Shown here: positions 1-64,000 of the stretch, one piece after another
Position numbering within the stretch: the first letter of the stretch is position 1
Layout of the letters: every line of letters starts with the position of its first letter
From: Mobula hypostoma
Lineage: Eukaryota
Assembly (NCBI RefSeq): GCF_963921235.1
Contig: NC_086097.1
Span: 157,792,001 to 157,856,000 of the forward strand
DNA length: 64,000 nt
Direction of reading: 5' to 3'
Program-made: the position numbers and the translations under genes
Notes under the pieces: model-generated
What the model was told of the DNA's origin: nothing
What the model saw: the letters and a program-made list of their open reading frames with translations, nothing else
The model's database searches: none

Positions 1-385
1 GCCCCACCTTCTCCTTCACCATTCCCCATTCCTGTTTCCCTCTCTCACCTAATCTCCTTACCTGCCAATCACCTCCCTCTGGTGCTCCACCCCCTTCACT
101 TTATTCCATGCTCTTCAATACTTTCCTATCAGATTTCCCGAATCCTCTTGATCTCTTTCACCAATCGACTTCCCAGCTCTTTACTTCACCCGTCCCCCTC
201 CCAATTTCATCTATCACCTGCCACCTTGTCCTCCTTTCTCCCCTCCCCCCACCTTCTAACCCTGCCATCTCCCCTTCTTTTCCAGTCCTGAAGAAGACTC
301 TTGGCCCGAAACGTTGACAGTTTACTCTTTTCTTTAGATGCTGCCTGGCCTGCTGAGTTCCTCCATCATTTTGCGTGTGTTGTCT
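1..385 (+). mobile_element. Penelope-like terminal repeat (pyrimidine-rich, degenerate hammerhead motif at 283-320)
   Basis: Ends in ...gatgctgcctggcctgctgagttcctccatcattttgcgtgtgttg, the same repeat that follows the GIY-YIG Penelope 3' end at 28118-28540 and forms the hairpins at 21159 and 61634. Confidence 0.7.
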
Positions 386-811
386 TAGTAGAGGTGCCTG
401 TTGTGGCACATGTTCTGTGCTGGCTGAATGGAAGTGTTCAGTTTGGGGGACGGGGCAAGTGCTGGCTCCTGGAAAATGGTTAATTCTTGATTGATTTTGT
501 TGTGCAATGTCATTTTAACCTTATTATGATTAATGTATTTGTGGACATTTGTGGATGTGAAGAAGCATGTGAATTTATATGTTTCTTTCTTGTGTAGTTG
601 CTCAGGTTCATGGTAACAACTCCCCCACATTCCAAAGAATGGACTATTCCTTTCTCCTAGAGTATGGAGATCATTACTTAAAGGTTGGGTTTGGAGGTGA
701 GGGAGGTGCAAGGGAGTTGAGTGTTGAAGAATGGACAGATGAATGAAAGGACAGAAGGAGGAAGAGAGGGAGGGGTGAGAGAATATATACTTGTAGCAGA
801 CCTGCTTTTTC

Positions 812-2110
812 ACAGTGACCCCAGCGAAAACTGCTCTGTCTCTCAGGGATGTTCTCTTCTGCTATGCTGGTGATTAAGTGCTTCAGAATTATAAAGGCCA
901 GAAACTTCCCCGCAGTGGACAAGAGGGGGATGCCTTGGTAGTTAGTCAGCTTTGCTTCTCTTGTTTTTGAAGAGAAGGATGATCGTGCCATCCTTGAAGT
1001 CTTTAGGCAAGTCTTCTTTCTCCCAGATTACAACACGACCTTCTGACTTGAAGATCATAGTGGGGATTCCATCCTGCCCGGGAAATTTTTCCGAGCTTCT
1101 TTGGGCTTTCTTAACCTCATCCAACAGAGGAGGAAGTTCAAGGATGTCAACAAAACGTTTCTGCGGGATCAGGTGAAGTGCAGCCTGGTCTACAGCAGAG
1201 CGCCTGTTCAGCAGGTTACTGAAGTGTTCCCTCCACCTAGCATTGATACTGCCCTCCTCCCTCACCAATCTGTGCCGTCTGATGACAGGAGAGACATGGT
1301 ACTCTGTGTACGCTTGGTGTATTGCGTAATAGCACTAAAGAGTGGATAATTAGTTATTGTAAATTCTCCCAAGATTAAGCTAGGGTTAATTGGGTTTGTC
1401 AGGGGTTGCTGGGGCAGCATGGTTCAAAAGGCTGGAAGGGCCTACACTGCACTGAACTGATGAATAAATTAAACAATTTAAAGTTCTTGGTGTTGGTGTA
1501 ACACTGGACCTCTTCTGCATTCTCATCCTCCATTCTATGTAGGGCGGCCTCTGCCTGGTTCTGGAGGTGTTTAAAGCGACCAATTTTTAAATTGGAGGAT
1601 ATGTCAGACTTCCACACAATACAGGCTGCCAGCATCTTGGTAACATTCTCATTATTTTCAATGAACCAGTCTTGGTGATGCCTCTTTTTCGATCGGAGAA
1701 CCAATATTGCCGATTCCATCTCCACAGTTTGAAACAAGTCCCACTTTTGTGTTGTGTTTCCAATGAAGGGCCCATGGGACATCAGCTTGTCATCAAGACT
1801 GGCTGTGAATTGCTCATGGTGTTTAATTTGCTTCAGCTTCCCGATGTTAAAAGATTGTCTAATGACTTTTGGTTTCTTGCGATGCAATGGAGGAATGCAT
1901 AGTATGAGAATAGATCTATCCAGTCAATGATCACTCCAGCACTCAGCACTACGTATAGTCCTCGTGATCTTTAAATCATGAATGTTCTGCCGTGACTGAA
2001 GATGAAGTCGATCAAGTGCCACTGTTTGGATCTGGGGTGCATCCTTGTTACTTTGTATTTATCGGCTTGCATGAAGAGAGAATTTGTGATGGACAAGTCA
2101 TTTTCAGCAT
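812..2110 (-). mobile_element. RTE-clade LINE fragment (endonuclease C-terminus, tether, start of RT), degraded
   Basis: Broken minus-strand ORFs with FPGQDGIP, NYQGIPLLSTAGK...IPERQSSFR and HHQDWF; HPRSKQWHLIDFI near 2000-2040. Confidence 0.8.
1350..1478 (+). mobile_element. Short SINE/CR1-tail-like insertion interrupting the RTE fragment
   Basis: Non-RTE segment ending ggctggaagggcct...aataaattaaac between two RTE-homologous blocks. Confidence 0.45.
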
Positions 2111-2114
2111 AAAA

Positions 2115-2990
2115 GCACTAGCATCTGTGTAACAAAGTTACCTCTCAGATTTCACTCAAATTTTCCCCTCTTATCTTGTACCTTTTTGTTTTGGACTCCC
2201 CAACTTTAGGGAAAAGACTCTGATCATCCACCCCATCCATGCCACGTGATTTTATAAACTTCTCGGAGGACCTACTTCTATACTCCAAGGAATAAAGTTT
2301 CAGTGTAGCCAATCATTCTCTATAACTCAGTCACTCTAGTCAAGGCAGCATCCTCTTAAATGACTTCTGCACCTCTTCCAGCTTAACAATGTCTTCCCTA
2401 CAACGAGGTAACCGAAACTATACACAGTACTCTAAGTGCAGCCTCACCAATGGCTTAAAAAACTGCAATATAATGATGCTATTCCTAAAACTTGATGCCT
2501 TGACTGATGAAGGCATGTATTCTAAATGCCTTCTTCACCACTTTGCCTATTTGCATGGCCGCTTTCAATGAACTGTGCACTTCCAGGTCCCTCTGTTCCA
2601 CAACTCTCCTTCGTACCATATCATTCAATGTACAAGTTCTACCTAGGTCTGAATGCCCAAATTGCAACAGCTCACACTTATCTAAACTGAAACCTATTTA
2701 CCATTACTCGGCACATTTTCCTAACTGATCAAAACTCTTTGCAATTCATTGTAATCTGGATGACTATCAGCAAGACCCCCCTAATTTAGTATCATCAGCA
2801 AACTTGCTAATCATGGCATGTACATTCACATCCAAATCATTTACATAAATAATGAATAAAAGATGGTTATATTGTCCTCTGGGCTCCCCACTAACTTAAT
2901 CTATCTGCTTAGTTACCTCTTTAATAAACTCCAAAAGATTTGTTGGATATGACGCACAAAACCATGCTGACTACTCTTAATCAGGACTTG
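2115..2990 (-). mobile_element. CR1-type LINE RT/3' fragment, degraded
   Basis: Minus ORF with EQRDLEVHSSLKAAMQIGKVVKKA; FADDTKLGG-like at about 2780-2805. Confidence 0.8.
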
Positions 2991-3029
2991 ACAGCAATGG
3001 TAGATCTTTCCCTTCAGAATTGTGGAAGA

Positions 3030-3760
3030 AGAATGACATGTAAAAAAATGACAGTACCCTTAGGAGCAATGATATACAGAGGGATATTGGGGTGCAAGTC
3101 CATGGGACCAGGGAGGTAAAGAAGACATATCATATACTTGCCTTCTTTACCACTTGTCAGAGCATTCAGCATAAAAGTTAGGAAGTTATACTATAGATGC
3201 AGTATATAAAACTTTACTTGGGCCACATCTGGAATACTGAGTGCAACTCTGGTCATCACATTACCTGAAGTATGTGAAAACATTGGAGAGGGTGTAGAAG
3301 TTTTTCCAACAGGATGTTTGCCAGATTAGAGTATTTGCTATAAAGGGAAGTTTGGATGAACTCAAATTGTTCACTCTGGAGCATCGGAGGCTGAGAGCAG
3401 ATTTGATAGAAAAATATAAAATAATAAGATGTATAGATAGGATAGATAATCTTTATCCTCGGATGGAAATATCAAATCCTCAAAGGCATAGAATTTAGGT
3501 GACGGTGGAAAGTTTAAAGGAGACTAGTGACACTTATTTGTTTTTTTACCACAAACTAAAAATGCATGGAACACCTGGCAGAGGAGATGTTGGAAGCAGA
3601 TATGATAGCACCATTTAATGCACATTTAAACACATACATGAAAATGAAGGGGATTGAAGGATATAAACCACTGACACAAGCAGATGGGATTTATTTAAAT
3701 TAGCATCATGGTTGGTATAGACATATGGGCTGAAGGCCCTGTTCCTTTGCTGTATGGCTT
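3030..3760 (+). mobile_element. CR1-type LINE 3' end, degraded
   Basis: Similar to the 3' part of the CR1 at 42105-43950 (ggccacatctggaatactgagtgcaactctggtc; tail gggctgaaggccctgttcct). Confidence 0.8.
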
Positions 3761-4849
3761 GAAGGACAATAAAAGAATGAAGTCTGCTATTACTGTTGTA
3801 TAAAAAGATATAAGCACTCAATGTATTTTGAGCTAGTTTCATCCACCAGTTCTTCTTTGTATTTTTGTTTGTGCTAGACATGTTTTGCCCATTATATTTA
3901 AAGTTCCAGATTCCAACTGGTTCTTTTAAGGTCACAACAGATTTATAGAGAGATGATGTTCATTAGGATATAGGACATTAGTTAGAAGTGAGATGGAGGT
4001 GGTGAAAAGGAAAACAGTTTATATTCCTGACGAGATGAAGTATTTGAAATATCTTTGGAGAAATATTTCTCACCAAGACATTCTCTTCCACCTGTGGTGC
4101 TCTGGACCTCATGGAAAGCTACAGTCACTTTTGTCTTGACCATTTGCCCTTCCTTTTACATTTTCATTTCCTCAAGTACAAACAGTATGAACTTGAATAG
4201 AAATGTGCTGGATAACTGCCAGATCTGGTTGACCTTATAGAGTACCAACAGACCTTAGGCTTTCCTACCCAAAATAGTCACTACTCAGACTACCTAAGGT
4301 ATAATCTTGGGTTTTCTTTTCCTTCTGCAGATGCTCATCTTTTCAAGCTTAACCTTTAACACCAAGATCATTTTTCTTTCTTTGTATTATTAAGTCTGAG
4401 ACTATCCAATTAACTCCTCTGATATTTCTTTTCTTCCCCCTACCCAAGGAATGAATTTCCAACAAGGCTCCCTCCTGTTCTAGCTCCAAATTTGCATCTT
4501 TCTTTAAATTCTCTTCTAGTACTCTGATGCCATCCATAAGATTCAACTCATGTTTCCACACCATTCTTACCAATAAATCTTATTTCCTCTTTACTAGTTT
4601 AGCTGAAACTATTGTTGGTTCTTACTTCTCATTTAGTCTGCCCCTCTACCATAAATGTGCCATCATCAAAAACACCAACCTTGACCACCTGTTCCTGAAA
4701 CTATTGATCATCAGCAGCCTTCTATTCCTTTACAAGGGTCTTGAACATTGTGTTATTACCTAAACGTATGTCCATCTTTCTACAGAATCCACACGAACCT
4801 CACCAATCAGGTTGCAAAAAAGTCACAGGTTATGGAGCATCTTCTACCT

Positions 4850-6000
4850 CAAAGTCAGCAAGGACCTGGACCCATTGCAATTTGCCTATTGCCGCAATAG
4901 CTCAACAGCAGACACAATCTCAGTGGCTCTTCACACGGCTTTAGACGACCTGGACAACACAAAAACCTATATCAGGATGCTGTTCATTGACTAGCACAGC
5001 ATTTAATACCACCATTCCCACAATCCGGATTGACAAGTTGCAGAATCTGATCCTCTGTACCTCCCTTTGCAATTGGATCCACGACTTCCTAACTGGAAGA
5101 CCACAATCTGTGCAGATTGGTGATAACATATCCCCCTCGCTGACGATCAACACTGCAGCACCTCAGGGGTGTGTGCTTAGCCCACTGCTCTACTCTCTAC
5201 ATGCACATGACTGTGTGGCTCAAGCACAGCTCAAATACCATCTATAAATTTGCTGACAATATAATCATTGCTGATACAATCTCAGGTGGTGACGAGAGGG
5301 CATACAGGAGTGAGGTATGCCAACTAGTGGAGTGGTGCCACAGCAACAACGTGGCACTCAACATCAGTAAGACGAGAGAGCTGATTGTGGACTTCAGGAA
5401 GGGTAAGACGAAGGAACACATACCAATCCTCATAGAGGGATCAGAAGTGGAGAGAGTGAGCAGCTTCAAGTTCCTGGGTGTCAAGATCTCTGAGGATCTA
5501 ACCTGGTCCCAACATATCAATGTAGTTATAAAGAAGGCAAGACAGTGGCTATACTTTATTAGGAGTTTGTAGAAATTTGGCATGTCAATAAATACATTCA
5601 AAAACTTCTATAGTTGTACCGTGGAGAGCATTCTGACAGGTTGCATCACTGTCTGGTATGGGGGGTGTTACTGTACAGGACCAAAAGAAGCTGCAGAATG
5701 TTGTAAATCTAGTCAGCTCCACCTTGGGTACTAGCCTACAAAGTACTCATGACATCTTCAGGGAGCGGTGTCTCAGAAAGGCAGCATCCTTTAACAAGGA
5801 CCTCCAGCACCCAGGGCATGCCCTTTTCTCACTATTACCATCAGGTAGGAGGTACAGAAGCCTGAAGACACACACTCAGCTATTCAGGAACAGCTTCTTC
5901 CCCTCTGCCATCTGATTCCTAAATGGACATTGAATCTTTGGACACTACCTCACTTTTATAAATATACAGTATTTCTGTTTTTGCATGTTCTTTAAAAATC
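4850..6000 (+). mobile_element. Rex1/Babar-type LINE, 5'-truncated RT and 3' UTR, with stops and frameshifts
   Basis: [69 protein letters not shown] across broken ORFs. Confidence 0.88.
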
Positions 6001-6006
6001 TATTAT

Positions 6007-6026
6007 TATATATATATATATATATA
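6007..6026. repeat. (TA)n microsatellite
   Basis: Direct observation. Confidence 0.9.
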
Positions 6027-6039
6027 AATAAATGTCATC

Positions 6040-6760
6040 GATGGCAGAGTACAAAGTTAATAGCAGGACCCTTAGAAATGTGAGGTAACAGAGGGATTGT
6101 GGAGTCAAAATCCATAGATCCCCCAAAGTCGTCACACAAGTTTATAATGTGGTTAAGAAGGTGTATGGTGTGTTGGCCCTTATTAGTCAGGGGATTGATT
6201 TCAGGAGCATTGAGGTAATGTTGCAGTTCTCTAAAACCCTATTTGGACCATATTTGTAGTAATGGGTTCAGTTCTGATTAACTCATTATAGGAAGCATGT
6301 GGAAGCTTTAGGGGGGTTGTCCAGGAGATTTACCAGGATGCTTCCTGGATTAACGAAAATGTTTTCTGAAGAAAGGTTGAGCAACCTCAAGCTTTTATCT
6401 TTGGAGCAAAGGAGGATGAGAGAAGACGATAGAGATGCAAAGATGATAAGAGAGGCATAGATAGAGTAGACAGACAGTGCCTTTCTTCACAGGGTGGTAG
6501 TGGCTAATATGAGAGGACATACTTTTAAGGTGATTTCAGGAAAGTACGGGAAGGACATCAAGGTAAGTTTCTTTTACACAGACAGAAGTAAGTGCATGAA
6601 ATTCACTGCTCGGGATATTGGTAAAGGCAGATACATTAGAGACATTTAAGATGGTCTCAGATAGGCACATTGATGAAAGAAAAGTGGAGAGCTCTGTGGG
6701 AGGGAAGAGTTAGGTTAATAGGTCACACAACCTTCAGCCCATGAAGTCTGCACCATTGAC
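6040..6760 (+). mobile_element. CR1-type LINE 3' fragment, degraded
   Basis: gtggttaagaaggtgtatggtgtgttggcc and gagatttaccaggatgcttcctggat blocks shared with other CR1 copies in the window. Confidence 0.8.
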
Positions 6761-7270
6761 ACAAATTCTAAATTAATCCTATTTTTAAGTATGTTTTAAA
6801 CATATGTAAATAAATGCATATATATTTCTACCATTGCACCAATTTGGTTCTTGCAAACCAAAGGGAAGCTTCCAGCAAATCATTTTTTTCAAGTTAAGTA
6901 TTTAATGCCTAGGGATAATTAGTTTTGTAAGTAACAGGAACAAGAAATATTTATTTGAAGGAAGATTTCTAGTGTATGCTTGTTGACTTGGATTTTTAAA
7001 TTGTATGGCTTAGTTTTTACAGAGATGTATTCAAATTATACACAAAAGATTACATTGAAGAGAAGGAAATCACTGCTGACAATCACAGTTCTGTTTGACC
7101 CTAAATATGTTGCCCAGTCAAGGGTAATGTTTGCAAACCAGCCCACTTCTTGCACATTCTCAACCTAGAAAATCATCTAATTTGAACATACTCTGTAGAA
7201 CGTAATGACTGCAAAGTGATCCAATAATTTGAGTGGTTTATCTTCAATTTTGTTCTATCCATTTCTACAG

Positions 7271-7402
7271 ATGAATACCTTAAAAGGATGGAGAAAGTTA
7301 AATTATGGCCTACTGAGCCCTGGGATTAATCTAATTTGGCACAGCCATCGATTTAGTTTGGAGAACAATACGCTGCTACAGAAGATCCTGGAAAGTGTTT
7401 GA
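7271..7402 (+). other. Candidate terminal coding exon of an unidentified host gene
   Basis: Pyrimidine-rich acceptor ttttgttctatccatttctacag in non-repeat DNA; frames (D)EYLKRMEKVKLWPTEPWD* or MNTLKGWRKLNYGLLSPG...ESV*. Confidence 0.3.
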
Positions 7403-8335
7403 GAAAAGCAGCAAGATTGGATAAAAAGAAACACTTATGCAAAAATGTTATTTGACTACATAAATATATGTATATTCAGTGACTAGGAAATTGTTAATTT
7501 TCATACAGAATATTAAATATCTGCAGAAAAACACTTTTGAAGCATAATACAAAATGCACAAGGTCATATGAAAATAACAAACTAAATTCAATACTCATAG
7601 GATTGTTTTTAATCAGCAACACTATGAAACAAAATCCATAGAGCCATTCTTTCCCCATAGATTCAGCAGTCTCAATGCCAATGTTGTTTTCACTGCCAAG
7701 AGTCTGGAGCTATCGATCTCACACATCATTGGTTTATTGATCCGTTCTACAAAAAAATGTACTGTACTCAGGTCCCAGTTTCAAGTCACAGTACTTCAGT
7801 AATCTTGCTCAGACTGAAGCGTCCCCAGTGGGTATTATGTCAGTTTAATAATGGAGACAGGCTCGAAGATTTTACTCTTGTGTGTTCACTCATCTCTTCC
7901 AGAGGAACACACAAGTTATTCACTATTTCCCTTTGGGATTCTAAATACCTGAAATCGAATTAATCATGAGACAGAAGCTGTGGGGAATGAGTAAGCCTGA
8001 GGAACTGGAGGGCTCACTCTAATTCAATAGGATTGATGAAAATGTATTGGAAATGCAACAAAAACATTGTTAGATTTGCATCACTAAGGCAATGATTGAC
8101 ACATCTTGTTGGTATATTAAATTTAAAAGTTTCTCAAGCTCAAATCCCTCCACTGCCTTGCCTTGTTGGATCTTCAGATCTTGAACACAACATTTGGAAC
8201 TTCAATTCTTGCCTTTTTTGCATTCCGTCCTTCTTTAGTCCAGCAATGGTGGCATAAGCCTCAGTGCCTCAGGCTCTGCTTTTTTCCTTCACATTCAGAA
8301 GCTCGTTTCCATTAAGCCATCAGTTGCCCTTTCTA

Positions 8336-8360
8336 ATCTCTCTCTCTCTCTCCCTCTCTC
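8336..8360. repeat. (TC)n microsatellite
   Basis: Direct observation. Confidence 0.8.
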
Positions 8361-10684
8361 GCTCTAATGGATGGCAGCTGTTTTTGCTTTCCTTTCCTAG
8401 TTTTCTTGGCCTTCTTTGAAACATCTTTAGATGTTGACCATGGCATCAATAGGAACCATATAAACCTGAGCTGCTGCTGTACACTCCGATTACAGGGCCA
8501 AAAACAACATGGGAAGAATAAGGTCAAAAGAAAATAAATTCTAGAAATTGAGACTGACAATCCATTGAAACACTTGTCAGAAATTGTGCTTTGCCCTTTA
8601 AACATTCTATTCATTCAGTTTTTCTATAACAGATGCTTTATTGACCTCTACGTATGTCATTGATTTCAGAGCCAAAATAACCAGATCCAAAATTTGTCCA
8701 CAGTCTTCTTTTGTGAAAACAGTGTGAATGCATTTTTAGAAGGTATTGGCTTGGCAAGTGACAAAGAGGGATATGAGAAATACACAATACGCGTTCTAAG
8801 GGACCTTTATTGGCAGTGCTGTCTGGAGAGACTGAATGTGCTCTTCTCATCTCTTTAAGTCTAATCTAAACTGAACCACCTGCCTCATGAATGTTACCAA
8901 ATGTATCCGATACAGATTACACTCTCTTATCTGAATAAACTGCAAATGGGGATTGAATTTGAATAAATGGCCACTCTGCGTCTAAGATGGAACTTTGCCA
9001 TACAGTTTCCTTTCCGAAATCAACAGTTTATTCAGGAAAACAAAGTCAAGATCCAAGAATGCAGAACGCATGGTGTCATGTTGTAGAAAAATTTAACTTA
9101 GGACATTGCATTTTTGTACTCAAAAGTCATTACTTCTCCTTAACACAAGCAATTTGGTAGCACTATAATCCCAAATGTATAGCGGAACATAGGTTCAGAG
9201 TACATCAATCCTTAGGATGCTTTGCAACACAGCTGGAGAAAAGACATAAAGCAAGAAAGAATTGATGATTGTAAATAAATTTAAGTTGGTAGTAAAAGCA
9301 TGATTTTTTTAAAGATATCTGTCATGTTTGTGGTATGGGAAGCTGGGTGGCCGTGAATTACACACAGGAGAGACAGAGAGGTGAGGAACAAATGTGCTGC
9401 TGTTTTATTTTGCTTGTGAGTCATCTACCCAGAATGCGCTCTCACATTCCGCTCAGTGCACAACACACAGGGAAGCTTGACATCAACCAGTAAGGGTGTG
9501 GTGCTGGAGCCTCCATGATTGCCTTCACCTTTGATGGTGCCTGAGTTGTCGATCACATGGCCCAAATATTCAATTGAAGGTTGAAAGAACTCACACTTCT
9601 CCTTCTGGACACTTAGCCAAAATTCCTTGGGTCTTCGTAGTGACGTATCCAAGTTTTGCAGGTGCTCACGCTCATTTTTCCCAGGAGTGAGTAAGTCATC
9701 CGAACAGAATTGCACCTCTGTTAACCTGCTCAGGATCTGATCCATTGCTCTCTGTAAAAGTACAGGAGCTGACCTGATGCTAAGTGGAAGCCTTTGGTAC
9801 CTGAACATTCCTTTGTGAGTCAGCCGTTCCTGTGACTCTGGTTCCACATACACTTGACACAAGTCAATCTTGCTAAATATCTGTCCTCTGGCCAATCCTG
9901 CATAAAGGTCATCAATGAGGGGCAGAAGGTGTTCAGCTGTCAGTACTGGGTTAATGGTTGCCTTGAAGTCTCCACAAAGTTGTAAAGACCCATCCTTTTT
10001 TAGGACAAGAACCACTGGAGCTGCCATTTTACTTACACACACTGGTTCCAACATTTTACTCTGGAGCAGTCTTTCCAGTTCACCCTCTCCCTTTAGGTTG
10101 AGGGCATATGGGTGCAGTGTCAGGTTAAACAACCATCTTAACAGAGATTCCTTTGGCACTGCTCAGTTCTCCGTTGAATACTTCTACGTGTTTCTTCAAT
10201 ACCTCTTGTAGACCAATGCCCTCACCAGTCATGTGCACTTTGCGCGAGTTGATTTTGAAATGCTCCAACCACAAGCAGCCCAGACATGCTGGATAACTAC
10301 CTTTAACAATGTAGAGTGGAAGTTCCTTTCTCTGCTCATTAATCTCCACCGTAACATGTACTACTCTCCCCACTAGAACAACTTCACCAGTGTAAGTCTT
10401 TAAAATCGACCTTGGTCCGTCTGTGGTGAGATGCTGCAATTTCTCCTTGTAAACTGTCTCTGACACCAGCAATACTGCAGCTCCCGTGTCCACCTGCATC
10501 CTTGCTGTGGCCCCATCCAACCGCAGGGTCACCCAATAGTCATTGCTATGTCCTGAAACAGATAAAACATGCAAAGCTTCTTCAACCACAGAGTGGGAGT
10601 CAGTCCATCCTCAGCATGCTCCACCTTGTTCGCATTTCTTTCTGTTTTTCCAAAGGTCACTTTTCTTTATTACAGTGTTAGTGT

Positions 10685-11517
10685 TGTTACGAGAATACAT
10701 ATAAAATTAAGATGTTTGCTGGCCTGGGCTAGCATCAGTGGCATCAGCAGTTGGTCTGCCACCTGCCCTCAGGGGAAGGAGAGATAAGGAACAATGGAGC
10801 AGCGTCTGGGGATGTGTAATGAAGGGATGTGGGAGGAAGAGCTGTCTGGAGCGGCTCCCCCCTTTAAACCCTGAACTGTTTGAAGTGATGGACAGGCGAT
10901 ACCCCAGCAGGGGGATAAAAAGGGGACAGGGTCGCTAAGACACACACACACGCCACCCGAGGTAACGAGACCCTGGAAGCGGTGCGCTTCTCACGAGTGG
11001 GTGAGAAGTCCCAGACAACGACAAGGGTGGAAAGGTACGATCAGCGGGAACCCGGTGTGTGTCCGCCCTTGCCTGGGTGCCAGGTTCACTGCAGAGGATC
11101 GACCGCATCTGGAGGAGGGGTCACAGTCGGTGACCTCAGGTGACATCACCAAGGACCTGCCCAAAAGCTGGTTGTGAGCCATCCCGCTGGTCTGAATGAT
11201 GAGTTGTTCTCTCTGTCTCTCTTCCCCCACATTGTCCACCGCCATGGCAACGATTACTGAACTACTAAACTGGACTGAACTTTGAGTCATTTTGAAATTG
11301 GTCATTTACCCCTAGACAACGATAGAGCTTGATTGATGCTGTTATCTTAATTCTGTGCACATGTGTGGTTATCATTGTTGAATTGTTGCATTTATTATCC
11401 TTTCGATTACTGTGTTGCTTGTTTCTTTAATAAAACTTTCTTAGTTCTAGTACTCCAGACTCCAACTGAGTGATCCATTTCTGCTGGTTTGGCAACCCAG
11501 TTACGGGGTACGTAACA
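10685..11517 (+). repeat. 5' LTR (833 bp)
   Basis: Direct repeat of 14642-15498; 7-bp terminal inverted repeat; AATAAA near 11429. Confidence 0.97.
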
Positions 11518-11521
11518 TAAG

Positions 11522-11548
11522 TGGGGTTCTCGTCCGCGATTTTGAACG
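11522..11548 (+). promoter_or_regulatory. Primer-binding site, tRNA-Pro-like
   Basis: tggggttctcgtccgcgattttgaac resembles TGGGGGCTCGTCCGGGATTTGAAC (complement of the tRNA-Pro 3' end), 4 nt after the LTR. Confidence 0.8.
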
Positions 11549-11616
11549 CTAAATTTGGGACGGAGTAAATTGATTGGGTTAAAATTCCCGAAAGAAAGAA
11601 AAGACAAACAGCAGAA

Positions 11617-14469
11617 ATGGAGGTTGAGGAATTTATAAAGGCGCCGACCTTGGAGGCATTAGAGGATGCCAGGAAATCGGAATTGATAGCGGTGGCCAAA
11701 CGGGTGAATCTTGCTAAGGTGAAGTCGACAATGAGGAGAGAGGAGATACACAGAGCTATTGTAGAGCACTATGTATCTAAAGGTGTGTTTCCCCAAGGTG
11801 AGCTGGGGGAGGTGTCTATTGAAAAACCTGCTGGAGACGCGGTACAGGTACAGCTTGAAAAACTGAGACTCGAGCACGAGTTCCGGGTACGGCAGTTAGA
11901 ACACGAAGAGAAGCAGTTAGAAAGGCAGGAGAAAGAGAGAGAGTTAGAAAGGCAGGAGAGGGACAGACAGTTGGAGAGAGAAGAGAGAGAGAGGGACAGA
12001 CAGTTGGAGAGAGAGGAGAAACAGAGGGAAAGGGAATTTGAGCTGGAGAAGTTAAAGATAAGGGCCGAGCAGGGGCTCGTGCCGAACCAAGGTGGAGGGT
12101 TCCGGGCGACCCAGGAGGTTAGGCTGGTTCCCCCATTTGACGATACCGATGTGGATCGGTACTTTCTTCATTTCGAAAAGGTGGCTATAAGTCAGGAATG
12201 GCCGAGGGATAAGTGGGTTGTCTTACTTCAGAGTGTACTGAAAGGGAAGGCCCAACAAGCTTACTCCGCCTTATCCGCGGAAGATGCCCAGAAGTATGAG
12301 GTGGTGAAGGAGGCCATCCTCAGGATTTATGAGTTGGTCCCGGAGGCATACCGGCAGAGGTTTCGGAATGCGAGGAAGCGGTGGGACCGCACGTATTTGG
12401 AGTTTGCTCGTGAGATGCAAACATATTGTGAGCGTTGGTGCGCCTCGAAAGGGGTAGAGGGGGATTATGACAGACTGCTGCAACTGGTTCTGATTGAGCA
12501 GTTTAAAGGTTGTGTCCCTGAGGGTATGAGACCCTACCTCGATGAGAAAGAGGCAGCCACGTTAGCCGCAACTGCTAAGTTAGCGGATGAGTATGCGTTG
12601 ACGCATAAAATGAAGGTTGCCCCGAGTAAAGGCTACCAGAAGGGTAGTCAGGACGGCGGGGAGAGTCCACCGGAAAAGTCAGAAAGTAAGCCGGGGACTA
12701 GTGAAAAGGATAAGGTAGACCGGGAGCAGCCTGGTAGGAAGTCTCCTGGGGTCGTCTGTTATAATTGTGGGAAAGTCGGACACTTTGCGTCCAGGTGCTT
12801 TGCCCCAAGGAAGGAGACGGGGAAAGGAAAAGCGGAAATTTTAAATGGCTGTATCGAGCTGTTAAGCGAACCGCTAGGGAAGGACAGGTCTGAAAAAGTC
12901 CAGGAAGGGCGCGAGAGGTTTATCTCGGCCGGACTGGCGTCAGTGAAGGAGAGGTTAAAACCAGTTCCAGTGCGGATCTGGAGAGACACGGGAGCGTGTC
13001 AGTCACTAATACTGAAGAGTGTATTAGAGTTTAGCTCAGAGACCCAGACTGGGGAGGTAGAGGTCAAAGGTGTTGGGGAAGGGACAGAGTCAGTCCCTTT
13101 GCACCAGATACATTTACAGAGCAACCTGGTCTCTGGACTAGTCACGATCGGGGTGAGGTCCGAATTACCGATGAAAGACGTGGAAGTCTTGCTCGGTAAT
13201 GACATCGCCGGAGGAATCGTGTTCCCAGTCGTGAGATTGACGGGTCAGCCTGCCAGCATGGAGGCCCCGCCCGCGATGGTGAATTTGGCTGAAACATTTC
13301 TGCCAACCTTGTATGAGACAGGGTGTAGTGAGATAAGAGGTAGTGAGGGAGCTGGGACGGACGTAGCAGTAGCCAGGAAAGAATTTGTGCAGACGCAGGA
13401 GCGAGACGAGGGGCTGATGGTTTTGGCCGAGACAGCTCTCTCTGACACAGCCTTGACAAGGGAACTAGTAGGCTATTGTGCGGATGAGGAAGTGCTAAGG
13501 AAGAAAGGGAAATCAAGTACAGCATCCGCAGATGAGGAGTGGGGGGTGGTGCAAAAGAGTTATGGGGATGAGGTTTTTAACATGGCCCACGAGGTACCCC
13601 CCGGTGGACATTTTGCGGTGCTGGAGGAAACAGTTGGTGGAATCATGAAAGAGATTTACCGGCTGCCCAGGGGGAAGAATGTTATTGATCATGACCGACG
13701 CGAACTGAGACGGTCACCGGCTTTTGATATGCTAACAAACCTAGTCGGTGTTAGCGTGGAAATCAATGATGCTAGGGGCCCCTTGATAAGAGGAAAAAAC
13801 CATTTTGAAAAGATTAGGATGGGATCGGTCAGATGGGAGAAGGCTATTGTTTTGGCCAGGTCTACTGATAAGGTCTCTCCCTTAATCCCCGAAGGAGTAA
13901 TTAAACGACTCGCACCCATGTGTTTGATTGTCCCGAGGAAATGCAAAGAACTGGGACGTTGGGTTATGTCGGTTACAATAGGGCGGCCAAGCAAACAACA
14001 CCCATATTTTTTGAGTAATTCAGTGACTAAAGGGCTGATGAACACAGAGGTGTGTATTGGCAATTTAACACGGCTGTCTGAAGCCAGCTTGATAGTGAAC
14101 CTTGGAAAAAATGAATTCGGCCACGCGAATGTCACTTACCTGGGAATTGTGGTGACACAGGGGCAGCTGGCAGTGATGCAAGCTACAGTGCAAGCTATCG
14201 CTGACCTCCCAACCCCGACAGACAAGAGGGCCCTCAGAAGGCTCTTGGAGATGGTGGGGTACTGCAGGAAGTTTTGCAATAACTCTGCGGTCAATACCCG
14301 TCCCCCTCCTACTAAGCCCTTGCGAGAGAAAACTGAGTCGGAATGGGACGACCCTTGTTATTGTGGTCCGGGACAAAACCAAATGAGAGGTTACATTGGT
14401 CGCAATTCATCAGTGTTTTTGGCCACTATGAAGTTTGCTGAGTTGGAGCCTGGTCTAAGGGATTATTAA
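11617..14469 (+). CDS. Gag (coiled coil, SCAN-like domain, CCHC knuckle)-protease fused to eroded IN/RT/RNase H remnants, 950 aa
   Basis: E/R/Q-rich repeat; PEAYRQRFR...LIEQF...KLADEY; CYNCGKVGHFASRC; RDTGA and VLLGND; AHEVPPGGH; EFGHANVTYLGIVV and LEMVGYCRKFC. Confidence 0.92.
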   Translation: MEVEEFIKAPTLEALEDARKSELIAVAKRVNLAKVKSTMRREEIHRAIVEHYVSKGVFPQGELGEVSIEKPAGDAVQVQLEKLRLEHEFRVRQLEHEEKQLERQEKERELERQERDRQLEREERERDRQLEREEKQREREFELEKLKIRAEQGLVPNQGGGFRATQEVRLVPPFDDTDVDRYFLHFEKVAISQEWPRDKWVVLLQSVLKGKAQQAYSALSAEDAQKYEVVKEAILRIYELVPEAYRQRFRNARKRWDRTYLEFAREMQTYCERWCASKGVEGDYDRLLQLVLIEQFKGCVPEGMRPYLDEKEAATLAATAKLADEYALTHKMKVAPSKGYQKGSQDGGESPPEKSESKPGTSEKDKVDREQPGRKSPGVVCYNCGKVGHFASRCFAPRKETGKGKAEILNGCIELLSEPLGKDRSEKVQEGRERFISAGLASVKERLKPVPVRIWRDTGACQSLILKSVLEFSSETQTGEVEVKGVGEGTESVPLHQIHLQSNLVSGLVTIGVRSELPMKDVEVLLGNDIAGGIVFPVVRLTGQPASMEAPPAMVNLAETFLPTLYETGCSEIRGSEGAGTDVAVARKEFVQTQERDEGLMVLAETALSDTALTRELVGYCADEEVLRKKGKSSTASADEEWGVVQKSYGDEVFNMAHEVPPGGHFAVLEETVGGIMKEIYRLPRGKNVIDHDRRELRRSPAFDMLTNLVGVSVEINDARGPLIRGKNHFEKIRMGSVRWEKAIVLARSTDKVSPLIPEGVIKRLAPMCLIVPRKCKELGRWVMSVTIGRPSKQHPYFLSNSVTKGLMNTEVCIGNLTRLSEASLIVNLGKNEFGHANVTYLGIVVTQGQLAVMQATVQAIADLPTPTDKRALRRLLEMVGYCRKFCNNSAVNTRPPPTKPLREKTESEWDDPCYCGPGQNQMRGYIGRNSSVFLATMKFAELEPGLRDY

Positions 14470-14629
14470 TAACACGTGTAAAAGGAACAGAAAATGTGAT
14501 GACTGTCTGTCAAGGTGTTGACAGCTTCAAATTCTCTGTATTAGCTAAATAACTGTTAAAGATGTATATTGTGTATGTATCAGATAATGTAGTCATGTTT
14601 GTAATTTTTACCTCCCGGTAAAAATCCTT

Positions 14630-14641
14630 AAAGGGGGGAAG
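14630..14641 (+). promoter_or_regulatory. Polypurine tract
   Basis: aaaggggggaag immediately before the 3' LTR. Confidence 0.9.
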
Positions 14642-15498
14642 TGTTACGAGAATACACATAAAATTAAGATGTTTGCTGGCCTGGGCTAGCATCAGTGGCA
14701 TCAGCAGTTGGTCTGCCACCTGCCCTCAGGGGAAGGAGAGATAAGGAACAATGGAGCAGCGTCTGGGGATGTGTAATGAAGGGATGTGGGAGGAAGAGCT
14801 GTCTGGAGCGGCTCCCCCCTTTAAACCCTGAACTGTTTGAAGTGATGGACAGGCGATACCCCAGCAGGGGGATAAAAAGGGGACAGGTTCGCTAAGACAC
14901 ACACACACGCCACCCGAGGTAACGAGACCCTGGAAGCGGTGCGCTTCTCACGAGTGGGTGAGAAGTCCCAGACAACGACAAGGGTGGAAAGGTACGATCA
15001 GCGGGAACCCGGTGTGTGTCCGCCCTTGCCTGGGTGCCGGGTTCACTGCAGAGGATCGACCGCATCTGGAGGAGGGGTCACAGTCGGTGACCTCAGGTGA
15101 CATCACCAAGGACCTGCCCAAAAGCTGGTTGTGAGCCATCCCGCTGGTCTGTGAGTGAAGCTGTGCTGAATGATGAGTTGTTCTCTCTGTCTCTCTTCCC
15201 CCACATTGTCCACCGCCATGGCAACGATTACTGCGAACTGAACTACTAAACTGGACTGAACTTTGAGTCATTTTGAAATTGGTCATTTACCCCTAGACAA
15301 CGATAGAGCTTGATTGATGCTGTTATCTTAATTCTGTGCACATGTGTGGTTATCATTGTTGAATTGTTGCATTTATTATCCTTTCGATTACTGTGTTGCT
15401 TGTTTCTTTAATAAAACTTTCTTAGTTCTAGTACTCCAGACTCCAACTGAGTGATCCATTTCTGCTGGTTTGGCAACCCAGTTACGGGGTACGTAACA
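14642..15498 (+). repeat. 3' LTR (857 bp)
   Basis: Matches the 5' LTR apart from about three substitutions seen by eye and two extra segments of 17 and 7 bp. Confidence 0.97.
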
Positions 15499-17507
15499 GT
15501 GTCTTTTTACTTTTACAGGTGCATTCAATATGACCCTTTTTGCCACAACTCCAGCAATACAAATCCTTATACCAGCATTCCTTTTCTGAATGCCCAGTTT
15601 TACCACAAAGGTAACATTGAGGCCAATAGGTCTCTTATTCTTAAAGTCAGTAGAGACTTCATGAACTTGGCAGATATGCTTAACAGGTGTGCTTCTTTAG
15701 CTGCCATCTCCGTGGATGGACTAATCTCCACTGACTTCTGTAATGTTAGTTTGTCTTTTGTAAGTAAATGTTTCTGAATTGCCTCACTACTCAGACCACA
15801 TACCAGTCTATCATGTAACGTGTCATTCAGTGACTGCCCAGAATCACAGTGTTCAGACAATTGCTTCCACACCACCACAAACTGTGAAACAGACCGCCTT
15901 CCTCTTTATTCCTTTTATGAAATCTAAACATCTCAGCGATAATCAATGGTTTAAGAGTACAGTGGTCCTTTGAGACTTGAACTATATTCTCATAAGGCTT
16001 ATCATCCAGTTTAGCAAGTTGCACTAGATGGGTTAATAAATTATACATTTTTGCACCCACAGTCAGAATAGTTGGAACACGAATATCATCTGGAATTTGA
16101 TTTGCCAGTGCAAAATATTCAAATCTTTCAGGATATGAACTCCATTGCTCTTCTGTTCCATCATAATTCCAAACATTGTCACCATTTTCAAAGGCAATCA
16201 CACTCCAGAACAGTTAACCAGTCTTATCCCTCTATTTCTCCTTCTCTTACTTGTTTTATTTAACCAACTCATTCTCATTCCCTCCTCTTCACTCACCATG
16301 CTTCCTGCAGCTTCCTGCAGCTTCCTTGTCGCTCACCCACATTACACAGCGGTACATCACCAACACCTGCACACTGACTTTTTTTTGCCCATGGGAACGC
16401 AACAATATTGTCACCTTGTTACCAGTGGTTACGTTTGTGGGACTGGGAAGTGGAGTGGCCATGAATAATGCGCATGAGAGATGGAGAGAAGAGGAACAAG
16501 CATGCTGTGGTTTATTTTAATTGTAAGTCATCTACCCAGAATGCCCTCTCATATTACGTTCAGTACGTAACACACAGGGAAGCTTGACAGCAGCCTGTAA
16601 GGGTCAAAATATACATGAATAGATTACAGTATTTAATGATTAAAGAAATAAAGCCTATTTATATGTGCATGCAATATCTATGTCCCCTATATATCATTAA
16701 TTATGCAGATAAGGTTCTTCTAAATTAAATATTTTGTTAAAGCTTACAGATAAGTACTGACACGCAGGAAGAACTCCTCCAGCAAGCACTTGTTTTCCAG
16801 CCTCAGCAATTTTCCCACCCAGGTTGAAGATTAACATTTAATGACATTTAGAAACCTCACACAACAACGTAGGATTCTCTCAGCCAACCTCATTTGTTTT
16901 TTTTTCTATGAAGTAGATGAAATTTATTCAAGGAATTCTATATTTCTCCTCTTCAAAGAAATCACTTTCCTTAAAATGAACTGGCAATTATCTTTTATAT
17001 GTATTATTACCCTCCCTATCACACAAGAGGCCATTTGGTCCATCAAGTCTATGCTGGCTCACAGAACAATTTCATTCTCCCACCAACTTTTCCCACAACC
17101 TATTTTCTTCACATTCACATCCATGGCAATTTTGGGAAAATTTACAATGGCTGAATAGCCAATCAACCGGCACCTTGCTGGGATGTGGGAGGAAACACGG
17201 TATAAACTCTATGCAGTCACAAAAAAGATGCCAGACCTAGATGCAGTGGCTTCTATGGGGCCGACAACCAAAGGTGGTTTAAACATATTTGTTACAAGTG
17301 CAAACCCTGCTTTACATTAGGAACTTCAAGTACTGCAGGTCTACCATGTCACTGAGTTGCTTATTGGCAGAGAAATTGGAGGAGCTGGACTTGGTGCAGA
17401 TTGTGCTGCCACCCACATCAGAGAGGTGTCAGAAGAATTGGTGCAAGAAGGCAGAGTGCAGTCTAACAGCTTGTGATCATCTTTGTCGTTTTTCTTGTGA
17501 TCGCAAG

Positions 17508-18315
17508 CAATGTTCCCTCTAACGTGTGCACGCTCACACACGTTTTGCTACCAGCGCACAAAGGAATTTAAACTGCGCACAGAAGATTGTCACACTCCAT
17601 ATCATTGGCATGTTAAGAATATTTCACAATTGGACACAATCCCATTTCCTGTTCTAGATTTGTCGGCAGATTTTAGAACTGGTTTATTTATATTATTTTT
17701 ATTGAAGAAATTATTGATTCACTATGGTGATTCCAAAGAAGCAAAGGGCGTGAAGTGCAAAAGAACTGCTAGTTCATACAAAGCTTAATGAAACAGTAGA
17801 AACTGCTACGCCGAAAGCTCATGAGGTCAGGAACGTGCAGCTATGAGACGTACTTGTGTATAACACAGAGGCCTGTGTTACCTGCCTGTATTGATGCGAC
17901 GCAAAAGTTGCTACAGGATTTGTAAGTGGGAAGAAGTTCAGTGATATTTAGAACCCTGACTTTTTGAAGCATTGTTTAGCAAGCAAATCACAGGTGGATG
18001 CTGTGCAACAGTTCCAGCAAGAATGTCCTTCATTACCCATGACAGACCTGCTATGTATGTTTTGTGAGAGTGCAGATGAACCAGAGTGAAAATGATCAAA
18101 TGCAGAGGAGATTAAAGTTCTTATTGATGGTTATTTTTTTTCTTTGAACAATGAACAACAAACCAGACTTGGTAGTTTAATATCCTTAAAATAGCTTTGG
18201 GTATACAGTATTCCACTTAAAAATTCATTGTGCATATTTTGTTGCCACTGGGCAAAAAATTGCACGGCACAAGATATTTGCGCACACTGGTCATTATAAA
18301 TTAGAGGGAACGTTG
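17508..18315 (+). mobile_element. Non-autonomous hAT DNA transposon
   Basis: 15-bp TIRs caatgttccctctaa / ttagagggaacgttg (1 mismatch); 8-bp TSD atcgcaag / attgcaaa; internal remnant resembles the start of the transposase fossil at 36020. Confidence 0.8.
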
Positions 18316-21251
18316 ATTGCAAAACCCTGTTGGACATTGTAAATGTGGCAGCAGGGGCAGACGGCAGGGAAAGTGCAAAGTTTTGGTTGCAGCGAGAACG
18401 AGGTCTCAAGCCTCATTGTCGCTTGTTTAGAGCCTGGAGTCAGGGCTGCCCTCGGTGTTCTCTGGGCAGAGTACAAGCAGTATTCTATTTGACTGCAGAT
18501 TGGTGTAACATTCATGGACTCGGGCTCCTGGACTATATATATATTTTTGTGACTGTATTTTATTAATAGTTTACATACGCTAGATCTTCCTTTTGCTCTG
18601 TATGAGTGCTGCGGTTGTGTTTTGCACCTTGGCTCTGAGTAGCGCTATTTTGTTTGGCTGTATTCATGGATATTCAAGTACGGTAGAATGACACTTAAAC
18701 TTGAACTTGACCGGCTGAGTTCCTCCAGCATCTTGCATGTGTTGCTCTGGAATGCCAGCTTCTGCAGAATCTCTCCTGTTTCTGTGCAGGACTGGAGTTC
18801 AGGTTTGAGCCCAGATCATTGAAACTGTAAAGTAGCAACTCCCCTAACTGCAACACACTGCTGCCCTTTTGCTCCCGGAAGTCACCAACGATGGCAGTAT
18901 TATGCTTAGTGCTCGATGCTGGGTGTATGCCGTCTCCTTCAGGTGGAGCAGCGCCAGTGTGAAGAGGCTCTCGTAGTACAGTCAGCTCAGGAATAACAAA
19001 CTAGGACATTGGATTACAGATTATTATCTAAATCAGGATTGCATGTTGAGGTTGTTCCCTTGGTTTTTTTCCCCTCCTACCTGGTACTAGAAGCCATAAA
19101 GCAAATAGTTCTGAAAACAATTTCGGTATGGTGTTTGATGGCACACACAGAGTCTTAAAATGTGGCAACAAGTGCTGGTGATGTAAGCATGTCCACAGTT
19201 TTGTGTCTGTTGCTGTTGATAAGCTTCTTGATTGATAAGGAAGGGTAAGAAGGTGTTCCAGGTATAGGAGAGCACACAGTTTGTAATTTCCTCCTGCAAT
19301 CAGGCTCACAGGCTTAGAAACATGTCACTGTACCTGGAAATATGTATTGATCCCCCTACAGAATACTTTAACTAAATTGGCTCCAGCAGTTCAAGCGGAA
19401 GACAGTTCATTACTCTTTTAGCAGCAAGCATGAGGAAAATTGCTAGCATGACTAGCAATGATCACCTTCTGAGAATCAATTATAAAAATGAATGTGGTTA
19501 AACATTATAAATATTGGAAAACAAATGATAAAATCATCATCCATTTGAATAGGTGGTTTGACACTTGAAAAGCTATGCACGCATATTTCAGTCAGTTCTG
19601 CATTGCAATGTGATTTCTGATTATGAGCTCAAGCAACTTAGCGAGGCTTGATTCCATAACCTTCTAATTCAGAGAGCAGAGCATTTCCAAATCAGTTAAG
19701 TTGATTAAATAATCTGCTCTTCCTGAGACCTTCTGGCAGTTAGCAATGAAAATCAGGAGCAGATCACTTAGTTGGCTAAAGAGCATTTGCAGTCCTGAAT
19801 TTTCATATGAGTTACCAAAGAAAAAAAATCGATTTTCAAGCATCCAAGAATGTATCATCTAGAACAGTCTATGAAAAATTCAACACAAATCAAGGTGAAA
19901 TTTGTTTAAAATCTAAGAAATTACTTTTAGTCCCAGCAATGTTTGCATTTCAGCAACCAAGTCCACATTGTTAGAAACAAAAGATGTTGGAAATACACAT
20001 CAGAAAAGAAATCAACAGTGGAGAGTGGAGCATGGTTAAATGTTTCAGGTTTTTGACCTTTCATCAGAACCAGGAAGAATTAGAAACTACACGTGATAGG
20101 TTACAGAAAATGTCAAGGCAAAGAGAGAATGAAACTTCGTCATATAAGGCACGACAAAGGGATGCCAAATGTCTCATACGGACGTATGCCCTACTGAGAG
20201 ACAGTGGTGATCTGTCTGGAGGGGATTAAATAAAAGGAAATGAATGAGAGTAAACGAGAGCAAAAGAAAAATGCTGGAAACCTGAAACACAAAGCTCTGT
20301 AGTTGAAGGAAATTTGAAATAAAAGAGAATGAAAATACACAACAGTCAGGCATCTTTATGGAATCTTTTCACAGGATATGTGGAACAGTTCTTTGTTTCA
20401 GCTGTATCTGCTTCCTATATCATATTTTCCAGTGTTAGTGTTGCTTCCTGCTCTGTCACACAACTTGAAAGTCTTGCCATCTTTTCACCAATTTCCACCC
20501 TTCACTCCCTTTCACATTGGCCACCTCTGCACTTTCCTGACTCCTCTATCCTTACCTCAGGGGATAAATTAGTAAAAATATGCACATGACCATTTCCTCA
20601 ATACCTCCTTCAGTGCTGTTTATTCTAAAGATTATGTTTCATGCCCAGAATTTCTCTGGTACATCATCTCCTGACCAGACACATTACCTGTCCTGGTGAC
20701 ACTACTTCTACACCAGTTTCTCCATATAACTTCCTTATCTTTAGCTGTGGTATTCCCTCTGTCACTTCAACTACATCTATTCCATTTCCCATAGTTCTAC
20801 CAGAGAAATTACAGGATTTCCTTTGTGTCTGCCTTCCTTTTCACCAGCTTCCCCAATTTACCATTTTCAACAGGATTTTATTGATAAACATATCTCCTCC
20901 TCTCTACTCTTGTTGGCATCCTGAAAGATTGATTCTCTCGACAACTCCATGGATCTCTCCTGCATTTCCACTAGCACTCACTCACCTTATATGTCAGGAT
21001 ACAATTGCCCCTTTACCTCTTTCACTTCCACCGTCCAGGGAATCTAACAAACTGTTTAGGTGAAACAGTGATTCATGTTACTTCCTGCATTCTAGTATAT
21101 TGCAATGTTTGCAATGGGGTCTCTTCTATACTAGAGAAACCAAACATAGATTAGTGATCACGAGAAAATCTGCAGATGCTGGAAATTCAAGCAACACACA
21201 CAAAATGCTGGTGGAACGCAGAAGGCCAGGCAGCATCTATAGGAAGAAGTG

Positions 21252-21289
21252 CAGTCGACGTTTTGGGCTGAGACCCTTCGTCAGGACTA
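21252..21289 (-). ncRNA. Minimal type I hammerhead ribozyme-like motif (one core substitution)
   Basis: Minus strand UAGUC CUGACGA A GGG UCUCAG CCC AAAA CGUC GACUG; GAAA reads AAAA. Confidence 0.6.
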
Positions 21290-21847
21290 ACTGAAAGAAG
21301 AGATAGTAAGAGATTTGAAAGTGGGAGAGGGAGGGGGAGATCTGAAATGATAGGAGAAGACAGGAGGGGGAGGGAAGAAGCTAAGAACTGGAAAGTTGTT
21401 TGGCAAAAGGGATACAGAGTTGGAGAAGGGGGAGGATCATGGGACAGGAGGCTTCGGGAGAAAGAAAGGGGGAGGGGAGCCCAGAGGAAGATGGAGAGCA
21501 GGCAAGGAGTGATTGTGAGAGTGACAGAGAGAGAAGAAAAAAAAGGGGAAATAAAAATAAATAAGGGATGGATCTTCTTTTATTCCCCCCCCCCCTTTTT
21601 TTGCCTTCTCTCTCTGTCCCTCTCTCACTCCTTTCCTGCTCTCCATCTTCCTTTGGACTTCCCTCCCCCTTTCCTTCTCCCCAGGCCTCCTGTCCCATGA
21701 TCCTCCCCCTTCTCCAACTCTGTATCCCTTTTGCCAATCAACTTTCCAGCTTTTAGCTTCTTCCCTCCCCCTCCTGTCTTCTCCTATCATTTCAGATCTC
21801 CCCCTCCCCCCCCCACTTTCAAATCTCTTACTATCTCTTTTTTCAGT

Positions 21848-21885
21848 TAGTCCTGACGAAGGGTTTCAGCCCGAAACGTCAACTG
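21848..21885 (+). ncRNA. Minimal type I hammerhead ribozyme-like motif
   Basis: UAGUC CUGACGA A GGG UUUCAG CCC GAAA CGUC AACUG; intact core, one stem I mismatch. Confidence 0.65.
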
Positions 21886-22913
21886 TACTTCTTCCTATAG
21901 ATGCTGCCTGGCCTGCTGCATTCCACCAGCTTTTGGTGTGTGTTGCATAGATTAGTGATGGTAGAATACCTCACTGAGTTGGCTTGGATGACCCTTACGC
22001 TTCAGTTGTCCGTCACCTTAATTCTCAGTCATATGTCCATTCTGACTGCTCTGTCTGGTCCTTTACATAAACGTTAATATAAGTGATAGCTTCTTACCTC
22101 CCAACAGGGTATGAATCTCCCATTAGGACTCAACACTGCATTCAGAAACAATCTTTTCCAGATCGAATGAGAACTGGCCAGTTTTGATTATGGTCATAAA
22201 GTTGTAATTTTAGCTTTGCTTTTCACTATGCATAGAAGCTGCTTGATCTGCTGAAGATTTCTAGCATTCTCTTTGATGTCATGTTTTATGTAAATCTAAT
22301 GTCTTATACCTTATGCTTCCACCATTGATTTTTTTCTCAGTTCTGTATTCTCATTCATCTCCTTACTACAGCTCCTCCAGACTGATATGGGTGCAGTTAA
22401 TCCTTCTAGACTCCACCTTCACTCTGATATTTCCTTTGTTCTCTTCACCCCTTTTCTGGAATTTAAAACTTAGTTGCTTTCTAAATTTTTCCTGGTTCTG
22501 AGGAAAGATCAACATGAAATATTCACTTTGATTTCCTCCCTCATTGGATACTGCCTCACCTTCTGAATTTTTCCAATGTCTTCAGATTTCTAGCATCTGT
22601 TTTTCAAAACACACTGGCAACAATTTATTCCAGTAAAATATAAGGTGGATAATATTTGAACATAGTCAACAATTTAGCATTGATACCAAGTTGAGAATTA
22701 GGGAAGGGATAGAAGATATTGAGTAAACATGTGAATTTCCATATTTCCTCACATCATAGGTTTTTTTTCCAATTGACCCACATTAAGTCTGTTCTGCATC
22801 ATCCCTCATTAATTTCCCCTATAATGTATCCCCCAAATTCCCATCAATTCTACCACCCATATACCTGAGGGGCAATTTTACGTTTGCCAATTAGCCTTCC
22901 TTATCACACCCCA

Positions 22914-24217
22914 CAGTTGCAACTGTTCAACAGACGATGCCATTGCCATTAGCCTTCCCCTGGCCTTAACCGACCTGGACAAAAAAGACACGTACGTTCA
23001 AATGTTGTTCATAGACTTCAGTACAGCATTCAACACAGTCATTCCTCAGAAACTGATTGGAAAGCTGAGCCTGCTGGGCCTGAACACTTCCCTCTGCAAC
23101 TGGATCCTCAGCTTCCTGACTGGGAGACCTCAGTCAGTCCGAATTGGTAGCAGCATCTCGAAAACCATCACACTGAGCACTGTGTGCTCAGTCCACTGCT
23201 GTTCACTCTGCTGACCCACGACTGTGCTGCAACACACAGCTCGAACCACATCATCAAGTTGGCTGATGACACAACGGTGGTAGGTCTTATCAGCTAGAAC
23301 GGGAGTCAGCATACAGAGAGGAGGTGCAGCGGCTAGCGGACTGGTGCAGAGCCAACAACCTGTCTCTGAATGTGAACAAAACAAAAGAGATGGTTGTTGA
23401 CTTCAGGAGGAAACGGAATGACCACTGTCCGCTGAACATCGACGACTCCTCCGTAGAGATCATTAAGAGCACCAAATTTCTTGGTGTTCACCTGGCGGAG
23501 AATCTCACCTGGTCCCTCAACACCAGCAAAGAAAGCCCAGCAGCATCTCTACTTTCTGTGAAGACTGAGAAACGTCCATCTCCCACTCATCCATCCTCAC
23601 CACATTCTACAGAGGTTGTATTGAGAGCATCCTGAGCAGCTGCATCACTGCCTGGTTCGGAAATCGTACCATCTCGGATCACAAGACCCTGCAGCGGATA
23701 GTGAGGTCAGTTGAGAAGATCATCGGGGTCTTTCTTCCCGCCATCACAGACATTTACACCATACACTGCATCCGCAAAGCAAACAGCATTATGAAGGACC
23801 CCACGCACCCCTCATATAAACTCTCTCCCTCCTGCCATCTGGAAAAAGGCACCAAAGCATTCAGGCTCTCATGACCAGACTATGTTACAGTTTCTTCCCC
23901 AAACCATCAGACTCCTCAATACCCAGAGCCTGGCTTGACACCAACCTACTATACTCTCTACTGTGCCTGCTGTCTTGTTTATTATTTACTATTATTTATT
24001 GTAATGCCTGCACTGTTTTGTGCACTTTATGCAGTCCTGGATAGGTCTGTAGTCTAGTGTAGTTTTTGTGTTTTTTTCTTACGTAGTTCAGTGTAGTTTT
24101 TGTATTGTTTCATGTAGCACCATGGTCCTGGAAAACGTTGTCTCATTTTTACTATGTTCTGTAGCAGCAGTTATGGTTGAAATGACAATAAAAAGTGACT
24201 TGACATCACTTGACTTG
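22914..24217 (+). mobile_element. Rex1/Babar-type LINE, 5'-truncated, with 3' UTR and (tgact)n tail
   Basis: [57 protein letters not shown]. Confidence 0.88.
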
Positions 24218-25910
24218 AAAATGTGAAAACTCTGCACAGACAGAGCTGTAGGTGAGGGTTAAACTCAGGCCACTGGTACAACGAGTCAGCGGGTCCATTA
24301 ACTGTGCCATCCTAGCTCCCAGATCTTCGACTGTGCTACTGCAATGGTCACCAGGCAGCTATATCTCAGAAAGCACTTCTAAAAGTGGCTTTGGAACTAA
24401 CCTCAAATCTGAGTTTGAAAAGATTTTTGTTCATCAAAGGTATGGACGTGTGTGGGGAAAATCCGGATAAACAGAGTAAGGTCACAGAACCACTGTGGTC
24501 TCTTGAATGATAGCACAAGCCAGAGGGATGAGACATTGTCTTTATCTTTAGTTAAGTCAATCAGGATTTTTATATTTTGCCTCAAGCCATCAGGCTCATT
24601 GATGTGATTTGAGATATCGGTCAACAGTGGTTATTTTATCACTCAGAAGGCTACAGGATCATAGTCCCATTCAAAGACTTGTTCATTCAATTTGACAAAC
24701 AATCCTCAAGTTGAAACATTAATAATGTTTTCCCTCTTTTCTAATGGTGTCTACAATACTGATGTATCTATATTTTATTTCAGATATAATGTGTCTGCTA
24801 CACTTTGCTATTGCATAATCCAAACTGACGTTCCACAACAGCACTGTAGAAATGTTGCTTTTATTAGACACGTCCTTTAGCTTTTCATATCATTTCACCT
24901 TCCAAGTGGATCTTTATTTAAAATGAGGGCAAATGGTCCTCAGAAATCTGCTGAACGTCACCAAACACCAAAAGGAAGGATTTCAGGTTACTCTCCCATG
25001 GTTTTTGAATGACTACACTATACGTGATTAGTTGCTGCAATCCAATATTGGAAGGTCTTTGGGGAAATTCAGACTACAAGTGGAGCCATTTAAATATTAG
25101 GCTATATGTTGTATTTCAGTTCTCGCAGAAAAATGTTTGGGCCCTTTGGGGGTCAGGTCCCTACCTCTGAACAAACAACACATGTCTCTCTTCTGAACCA
25201 AACTCCTCACTACCCCAAATCCAGGCTCCAATATCTGCCAACTTCCTCAATCTCAGGACAAGTCACACCTTCCCCACCCTGACACCCTATTCACCATGCA
25301 CACTTCACATTCAGCCCCAAATCTTCAAGAGTCTCAAAGGCTTCAGTCTCTGAACAATACCTGCAATCCGCAATTTCCACTCACCCCTCCCAAGGGCCCA
25401 AACACTTAACACTTAGTTTGGCACACCATAGCATGCTCCAATTTTTGAATACACACTCCTCCACACTTCAGTCTCTGGCATCCCCTGGCACCTGAGAGTT
25501 AACACCAAAGTGACCATGAATGAGATGCCACACTAGTGCAATATTTTTTAAGACAGATCTTTGGACATTATCACCACCGAATAAACTGAATGGTAGCTGC
25601 TAGAATGATAGATTTAAGGATAGTGCCGGAGATTAAAAATAGAAAAGATATCCCATTCCCTCCATTTTCTTGCTTCACTCTTTCTTCACTTTTGCTTCAC
25701 TATGAAGACCTGACCTTATCTGTACAGTCGGAGCTTCAGGAAACAGGCTATGAATAAGGCTAAATCAACAAAATTATTTTTATTGCTTCTGCTCTTCGTT
25801 GTGATTACTTGAGAAGTTTGGAACATACGTGCTTGCAAGTCTTTACTTATAAGTGAAGGCCAGAATATCAGGGCGTGAACATATTACAATTTGAAAATGG
25901 GCCAATTTAA

Positions 25911-26460
25911 AGATTAGATTAGATTCAACTTTATTGTCATTGTGCCGAGTACAGATACAAAGCCAATGAAATGCAGTTAGCATCAGAGAGAAATGCAAAG
26001 AATAGTGTTTACAAAATAACTGCGAATAAAAAGTAAGTGCTACAGCACACAAATATAAAAGTACTGAGACAGTACAATATGGGTGCAATACTGCTTAGCG
26101 CTGTGATGTAAGGTTCAGCAGTGTCACAGCCTCAGGGAAGAAGGTCTTCCTGTGCCTACTGGTGTGGGAGCAGAGGCTCCTGTAGTGCCTACAGATGGGA
26201 GGAGAGTAAAAAGTCCATAGTTAGGGTGAGATGCATCCTTGATAATACTTTTCGCCCTGCCCAGGCAGCATTTATGGTAGATGTTCTCAATAATCTGCCG
26301 ATAATCTGCTGGGCAGTTTTCACCATACGCTGGAGTGCTTTGTGGTCCGATACGGGACAATTGCCATACCACACTGAGATGCAGTTGGTGAGTATGCTCT
26401 CAATGGTACAGCGGTAAAAGTCTATCAGTATGCTAGGACAGAGGTGAGCTTTCTTGATGA
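25911..26460 (-). mobile_element. Rex1/Babar-type LINE 3' end
   Basis: FYRCTIESILTNCISVWYGNC...LQRMVKTAQQIIG; (agatt)n tail at 25911-25925. Confidence 0.85.
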
Positions 26461-28117
26461 AAAGAAATAGTTCATAACATAATTCATAGTTCATAACAAA
26501 AGATAGTTTTAGATATCCTTTTCTGAGACCTCACCTCATGCTTTATAGATACATCCACTGGAGTTTGTTTAGGAACAGTGTGTTTCAGACACACACAAAC
26601 AGCTAAAACCACACAAAGACAATCAAACAGCAAGAAGGCTAGGAAAACCCAAGTACTGGGAGAGTAGATGCCAATGTAAATACATGCAGTTCAGCATGTT
26701 AGGATACAAACAAGAAAATATATTAAACCAAGGAATTGTAATCTAAGAGTAGGGAGGAGAAGAATAAAAACAATTAGTCAGAGACTCATGACTTATGAGC
26801 TGAAAAAGCCTTCTTAAGTGATAACCTCAAAGTGTCTTAATGGTGTAATTATCTTCTCGTTGAACAGTTAAAAACAAATTGCTGTCTCCATTTTAAAACA
26901 ATAAAATAACCTTGATAGGATTGCCAATAAATTAAACTCTTGTTTATTATTCCAAGGGGCAAAATCTTACAGGTGTAAGGTTCACTTACAGAGATCACTT
27001 CCATACATTCCTCTTGAAAAAGTCCCAAAGTGACGATTAAAGTGCTACTTAAATCCCTATACAGAGGGGAAGCAAAATAAAGCAGACTACAGTATAATCT
27101 GGATGCTACCTGCTACCACAGGTATTTTGCCTTGTAAGCAGACAGTCACTCAAATGGACTTGAAGGATAATAAGCAGTGGGAAAACAAGTTCGTCAGAAA
27201 TTTGTTAATTGAGCATATAGGTAAATACAAGCCTGTTCATGGAGCAAAGGGATTCAAATTCACAAGAAGTTTTGCAGACACAATAGGAAGACATTACTTC
27301 CACCAGCCATGGAATCAGTAACCCAATGGGATAAATTCAAGAGAAAGTCAGTAAGATTTTCTGTACTTCATCATAAATAGTGATAGAAACAAAATCCTTA
27401 ACAGCTTTGAAAATCAGTGGATGTGGGTACTGGAAAGGAAAGGACTTATGAGTAATGATAGTGTGATAGGGCTAACTGAATAGTGCTTTCAGAGCACTGT
27501 CCCAAATACAATAAGCCAATGTTCTCCATCTGTGCTGTGAAATTTCATGCTTCAAAATGTAAATTCTTGCCAGTTAATATGTTGTTCCCAGCAAAGCCTA
27601 TTCAAGATGCAATTTGTCTCTGTACTTTGGGAATTGTTTTAACTCCTTTCTTTTCCTAAAAACATTGTTGAGTATTAGCTAAGCATAAGATTTCTTCTGC
27701 ACAGACATTTTCGTTTAAGTTTTCAGCTGCAGCTTGATTCACAGATTGAAGGTCACCTTCCACTGCTTTCTGCTGTAGTCTGCACTATTCATCACTCATT
27801 ATTGGCCCATAGAAATGTAACTGAATCATTGAAATGTGATAATGCTCTGTTCTTCAGGGATCAGGATTATGACAGCATCGCAGAATTGTGGAACTCTTCC
27901 CAGATCTGTCTGTATCCATCCCAGAAGACAACCTATCTACTAACAATTATTATAAATCTATTGACTTGTTAGCTCAGGCATAAAATGCAAAGCTACAGAA
28001 AAAATAATTAGTAACAATTTAGGCCATAATCCACAGTTCCAGCAACAGCCTTGGTTGCACCTGCTTCTACCCAGTCTCTCGTAAGCGTTCCATCCTTTTT
28101 GTTCTGTTCAACACTCA

Positions 28118-29110
28118 CTAAATGCTGTAGGAACTCAGCAAGTCAGGCAGCATCTGATGAAGGACATAATCAGTCAACATTTTGGGCTGAGACCCCTCAT
28201 CAAGACTGGAAAAGAAGGGGGGTGGAATCCAGAGTATGAGTGTGGGGGGAGGAGAATTAGTATAGGCTGTCATGTGAGACATGAGACCAGGTGAGGGAAG
28301 TGATAGGTGGGTGGAGAGGGAATAGGTGAAAGAGCTAAATGATTGAAGAAGATGAAATCTGATAGGAAAAGACAATGAAATCTGATAGGATAGGATAGGA
28401 AAGAAAAAAAAGGAAGAGGGAAACCTGAGGAAGGCAAATGGGTAGGTGAGGAGAATAGAAAGGGAGCGAGGATAACCAGAATGAGGAATATAAAAAGAGA
28501 GAAGGAAGTTGGGAGGAAGAAATCACCAGGAGTTAGAAAAACCAATGTTCATTCCATCTGGTTGGAGGCTACCTAGACAGAATGAGGTGTTGCTCCTCCA
28601 ATGTGAATTTGGCCTCAACATGGTAGTGGAGGAGGCCATGGACAGACACATCAAAATGGGAATGGGAATGGGAAGTTGAATTGAAAAGGGTATATACTGG
28701 AGATCCTGCCATTTGTAGTGGACAGAGTGATGGTGCTCAATGAAACAGTACACCATTCCATGTTGGGACTCTCTAACATAGAGGAGGATACAATGGATGA
28801 CCCTAACAGACTTGCAGGTAAAGTATCACCACACTGTTTAGGGGCCCTAAATAGCGGTGAGGGAGGAGGTGTAGGGGCAAGTGTAGTGTTTGTCATACTT
28901 GCAGGGATAATTGTCCAGAGAGAGATCAGTGGGGAGGGATGATTGGACAAGAGAGTCATGAGAACATTGATCCCCATGGAAAGTGGAGAGAGGATGAGGG
29001 AAAGATGAGCTTAGCGGTAGGATCCTGTTGTAGGTGATGGAAGTTCTCGAGAATGATGTACTGGATCTGGAGGTTCGAGACAAGGACAAGGGAAACCCCA
29101 TCCCTGTTAT
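28118..29110 (-). mobile_element. Penelope-like element 3' portion (GIY-YIG region plus terminal repeat)
   Basis: Minus frames give YPCKYDKHYTCPYTSSLTAI and FCLGSLQPDGMNIGFSNS, followed by the pyrimidine-rich terminal repeat with a degenerate hammerhead at 28171-28208. Confidence 0.8.
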
Positions 29111-29365
29111 GACAGTGTGATGGCTCTCAGTTTCTCTATCTCTGCCATGACTGTTCTCAAGGTGAGGCTTTTCAGGAACTATGGCTTCCGCTCTATCTTG
29201 GTTGATGAAGCCCTCCCTTGCACTTCCTCCATTCCTCAGACTTCTGCTCTCAGCCCCTTCATGGGAATGGAGACAGAAAATTCCTTTGGTCCTTTTGTTT
29301 CACTCTACCAGTATCTGCTTTCAGCATATCATCCTTCATAATTTCTACCAGCTTCCAGCAGTTTG
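29111..29365 (+). mobile_element. Inverted Penelope-like fragment joined to the preceding element
   Basis: Overlaps, in opposite orientation, the region ending at 29110 (SLLFQHIILHNF-like versus acatcattctcgagaacttcc on minus). Confidence 0.55.
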
Positions 29366-32300
29366 CTTTTAATCACATAATGATTATTGAATAAAAGGAA
29401 GTCATTTGGCCACTCAGTCTACATCAACCCCTATGTAGAGGCAATTCATCTAGTGCCATCCCACCCACTCTCCCTAATGTATCCTCTTTCAGATAGTCAT
29501 CTAGCAACCTTTAGAAAGTTCCGGACTCTGTTTTTTAGCAGGAACAGTTTTTCATTCTCTAAGTTCTGTATGATTTTATTATCTCTGTCAGACCTCCTGT
29601 TAACTACACCTTTCCTGCAGCCTCACGAAAGCCTTTATACCTTTCCTAATTTATGGTGTCCAGAACTAAATACAAGGATCCTGATGTGGTTGAACCAGTG
29701 TCTTATAAAATTTCCTCATGACTCCCTTGCAATTTTACTCAGTACTTATTTTACAATGCCCTGGATCACATTTGTGTTTTTAATCATTTTCTCAAACTAT
29801 TCTGTCACGTTCCAATGTACAGTGTAAATATACCCACAGACTTCTATGTTCCTGCAGCACATCTAGGATGCCCTGTTCCAAGCAAATAAACCTAACTCAT
29901 CCAGTCTCTCCTCATAACAGAATGCTCTGCCCCAAGCAACATCCTACAGAGTCTTCACGAACCTGATCAGGAAGAGAAAGTATTGGTCATTACCTAAAGG
30001 AAGTGGGAGATTTTTAATGGTAATTCTATCATGTCAGAATTGACAGAAATGTACATAAAGGCTTGTCAGCACAAACTCTTCATATGAGAACCACTGAATG
30101 TAATTCTCTATCCCAGATGCATGGCTGTCAATTCTTATTAGTTATTCCAAACTTATTAAATTGAAATTGAAATATTTTATTACGGACCACTTAAAAATTC
30201 AATAAAGTATTGTTGGTATGTTTGAGTGATGATGAAGGGTTATCAATTTAGAGTTTGAGAAATTTAACTTCCTCTTTCAGTAGTTAATTGTGAAACTGTA
30301 TATGCTAGTCAGCTTTTCCACTGGGTATTGACAGATTTGACATTTTGAGGACAAAATAGTTGCTCATGCAATTATGAAATTGTTTCAAGGAAGCATTGGA
30401 AATGTGATGGCAAGACAAATGAATGTTAATGAGAGCCAGTTAAAACTTGACGGTTAATTGTTCTGCAGCAATACAACTGATAGATAACCTTCTGCTAAAG
30501 GTGGGACTGTGCACAGTATGCAGTCAGATATGATTACATTTCAAAACAATAATGATTGACATTAAGGTAAGTGTCTTCTGTTTGCTCAGCAAATAACCCA
30601 AAACTTTTGAGACAGAAGTTATACTTGATAGGTATAATTCTGCCATGCAAGCAAATCCAAAGAATGAATTTTCTTTAATTCATCTTACTCTTCAGAAAAA
30701 TGTAGTTATGGCTTCTTTGAGACAATTAATTAGAAGATTGAGGACAAGAATTGTATCCATCTACAAGAGATAGCAATCCAAGGCATCAAGTGGTATAAAA
30801 TATTTGCCAGTGATGTGCATACTTTTTCCATCAGTTAGGTACCTAAGTATTTCTGTATGTGATTAAGACATGGAATTTAGTAGCTTTAATAATGGATAAA
30901 TTATCCAGGAATTTAAACTAGTAATCTGGACGTATGTTCAGGTCTTTCCAGTATAGTAGGGAATTGTACGTACGGGAAACTAAACTGGAATAAAATGTCA
31001 TTTTCAGTAATGGTGACAATGAAGCCAACTCATCTGTTTACCAATATCCATCTGCTGGTATGACCTATATATGACCTTAGAGCACTGCAATATGGTTGAC
31101 ATCTTCCCCCTGAAATATCCAAGCAAACTGCAATATGCTAAGTTTGCCAAAATATTCTCTGAGAGGCAATAATGCTTGCTCTTTCCAATTGCAACCCAAC
31201 CCAGTCTATTGAACAAATAAAAATGTCCCTGAATTTAATCAACAATTTTGAGTTTAACACATTTTCCAATCATTGTGTAAATTGATGATTTACATTCCCA
31301 CATTCTGAGTAGAAAGCAATGTGCTTTAGAATAAGTTTGAAAAATAGGACAGGAAGGAAGAAACAGACAGCAGTGTCTTCAAAGATCTCCACTCAATAAA
31401 AGAAAATGCCAAGAATCCTTTACCCACAAACCCCACTCCCCACCATTCAAAGCTGTGTTGGGAGCGGTATGATACTTTCCTCTCAGCCTTCTATCTGCCT
31501 TCTGCCAAGCAATATATTTGAACCAAAAGAAAAAATAACTTGGTGCTTTATCTTTTGTTCTATCACATGTGTAATCCCCTCACCATAGGCTCATAATGAG
31601 TTGTCTATTACTGTGAATTCAAGCTAACAGCAACATAACTCGACAATGCATGGGAATAATGACAAAAAAGTAAAAGTGTCTAGGGTAAATAGGATTCATG
31701 TAACTACAAACATACAAGTTTAAATGTTCTTTCCAAAGAAAAACAAAGGCAATTACTTGTATGAAAACTAGCACACCCTGCAAATTACCATTTGCCAGGA
31801 AACAATAATCTAACTCACACTGGTATATAGTTAGATCAAAAAAGTATTGGAAAAATTTTTAAATTATAACAAACACAATAATATTATATAATACAAAATA
31901 AAGAAAAAGTCCATCATATATATAAATAATAATCTATAGCATGCACATAATCATTGGAGCTCACTACTGCATAATCAATCCAGTTCACTTCACTTCATTT
32001 ACCACAACATGAAAAGGTTTTGCATTGAAGGACCTGTCCCAGGAAACAAATATTCATACATCTTCCAAGGACAAAGCATCAAACTTTCTTCAAAGTCATG
32101 TTCTAACCAGCTAACTAAAAGTTATTTGCACATTCTCCAAGGGACCATTGTCTGCATGAGGATCTTCCAGCATCAGTATCTGTGCTTTCAGATAGGATCA
32201 ATGAGCATTTCAGCACGTTCTTCTCCAACGTTTGTGTCCATTTCTTTTTTCCTTCTCCCTCCTCCTTCAATTCCGCACTATCTTGTAAATGGCTCCCCCG

Positions 32301-33849
32301 ATCTTTTCCCACACACTCTCCAAATACCCGATTGTATAATGTAATTAAAGGAACATTTATTGCATTTGAGAAAATCTGCTGAAAATAATAATCAACAGCA
32401 TAACTGTAGTAATAAAATGATACATGGTCTTAAACCAGGTTATTACACATGTAAGGACATATGAGCTCCACATTATTTGCATTTTATTTCCCTTCAATAT
32501 CTATTTAAGTTGTATATCAGACCACTGGTTCATACAATGGTACCAACAATACCTTGAACTCAAACAAATCAGCTAGTCCATTACATTGTCATTGGACTAA
32601 TGAAGATGGCCAAGTACAGAGGTCTAGATGGGAGCAGAATGGAGAATTCAAATGACAAGCAGTCATATGCAACAATACAACAACCATCAAAGCAGTTGAT
32701 TATTTTTAAAAATTTATTCACCCTTTCAATCCAATAAAATCACTTACAGGGTAGGTGACTGTAATTTTTCATAAGTTTTTAGTTTATTTCAAATTGCTTG
32801 CATTTTCTATTTTTCTTTTCATTCCTTTAATTCATGGCAATCTTCAACAAAATTAGTATTAAGCAAACAATCATTTTCATGTAGAATTGGTTCTGCAATC
32901 CACAAAAATATATTCAAATTTTTTTTGAAGTATCTGAAAAGTTACTGTCACTGCAGTTATTGCATGAAAGTTTAACATCCGTACCTTTTCCTCCCCAGCA
33001 TTTTAACAGAGAGATTAATCTAAAATAAATTAATTCATGCCTCTTCAAAATAATATAGAGAATTTTCTATGACCATGTTTAAAATTGGTATGATAATAAA
33101 CATCCATAATAAATGTCAGTTTAGTAAATCCTAAAATCTATTTTTAATTTAAATCTGCTACAGTCCAGTCTCTCACGCACAGCAGATTATCATAAGATAT
33201 GTGGTTAGTTTAAGACACATGACAAGAAATCATTGCGCCTCACATCCCACTTCTACAATTATTAGATAGAAACATTGTTATGGCCAATAAAACTGGACAC
33301 CAATAGCTCAAGCATAATGATATTTTAAAAAATCAGGAAAAGATATAATCTTCCCATTGTTAATTAACTTTATAAATTAGACTCTGCTAAATGTTCTAAA
33401 ATAAGCATTAGCATTTTTCTCTTACTTTTGCTTAACAGAAAATTGAAAGAGATCTGAAGTTACAGAGTAAAGAGCAACAAGTTATTATTTTTTCCCTCAG
33501 ATTTGCTAACTGGCAGATTATTAGAGGTTAGATCACAGTAAAGCACAATATTTAATAGGGAATCAAAGAGGCACTTGCAGTAAAGTTGACAAAGAAAGAA
33601 CCCAGCTAATTTTGATCATTTTTCCTTGGAATTAGCACTGGATATGGTAAAGGGGTTCCTCTGTAGCAACTTGATTCAATGAATTCAATAGTAAGAATTA
33701 ACATTGCCTGGATGAATATCAATCACTGCAGTTGCTACGCAGAGCCAATATTGCCAATATTTGTAATAGTGCTTGATGGACATGTGAACACACTTTAAAA
33801 GTACATAGACTCTTAACCAACAATTTTCCTTCAAGCAGTACCATGGCAA

Positions 33850-34490
33850 AAAGTTCGGAATTACTGTTAAACTGCATAGAAACAGACTCTTCAGCCCATC
33901 GCATCCATGCCTACCATTTTGTCCATCTGCACTAATGCCATTAGTCCGCATTTGGTCCATATTCTTCAATACTTTGCCTATTTTAAGTGTCTATTTATCT
34001 TTTAAATATAGAACTTTTTTTTCTGATTCTTGATTGTTATTGCTCATTCTATTGTTTACGTGATCTGTTTTTGTCCTCTCTCTTTCTCTGTATGCAATGG
34101 GGATTGGTCTTTATTTTTTTTAAATTGGGTACTTTCCGTTCCTTGCTTTGCGACTGTCTGTAAACAAACAAATCTTAAGGTTGTATAATTTATACGTTCT
34201 TTGATAATGAATGTACTTTGAATACTTTTGATTCTACCACCTCCTCTGTTAGGCATTTCAGATATCAAACATCTCAAAAAATTATTAATCAGATCCCCTT
34301 TAAAATGACTTCATCTCACCTTAAGCCAATATTCTTCTTGTTTCTGTTCCACACCCCCCTGCATGAGAATAAGCTTTTTACTATCTTTATGCCTCTCACA
34401 ATCTTATGTACTTCTGTCAGGTGACCCCACAGCTTGCTTTGCTCCAGGGAAAACAAGCCCAGCCTCCCTAGACTCCTCCCATAACTATAG
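33850..34490 (-). mobile_element. Degraded CR1 3' end with an internal LINE-tail insertion (about 34035-34225)
   Basis: aacagactcttcagccca tail motif, gctccagggaaaacaagcccagcct; inner segment ends ctttgataatgaatgtactttgaatacttt. Confidence 0.55.
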
Positions 34491-34999
34491 TCCTTTGGAG
34501 TTACTGGAGGTAGTGTTATTTGTGTTTACGGAATCTGTGTTATGATTCCAGTTATGATCTGTGCTACATTTCCAGCCAGTGAAAAATAAGAACTTGCACT
34601 TGTCACATCCCTCTAGATAAAGCCAACAAAGTCCTCTCTCAAGATAGTCATTGCTGAAATGTAAAAAAAATGGCATTAAAAGTTATGCACACCGAGTTCT
34701 GGTGAACAGCAAGATGGCATTGATCAAACATCTGTTTTTAGTGAAGCTTGTTGAGGGGTGCATTTCACCCCCCACCGCTCTTACTTTCAAAACAAGGCCT
34801 TAGAATTGTTCACATTCATTAAAGAAACTGGAACCTAAGTACATAAAATATTTTGGGAGCTGAGATCATCAACAGTGCTGCCTGTTTTCAATTCAATTCA
34901 ATTTAAGTTTAATTGTCATTTAACCATATATGAATACTCACGAATACAGCCAAACAACTGATCAGGCTGGATCCATAGATAAAGAAGCAACATTAATAT

Positions 35000-35300
35000 T
35001 TCAGATGGAGACACAAGAGACAGGAAATGTTCTAATCAGGTACAAACAAGAAACGGCTGGAGGAACTCAGCTGCTCAGGATGCATCAGTGGAGATAGAGA
35101 GAAGGCAATATTTCAGCTTGAGCCTGTGCATCAGGATAGAGAATGTAGAGGATAGATAGAGATGAGTAAAAAGGGTGAGGTGGAGGCTAGCAGGTGATAG
35201 GTGAGGAGGGGATGATGGACAGATGGAGCCAGAAGGGGGAGGGAAGGTGGAGATGGAGGGAGATTCAAAAGTGATAGGCATAGACACAGAAGACTACAGA
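35000..35300 (-). mobile_element. Penelope-like terminal repeat fragment
   Basis: gctggaggaactcagc...gcatc followed by a purine-rich tract as in other copies. Confidence 0.55.
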
Positions 35301-35304
35301 CTGG

Positions 35305-38300
35305 GAGTGCATGGCCACGTAGTGATTAAAATGCTCCCGTGCACATAGCCTTTGTTGTCATACAGCTGGAAATTTCTTTTATATATTGTTTATATACTGT
35401 TAATATAACTTTAAAATTATGCTAAGATAATTTTGAAATCTATGTTAATTGTGAAATACTCTGTAATTAATTGTGTTAATGAATATAATTTATAAACTTT
35501 CTAAATAATTAACATTCCATAACCTTTGCTTTGAAACATTTTAGAGCTTCAATATCTTTACATTGTCAATGTTTCAAGTTACCACAATTACAAATTGTAA
35601 CAATAACCATAAAATGGAAGTTGGTAGTTCATTGATGATAAACGGACGGCCCACTGAACACTGAAGCTGTCTAGTCAAAGCAGTTTATTTTTGCCATTCT
35701 GCCTGCCAGTTGTTTTAAATGCCCGTCATAGTTTACTTGTGTTGTGAATTGAGGTTCGTGTTTGTTTGATGTGAAAAAAAATCTATAGTCTAACTTTTTT
35801 GGTAAATATTCTTTCAAAAAAATCATAATTTAATATGAAAATTTGAACTTAAAAATTGTAAGAACAAGGTCAAAATATGCTTCTATAACAATAGTTTGCA
35901 TGACTGTGGTTAATTTGTTAAACATAAATTTTTCAACTTACCTCATTAAATTTTTCAAATAATACTAGTTATTTTTAGTATTCTCAAATAATAATTATTA
36001 ATTTAGTATCCTAAAGATGTTGAAGTAAAAAACAGAGGAGTTAAATGCTTTGAAGACAAAGCTTGTACAAAATTTAAGGTAGAATGGCTTTTGCAACTGG
36101 TAGGTACTGAACTACCATCTTCATATCAAAAACAAAAATTAAAAAGCAGCGATATTTTTACTAATCAAGATATTGGTGATATTGTATGCACCATTTGTGC
36201 AGAAGCAAAAGTTGAGGGTGAGTTTGGTAGTGGAAAAAATGGGAAGAATGGAAGTTACAGTAGATTGCTTAAAATTATATCTTAACCAGAAAATTCATAT
36301 AGATCAGTTACCAAATTATGTCAGGAGAAAGATGGAATTTTGTGCATGTAAACTAAAACTCCAGAAGAGCGTGAAGCAAGAGTGAAACAAGATGCGCAAA
36401 AGAAGTCTAACACTGATATGTGTTAAATGGTAATTGATAATTTCCTTGGAATTAAAACTGATGCCATAAATGCATTCCCTGCAAAAACAATTCATCCACT
36501 TCGCCAACTATATAAACATACAAGAGAGTTAGCACAACAAAAAACATGCATTTCAACTTGCTGAATGCATCAGCTTTGTGCTTCAGAAACAGAGAATGGA
36601 AGGACTGTGGAAATCTATTTTCCATATACTAAATGCTGATGAAAGTCAGTACAGAAAATGCTAATGTTGTATTTGAAGTTTCAACCGGAAAATGAAACTT
36701 TCTATACAACTGTTTGTGGATATTTTGAAACTAACTGCATGTGACAGTATCACTATTGTTGAAGCAATGAAAAGAAATGATATCAGCAACAACCTTGATA
36801 TTCAAAAGATGGTGATGCTTACATCAGACGGGGCAAATATTGTGCTTGGAGTAATGGTGTGGCAGCAATTCTTGAACAAGAAATAAAGCATTTGTCTGAG
36901 CAACACTGTGTTGCACACAGAGAAGGTCTGGGATTAGACAACACATGGAAAAAAATATTAATTACACAGAATATAGAAACGCTGCTACTAATAATGTATG
37001 CAATAGTCAACAGGTCATTGGTTAAAAAAGGAAAGCTAGAAAAATTAGTTTATGTCACAGAAGTGATGTTGTGTCATTTAGACCACTAAACAAAGTAAGA
37101 CAGCTGTCAAGACTTTTGCTATTACTGCTTTATGAGGAATTACCAAGCTTTGATCCAGTATCACAAAGAGCAAGTTAATGAATGTAACATCCAATCATCA
37201 ACTACTGAAGATTTTGACCAACCTACAATATTGAGTAGCATTAACTATCCTTAACTATCTTCCTAAATTCCTTCAGAAAAGCTGTTTAATAGAATTTAAG
37301 CAGTGCAATATGCCAAAGCAAAAGTTAACAAGTTACCGTCACTGTACCTTGATGGTATCATTTATTGAACTGATAAAGTGAAAGATCTGCCTGCATCTAC
37401 AAGTTTTGATGTCAATACAGTGCCTATTATTTGATGCATTCAATGTGTGTGTAATCACTTCAATAATAGATTTCCTGATGATGAGTTAAGACAACGGTAA
37501 GCTTTTGACCCTGCTGCTATTGCAATCGCAGCCAATTTTGAATTTGCAAAACAGGGTGTTGTATTACTGACAAAAATATACTCAGCTATTATTACAAACT
37601 ATGATGAAAGCATTACCTCATTGCTGAGAAAGTTAAAACTGTTTCAATTAAGACATTCACTCATATGTTGAACTACATGCTTAGAAAGAAAGAATTTGAA
37701 AACTGTCAATTCTTGTCAACATCATTGGAACACTTCAAGCTCCTAGTGCTGACTGTGAACATAGATTCAGTTCTATGAATTCAATCAAACGTAAATCCAG
37801 AAACAGACTAGAAGTGGAAAATTTGGATGATCTAATAAGTATTTTAGGCTGGCAGGGTAGAGATGTGTCTCTACCAAAGGAGGTGCACCTTCCCCCCACT
37901 AGCCTGCAGGTCACCCTTGGGCAAGATGTAGCACCTGCTTAACCACCCCGCCTCGATCAGGGTCACTTGAAGCCATGGAAACAGGTGGCATATCATCATA
38001 TGAGCAGCTGGTGCATATCACAAGTCCTGGTGATGCGACCACTGTTGCCAGGCAGACATTCGCTGAAGAGTATTGATAATGGCTTGTAAAGACACTGCCC
38101 AGAAGGCAATGGCAAACTACTTCTTGAGAAAAACTTTGCCAAGAATAACCAGGGTCATGGAAAGACCATGATCACCATGTCATACAACATGGCTCAAAAC
38201 AAACAAACAAACGAATGAGGATTAAGACGCATCTTTCATCCGGGTGTAAAATTAATCTGGACAATAGTTATAGACTGTGTTTGTAATAAAGACTGATGAG

Positions 38301-38470
38301 AAAACGTTACAAAACATGAAAGATTTTCTTTGATGTACTGTATTTCATTATATCCTTCAATTAATAAATAAAATCAAACATATGTGATTTTTTTTCAAAT
38401 TTCATTCTAGATATTCATAGTATGCATACTACAAAAAAAGTGCCGCGCAGTTTTCAGGCCATGTAAAAGT
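35305..38470 (+). mobile_element. Fossil hAT transposon with decayed transposase (ZNF862/KIAA1586-like family)
   Basis: Fragments IVCTICAEAK, MLTSDGANIVLG, QHCVAHREGL, and a hAT dimerisation motif SADCEHRFSSMNSIKRKSRNRL at about 37740-37810; many stops and frameshifts. Confidence 0.8.
37845..38215 (+). mobile_element. RTE-related SINE inserted into the hAT transposase fossil
   Basis: agaaggcaatggcaaactact (RTE/BovB-type 3' motif) and (aaac)n tail; transposase homology resumes after about 38215. Confidence 0.6.
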
Positions 38471-39749
38471 TTCTCACCCCACTCCACCCCCCACTGCCCC
38501 AATAAGACATCCAGCAGGAATTTGAGGATATGATATCTTGGATAACCAGCCCATCTGCATTGTTTTAAATTTCAGGTTCACCTGGTTCTTAATGTGCTCT
38601 CTTTCCTCATCTTGCTCAACATCAAAGTTACACTTCAACCAGTGTGGAAAGAAATATCAGTAACTCAAATCATTGCATAATTTGTATTGTCACTTCCCTA
38701 AAGTAAATTCAATTCAGAATTAGGGTGGGACCAGAAGTTTTCAGCTGCTTCTTCGATTCTAATACAAAGGAGGAAGGCGTGTTTATTTTTTCTTGCAGAA
38801 TATATGAGCTCCAATAAGTTCTGTGGCTCATTAGTTTGTTATGTTTAATTGTAAGGAGTAAAGATGACCATCCTCCTGATTATATTTGATACATATTAGG
38901 AAGGTGGAATCTCCACATTGCATGGATACACCATCCAATGGAACGAAACCTTACTGACCTCCACACCATAAACAATCATTATAAAGTGGAGCAACCTAAA
39001 AGCATACCATTTGAAATCCCTGAAAGCTAAGCTAGTTCTACACCACAGCTGGGGCCTCAGAAAAACATGAATATCTAGCTTTACATGTGAACAGCCATTT
39101 TATGTCAAGGTCCCAGGATACCTCCTGAATTTCCCCAAAGATATTCCCTTGACTAGAAGGAATGGAGAAATTATGTTCTGACTGAAAAATAAATGAAATG
39201 GTGGTTAGTACTGGAATATCCTCATGAAAGAAAACTCTTGTGTGCTTTCAGCATTTTCTGTTATTGCTCCATGCTTGAAACCCAGTTGTCAACAAATGAA
39301 GCTCCCTGAGTTTAGCCCTGGAATTTCAGATACATATTTGTTCATGTAGCAGCACCAAAATTGATACAAGTATATACGTTTCTTTAGCTGCAAAAGAATT
39401 TCTTTATTTTCTCATGACTGCTTCAATCCATTCTATTGATGGCTAGTTACTTCCCTAAAGCTTTTTTGATGAGTAATTTTAGCCTTAAACAAATTCCAGT
39501 TTCTTCAGCTGCTTTGACAAAGCACAATGATCAACAGAGAATCCCATGGGTTGTTTTCCTGCCAGACATAAATCTGTTTTATGGGTGGGAAGGGATTAAG
39601 GTGAGGAGTGGAACAGAAGAGATAGGAAACTAATTATCTGTTGTTTCAGAACAAAGAAAAGAAAAACTTGTGTAATTGATGTTTTTTCCCCAGTAATAAT
39701 TACATGGAATATTATCTTTCATTATCTTAGTTCCTTAAGGTTGTTATAG

Positions 39750-40820
39750 CCGGGGTTGGTGATGGGGACAAGCGCCCACTACCTATTAAATGCCCCCAGT
39801 GGCATGCGCCTCAAATAGCCTCCGACAACCAAGTCCAGCTCCTGGCCTTCACATGTGGCTTAGCTACTAAGCCCGTGTCAGAGAAATATTAGGAACTGCA
39901 CTCAGACACGGAGGAGATCGCTTCAACCAATCTTTATTTGTGATACCACGGGGAACTCTTCCCTAGGAGCGGGGTGTCAGAGTTCCAAAAACAGCTTCAA
40001 GTACAGCTTCATTTATACCGTTAAGGACATATCAATAAGCACTACAAGCAAGGGGTATCGGTTAGTTAACATCTGTTCACACACTCATGATCACAGCACA
40101 TTCCAGCGATGAGACAGTAGGATGCAGGCCTTGGGGTTTAAATCAACAGAAAAGGACAACATTCACAGTTCAGAGTCAATCTTGATACATGACCTCCGTG
40201 CAGACACACAATACATTCTGTTGCCCTTTAATCACGATAAGGAAGCCGCTCTAGCAGAAATATGCTAATATATGACAAAGAATTACAAAAACAGGGACAG
40301 ACTGGTGCATTCGGTTCCCGCCCCCACCCCACTCTCACCTTTCACAGGTATTCAGGCATTTATTTCATTTAGTCCATTTTAACCTTTTGATGCTTGAAAA
40401 TTCCTCCACAGCCCGATGGAACTGTTTCAACGTTTCTACTGACAGGAGAAGGGGCAAAGGCATGTCACCGGTGCCTTAATCAGGCAGGCGATGCTCATCA
40501 GCCATGGCTGGCAGCTGATCGAGGAGGAGGAAAACACTGACCGCAAACCTCCGACTGCCTTGCGCCCATATCCACACACGGGAAAGTCTTCCGGAGTAAG
40601 TCCCAAGGGTAAAATCCAGAGCTGGAGTCCAGACTGGCCACTCCTGCGATGCTGCTGGCACCGAACTATATCGCTCTCTGCTGTTCCTTTGGGTTCATCA
40701 GGTTCATGATGAAGGGGAGCTTGCTACATGGGCAACAGCTTGCTCTCCATATTTTACTGCCCAGGCTTGCTCATCTAGACAACTGGAACACAATATCCAT
40801 GGCCAACTCTGGCCGACGGA
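39750..40820. mobile_element. GC-richer interspersed repeat (possibly RTE 5'-UTR-derived) split by a solo LTR
   Basis: Composition shift; continuous sequence is restored when 39876-40415 is removed. Confidence 0.45.
39876..40410 (-). mobile_element. Solo LTR (535 bp)
   Basis: TGT...ACA termini, perfect 5-bp TSD GCCCG (39871-39875, 40411-40415), minus-strand TATAAA near 40012 and AATAAA near 39935. Confidence 0.85.
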
Positions 40821-42104
40821 GGAATCAGCATTATTTTTCATGTTTTTCCCATTTTAGACAAACATAAAACTTTGTTGACTCAGTACAATAAAGTATAAGC
40901 AAAATGCAACAGATGTTGGGAACCTGAAATAATTTTTAAAAAAGATAAATTAACACATCACATTTGGCAGCATATGCCATGTCTTCCTTTTAGCTTTTAT
41001 CAGAACTGTTCATAGCAGAAAGATAGGGAAAAGATCAAGTAAAACTCAAATGGGAAAAATCAGAACACCTGTGGAAATTCAATAAGTAAAAGATTATTGA
41101 AGGATCTCCAGAAGTGTTTTCATTACAACTATTCAATCTATCTCGAACAATTTAATGATAATGCACATAGCAGTATCAGTTCTATCCTTGTTTAAAAAGA
41201 TTATTTAGTTGAGGAAATGTTCAGAGATTTGTTTTTGTGCAACTCAGGAATAACATGAACCTTTTTTCTCTTGAAAGAGGCCTTACAGCACAACTTCAAG
41301 CAGCACTGGAGACAAGATACCAGATTTGTATTTATTGTGGAAAAGGTGGAAGATTAATTAAAGTGGAAGACATGTTGCCCTGCTATTGAAAATTAGGTCA
41401 ATGCCTGTTCTGCCTCTAGAGGCACTGCTTAGTAGATGTACTTTGAAGGAAACGTTATGTTTATTGCTCATCACTATTAGGCTACCATCGTGCCACGAGT
41501 TCACTCTGGTCTACATGGCATAGTTATGGAATGTTGCATGTATATATTACCTTGGTTAACACTAATCATGAGAATAATTGATAATATTAGTATATTCAGG
41601 CATGCGACAATTCTGTATTTAATCGAAAAAATCTGTTACTTAACTTTCTACTCTTTCACAAATTTATCTCATTAAAAACCCTGAAGAAAGCTTCGAGCTC
41701 GGGTGATTTTGGATAAGGCATTTAACTCCCTGTCTAGCTTTGTACACAATGCACTGTAAGGGCAGTAGAGTCCTAATCTATAAAGTTTAGGCTGCCCTTG
41801 AGGCCTGAGTGTTATGCAACTAAACAATTAACATACACAATGATCTTTTGTTTATAGATTGGAAGCTGAGGAAAGTGTGGCTTAGAATGGTCAAGGGTTG
41901 GTGTCATACAAACAAACACAAGCGATTGTTTCAATTTTCCTTCACCTTCTCCATCTCCAGTAAACAGAATGAACAAATGTGGCTGCAGATCTGAACTATG
42001 GGAGATGTCCACATGTAACAAAACTGCATAGTCCCTTCATATGGAATCCAAAAGCTTACAAATTTATAAACACACAGGACTCCCATCTGCAACACATTGC
42101 AACA

Positions 42105-43950
42105 AGCTTTTATAGATATGTAAAAAGGAAAAGACTGGTAAAGACAAATGTAGGTCCCCTACAGACAGAAACAGGTGAATTGATTATGGGGAGCAAGGAC
42201 ATGGCAGACCAATTGAATAATTACTTTGGTTCTGTCTTCACTAAGGAGGACATAAATAATCTTCCAGAAATAGTAGGGGACAGAGGGTCCAGTGAGATGG
42301 AGGAACTGAGCGAAATACATGTTAGTAGGGAAGTGGTGTTAGGTAAATTGAAGGGATTAAAGGCAGATAAATCCCCAGGGCCAGATGGTCTGCATCCCAG
42401 AGTGCTTAAGGAAGTAGCCCAAGAAATAGTGGATGCATTAGTGATAATTTTTCAAAACTCATTAGATTCTGGACTAGTTCCTGAGGATTGGAGGGTGGCT
42501 AATGTAACCCCACTTTTTAAAAAAGGAGGGAGAGAGAAACCGGGGAATTATAGACCGGTTAGCCTACCGTTGGTGGTGGGGAAAATGCTAGAGTCAGTTA
42601 TCAAAGATGTGATAACAGCACATTTGGAAAGCGGTGAAATCATCGGACAAAGTAAGCATGGATTTGTGAAAGGAAAATCATGTCTGACAAATCTCATAGA
42701 ATTTTTTGAGGATGTAACTAGTAGAGTGGATAGGGGAGAACCAGTGGATGTGGTATATTTGGATTTTCAAAAGGCTTTTGACAAGGTCCCACACAGGAGA
42801 TTAGTGTGCAAACTTAAAGCACACGGTATTGGGGGTAAGGTATTGATGTGGATAGAGAATTGGTTAGCAGACAGGAAGCAAAGAGTGGGAATAAACGGGA
42901 CCTTTTCAGAATGGCAGGCGGTGACTAGTGGGGTACCGCAAGGCTCAGTGCTGGGACCCCAGTTGTTTACAATATATATTAATGACTTGGATGAGGGAAT
43001 TAAATGCAGCATCTCCAAGTTTGCGGATGACACGAAGCTGGGTGGCAGTGTTAGCTGTGAGGAGGATGCTAAGAGGATGCAGGGTGACTTGGATAGGTTG
43101 GGTGAGTGGGCAAATTCATGGCAGATGCAATTTAATGTGGATAAATGTGAAGTTATCCACTTTACTGGCAAAAATATGAAAACAGGTTATTATCTGAATG
43201 GTGGCCGATTAGGAAAAGGAGAGGTGCAACGAGACCTGCGTGTCATTATACACCAGTCATTGAAAGTGGGCATGCAGGTACAGCAGGCGGTGAAAAAGGC
43301 AAATGGTATGCTGGCATTTTTAGCGAGAGGATTCGAGTACAGGAGCAGGGAGGTACTACTGCAGTTGTACAAGGCCTTGGTGAGACCACACCTGGAGTAT
43401 TGTGTGCAGTTTTGGTCCCCTAATCTGAGGAAAGACATCTTTGCCATAGAGGGAGTACAAAGAAGGTTCACCAGATTGATTCCTGGGATGGCAGAACTTA
43501 CATATGAAGAAAGACTGGATGAACTAGGCTTGTACTCGTTGGAATTTAGAAGATTGAGGGGGGATCTGATTGAAACGTATAAAATCCTAAAGGGATTGGA
43601 CAGGCTCGATGCAGGAAGATTGTTCCCGATGTTGGGGAAGTCCAGAACGAGGGGTCACAGTTTGAGGATAAGGGGGAAGCCTTTTAGGACTGAGATTAGG
43701 AAAAACTTCTTCACACAGAGAGTGGTGAATCTGTGGAATTCTCTGCCACAGGAAACAGTTGAGGCCAGTTCATTGGCTATATTTAAGAGGGAGTTAGATA
43801 TGGCCCTTGTGGCTACGGGGATCAGGGGGTATGGAGGGAAGGCTGGTGCAGGGTTCTGAGTTGGATGATCAGCCATGATCATAATAAATGGCGGTGCAGG
43901 CTCGAAGGGCCAAATGGCCTACTTCTGCACCTATTTTCTATGTTTCTATG
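42105..43950 (+). mobile_element. Young 5'-truncated CR1 (HER1-like) LINE with open RT frame
   Basis: Uninterrupted frame to 43859 with KSPGPDG, NYRPVSL, YLDFQKAFDKV, GVPQGSVLGP, KFADDTK; 3' tail ttttctatgtttctatg. Confidence 0.95.
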
Positions 43951-43951
43951 T

Positions 43952-44330
43952 AACACACACAAAACTGTAGAGAAACTCAGCAAGTCAGGCAGCATCTAAT
44001 GAAATGAATAAACCATCATGTTTCAGACTGAGACCTGTATCATGAGGGTGGGGGGTGGAGGAAGCCAGAATAAGTAGGTGGGGGGAGGGGAAGAAGTACA
44101 AGCTATTAGGATAGGTAAGGGGAGGGGGTATGAAGAAAGAAGCTGGAAAAGTGAAAGATGGAAAAGGTAAAGGGCTGGAGAAGAAGGAATTTGATAGGAG
44201 AGGAGAGTGGACCATGGGAGAAGGAGACAGGGGTGGGGGGGGGGGGCACCAGCAGGAGCTGATAGACAGGTGAGAAGAGAAGAAACATGGGGCAGAGTTG
44301 GGGATTGATGACGATGGAAGGGGAAGGACT
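43952..44330 (-). mobile_element. Penelope-like terminal repeat
   Basis: aacacacacaaaact...aactcagcaagtcaggcagcatcta plus purine tract. Confidence 0.65.
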
Positions 44331-44544
44331 CCCATTTACTCTTTTACCTTTTTTAAATCTAGTTTGGTCTTGTCCCTCTACTTCATTACTCCTTATTCCT
44401 ATGCTCCAGTGAAACTGTCAAACTTGATCAAGGCCTTTTGTAAGATCCATGTATAATATTTCCTTCATTAGCCAAGTCAGCAAAAAAAATTTGAGGTTTA
44501 ACAGGCAGAAATTTTCCCTTGAATACAAGGTAGGCTATATACAT

Positions 44545-44572
44545 AAACAACAGGAATTCTGCAGATGCTGGA
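44545..44572 (-). mobile_element. 28-bp Penelope-terminus micro-insertion with 13-bp TSD
   Basis: aaacaacaggaattctgcagatgctgga flanked by aggctatatacat (44532-44544, 44573-44585). Confidence 0.85.
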
Positions 44573-44960
44573 AGGCTATATACATTATTATTCTAAATCT
44601 CTGTGTCTTGTAATGTTATTCAGAAAGACTCAAAATATTCACTGGAAAAACTCCATCAGTATCCAAAAACATCTTTTCAGGCCCTGATACTTTGGAATTT
44701 TATTTCAGCATAACTAGCTTGCATGAAATTTTACTTCATTTCAGCCCATTAGTAATGTAGTGATTGAAGTTATAGTACCCACCATTGCTTTCAGAAATTG
44801 TTTCCTGTTTTCCAGTTTACTTCCTATACTGGGCATTTTTCAGTGGGAAACTCCAAGACATTCAGGTCAATAAGATATTAAGACTAGAGGGGTGGAGTTA
44901 TGGTGGGGGGGGAGTTCAAAGGACATGTGCAGACAAATTTCTCCATACAGAGGGTGGTGG

Positions 44961-46369
44961 CAGACATCCCACCTCTCCCGGAAGTTCTGGGAGTCTCCCA
45001 CATATTGATAGTGGCTCCCTGATGCCCGGAAATCAATTTTTTTGAGAGGGAGAGGGAGAGCGAGTGTCCTGATTGGTTTCTCTTCGTGCTAAGAGTGGTC
45101 CCCAACCACTGGGCCACGAGGAAACGATATGATTTGGCGATATGAGACGATATGAGTCAGCTGCACCTTTCCTCATTCTCTGTCACGCACTGTTGAACTT
45201 GAACGCACACGAGGTCATTACGCACATGTCATCCATGTCAGCATGGGAAGATCAGCTCCTCGAGTTTGCAAATGACGGCGGGCTGAAAAGTATGTTTGAC
45301 ATAACATCTTTTTCAGCATTCTGGATCAAAGTCAAGGCTGAATATCCTGAGATAGCCACGGATGCACTGAAAACGTTGCTTCCATTTCCAACATATCTCT
45401 GCCAAATGGGGTTTTCTGTAATGAATGCAATAAAAACTAAATTGTGGAATAGACTGGACATAAGGAACCCCCTTCGAGTATCGCTGTCTCCCATCACCCC
45501 TCAATAGGACTGTCTTGTTGCAGGAAAACAAGCCCAGGGCTCTCACTGATTCAGCGATATTGGGGTGTTGCAATAATTTTATATGTTCATACGGGGAAAA
45601 TATGTGCTGTGTGTTTAATATCCAAACATTACTTAAAATGTTATGATGCTATTGACTTATAATTGACTTAGCACGATATTCATGCGAGGAAAATATGCAC
45701 TGTGTGTTTAATATTAAATACGTTAGATTAACCCTTTTAGAAACGAAATTGAGTGTTTTAGCCACTTATAAGTGACTTATATTCCGGTCATGATTAACAC
45801 CACCACCCCCCTCCCCCCCGGTCGGCCGGTCCGCAAGAATATTGTCAATATTAAACCAGTCCGTGATGCAAAAATGTTGGGGACCCCTGCTAAGTAGACC
45901 TATCAGTTACAGTCGACCTCAAAAATAATGACGGTGTTGCTCGCTGCACTGTTTGCAGTAGTAACTTTTCTATTGCCCATGGTGGGTTAAAATGTAAAAG
46001 ACATGTTGAGGTGAGTTTAACAGGTGTCATTCGTTCATTAGCATAGCTAACGTTATTTAAACTAGCTGGCTGGCTGCTAAGGAGCTACGCTACTGATGTC
46101 CTACGTGATGAGGTCAAACTCCCTGTAGATTTGTTTAAAGTTGTAATAGAATAAACATGATAATAAAGTATAATATAAGTACATATTTTAATGTCACATT
46201 TTCTGCGTGTACCCAACTTGGTTTACAGATTAGACAAAAATCACTAAACAAATTATTACATACACCCTTGGAGATTGACCGGGGGGGTGGGGGGGGAGTG
46301 GTGATATGGGGTTGTAGGGGGCAGGGGTGCTATCTCCCTGAAATGAGTTTTTGCAGGGTGGGATGTCTG
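44961..46369. mobile_element. Non-autonomous TIR DNA transposon (probably hAT) inserted into a CR1 3' fragment
   Basis: Perfect 13-bp TIR cagacatcccacc / ggtgggatgtctg; CR1 tail sequence on both sides; TSD not clear. Confidence 0.75.
45094..45889 (+). mobile_element. hAT Charlie/Buster-type deletion derivative with C-terminal dimerisation domain
   Basis: TIRs agtggtccccaac / gttggggacccctg; ctaag on both flanks; ORF 45142-45507 FWIKVKAEYPEIATDALKTLLPFPTYLCQMGFS...KTKLWNRLD. Confidence 0.85.
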
Positions 46370-46929
46370 TAGAGGGTACCTGTTATGTGAGGCCAGGTGG
46401 ATAGTGGAGTGCGGGATAGTGGAAGCCATTTAAGAGGCTCTTAAATAGGCACATGAATGTGCAGAGAATGCAGGCATTAGTTTAGCTAGGTGTTTAACTA
46501 CTAGTTTATTTACTTCAGCACAATATCATGGGCTGAAGGACTATGTTCTCTCCCAGATACCATTCACTTTGATTAGTAAAATAACATGAACATAGTTTTT
46601 TTTTGCTGTGCATTACAATTGACTTCAATCCCTTTGAATAGTTAAAATCTTTCAAAATCTACTTCCAATTGCTATCTACCTGAAAATGGGTCAGTTTTTA
46701 CAACATTTTGCTCTTCTGTGCCTGATACTAAGATTTATTTCTACATAACACCCATTTTATTGAAGTATTACAAGATGCTACCGGGATAATTTAATACTTC
46801 AAGAGGAAAGACAATATTATAGGAGTGAAAACAGGATATCAAAGAATTCCAAATAATCTCGGATAAAAATCTGCTCCAGATCAGTACATCATAATATTTA
46901 CTTAAAAGTCATGGATTTTCTGACACCCT

Positions 46930-47390
46930 AATTATAGGTAGGATGTACAAGCTTTAGAGAGTGCAGAGGACATTTACCAGGATGCTGCCTCAATTAGAGA
47001 ACATGTCTTATGTTGAGCGCCCTTTGGAGCGAGGAATGGTGAGAGGAGACTTTATAGAGTTGCGTAGATGATAAGAGGCATGGATAGAGTGGACAGTCAG
47101 TGCCTTTCCCAAGGATTGTAGTAGCTAACACAAGTGGACATACTTCTAAGGTGATCAGAAAAAAGTAAAAAAGGGATGTCAGGAATAGCAAGAGAATGTT
47201 AAGTGCATGGAACACTTTCCTGAGGGTCTGATATATTAGGGACATTGAACAGGCTTGAAGACAGGCACATGGATAAAAGAATAATGAAGGGCTATGGGAG
47301 GGAGGGTTCGATAAATCTTGGGTTAAATGATCAGCACAATCATGTAGGCCTAAGGAACTGTACTGTGACGTGCTGTACTGTTCAATGTCC
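46930..47390 (+). mobile_element. CR1 3' fragment, degraded
   Basis: gagagtgcagaggacatttaccaggatgctgcct and CR1 tail motifs. Confidence 0.75.
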
Positions 47391-49419
47391 TATTGTATTT
47401 TGAGTATCTGGTCTCCAGTAGTTGCTGAATTAAGTAGGCCACAGTGTCAAATGCACCATTCTAAATAAAAGTTTGATTTTAAGTGTTGTATGTAAATAAT
47501 TGTTTTACACTTCCTATTTGTTTCCATTTTCAATGTACAGTATGTACCATCACATTACATGTACTTATCTGTTACCGACTTCACCTTGCCAGCACACTTC
47601 AATAACCAGGCACAAATGCATTTGTCATATCAGGAAATCTTGTCACACTTACCAGTCAACCACAAGATTAAATGTGATTGCCTCCAGAAATTTTAGAAGA
47701 TGTGTATTCAATGAAGGCAAATCGGATTGTTAGCATGTTTAGCAAAGCAACAAATGTGACATTAAAAAATGCCAATATCAAAATTAAATCCATCCAGTAA
47801 ATGGAATATGAATACCAAGTACTTTACATTAACACTTAAGATATAAAATCAAATGTAGACTATGCAACCTGTCAAATTTACTTTCCACTCAATAAGAACA
47901 TACGACTGCACCATGATTTCATCTGTACTTTGCTGCCCAAACCTCAAATCTCCTAATTCCTGTAGAGTCCAGAAACCTACTGTTCTATTAAATTTACTCA
48001 CAAACTGAGTATCCATGGCCTTTTAGAATTGTAACCCTAACCGAATCCCCAATAAAGAAATTTCTCTTCACCCTAAGACTATGCCTTCTGATCCTAACCT
48101 CTCCAGCCAGGAACAACACTATTTTAGAATCTACCTTTCCATATCCAGTCAGAATCTAGAGCACATTGATGATAACCTTCTGAGTGTAGAGGCAACCTTC
48201 TCAAAGTCTCCTCATTGGACAATTCAGTGTCTTCATTACTCAGTGTCTAACTCTTCTTAAGCAGAGACACCAAACTGCGCGTAACACGTCAGACTAAGGT
48301 ATATTTATACCAAGGCTTCCATTATTTTCAAACAACACACCAGAAAGATTTTCTACACTTGCTTCATAGGTAAGAGTTACTTTTTCTTAATATCTCCTCA
48401 CCTTGAGCAACAGTATTTGTACTGTTAGGAGACCAGTCCAACTTCCCAGGTCCATGTTAACATGCACACACACACATACACCATGACAAACAGAATTGCT
48501 TCATGCTTGATATTTATGTATCTAAGCCCTTAGGAAGACAGTTAAGATGAGTTAAGGAATAGAAAGTATGGGCATAGGGAAAGAAGAAAATTACACTAAC
48601 AAGGCTGTAAGACCATCAAAAAGTGACCACTAACTTACATAATCATTTGAATAGGCAGATATAGAGAATGTATTTAGATCATAATTATTTCATTGTATTG
48701 AGAATTGATTGGAGAAATTAAGCTTTCTACACAGAGAATAATGAGAATGTGGAACATTGTATCAAAAAGAGAAGTTATGATTAGCAGTAATGTTTCACAC
48801 AAGAAGAGAGAAAAGTGGATTAGGGATACAAAATAACAAACTTTGTGGTTAAGGTTTAATGAAGTCGATAGTGTGGAGAGGGAATAGCTACAGAATCTGG
48901 TAGGACCGAATTAGTTCTTTGTGCACTCTGTAAATTGATGAAATGCAAAAGGCATAAAAATAACAATGCCTCAGTCATGTTATACACATGAACATTTGTG
49001 AGAACTGGTCTAGCTTTAAAAAATAAGTACATAAAATCAGTATAGCTGGAGATATCCCTGAATTCACTGGCCCTCACCCTGGAATTCTAGACATCAGAAA
49101 TAGTCATTTCACATTTCGATCAATGCAGAAATGGTCCAGCAGTACAATACCTGCTCTACAGGTATGTAATAAAAAGCAGTCTACTATAGCCAGAGCAAGT
49201 AGCAATTTTTCTTTTATGAATTCTGATGTGTTTTCAAGGTATTTTTGACACACTTAACATCCTGATTACACTCTTTTCATCATTATATTGTATACATATT
49301 TGCACTGGGTAACATATGATCCCTATTTATTTTCTTTTCCCTAACCAAAAAGAATATTGTAAGTTTATTGACCATGAAGCAATTGAACTACTCATCATTT
49401 ATTTCAGCGATAAAGTACT

Positions 49420-49670
49420 AGCAATGTGGGTTCAATCCTGGTGTGGCTTGAGCATTTTGCACATTCTCCCTGTGAGTTATTAAGTTAATGATCTGGTGTA
49501 AATTGCCACCAGTTGTTCTGGTGAATCATAGATTCTGTGGTGTTGATGGAAACGCAAGGGAATAAAAGGGGTTTTACATCAGGTTGATGCAAATGGGTGT
49601 GTGACAGTCAGTGTCGAACAAGGAGACAAGGAAGTATCAGTTAGACAAGAGGACTGTTTCTGTGCTATAT
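49420..49670 (+). mobile_element. Degraded tRNA-derived SINE (HE1-like)
   Basis: B-box-like gggttcaatcc, ttgcacattctccctgtg core, CR1-like tail ggactgtttctgtgctat. Confidence 0.5.
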
Positions 49671-50469
49671 AAATTTTATGCCTCTAAGTGGCCTCAATTC
49701 ACAATTTTAAACAAAAAAAACTGCTATTGGAATTTAGCAGGTCAGGCAGCATCTGTGGAGGGAAATAGAATCTGGACAAACAGCCATGATCAAGAACATC
49801 AAGTGTCCATTTCCCTCCGCAGATGCTGCCTGATCTGGTAGATTCATCCTGTAGTTCACTTATAGGTCCAGGTTCCAACATTTGTAGTCTCTTGTGTCTC
49901 CTTGCAATGTTTTAAATCTTCATTTCATTTTTCTCATTTTAGCATTATATCTCAAAAGTTGTTACAGAACTGTGTCTGCTATGATTCAAGTCATGCATGG
50001 AACAGGAATTTGATTTTTTTTTGATGAGATTTTCTCTGCAAAGACAAACAGAAGGAGAACATGATTGTCTTGATCCCAAATTCCCATTAATAAATGTTAA
50101 TGATCCTGCCTGGCATTCTAAGTAGCGGCACTGATACAAACTAGAGAGTTATGCTGGGCCAAATTGAAGTCAATAAAAGAGACACAAATTTTTAACTTCA
50201 TTATGTCATTACTGACGACCTTGCAATCAACATCATAACAGAGGGCAAATTCTGTTTAATTTCACTCATCAAATAAGACTATAGTCAACCAATTAACATC
50301 AGTTTAACAGAACTAAATTGGAAATGTCTGTGGAGCTCACAGTAAAACCAAAGCAACTACACATCACTTGGAATAAAATATAATCACTTTCTTTAATAAT
50401 GTAAAGGAGAGCATAACTTAATGTGTGCTAAAAATGCAGCCTTCAGTCTTGAAGAGAAGCAGTTTGCCA

Positions 50470-52115
50470 AAGGTTCAAGTGTGTCAGGGAGCAAAAGTGA
50501 GTGCAATTGTTGTTACCAGGGAGAAGGTGTTTGGGAAGCTGAAAGGTCAGAAGGTAGTTAAATTTGCCTGGACCTGATAGGCTGCACCCCAGAGTTCTAA
50601 AAGAGGTAGCTGAACAGATTGTGGAGGCATCAGAAATGATCTTTCAAGATTATTTCATTCTAGGATAGTTCTAGGGGACTGGAAAATTGCAAGAGTCACT
50701 CCACTCTTCAAGAAGGGAGAGAAGTAGAAGAAAGGAAATTATAGGTCAGTTAGCCTGACCTCCATAGTTGGGAGATGTTGGAATCAATTATTAAGGATGT
50801 GATTTCAGGGTACGTGGAGGCACATGGTAAAATAGATCAAAGTCAGCATGGTTTCCTTATGGGAAAATTTGGTCTGACAAATCCATAAGAATTTTTTGAA
50901 CAAGTAACAAGCAGGATAGACAAAGGAAAATCAATCTATGTACTTAAATTTTCAGAAGGTCTTTGACAAGGTGCAGCACATAAGGCTGCTTAACAAGATA
51001 AGAGCCCATGGTATTACAGGAAAGATACAAGAATGGATAGCACATTGGCTGATAGGCAGGAGGCGAATACTGAGAATAAAGGGAGCCTTTTCTGATTGGC
51101 TGTTTGTGACTAGTGGTAATCCGCAGGGGTCAGTGTTGGGACCGCTTCTGTTTAAGTTGTATGTCAATGATTTAGATGATGGAATTGACAGCTTTATGGG
51201 CTAGTTTTCAGATGATACAAAATAGGTGGAAGCACAGGTAGTGTTGAGGAAGCAGGAAGGCTGAAGGAGGACTTTGACAGTTTAGGAGAATGGACGAAAT
51301 AGTGGTTAATTGAAGACAGTATCAGAAGTGAAAGGTCATGCACTTTTGTAGAAGGAATAAAAGCATACACCATTTTCTAAATGGGGATAAAATTAAAAAA
51401 TCCAGGGTGCAAAGGGACTTACAAGTCCTCATGCGGTCCTCAAGGTTAATTGCAGGTTGAGCCCGTGGTGAGGAAGGCAAATGCAATATTAGCATTCATT
51501 TTACAAGGACTAGAATATAAAAGCAAGGATGTACCGTGGATGCTTTATGAGGTACTGGTGAGGCCTCACTGGGAGTATTGTGAGCAGTTTTGGGCTCCAA
51601 TTTAAGAAAGGATGTGCTGGCATTGGGGAGACCTCAGAGGAGGTCCACGAGAATGATTCTGGGAGTGAAAGGCTTATTATATGAGGAGCGATTGATGGCT
51701 CTGGGCCTTTACTCTCTGGAATTTAGAAGTACGATTGGGATCTCATGGAAACCTACTGAATGTTGAAAGGTCTCAATCAGAGGATATGAGAAGATGTTTC
51801 CTATGGTGGTGAAGTCTAGGACCAGAGGCACAGCCTGCGAGTAGAGGGATGTTGGTCTAGAATGGAGATAAAGAGCAATTTCTTAAGCTAGAGGGTGGTG
51901 AATCTGTGGAACTTGTTAGCACAGGTGGCTACAGAGGCCATGCCATTGGGTGTATTTAAAGCAGAGGTTGATAGGTTCTTGATTGGTCAGGGTGTGAAAG
52001 GTTACAGGGAGAAGGCAGGAGAATGGGGTTGAGAGGGAAATGGATTAGCCGTGATGAAATGTCGGAGCAGACACAATGGCCAAATGGCCTAATTCTGCTC
52101 CTATGTCTTATAGTC
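50470..52115 (+). mobile_element. CR1 LINE RT and 3' UTR, degraded
   Basis: YLNFQKVFDKV, PQGSVLGPLLF, NDLDDG; collinear with 42300-43950. Confidence 0.9.
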
Positions 52116-52879
52116 TAAAATCTAACTTTCAGGGAAACACACTACAGTCAGCAGATACCAATCATGAAATAAAAAAAACAAAATTCCAAAAATAAATCTG
52201 ACTGGTCAGAAAACATCTGTCAGGTCAATTATTTTTCATCAGTTTAAACACTGACTGTTTCTTACTCATGCTGGCTGATTTGTAGCATTTCCAGCATTTT
52301 TTACTTTTAATTGAGAATTCAAGTGCTCACATAATTTGGTTTTCACATTAATCTTCATCTGAGTGGAAATATTGACATCCTACAAGAACAATCTGACTTC
52401 ATCAAATACACATCGGCCATGAGGCAAAGACCCGAAGAAGATCTATAATGAACAACTGTCGTGTTGCAGGTCATCTGTGATGGGAGACCTGGAACAATTA
52501 CGCTTTGAGCTCTGCCAATTATTTTCTCTCAAAGACACATTGTCTTCAAGAAAATGTAGCTTGCTGACTACTGCTTATCAGGAAGAGAAGAAAGCATAGC
52601 AGGCTGTGATTTTAAGTCACAAAGAAATGTCACACATTAGTGACACATAATATGATTTGCGTCATGGTCTTGTGTTTTTGTTTTAAGTGCTTTTTAAAAA
52701 ACATTGAAAAACAGCATGAACAAATTGTGCTGGTCAATAATGTATTTATTAGATTTCCTTCTGCCTATCAATAACATATTGACAAACATTCATCTGTGTT
52801 ATTGATCCTGTTGTCAGTAGATCCAAGGGTCTTTACTTTCATCTTGACACCTTAACTCAAACCTTCTCACTCTGCAAGA

Positions 52880-53170
52880 ATGGAAATCAAACAAAAAGTG
52901 CAAATGCTGGAAATTGGAAATAAAAAAATAAAGTACTGGAAATGCCCAGCAGGTGTGGTAGCATAAACACAAGAGGTACTGCAGATGCTGGAAATCAAGA
53001 GCAATATGCACAATGTGCTGAAGGAGCTCAGCAGGTCATGATGGAAATGAGCAGTTCATATTTCGAGTTTAGACCCTTCATGAGGACTGGGAGCATCTGT
53101 TGAAAGGACCTCAGTTAACTTCTCTTTCTCTAGATATTGCTTAACCTGCTGAGTGCCTTTAGCATTTTCT
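52880..53170. mobile_element. Cluster of Penelope-terminal repeat fragments
   Basis: ctgcagatgctggaaatc...gagctcagcaggtca...gacccttcatgaggactgg. Confidence 0.55.
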
Positions 53171-53175
53171 ATGTT

Positions 53176-53460
53176 GGTGCGTGGCCAAGTGGTTAAGGCA
53201 TTGGTCTAGTGATCTGAAGGTTGCTAGTTCAAGCCTCAGCTGAGGCAGCGTGTTGTGTCCTTGAGCAAGGCACTTAACCACACATTGCTCTGCAACGACA
53301 CCAGTGCCCTTTCCTTGGACAACATTGGTGGCATGGAGAGGGGAGGCATGCAGCATGGGCAACTACCGGTCTTCCATACAACCTTGCCCAGGCTTGTGCC
53401 CTGGAAAACTTCTAAAGCGCAAGTCCATATTCTCACGAGACGAACGGATGCCTAAAAAAA
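53176..53460 (+). mobile_element. tRNA-derived SINE with probable RTE-type tail
   Basis: A box tggccaagtgg (53182-53192), B box gttcaagcc (53227-53235), gtgtccttgagcaaggcacttaacc core, A-rich end. Confidence 0.8.
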
Positions 53461-55994
53461 TGTTTATAATATTTCAGAAAGGTTTGGGACAATTGGAAAA
53501 TTACTTTTAACTATTATATTACTACACTTACAAAAATGAACATGTCTAGAAATTGATAAGTACTTATAAAGACATAATAAGCAATCTGCTTATGAAGGCC
53601 CAAAGCTCCTCTTGTCCGAGAGCCCACTTCTGAGAGATTCAGTAATGTATAAAGTCGTACACTCAAGGCCATTCTTTCTTACAATCTACTATTGCAAAGA
53701 ATGCATTGGACAAAGGGTCATTCAGAGGTTAGAACTGTGCAAAAGTTGGGACTGGAGGTGGGGGGGATTTGAAGTGAATCAATGGCAGAGGGAACAGTGA
53801 TGGGAGAGGACAGGGCAAGTAAAATCAAATAAGCAGAATTGGAATTGGAAGGTGTGGCTAGCAGATAAAGGGTAAATTAGGTAATGGAAATATCCCTCTG
53901 GGGTTCTGGTCATCTTTGGTGTGAGTGCAAAATTGGGCCAAAATGTAGGCAGGTGATAAAGTAGGCAGCTGTTCAGTTGGTTGCATTGGCAAATCAGTGT
54001 GTGGAGAGTAAGTAGTGGCTAAGGTTCTTGTGCTTTTATCTGCTCAGGTGAAAAGCTGTGCTGTGAAATTCCACTTCTTCAATAGTAGCTTATGAACTTC
54101 ATGTGTAAATCATGTGCAATTGAAAATAACAAGTTATATCTAGCTGTCCATGGCACATCACTTGTCACCACTGCACATGTCTGGGATCCTCTGTGTTTGA
54201 GCATGCTTAATACAAATGGAGTCCAATTGAAAATCACACATCTTGCAGTTCACATTGCCCTCAATTTGAAATTATATTTGATTACTACTGTTGTATATTT
54301 GATATGTCAAAAATATTTGAGTACTCTTGTATAAATACTTTGATTAAGCATTCCTGTTTGTTTAAATAATTATGGTTTATATGTAAAAATAGGTTAGCTG
54401 CATATGTCATCATGCTACTATTTGATACATGTATGCCTCGCTTAAAGTAAACTCGAACTTGACCCATATTCCCGAACTCCTGTGTCTTTCTTTGAATTAC
54501 TTTAATGTTTTGAAGTTACAAAATATAACATTGATGATGAGGTATTTTCAAAATGAACCCAAAACAGCTACCAACATGTTAAAGCGGAGTGAAATTTTCG
54601 AACTAAATAAAACAGATTATCGCAGCCCAGCAGGTGGAGAGACAGTCTTCAGAAGAGAAGACACAATCAAGTTTTGTTTTTTCAAAAGCCAGGAAATGGA
54701 AGAATTCATAGGTTCATGAAGAGTGAGTACTGGGTGATAACAATCAATTTAAAAAAATCAGAAATGCCTGGCTACATCAGAAAGATTGAAGAATTGGATT
54801 ATACAACAGGTAATTGCCTCATGTATGCTGATCTTTTGAAACAGTATTTTGAAGCAAATGAAATAACCAATGAGAAAAAAGAGTCAATTTTTCTAAGTGC
54901 ATTAAGTTTAAAGGTATACAGTTTGCTTTGAAGTTTGACTGCTCCAACCAAACCTGCAGAAATTAGCTTTCCTGATATAATGCACGAACATTTCATACTA
55001 AAACCATTGTTAGTAGCAGAATGCTTTAGGTTTCATCAGCAGAATCAAAAAGAAGGCGAATTCATTTCAGTGTACTTGGCTGAATTGAAGAGATTGAGCA
55101 TTGTCAGTTTGATGATGGACGAAATGATACACTGAGAAATGATACACTGGAACCTTAAAAGAAAGCAATGAAAAAACAGTTCCTATCTGTAGTGCAGCTT
55201 ACATTCAAACAAACACTTGAAATTGCTGTTTCAATGGAAACCGCAAACAGAGATGTAATTCAGTCACAGTCAAGAATGAAAGAAAGTGTGAACAGAATTG
55301 CATCTTCTAAACAGAAGCTGGCCTGGCCGAAAAAATTGCGTTATCATTGTGGCAGGTGCTCACGTACATCAAAAAAAATGCAATTTAAAGACAAAGCTTG
55401 CAGAAAATGCAAAAAAGCATGTCTTAAACAAAGAGCATGTTGGGCAGACAAAAATAAATGGATTGCTCCGGAAAGAGAAAAAGCTAAAAAGTCAATTAGC
55501 AGTTTCGAAAAAAACACTAACCTGCATGCTATTGATGAAAAATCCGATAATGATGAGAGTGAACCAGGACTGGGTATCCTTGATATTTACAATTTGGAAA
55601 CTAACAGGAGACAAGCAATACAGCTTATGAAAGAAGTGAATGGCAAATTCATTAAAATGGATTTGGACACTGGTTTAGCTGTTTCTGTCATTCCAAAAAA
55701 TTGAGTTTGAGAGGCATTTCAAAGATACCAAACTGAAGCTTGCAGATATTCAACTAAGAACTTATAAAGAAGGAAAGATAACTCCTGTGGGAATGACATT
55801 TGTGACAGTGAAATACAACAATCAGCAAGCCACATTGACTTTGTAAGTGGTAAAAGCAGAAGGACCAGCATGGTGGGGGTGTGATTGGCTGAGACAACTA
55901 CAACTTGACTGGAAATCCATCCACCATTTGTATGCCACATCCCTTGCAATGAAACCAACTGAAAGTGAATTAAGAAAGGTACTGGATGATACCA

Positions 55995-56595
55995 CAACTA
56001 TCTCCGTGCCGAACACCATGAACTGTTGCCCAACAGAGGACAAGCAGGTGTTGGTGGTAACATCTGTGATCTGGTTGAAAAGCATATTTGACCAAGGATG
56101 GACCATGTTGCTCAGAGAAAGTGTGAAAATGACAAATGCAGTGGCCCAACTACAACAGTTTTCCTATGCAATGCATCTGAGAAAGCTTCTGATATGTTAA
56201 TCAGGCAGTGACTTGTGAAATAAGGCTTGGTTTTAGGCTGGAAGGGAATTCAAAGAGCTTCCAGGAAGTTGCAAACATTCGGCTTTTGTGAGTATAGAAA
56301 AAATAATCTGCTCTGCATGCATGAAGGATATTGCCTGAACTTCAAGTGGAGACAAAAAGCTGCTTGCAAAAGTAGATGCAAAGGTCAAAGCCCAGATGGA
56401 TGAATGGAAGGCCAAAAAGAAAGGAGTCAATGGAGATACAAAAACAGTGGATTCATCAGATGATGTTGTGGATGTGGAAACCAAGAGGAGAGATCAGATT
56501 GTAAAAGGAAAGATTAATAAGAGAATACTCCAGTGAACTGAACGGATCACTCAAAGATCAAGGCACACAAATTAGAGAAGAAAAGGGAAGGTGAA
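55995..56595 (+). pseudogene. RBM25: Processed RBM25 fragment (N-terminal linker, RRM and following helix) inside an LTR element
   Basis: Translation GPTTTVFLCNASEKASDMLIRQ*LVK*GLVLGWKGIQRASRKLQTFGFCEY...KLLAKVDAKVKAQMDEWKAKKK...ETKRRDQIVKG...REYSSELN matches the recalled RBM25 sequence GPTTTVFVGNISEKASDMLIRQLLAKCGLVLSWKRVQGASGKLQAFGFCEY...KLLVKVDAKTKAQLDEWKAKKK...ETKRRDQMIKG...REYSSELN. Confidence 0.93.
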
Positions 56596-56952
56596 GAAAG
56601 GCGTCCTCAGCTGTCAGAACCACTTCTCAGAGTCAACTCCTACAACCACCACAGAAAAGTCCCCAGAACCCGAGGTTGCTTTCACAGTCATAAATCTCAC
56701 CTGCCAAACAGAGTGATCCCTTGTCAAGCAAAACATTATCCCACTAGAGTAAGAAATCCTCCACAGTGATTAAATCTTTAAGTCTGAATGGAACAATTTA
56801 AAATTTACCATGCTGTAGATGTCTGTATATTGTAGTTGTAATATATAGTACACTGTGTATGTAGTAATGCAATTTATATTGAGTTGGAGTTCACAGCTAA
56901 GGAAGGAGGAGTGTTGTGTATTTGGTGGTTCAATAATATTTGAGTAATCTTG

Positions 56953-56972
56953 TATATATATATATATATATA
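56953..56972. repeat. (TA)n expansion inside the 3' LTR
   Basis: The 5' LTR has only tataaata at the equivalent site. Confidence 0.85.
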
Positions 56973-57649
56973 GTTTGATTACGTGTTCCTATGTTTAAAT
57001 AATTAATTATGGCTTATATGTAAAATATGTTAATTGTATACATCATCACGCTACCGCATGATACACGCACAGCTCACTTAAACTTAAACTAGACCTGTAT
57101 TCCCAAACTCCAGTGTCTTTCTTTGAATTACTTCAATATTTTGAAGTCACTAAACATAACAATTACTGACTGTGAATTGTCTAATACACAACGATGTGGT
57201 ACTATGTATTCCAGTTTCTGGATAAAAGCTACCCGTACATACACAATTTTTTTTTGGTTCCTCCAATTGAATTACTGAGATACAACATTCCAAGCTGTAA
57301 GGACCAAAAGGAGGGGCCAAAAAAAAAAACACTGAATCTATGCCGAAACAGAAAATCTACGATTTTTTTTTCTCTATTGAAATTCAGTGGCTTGATTTGA
57401 ACAACTGAATATACTCCATAAGTTAGAAAATCAAAAATCTTTAAGTTTCCAATATGGCTATACACCTAAAAAACTGGAGCTTTCATTTTAACTCACACAG
57501 TACCTATCCTCTTAGACATTAAATGGCATTGGGAAACTAAAAGGCATTATCTGATCTGAACCACAACATATTGGCTGATTCATATGTTCCTGTTCCACTG
57601 GACACTGGTCAGGTCTCAGATACTGAGTCTGCCTCTGTGTCTCAGAAGG

Positions 57650-59525
57650 GAAGGGGCGGGGAGAAGAAGAGGTATGCTGTGGTGATGGGGTATTCATTAG
57701 TTAGGGCAATGGACAGGAGGTTCTCCAGGCGAGAATGAGATTCCTGGATGTTATGTTGCCTCCTGTGTGCGAGGGTCCAGGATATCTCGGATTGAGTCCC
57801 CAGCATTCATAAACAGAAGGGTAAACAGCCAGAAGTTGTGGTCCATGTAGGCACCAAAGACATGGGTAGGCCTAGTGATGTTTCTGCATTGGGATGGGAG
57901 TTCAGGGAGTTAGGTGCTAATTTAAAGGACAGACACTCCAGGGTTGTGATCTCAGGATTGCTACCTGTGCTATGTGTATTGAGGCCAGAATTAGACAGAT
58001 TATACTATTTAATATATGGCTAAGGAGTTGGTGTTGAAGGGAGGGCACAGAAATTGGTGAGATCTCAGACAAAGTCAGGAATCAAAAGGTGTGACTAGCG
58101 TCCTGAGAGCATATATTTCAATGCAAGATGTGTCGCAGAAAGAGGGACAATAGTGCTGAAGATGAGGTAGCTGGTTTACAAACAGAGGCAATTTGTAGTG
58201 AGTATAGGCTGTTAATGGGACAAAATTGCAGAATGAGTTGCAATATAAAAATCAGAAAAAAAAAATCAAAAAGGGTGCACACAGGACTGAAGCCTGAATG
58301 TGTTATATTTGAATGTGCGCAGTATACAGAATAAGGTAGATGAACTTGCAGCACAGTTACAAATTGGCAGGTATGATGTTGTAGGCATCACTAGACCATT
58401 GCTGAAACATTATAGCTCGGAGCTTAATGTCCAAGGATACACACTTTATCAAAAAGACAGACAGGAAGGCAGAGGGACAGCGATGTTCTGTTGGTTAAAA
58501 GTGAAATTAAGTCATTAGAAAGAGGTGACATAGGCTCGGAAGGTGTTGAATCATTGTGGATAGAGCGAATGAACTGCAAAGGTAAAAAAAGAACCTGATA
58601 GGAGTTGTATACAGACCCCCACACAGTAGTAAGGATGTGGTCAACTAATCACAATGGGAGAAAGAAAATACATGCCAAAAGGGCAATATTACAATAGTCA
58701 TGGGGGATTTCAAAGTGCAGATTATGCAGGTAGATTGAGAAAATTGGGTTGGTGCTGTATTTTAGGAGAGGTTATTTCTAGAGTGCCTACGAGATGGCTT
58801 TTTAGGGCAGCTCATGGTTGAGGACACTAAGGGATCAGCTATTTGGGATTGGGTGCTGTGCAATGAATCAGAATTGATTAGAGAGCTTAAGGTAAAAGGA
58901 CCCTTAGGGGAAAATGATCATATGATTGAATTCACCCTGAAATTTGAGAAAGAATCTAGTCAAATGTATCAGTATTATAGAAGAGCAAAAGGAATTACAG
59001 AGGCATGAGAGAGGAGTTGGCCAGAATTGATTGGAAAAGAACACTGGCAGGGATAACAGCAGAGCAGCAATGGGTGGAATTTCTGGAAGCAATTCAGAAG
59101 CCACAGCATATATACATTGCAAAGAGGAAGAAGTATTCTAAAGAAAAGATGACAATGTGGCTAACAAGAAAAGTCAAAGCCAGTGGGAGGTCATATAATA
59201 GAGCAAAAACTAGTCAGACATGTCTAGTCAGATTGGGAAGCTTTTAAACACAAACAGAAAACAACAAAAGTCACTACGAAGGTCAAGATGGAATACAAAA
59301 TTAAGCTAACCAATAATATTAAAGAGAATACCAAAAGTTTCTTCAGATACGTAAAGTGCAAAACAGAGGCAAGCGTAGATGTCAGACCGCTGGAAAGCAA
59401 TGCTGGAGAGGTAGTAATGGGGGACAAGGAAATGGCAGACCAACTGAAAAAGTATTTTGCATCAGTCTTTACTGTGGAAGACACTGGCAGTATGTTGGAA
59501 GTTCCAGGTGTCAGGGGTCATGAAG
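57650..59525 (+). mobile_element. CR1 LINE upstream portion: ORF1 SGNH-esterase remnant, APE endonuclease and tether, degraded
   Basis: VVHVGTKDMGR, RVVISGLLP (ORF1 esterase); LYLNVRSIQNKVDEL, YDVVGIT, MGDF, PLGENDHMIEF (APE); YFASVFTVED. Confidence 0.88.
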
Positions 59526-59870
59526 TTCAGCTCTGCATCCTGTCAATGTCCTGTTGTAGTCTATGACAACTTTCTATACCATCTACAACTCCACACATCT
59601 TCATATAATTTGCAAATTTACCCATCTGAGCCACATCCAAAAATCATAAAGAGCACAGGTCTCAAAATACATCCCCCTTGAACTTCACTGATCAAAAGTA
59701 AGATAAATAAAATCCTTTTATTACTTTCAAAAACTACTAAACCATTCACATTGGCAGATAATCCATTTGCCGCATTGAGTGTACACTTTCTTTTGTCTAT
59801 AGGCACCCATTTCCTCTCATCTTTACATAATCCCAATATTCTAAAATCATTTCCAAAGCCTTTTCCCCCT
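59525..59870 (-). mobile_element. Inverted, highly degraded CR1 RT fragment
   Basis: ISEVQGGCILRPVLFMIF corresponds to SGVPQGSVLGPLLF. Confidence 0.5.
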
Positions 59871-60368
59871 CAAAACCTCTACAACCCTCTTTCTTCCTTG
59901 AATATGTAACTAATATTTTGACCAAGTTTTTGATCAGCGGATATTACCTCCGTATGTAGCTCAGGATTTGGTAATGACCTTACCTGTAAATATGAAGCTT
60001 GTTTGAAATATTTTACGACCTTAAAAGTCCTTTCATTAATGAAATTGTTGCTACCATTCAGATTAGAATTTAAATTTATCCAGAGTAAAATAAAGAAACA
60101 TTCATTTTGAAACTGGACAAACCAAGAGCTACCTGGTAACATTACAATACAAGATTTAAATGTGCATGAAAAATTTTGACATGTAAAACTACAAAACTGT
60201 TGTTTTATCAAAATTGGAGTATGAAACTAAAGTAAAAAATTTGCTCTCAGTGCTACTATCTTTGAAAGATTCTAAATAAAAGATTACTTACCCCAAGGCA
60301 ATTTTGACTTGGTTATTGAATTTTAGAATGCCTTATATATATGTATATATATACATAAAAAAATTAAA

Positions 60369-60380
60369 GTGTGTGTGTGT

Positions 60381-60410
<30 letters not shown>
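60369..60410. repeat. Compound (GT)7(AC)14 microsatellite forming a 28-bp palindrome
   Basis: Direct observation. Confidence 0.9.
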
Positions 60411-60415
<5 letters not shown>

Positions 60416-61633
60416 ATTTAATGCTAACTACATTGCATGGCAAATTACATTGAACTATTTTTGCAAAGAAATAGAAAAGAATCGCGATTCAAAGTTGGGG
60501 ACCCATTGCAAATAGTTGTAATGTCAGTTGACATCTTTAAGAAAGGAACAGAAATACTTCACTGACCTGAGTTGTGAGTGAGTGACAACTACACAAAAAA
60601 ATGCATTCTGACACAAATTATGATCTTGTATCCTCTTATTGGAAGGTCAGAAACAACTACTTAAACACACAATGTATATACATTTTCACCCTAAAATAAA
60701 TGGATTAACCATACATTATTACAATATTGTTTGTGGAACCTTGCATATAGATGTACCACAGCTATGTATATTACAAAGCAACTGACTTCAAAGATACAGT
60801 ACTCCATTGGCTACAAAGCTGTCCTAAGGTCAAGAAAGGTGCTTCCTAAATAGAAGTCTTTCTTTTCTTTCCATTTTTATTTCATGTGGAACAGAAACGG
60901 TTTAAATGGCATTGCATAATCCAGCTTGAAACCAGAGTGGAAAATTGAAAGTGACTTGGCAGTTGGACTGGTAATGGAAAATTTTAATCGCTCTTGAAGA
61001 ACTTGCTAGCTGAGTGATCACTGATACCTGATTAGTATAGAAACAGATTTGGTAGCAGCTAAGGGAACAGACAATTAATCTGAAGCTTCACAAGCAAAGT
61101 CACAGAGAAAATGGTGTAGAATATCAAATAGCCCAATATCCAAATATCCACTTCTTCATAGCACAGTTGACTAAATTTAAACTCAAAATGCACTCAGATA
61201 TCTCTTCTGTCTCCCTTACCATACATATCCTCTCATCCCACTACCAACCACTACCACACAGCAGCTTACTGTCATCAGGAGCAGTGCAGAATTCCTCTGA
61301 TAATTTCATATTTTGTTATTTGAAGACACTGATTTTAAATGGAATATGGTTCATTTTTAAAAGATGTCTTTAGTGTGCAAAATTGTATTTATCGCTTATT
61401 TTTAGTTACCCTACAGGGAAGATTGTTAGCCCTTTCAGAGGAAAAATTTAAAGGGGCCCCCAGGGGTGGATTTTACACACACAGAGTACGGCAGGTATAT
61501 AGAACAAATTGCTGGAGGAAGAAATAGAGGCAAGTAAAGATACCTTTAAAGGCATTTGAACAGGTTTATAATCAGGAAAGGTTTACAGGGAAATGAATCA
61601 AATGCGGGCAAATTGGACAGTTCTTAGCTGGCA

Positions 61634-61854
61634 ACACACATCAAAGTTGCTGGTGAACGCAGCAGGCCAGGCAGCATCTATAGGAGGAGGTGCAGTCAAC
61701 GTTTCAGCCCGAGACCCTTTGTCAGGACGAAGGGTCTCGGCCTGAAACGTCAACTGCACCTCTTCCTACAGATGCTGCCTGGCCTGCTGCGTTCACCAGC
61801 AACTTTGATGTGTGTTGCTTGAATTTCCAGCATCTGCAGAATTCCTGTTGTTTG
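61634..61854. mobile_element. Fold-back Penelope-terminal-repeat insertion with 15-bp TSD inside a CR1 tail
   Basis: Arms 61631-61723 and 61726-61818 with 2-nt loop; TSD agttcttagctggca at 61619-61633 and 61855-61869. Confidence 0.9.
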
Positions 61855-62524
61855 AGTTCTTAGCTGGCATGGGTGAGTTTAATCGAAGAACTTGTTTCCA
61901 TGCTGTACAATTCCACATACAATCAAAACAATCCCATTTCTGATGCCACTTGTACCAATGTGGAATTAGAGTTTGGGAAAGAGGGGGAGGTGCATTGAAG
62001 AGGAACAAAAGAATAGTTCTGTTGTGACAGTGTCTCTTCTATTGTCTATTAGGACACAGAGCAGGTAGGAGATAGCAAAGAAACCTAAATAAATTGCAGA
62101 TGTGCATCTGGTAAATGCAGGAGTCAGACACCATGTACTCTGATGTGAATGCTCCAATCCTTCACTAAAATAATCTTGGATTTAGATTTGATACCTCAAT
62201 GAAAATCAAAAACAAAAACAGATACAAGAAATCTATAATAATAATAATAAAAAAGAGAATACTGGAAATACTCAGCATGTGTGGAAAAAGTTAAATGTTT
62301 CAGACTGAAAATTTCTTCAGAACTCAGATGCAGTAGTGCATGTGCATTTAGCTTTGCTTATGAAATTTGGTTTCATTAAATTTGATAAGAGTTTAACTTC
62401 ATAAGCAAAATGAAAATTGAATATAAAACTCCATTCAGGAACAAATCCCTATCACAAAAATTGACCTAAAAGATTTTACAAGTGTGCATGTTTCCTTCAG
62501 TGTGTACATATGTAGATGTTAAAA

Positions 62525-62645
62525 GCACACAGAAAATGCTGAAGGAACTCAGCAGATCAGGCAGCATCCATGAAGAGAAATAAATAGTAAAGCTGAGACC
62601 CTTCATCTCACCTGGTGAGTTCCTCCAGCATTTTGTATGTGTTCC
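62525..62645. mobile_element. Short inverted Penelope-terminal repeat remnant
   Basis: aaaatgctgaaggaactca ... tgagttcctccagcatttt inverted ends. Confidence 0.6.
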
Positions 62646-63499
62646 CCAGTGTGCATTCATATTCATTATCTAGTTTCAACAAACTTATAACATAGAGTAG
62701 TACAGCACAGCACAGGAACAGCCCCTTTGGAGCACAATGTTAAGCAGAACTAAGTAAACTGCTATGTAATTACTTAACTAAACTAGTCTTCTGCCTGCAC
62801 AGTGTATATAGCTTGCTATGTATGTCTGCAGAAGAAGAATCTCAGTGTTGTATGTGTTACGTAGCTGCTCTGATAATAAATTTTACTTTGATCTTATATC
62901 TCTCCATTTTCTGTAGATTCATGTACCTTTCTCAGAGCCTCTTAAAGACCTCTATCACATTTGCTTCTACTACCACCCTTTGCAGTGCATTCCAGGCATA
63001 TACTGTGTAAAAACAGCTTGCTCCACACTTCCCCTTTGTTTTTAAACCACTTCCCACCACCTGCTCCCCCCCCCCCCCACTTTTACCTTAAATGCAAAGT
63101 CTCTATTAGTCAATATTTTGACTTTTGACACAGGGAGTTTCATTAGTTGAAACACATATTATTTCACACTGTCAAAAACTTCCTTAAATGTGACCCTGTC
63201 CTTGATGTGAGTAGCAGAGGCTCACATTCAGAACAAACAATGCTGCCATCACTTTGGATGAAGACATCAAAGTGAAACCTTATTCCAGTCAAAAGTAACT
63301 GAAAACAGAAAATGCTGGAAACAAGCAGGTTGGGCTGCATCCATGAGAAAGGAACAGAGTTAACATTTCAAGTTGAAGACCCTTTATCAGAAATGGGAAA
63401 GAGATAAGAGAAGCTTGATAAGCTGAAGAGAGGGTGATTTAGAGGGTGGAAGATGTCTGTGATAGAGTTAAGCAGGGGTGACCATGAGGATAAACTCTT

Positions 63500-63870
63500 G
63501 GACCTTGAAAACTTGCCCCTCAGATCCCCTTTATAACTTTCCTCCTCTTCTTAAACCTATGCCCTCTACGTTCAGATTTTCCTACTCAGGAGGAAAGACT
63601 GTGATCATCCATCTTATCTATCCCCCAACTCCCTATATCCATTGATCTTCTGGCATTAAGAAATACAGTATATTCATTTCCTTCATAAATACACTTTCTG
63701 CCTTGGCCTCAACGATCTTCTACGGTAGAGGATTCCACAGTTTCACTTAACTCCAGGTAAAGGAACTTCTCCTGATCTCAGTTCTAAGTGGCATATCCTG
63801 TATCTTGACACTGTGACACCTGGCTCTGGACTCTGCATTCACTAGGAACATCCTCCCTATATTTACGTGT
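63500..63870 (-). mobile_element. CR1 3' fragments, degraded
   Basis: Minus ORF RMFLVNAESRARCHSVKIQDMPLRTEIRRSSFT matches the CR1 C-terminus. Confidence 0.7.
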
Positions 63871-64000
63871 CTGAGTTGTACACATTTCTCGAGAAACTCA
63901 TAGCAATCAATGAGCCTTATCAGCAGTACAAGTATTCCAAGTCTTTTCTGAGTTCTCATGAAAGTCAAGTGGAATGTTCTAGCTCCTCATTCAATGAAAG

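Follow-up and report, generated by a model that had tools for sequence, protein, structure and literature searches.

The window analysed here, a stretch of 64 kb (64,000 nt) from Mobula hypostoma, contains at 21848-21885(+) a 38-nt motif that an earlier note had taken for a minimal hammerhead ribozyme of a Penelope-like element (PLE), which raises the question whether it really is one and whether its self-cleavage is needed by the element that carries it. The coordinates proved correct and all hammerhead parts could be located on the plus strand: the 5' strand of stem I (21848-52), the CUGACGA core box (21853-59), an extra A (21860), the two strands of stem II (21861-64/21869-72) closed by a loop of 4 nt, the GAAA core box (21873-76), CGUC (21877-80) with the GUC triplet and C17 at 21880, and the 3' strand of stem I (21881-85). 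Both core boxes are intact. The two stems that had been claimed are present and could be refined to a stem I of 5 bp with a Y-G closing pair and a stem II with a fourth U.G pair. The core C3 U4 G5 A6 N7 G8 A9 ... G12 A13 A14 A15.1, U16.1 H17 is found in this copy and in 102,343 genomic matches, and the pair G10.1-C11.1 is also present. A change G1.1>A, which comes from CpG decay, has left a C2.1.A1.1 mispair at 21852/21881 adjoining the cut site, so the copy fails the filter for an intact pair beside the cut site that is used in PMC3088659. It is unlikely to cut and is an ordinary decayed remnant that was dead on arrival. The motif as such is a genuine minimal type I hammerhead sequence in the pseudo-LTR (pLTR) of a PLE. 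An Rfam scan of the 64-kb window with E up to 5 gave 35 matches and none to a hammerhead family, the only ones on the inverted repeat being low-complexity matches to miRNA models, all below the gathering score. A loose core pattern matched the window 9 times against 3.9 expected, a mild enrichment as 3 of 100 shuffles also reached 9.

The flagged motif lies in a 5'-truncated inverted insertion at 21159-21945, whose arms are 90% complementary over 365 nt and which is flanked by 14-bp target-site duplications at 21145..21158(+) and 21946..21959(+). Its sense arm (21570..21945, +), a piece of PLE 3' UTR/pLTR that matches the 3' repeat of the near-intact copy L043 across 284 nt with 81% identity, ends ~65 nt past C17 and has no tail. 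The antisense arm (21159..21548, -) carries the hammerhead at 21252-21289 with the change G12>A, and the ~35-nt PLE tail at about 21159-21191 is found on this arm alone. The insertion landed in an older decayed PLE linker/endonuclease remnant (20862..21153, +; tblastn E 1.4e-4, a weak match), which continues weakly at 22002-22055 (tblastn E 0.042).

All five motif places that had been named before and all six places that had been listed as decayed match the profile of the repeat end, with E from 4.5e-26 to 0.0018. The six (about 20040, 22495, 44015, 53055, 62295 and 63360) are repeat copies as claimed, but those at 20040, 22495 and 63360 are not merely more decayed. The copy at ~20040 (19978..20070, -; L132) belongs to the older subfamily D (U2.1, A10.1-U11.1) with stems of its own, AGUU/AACU and AGGUC/GACCU, and the decayed old D-like copies at 22495..22582(+) and 63306..63392(-) resemble it. 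A perfect motif was found in none of the window copies examined. In the 5'-truncated pLTR copy at 145..382(+) stem II of the hammerhead (283-320) is broken. The hammerhead at 28171-28208 shows C3>U and G12>A and stands with the 3' UTR at the end of a 5'-truncated PLE (28109..29120, -) behind a GIY-YIG remnant at 28531-29120 (tblastn E 6e-31). The 61693(-) copy has G8>A, and the 61718(+) copy has no CUGA because its 5' end is an inversion joint; here a short palindromic insertion (61632..61854, both strands), joined inside the hammerhead, ends at +67 on its minus arm and at +102, with the tail, on its plus arm and is flanked by a 15-bp duplication at 61619 and 61855. Further profile matches are the decayed copy at 43957..44040(-), the decayed inverted pair at 53009..53172, the strongly decayed copy at 62259..62324(-; E 0.0018) and a decayed copy at 62529..62639(-) whose motif has an internal deletion, together with a decayed copy at 35051..35136(-) and a decayed inverted pair at 49717..49856 which were absent from the earlier note. 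The copies of the window are thus 5'-truncated and often inverted, with target duplications of 14-15 bp, and no close direct tandem of two copies on one strand was found in it. A transcript through an inverted copy pair would form a long hairpin.

Other elements also left their traces in the window. A 966-aa stop-to-stop frame at 11569-14469(+) with gag-, zinc-knuckle-, protease- and RT-like stretches resembles what we take to be an LTR-retrotransposon gag-pol, and similar fragments were seen at 9425-10610(-), 15827-16213(-) and 55159-55704(+). A 628-aa frame at 41973-43859(+) presumably resembles a CR1-type LINE reverse transcriptase, and further LINE-like remnants are located at 942-1923, 5144-5572 and 22825-23635.

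The 102,343 matches were obtained in the 3.48-Gb genome with the pattern CTGANGAN{11,16}GAAACGTH, compared with 593 for the reversed pattern, which rules out a chance motif. The high copy number that had been suspected is borne out by these intact cores as well as by a profile-scaled total of ~0.7 million: the profile found 127 copies in 60 evenly spaced 10-kb stretches of eight large contigs and 0 in reversed sequence (600 kb), from which about 0.74 +/- 0.14 million copies were scaled, a figure that comes from large contigs only. The strict core was seen 14 times in the 60 stretches vs 17.7 expected from the genome count. It is common to find palindromic short insertions with the joint in the hammerhead or immediately upstream of it; the first 100 cores listed include 4 pairs no more than 100 bp apart (contig C1: 109236-109334, 1088319-1088431, 1935495-1935575 and 2546808-2546871). 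Two old-subfamily motifs (L136/L137; C2:177446150 and 177447549) are identical and share a strand at a distance of 1.4 kb, which makes them a local tandem duplication. The repeat end (L043:1900-2300) is also covered by contigs from four other organisms, which have both C and T at position 11.1 and which cannot show RNA ends or expression. The PLE family with this motif is common to relatives, and the repeat resembles, as we assume, repeats of cartilaginous fishes.

The link to a PLE is confirmed by the coding part of the element. Long reverse transcriptase (RT) or GIY-YIG frames were present upstream of the repeat end in 4 of 30 fetched loci (L003, L014, L021 and L025). A genome search with an RT piece gave 81,004 candidates, 150 of which were scored, and the 12 loci with the longest-looking open frames were taken from them as a selected set. 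In all 12 the repeat follows 3' of the frame, in 11 of them with an intact motif, and in 5 of the 12 a second motif is found in the 5' direct repeat. In L043 a single ORF, read from the first ATG ~138 nt past the upstream cut site, encodes 1,016 aa with RT and, at the C terminus, a GIY-YIG domain. Direct repeats of 1,054 bp and a target duplication of 14 bp lie on either side of the frame; four more loci have such repeats. Pfam assigned RVT_1 (E 5e-5) and GIY-YIG (E 0.13) to the element protein, both under the cut-off, and gave no match for four partial frames. In the Atlas it matches, at 0.98, clusters that carry RVT_1 and GIY-YIG, and a PDB sequence search gave no match below E 0.27. The residues DKG, YIDD, a CX4CX2C linker, GVIY..YIG and a CCHH-type motif could be assigned. 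The linker between RT and endonuclease (EN), CKRNKCYTC at residue 883, is of the CX2-5CxxC type that marks Neptune/Nematis rather than Penelope/Poseidon (PMC8557442), and the element is likely an EN+ PLE of Neptune (or Nematis) type, a clade call from one linker motif. In L048 and L052 an internal tandem duplication of ~210 bp in the proline/serine-rich N-terminal part keeps the frame open. Just 3' of the motif, AGAUGCUG is complementary to CAGCAUCU in the tail (L043:2020-2090, about +19 to +89), and the stretch between them, for which nested hairpins are predicted, is retained in all subfamilies. It may act as a start structure for RT.

Of 268 profile hits, 225 were aligned once duplicates and those too short had been set aside, and 34 motif-picked copies were then dropped. 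Four groups emerge among the remaining 191: A, which is young, B, C, and D, which is old. CUGA-GA, GAAA, the extra A and ACGU are retained across A, B, C and D together with the adjoining stem pairs; the extra base between A9 and 10.1 is A in 92 of 95 random copies having a base there, and the palindromic 15.2-16.2 stretch without loop 3 reads ACGU in the subfamily majorities. This suggests that the fold, and possibly catalysis, has long been under selection, and it counts against the preferred reading given below. A pooled covariation test of the 191 copies was discarded: 10.1/11.1 were unassociated (p 0.78) and several non-paired columns were as strong as 2.1/1.1. As subfamily structure or kinship and CpG decay confound such a test, we used one conditioned on U17, which takes away the CpG at 17/1.1. 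Under this condition 1.1 is A in 17 of 24 old-D copies vs 1 of 30 C2.1 controls (p 1e-7), the D copies coming from 25 loci that were picked solely by what lies 5' of the cut, less one tandem duplicate, and in unselected copies it is A in 6 of 10 vs 1 of 30 controls (p 3e-4). Thus C2.1-G1.1 became U2.1-A1.1, one compensatory event in stem I which separates old from young subfamilies. The covariation that the earlier note had asked for is therefore there as one independently tested two-sided change, but it is thin. At 10.1-11.1 groups B and C have G-C, the youngest A has G.U (17 of 20 random copies), and variants of the G10.1.U11.1 type occur in published PLE hammerheads (PMC4209133 supplement). 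In old D, 11.1 is U in 24 of 28 copies with A at 10.1 and in 17 of 22 with G at 10.1, and thus there is no covariation within D; U or C was counted by eye at 10.1 in 7 of 57 D copies. Outer stem I positions are mispaired (A.C, C.C) in C and D.

Of 57 copy 3' ends none is within 5 nt of the cut site. At the start of contig C1, where the subfamily filter removed 13 of 64 motifs, 51 young copies remain, and their 3' ends form two clusters, near +65 and +102 from the cut site, with 26 ends at +55 to +74, 21 at +100 to +114 and none below +40. Their 5' ends pile up at -45 to -26 (13 of 51, the bins that follow having 4, 2 and 1), roughly half being inversion joints; a single fixed 5' start point was not found among these copies, as the starts spread over this range. 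A separate, earlier set had 0 of 73 5' ends between -15 and +10. Genome-wide junction patterns gave 211 matches at +1, 389 at -28 and 44 at +16, a rough comparison owing to differing anchors. About 80 of 100 among the matches listed at +1 were by eye element-derived joints using the stem I GAC(T) overlap, inversions were confirmed in the fetched examples, and cDNA snap-back explains such joints without cleavage. Unrelated flanks account for about 20 of the 100 listed at +1, or ~40 in all, vs 15-22 of 44 at +16, and this 2-3-fold excess may reflect a small cleaved fraction. From the copy ends, the inserted RNA was likely mostly uncut when it was reverse-transcribed. ViennaRNA predicts for the young monomer an inactive hairpin with the core GACG paired with CGUC (-11.0 vs -7.0 kcal/mol), for two molecules an inactive duplex (-30.3) rather than the active dimer (-11.5), and a near-zero probability for the hammerhead stems in a 180 nt context. 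These predicted inactive folds would agree with PMC4209133, in which activity was low, and with PMC11167929, in which protein was needed.

A subfamily with C at position 6 (A6C) bears directly on the need for cleavage. A 31-letter pattern with CUGCYGA had 481 exact genomic matches and 0 in controls. In random sequence C was present at this position in 11 of 91 copies with a base there, corresponding to 9 independent insertions, which scale to about 52,000 (24,000-99,000) in the genome. C6 occurs with a first downstream mark in 9 of 11 vs 10 of 52 copies (p 1.5e-4) and with a second, unlinked one in 9 of 11 vs 14 of 58 (p 5e-4), and being tied to two unlinked marks it is a lineage trait and not scattered mutation. 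Endonuclease remnants were found upstream of the motif in at least 3 of 10 fetched A6C loci (L124, L125 and L126). The A6C subfamily does not have the minimal hammerhead core, and A6 is kept (22 of 22 copies with a base there), as are all other core bases, in the subfamily that is youngest and most abundant. In two other hammerheads A6C caused a sharp loss of cleavage in Mg2+ but not in Mn2+ (PMC7151607, PMC3088659), and by analogy it would likely impair cleavage in the PLE motif too. As the A6C subfamily has spread although this change cripples Mg2+ cleavage elsewhere, cleavage may be dispensable for spreading. It is even possible, if still doubtful, that we are looking at a natural knockout, in which the spread of A6C and the copy ends that ignore the cut site show self-cleavage to be unneeded for retrotransposition in vivo, the motif being an RNA brake or a cDNA stop/snap-back hairpin and not a processing enzyme. 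A6C RNAs could also have been cut in trans by normal partners or mobilised by other subfamilies.

Taken together, the locus is in our view quite probably explained by a minimal hammerhead in the pLTR of a very-high-copy PLE, which would cut weakly, as a dimer and likely helped by protein, with new copies likely arising from uncut RNA. According to the literature ACGU cannot close stem III within one molecule, and it takes a pair of motifs, in which each is cut by the core of the other. Reverse transcription would begin at two internal sites and give copies with and without the tail, and it would pass through the intact motif, both steps being drawn from the literature; as the copy data suggest, cDNAs would often halt just past the motif at -45 to -26, and the motif stems would provide microhomology for inverted joints. 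Cleavage would then do no more than process or damp tandem transcripts and would not be required for insertion. The model of Cervera & de la Pena 2014, in which dimeric hammerheads cut tandem PLE transcripts at both pLTRs in vivo and the products, unit-length or circular RNA, serve as template or are translated, seems improbable for this family. The core and flanking pairs retained in four subfamilies with one compensatory change speak for such a processing ribozyme, as do the motif pairs in the direct repeats of 5 of 12 long copies, the modest excess of 5' junctions at +1 and the weak cleavage of PLE hammerhead dimers in vitro (PMC4209133); it is contradicted by 3' ends that are absent from the cut site, by +1 junctions that make up well under 1% of ~100,000 young cores and mostly use stem I microhomology, by the amplification of an A6C subfamily, and by anole RNA-seq, in which reads neither begin nor end at the hammerhead site (PMC11167929).

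Very unlikely, too, is a motif that no longer cuts in this lineage and persists either by serving as a structural hairpin close to promoter or RT start or by hitch-hiking in the pLTR. Such a vestige would agree with the A6C subfamily, with G10.1.U11.1 in 17 of 20 random young copies of the youngest subfamily, with the predicted inactive folds and with the 13 of 51 5' ends gathered at -45 to -26, yet this youngest and most abundant subfamily retains A6 and every other core base, the same G.U variant is present in published PLE hammerheads, and, given protein, the homologous motif of the anole does cut (PMC11167929). Hardly credible is a non-autonomous retrozyme, in which tandem hammerhead repeats make circular RNA, and so is a motif that arose in a repeat by chance. 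The copies are mostly short and non-coding like retrozymes, and PLE-derived retrozymes have been described in a study that sampled one chondrichthyan (10.64898/2026.07.22.740005), but what is copied here is the end of a coding element, with 5' truncation; the copies are scattered or inverted and form no head-to-tail arrays, and the motif is minimal rather than canonical. For the window copies the retrozyme reading is refuted by the endonuclease remnant at 28531-29120 upstream of the motif and by the identity to L043.

With ~100,000 intact cores and distinct subfamilies (A6/C6; G-C, G.U and A-U at 10.1-11.1) this genome offers natural variants for cleavage assays, its PLE copies are a fossil record of template ends, and the A6C subfamily is the one lead that could make the question of hammerhead function, called unclear by Craig et al. 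2021 (PMC8557442), directly testable.

The class of motif has been known since 2014, when minimal type I hammerheads in metazoan PLE pLTRs were described by Cervera & de la Pena (PMC4209133), and the family described here is a further member of it; the extra A, the palindromic ACGU and the background of dimer cleavage given in the earlier note agree with their work. A search limited to paper listings found no paper on this PLE family or on an A6C PLE subfamily; such a subfamily was not found in the part of PMC4209133 used for comparison, and a term search of its supplement file 2 gave no cartilaginous-fish terms. The hammerheads of PMC4209133 share with ours the order of CUGANGA, an extra nucleotide, stem II, GAAA, a palindromic CG and UH, a short stem I, a U-rich 5' flank and one motif per pLTR, and there too solo copies are the majority and inverted pairs occur on opposite strands. 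In contrast, stem II is shorter here (4 bp, tetraloop) than in most of their examples, and the copy number is ~10 times their 9,000 in Xenopus and 4,000 in the coelacanth, counted here with a pattern that differs from their descriptor; for axolotl 126,247 canonical hammerhead motifs have been reported (PMC7229834). The hammerhead of phage Bcep176 (PMC3088659, PMC7151607) has the same A6C core change, CUGA to CUGC, but it is a single phage ribozyme, whereas in this genome the change is carried by a retrotransposon subfamily that is known from sequence alone and was inserted tens of thousands of times. A further comparison is PAc, a Poseidon element from Anolis carolinensis, whose hammerhead cuts only with protein and whose catalytic mutants insert normally (Frangieh et al. 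2024, PMC11167929). The two elements differ in that the PAc start codon is inside the hammerhead (PMC11167929) and the first ATG here ~138 nt past the cut site, and in that the protein here has the CX4CX2C linker of Neptune/Nematis, unlike Penelope/Poseidon elements such as PAc (PMC8557442). They are alike in having two end points downstream of the hammerhead and copies with or without a 30-40-nt tail, which in PAc lies between two RT starts, and this likeness probably extends to the use of uncut RNA as template and the priming of both target strands, which PMC11167929 describes for PAc.

What the first reader, a model, noticed from the sequence alone, without database searches (positions are those of the whole stretch)
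54289..57161. LTR retrotransposon that captured a spliced host mRNA fragment (RBM25) in place of its RT/RNase H/integrase
Seen: complete LTR-PBS-gag-protease architecture; just after ESELRKVLDDT (about 55990) the sequence switches to about 600 bp of RBM25-like coding sequence in the sense orientation, then returns near 56595 to the integrase C-terminal tail (...YPTRVRNPPQ), PPT and 3' LTR. No poly(A) or TSD flanks the RBM25 piece, and pol sequence is missing at exactly that site. Known: RBM25 is a conserved splicing factor and this region spans several exons in vertebrates; double template switching onto co-packaged mRNA is how retroviruses capture oncogenes. Inference: a transducing, non-autonomous Gypsy lineage that may have amplified an RRM-bearing chimera (possibly once a Gag-PR-RRM fusion). 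This copy is decayed (stops at 56209 and 56221, frameshifts, diverged LTRs).
Basis: partly seen in the sequence, partly recalled or inferred. Interest (0 to 1): 0.92.

Follow-up and report, generated by a model that had tools for sequence, protein, structure and literature searches.

The report
Retrotransposon family carrying spliced RBM25 fragment
A dead jumping gene swapped its copying enzymes for an intron-free piece of the host splicing-factor gene RBM25, and the hybrid was then copied to more than a thousand places in this genome, a known kind of accident seen at unusually large scale and with no sign that the cargo still does anything.

Summary
Confirmed. Window 54289-57161 is a decayed Ty3/Gypsy-type element: LTRs, tRNA-Ser primer site, gag-protease (residues 1-407 of a 1322-aa Gag-Pol), polypurine tract, 5-bp target duplication. 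RT, RNase H and the integrase core are replaced by spliced RBM25 mRNA: five host exons match end to end, without introns or poly(A). Both switch points lie in microhomologies (7 and about 9 nt) shared by RBM25 and pol-bearing siblings, as double template switching predicts. The chimera multiplied: 1,026 genomic matches to the 5' junction and 1,013 to an exon-exon join (controls 0), against 2,146 pol-type junctions; perhaps 1,500-2,800 copies. The founder carried exons 3-10, including a cassette exon; a derivative lacking exon 8 dominates, and this copy is a shorter form still. None of 30 copies examined is intact, and private changes look neutral. The 5' junction is in frame, but a functional Gag-PR-RRM protein is unsupported: 19 near-fixed synonymous differences fit ordinary host drift and could not be polarised. 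The mechanism is published (Tan 2016; maize Bs1, 1-5 copies); the scale is what stands out. The scan noted this family before at another locus of this genome.

The parts
54284..54288 (+). left target-site duplication (ACTAC)
   Evidence: 4 of 5 match with right copy
54289..54530 (+). 5' LTR
54532..54542 (+). decayed primer-binding site complementary to the 3' end of tRNA-Ser(GCT)
   Evidence: 8 of 11 here, 7-10 of 11 in six other copies
54764..55989 (+). broken gag and aspartyl protease plus linker (residues 1 to about 403 of Gag-Pol P0149)
55990..55996 (+). 5' switch point: 7-nt microhomology shared by pol and the end of RBM25 exon 3 (one mismatch in this copy)
55997..55999 (+). last bases of RBM25 exon 3
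56000..56047 (+). 48-nt in-frame cassette exon of RBM25 (host C1:99832633-99832586, AG/GT borders)
56048..56217 (+). RBM25 exon 4 (start of the RRM)
56218..56275 (+). RBM25 exon 5 (RRM)
56276..56434 (+). RBM25 exon 6 (end of the RRM)
56435..56568 (+). RBM25 exon 7, cut short by the deletion that removes exon 8
56569..56591 (+). start of RBM25 exon 9, remnant left by nested deletions in the purine-rich RE/RD region
   Evidence: read by eye against sibling copies; this copy's own blast hit is to exon 10
56592..56601 (+). 3' switch point: purine-rich microhomology shared by RBM25 exon 10 and the integrase tail
56602..56769 (+). C-terminal tail of pol after the integrase core (ends ...YPTRVRNPPQ)
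   Evidence: motif compared by eye with the end of P0149
56896..56911 (+). polypurine tract
56912..57161 (+). 3' LTR
57162..57166 (+). right target-site duplication (ATTAC)

Best explanation
One old event made the family. An RBM25 mRNA (isoform with the 48-nt cassette exon) was packaged into a particle of a Ty3/Gypsy element. During minus-strand synthesis reverse transcriptase jumped from the integrase tail onto the mRNA at exon 10 (purine-rich microhomology), copied about 1 kb, and jumped back at the end of exon 3 (7-nt microhomology), dropping about 2.4 kb of RT, RNase H and integrase. The product kept every cis signal (LTRs, primer site, polypurine tract) and was mobilised in trans by pol-bearing relatives to well over 1,000 sites. 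During further rounds the repetitive RE/RD part was pruned by microhomology deletions, and the deleted forms were amplified in turn. The cargo is a passenger; all copies seen have decayed neutrally since insertion. Shown: structure, intron loss, both junctions, copy counts, deletion series, decay. Inferred: co-packaging, template switching as the actual route, trans-mobilisation, absence of function.
For: Five exons joined without introns; 27 of 30 copies cross all 5 exon borders, 3 cross 4. Of the 20 best protease hits fetched (of 39 non-self listed), 15 run into RBM25 at the same point and 5 continue as pol; one of two pol-type loci extended shows RT and RNase H and matches P0149 to residue 1082. 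Microhomology of 7 or more nt arises at 0.05% of random breakpoint pairs, 9 or more at 0.006%. 14 of 20 best tail hits fetched carry RBM25 upstream. Whole-genome counts of 23-mers: 5' junction 1,026, exon 5/6 join 1,013, exon 7-to-9 deletion join 1,007 (2 mismatches), undeleted exon 7 end 196 (3 mismatches), pol-type junction 2,146; reversed controls all 0. L018 keeps exons 8, 9 and 10. Separate 5-bp target duplications: 4 of 5 in the window, L012 and L007, 3 of 5 in L017 and L026. 0 of 30 copies free of stops and frameshifts, median 3 breaks; private changes flat over codon positions, 138/167/139; linkage among mid-frequency variants no higher than shuffles, 14 pairs against a mean of 11.
Against: Target duplication not recovered in L014 and not scorable in L027 (2 of 7 pairs checked). 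The 19 differences from the host shared by at least 23 of 29 copies are all synonymous, which neutral passage through a long-lived master would not give; it needs either amplification soon after capture or selection. One non-synonymous shared difference lies just outside the stretch counted (seen). All loci examined are best hits to this copy, so they are biased to the least decayed members and to this length class. No intact helper element was looked for. Template switching cannot be told from DNA-level recombination with a cDNA by sequence alone.
Confidence: 0.85

Rival explanations
1. The cargo was kept because it helped the element: while the family was active it made a Gag-protease-RRM(RBM25) polyprotein, from which the protease could release an RNA-binding module that aided packaging, export or escape from splicing, and the master copies were under purifying selection.
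For: Sense orientation and in-frame 5' junction in 30 of 34 scorable copies; the whole RRM is kept in the length classes seen while the region behind it is pruned; 19 near-fixed differences from the host are all synonymous and no high-frequency non-CpG amino-acid change falls in the RRM; the chimera reached about half the count of pol-type junctions.
Against: About 19-23 synonymous differences on about 167 sites (0.11-0.14) is what the host gene alone would gather in the time that gave 0.08-0.12 neutral change per copy. An in-frame join has a 1-in-3 prior and descends from one event. Pruning of only the RE/RD part is explained by its repeats. 0 of 30 copies intact. Earlier scan notes report other cargos, one antisense, amplified in the same genome (not checked here), which suggests any filler will do.
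Confidence: 0.1
2. A spliced RBM25 cDNA or pre-existing retrocopy recombined with an integrated element at the DNA level (microhomology-mediated repair), and that locus then became the master.
For: Gives the same junctions, intron loss and replacement of pol.
Against: Needs two microhomology joins and a free cDNA; no stand-alone RBM25 retrocopy appeared among 29 other loci fetched (28 continue into protease sequence, 28 into tail or LTR); the pattern equals the template-switch model in Tan et al. 2016.
Confidence: 0.04
3. A LINE inserted an RBM25 processed pseudogene into a resident element after integration; pol was lost separately.
For: The genome is rich in LINE-like sequence around the element (read by eye); LINEs are the usual source of retrocopies (established knowledge).
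Against: No poly(A), no duplication at the cargo ends, cargo lacks the whole 3' half of the mRNA, pol is not contiguous across it (about 800 residues missing), microhomology at both ends, same junction at over 1,000 sites.
Confidence: 0.01

Closest known systems
LTR-mediated retrocopies of animals (Tan et al. 2016, PMC5131818; abstract, sections 6 and 9 and passages read)
   Same: Partial spliced mRNA between discontinuous LTR-element sequence, microsimilarity at both switch points, no poly(A) or target duplication around the cargo, sense orientation, secondary retroposition of one chimera with shared switch points.
   Different: Their cases are young and have one or a few insertion sites (18 sites for nine Drosophila retrocopies); here one old chimera has at least 1,000 sites and its own series of amplified deletion derivatives.
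Maize Bs1 (known here only through the passage in Tan et al. 2016)
   Same: LTR element whose internal region is replaced by exonic host sequence; all copies share the switch points.
   Different: Bs1 has 1-5 copies, three parental genes and is described as giving a hybrid protein; this family has one parent gene, hundreds of times more copies and no intact copy among 30.
Acutely transforming retroviruses that transduce host oncogenes (recalled, no call)
   Same: Replication-defective genome with host mRNA fused in frame to gag-side sequence, dependent on a helper.
   Different: No envelope, no infection, no evidence that the cargo was selected; a germ-line fossil.
Ty3/Gypsy Gag-Pol P0149
   Same: Single-frame gag-PR-RT-RH-IN layout; 37-45% identity over gag and protease; same C-terminal motif.
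   Different: RT, RNase H and integrase core absent from the window's element.

Membership tests
Ty3/Gypsy LTR retrotransposon (derivative) | Paired LTRs ending TG..CA with a target-site duplication | tested here: met
   5-bp duplication, 4 of 5 matching
Ty3/Gypsy LTR retrotransposon (derivative) | tRNA primer-binding site and polypurine tract | tested here: met
   tRNA-Ser(GCT) genes in the genome; 7-10 of 11 bases match in seven copies; tract
Ty3/Gypsy LTR retrotransposon (derivative) | Domain order PR-RT-RH-IN in the parent | tested here: met
   P0149 and pol-type sibling L056/L070 collinear with it from residue 389 to 1082
Ty3/Gypsy LTR retrotransposon (derivative) | Placement in a named clade by an RT tree | not tested
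   no RT tree built; clade not assigned
Autonomous Gypsy element | Encodes RT, RNase H and integrase | tested here: not met
   no match past residue about 410 in the window's element or in any of 30 loci
LTR-mediated retrocopy (Tan et al. 2016) | Intron-less partial copy of a host mRNA | tested here: met
LTR-mediated retrocopy (Tan et al. 2016) | Flanked on both sides by discontinuous sequence of one LTR element | tested here: met
LTR-mediated retrocopy (Tan et al. 2016) | Microsimilarity at the switch points | tested here: met
   7 nt and about 9 nt; chance 0.05% and 0.006%
LTR-mediated retrocopy (Tan et al. 2016) | Co-transcription from the LTR | tested here: inconclusive
   contigs cross the 5' junction in runs X2 and X4, but library type, strand and level are unknown
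LINE-mediated processed pseudogene | Poly(A) tail, intact 3' end, target duplication around the insert | tested here: not met
Functional retrogene / domesticated fusion | Intact frame and purifying selection in the copy lineage | tested here: inconclusive
   0 of 30 intact and private changes neutral; near-fixed synonymous differences not polarised; only 30 of more than 1,000 copies seen

The most novel reading that the evidence does not exclude
The RRM was not filler: the family spread as a selected Gag-protease-RRM transducing element, a retrotransposon counterpart of an oncogene-carrying retrovirus that borrowed a splicing factor's RNA-binding domain to out-replicate; or, on the host side, more than 1,000 transposon-embedded RBM25 exon copies exposed an essential splicing gene to piRNA silencing and drove synonymous escape in the captured exons.
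Probability: 0.12. Interest if true: 0.8.

Novelty: new variant of a known kind. Interest (0 to 1): 0.5.

Why it matters
It shows that the 'further cycles of retroposition' proposed for LTR-mediated retrocopies can run to thousands of copies in a vertebrate, so that one capture turns a host gene fragment into an ordinary high-copy repeat. Both template-switch scars, the pol-bearing parent and a nested deletion series are all readable in one genome. The copies preserve an old splice isoform (cassette exon included, a neighbouring 30-nt exon skipped) and a population-scale record of the host's ancestral coding sequence, which gives a clean neutral-versus-selected comparison. Practically, such families can inflate gene-family counts, confuse RNA-seq mapping for RBM25, or be dropped from retrocopy catalogues: the VGP pipeline filters candidates that overlap repeats by 40% or more and needs 500 kb between copies of one parent (PMC13320880, passage).

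Tried and rejected
Pfam on the window's own fragments found nothing significant: too decayed; identity came through P0149 and the profile search instead. PDB search gave only a weak RRM hit, E 0.45; the word-indexed protein search with the RRM piece found nothing. The second pol-type locus extended (L071) is truncated and interrupted, and L070 lacks the tail, so the 3' junction rests on L076 and, by eye, L085. Sequencing runs: no RNA holder listed; four runs of two coded organisms were laid, all as contigs with library type not on record, so nothing is claimed about level or strand. The table of other letters was too sparse and mixed to polarise host-versus-copy differences. Ratios of N to S rates rest on an assumed transition bias (private class 1.56), so only the flat codon-position pattern is used. 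L020 was dropped because it is 1.2% from L009 over the cargo. First-look candidate numbers (2,803 cargo, 4,505 protease, 3,882 tail) are not copy numbers. Literature: eight searches (listings only, except the two papers read) listed no paper on an RBM25-carrying element; the library lacks most subscription journals and repeat databases were not available, and the supplements of Tan 2016 and of the VGP preprint (retrocopy tables) were not seen and could list this family.

Full report
1. Direct repeats at 54289-54530 and 56912-57161 bound the element; they differ at 46 of 236 aligned sites, K2P 0.23, end in TG..CA and are flanked by ACTAC and ATTAC. The bases after the 5' LTR match the 3' end of tRNA-Ser(GCT) at 8 of 11 positions here and 7-10 of 11 in six other copies; a polypurine tract precedes the 3' LTR. 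A 1322-aa Gag-Pol found with a sibling's gag (P0149; ten Pfam families) aligns to window 54764-56002 over residues 1-407 and nowhere else in the element. About 800 residues (RT, RNase H, integrase core) are missing; only the tail behind them returns.

2. The cargo is spliced RBM25. Its translation hits 145 proteins (best E 2.8e-22); one is named RNA-binding protein 25 and has RRM and PWI domains. I found the host gene through its PWI exon on contig C1, minus strand, and fetched 150 kb. The window matches five exons end to end at 79-88% with four introns missing. All six exons used have AG/GT borders and give an open spliced frame (exon numbers assume one unlocated non-coding first exon). The first full exon, 48 nt, is not in the reference proteins: it is a cassette exon in intron 3. 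Loose ends in runs X2 and X4 show it spliced to another 30-nt exon of the same intron, so it is a real exon and the element fossilised one isoform.

3. Both junctions carry template-switch scars. Of the 20 best protease hits fetched, 15 turn into RBM25 at the same base and 5 continue as pol. Pol, host exon 3 and the chimera share TGCCACA there. At the other end host exon 10 and the pol tail share GAGAAGAAA (pol side seen in L076 and, by eye, L085); 14 of the 20 best tail hits fetched carry RBM25, five are pol-type or deleted pol, one is unrelated upstream. Random breakpoint pairs give 7 or more shared bases in 0.05% and 9 or more in 0.006% of 200,000 draws. There is no poly(A), no duplication round the cargo, and the 3' half of the mRNA is absent.

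4. The chimera amplified. A search with the cargo returned 40 other matches at 80-83% (capped). Of 29 other loci fetched, 28 continue into protease sequence and 28 into tail or LTR; none has pol core. Whole-genome pattern counts (23-mers, two mismatches): 5' junction 1,026; exon 5/6 join 1,013; pol-type junction 2,146; reversed controls 0. The 5' pattern detects 21 of 45 known copies and the exon-join pattern 19 of 28, both biased upward, so 1,500-2,200 is a cautious estimate; the 2,803 first-look candidates are of the same order. Target duplications differ between loci: 4 of 5 in the window, L012 and L007; 3 of 5 in L017 and L026; not found in L014; not scorable in L027.

5. It replicated through several rounds. 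L018 keeps exons 8, 9 and the start of 10, so the founder ran from exon 3 to exon 10. Of 30 loci, 28 join exon 7 to the start of exon 9, 1 keeps the exon 7 end and 1 could not be scored. Genome-wide the deletion join has 1,007 matches and the undeleted end 196, at three mismatches from an atypical copy and including the host gene and a few deleted forms; both forms were amplified. Behind that join the RE/RD remnant comes in a longer class (about 155-200 nt to the tail anchor) and a shorter one (72-88 nt), the window's copy among the latter. The exon 7-to-9 join shifts the RBM25 frame behind the RRM (read). Deletion between direct repeats during reverse transcription is the likely cause (established retroviral behaviour, recalled).

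6. Function. The 5' junction is in frame with protease in 30 of 34 scorable copies (11 of 45 not scored), so the founder could have encoded Gag-PR-RRM. But 0 of 30 copies lack stops and frameshifts (median 3 breaks), copies are 11.6% from the host and 15.3% from each other, and private substitutions fall evenly on codon positions (138/167/139). Mid-frequency variants are no more linked than shuffles (14 against a mean of 11, maximum 21): a star-like burst followed by neutral decay. The one result that cuts the other way: 19 differences from the host shared by at least 23 of 29 copies are all synonymous, with one amino-acid difference just past the counted stretch. Their number (0.11-0.14 per synonymous site) matches what the host gene would itself gather while copies drifted 0.08-0.12, so host drift plus prompt amplification explains it; selection on the masters is not excluded without an outgroup. 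At a recalled neutral rate near 1e-9 per site and year the LTR pair would be roughly 100 million years old; that rate comes from no call.

7. Other organisms and expression. Four runs from two coded organisms and two studies lay 367-1,191 contigs each on the element, most under 90% alike; contigs cross the 5' junction in X2 (record 10) and X4 (records 28, 30, 31). The family is therefore present in those samples; library types are not on record and contigs give no level or strand.

8. Comparison with the known. Tan et al. 2016 (PMC5131818; abstract, sections 6 and 9, passages) describe the same anatomy in flies, mosquito, zebrafish, chicken and mammals, with microsimilarity at both ends and secondary retroposition; they cite maize Bs1 at 1-5 copies. 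This element meets every sequence-level criterion of that class; co-transcription is untested. It differs in scale, age and in its amplified deletion series. Eight literature searches listed nothing on this family; the VGP preprint (PMC13320880, passages) has no 'RBM25' in its main text and filters repeat-overlapping retrocopies; supplements were not seen.

9. Verdict. Real feature; new high-copy variant of a known mechanism. Best explanation 0.85; selected fusion about 0.1; interest 0.5. The open question, whether the RRM was ever selected, is decidable with outgroup RBM25 sequences; the state of the founder's full reading frame stays open.

Noticed in passing
window 10685-15498: A very young LTR element (LTRs 833 and 857 nt, 3 substitutions and 2 gaps; 4-bp target duplication GTGT) with one open 966-aa frame carrying a SCAN domain and a CCHC knuckle, but only a weak remnant match to pol. 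It looks like a recently mobile, non-autonomous SCAN-gag Gypsy (Gmr1-like; label recalled) nested in an older Gypsy element at about 9336-16604 on the minus strand.
   Followed up: partly
host gene, G000:C1:99837505-99837476 and 99832633-99832586 (L040): RBM25 intron 3 holds two in-frame cassette exons, 30 nt and 48 nt, both with AG/GT borders. Contigs of runs X2 and X4 join the 30-nt exon directly to the 48-nt exon, so both are spliced today; the captured isoform has only the 48-nt one.
   Followed up: partly
L009 and L020 (C96, about 1.2 Mb apart): Two copies only 1.2% apart over the counted cargo but with different ends behind exon 7, and L009 has a tandem repeat of part of the cargo: recent conversion or duplication.
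   Followed up: no
L081, L084, L090: Cargo-free deletion derivatives join RNase H or integrase sequence to the tail at nearly the same purine-rich point as the RBM25 chimera, so this spot may be a general template-switch hot spot.
   Followed up: no
same genome, notes: Earlier scan notes describe other Gypsy families with SUDS3, RNF213, MYH16-like and USP35 cargo; if right, mRNA capture followed by amplification recurred in this lineage. They also call the organism a ray; neither claim was checked here.
   Followed up: no
window 57600-58080: LINE-like sequence with an esterase-type ORF1 look begins just downstream of the element (read by eye; label recalled).
   Followed up: no
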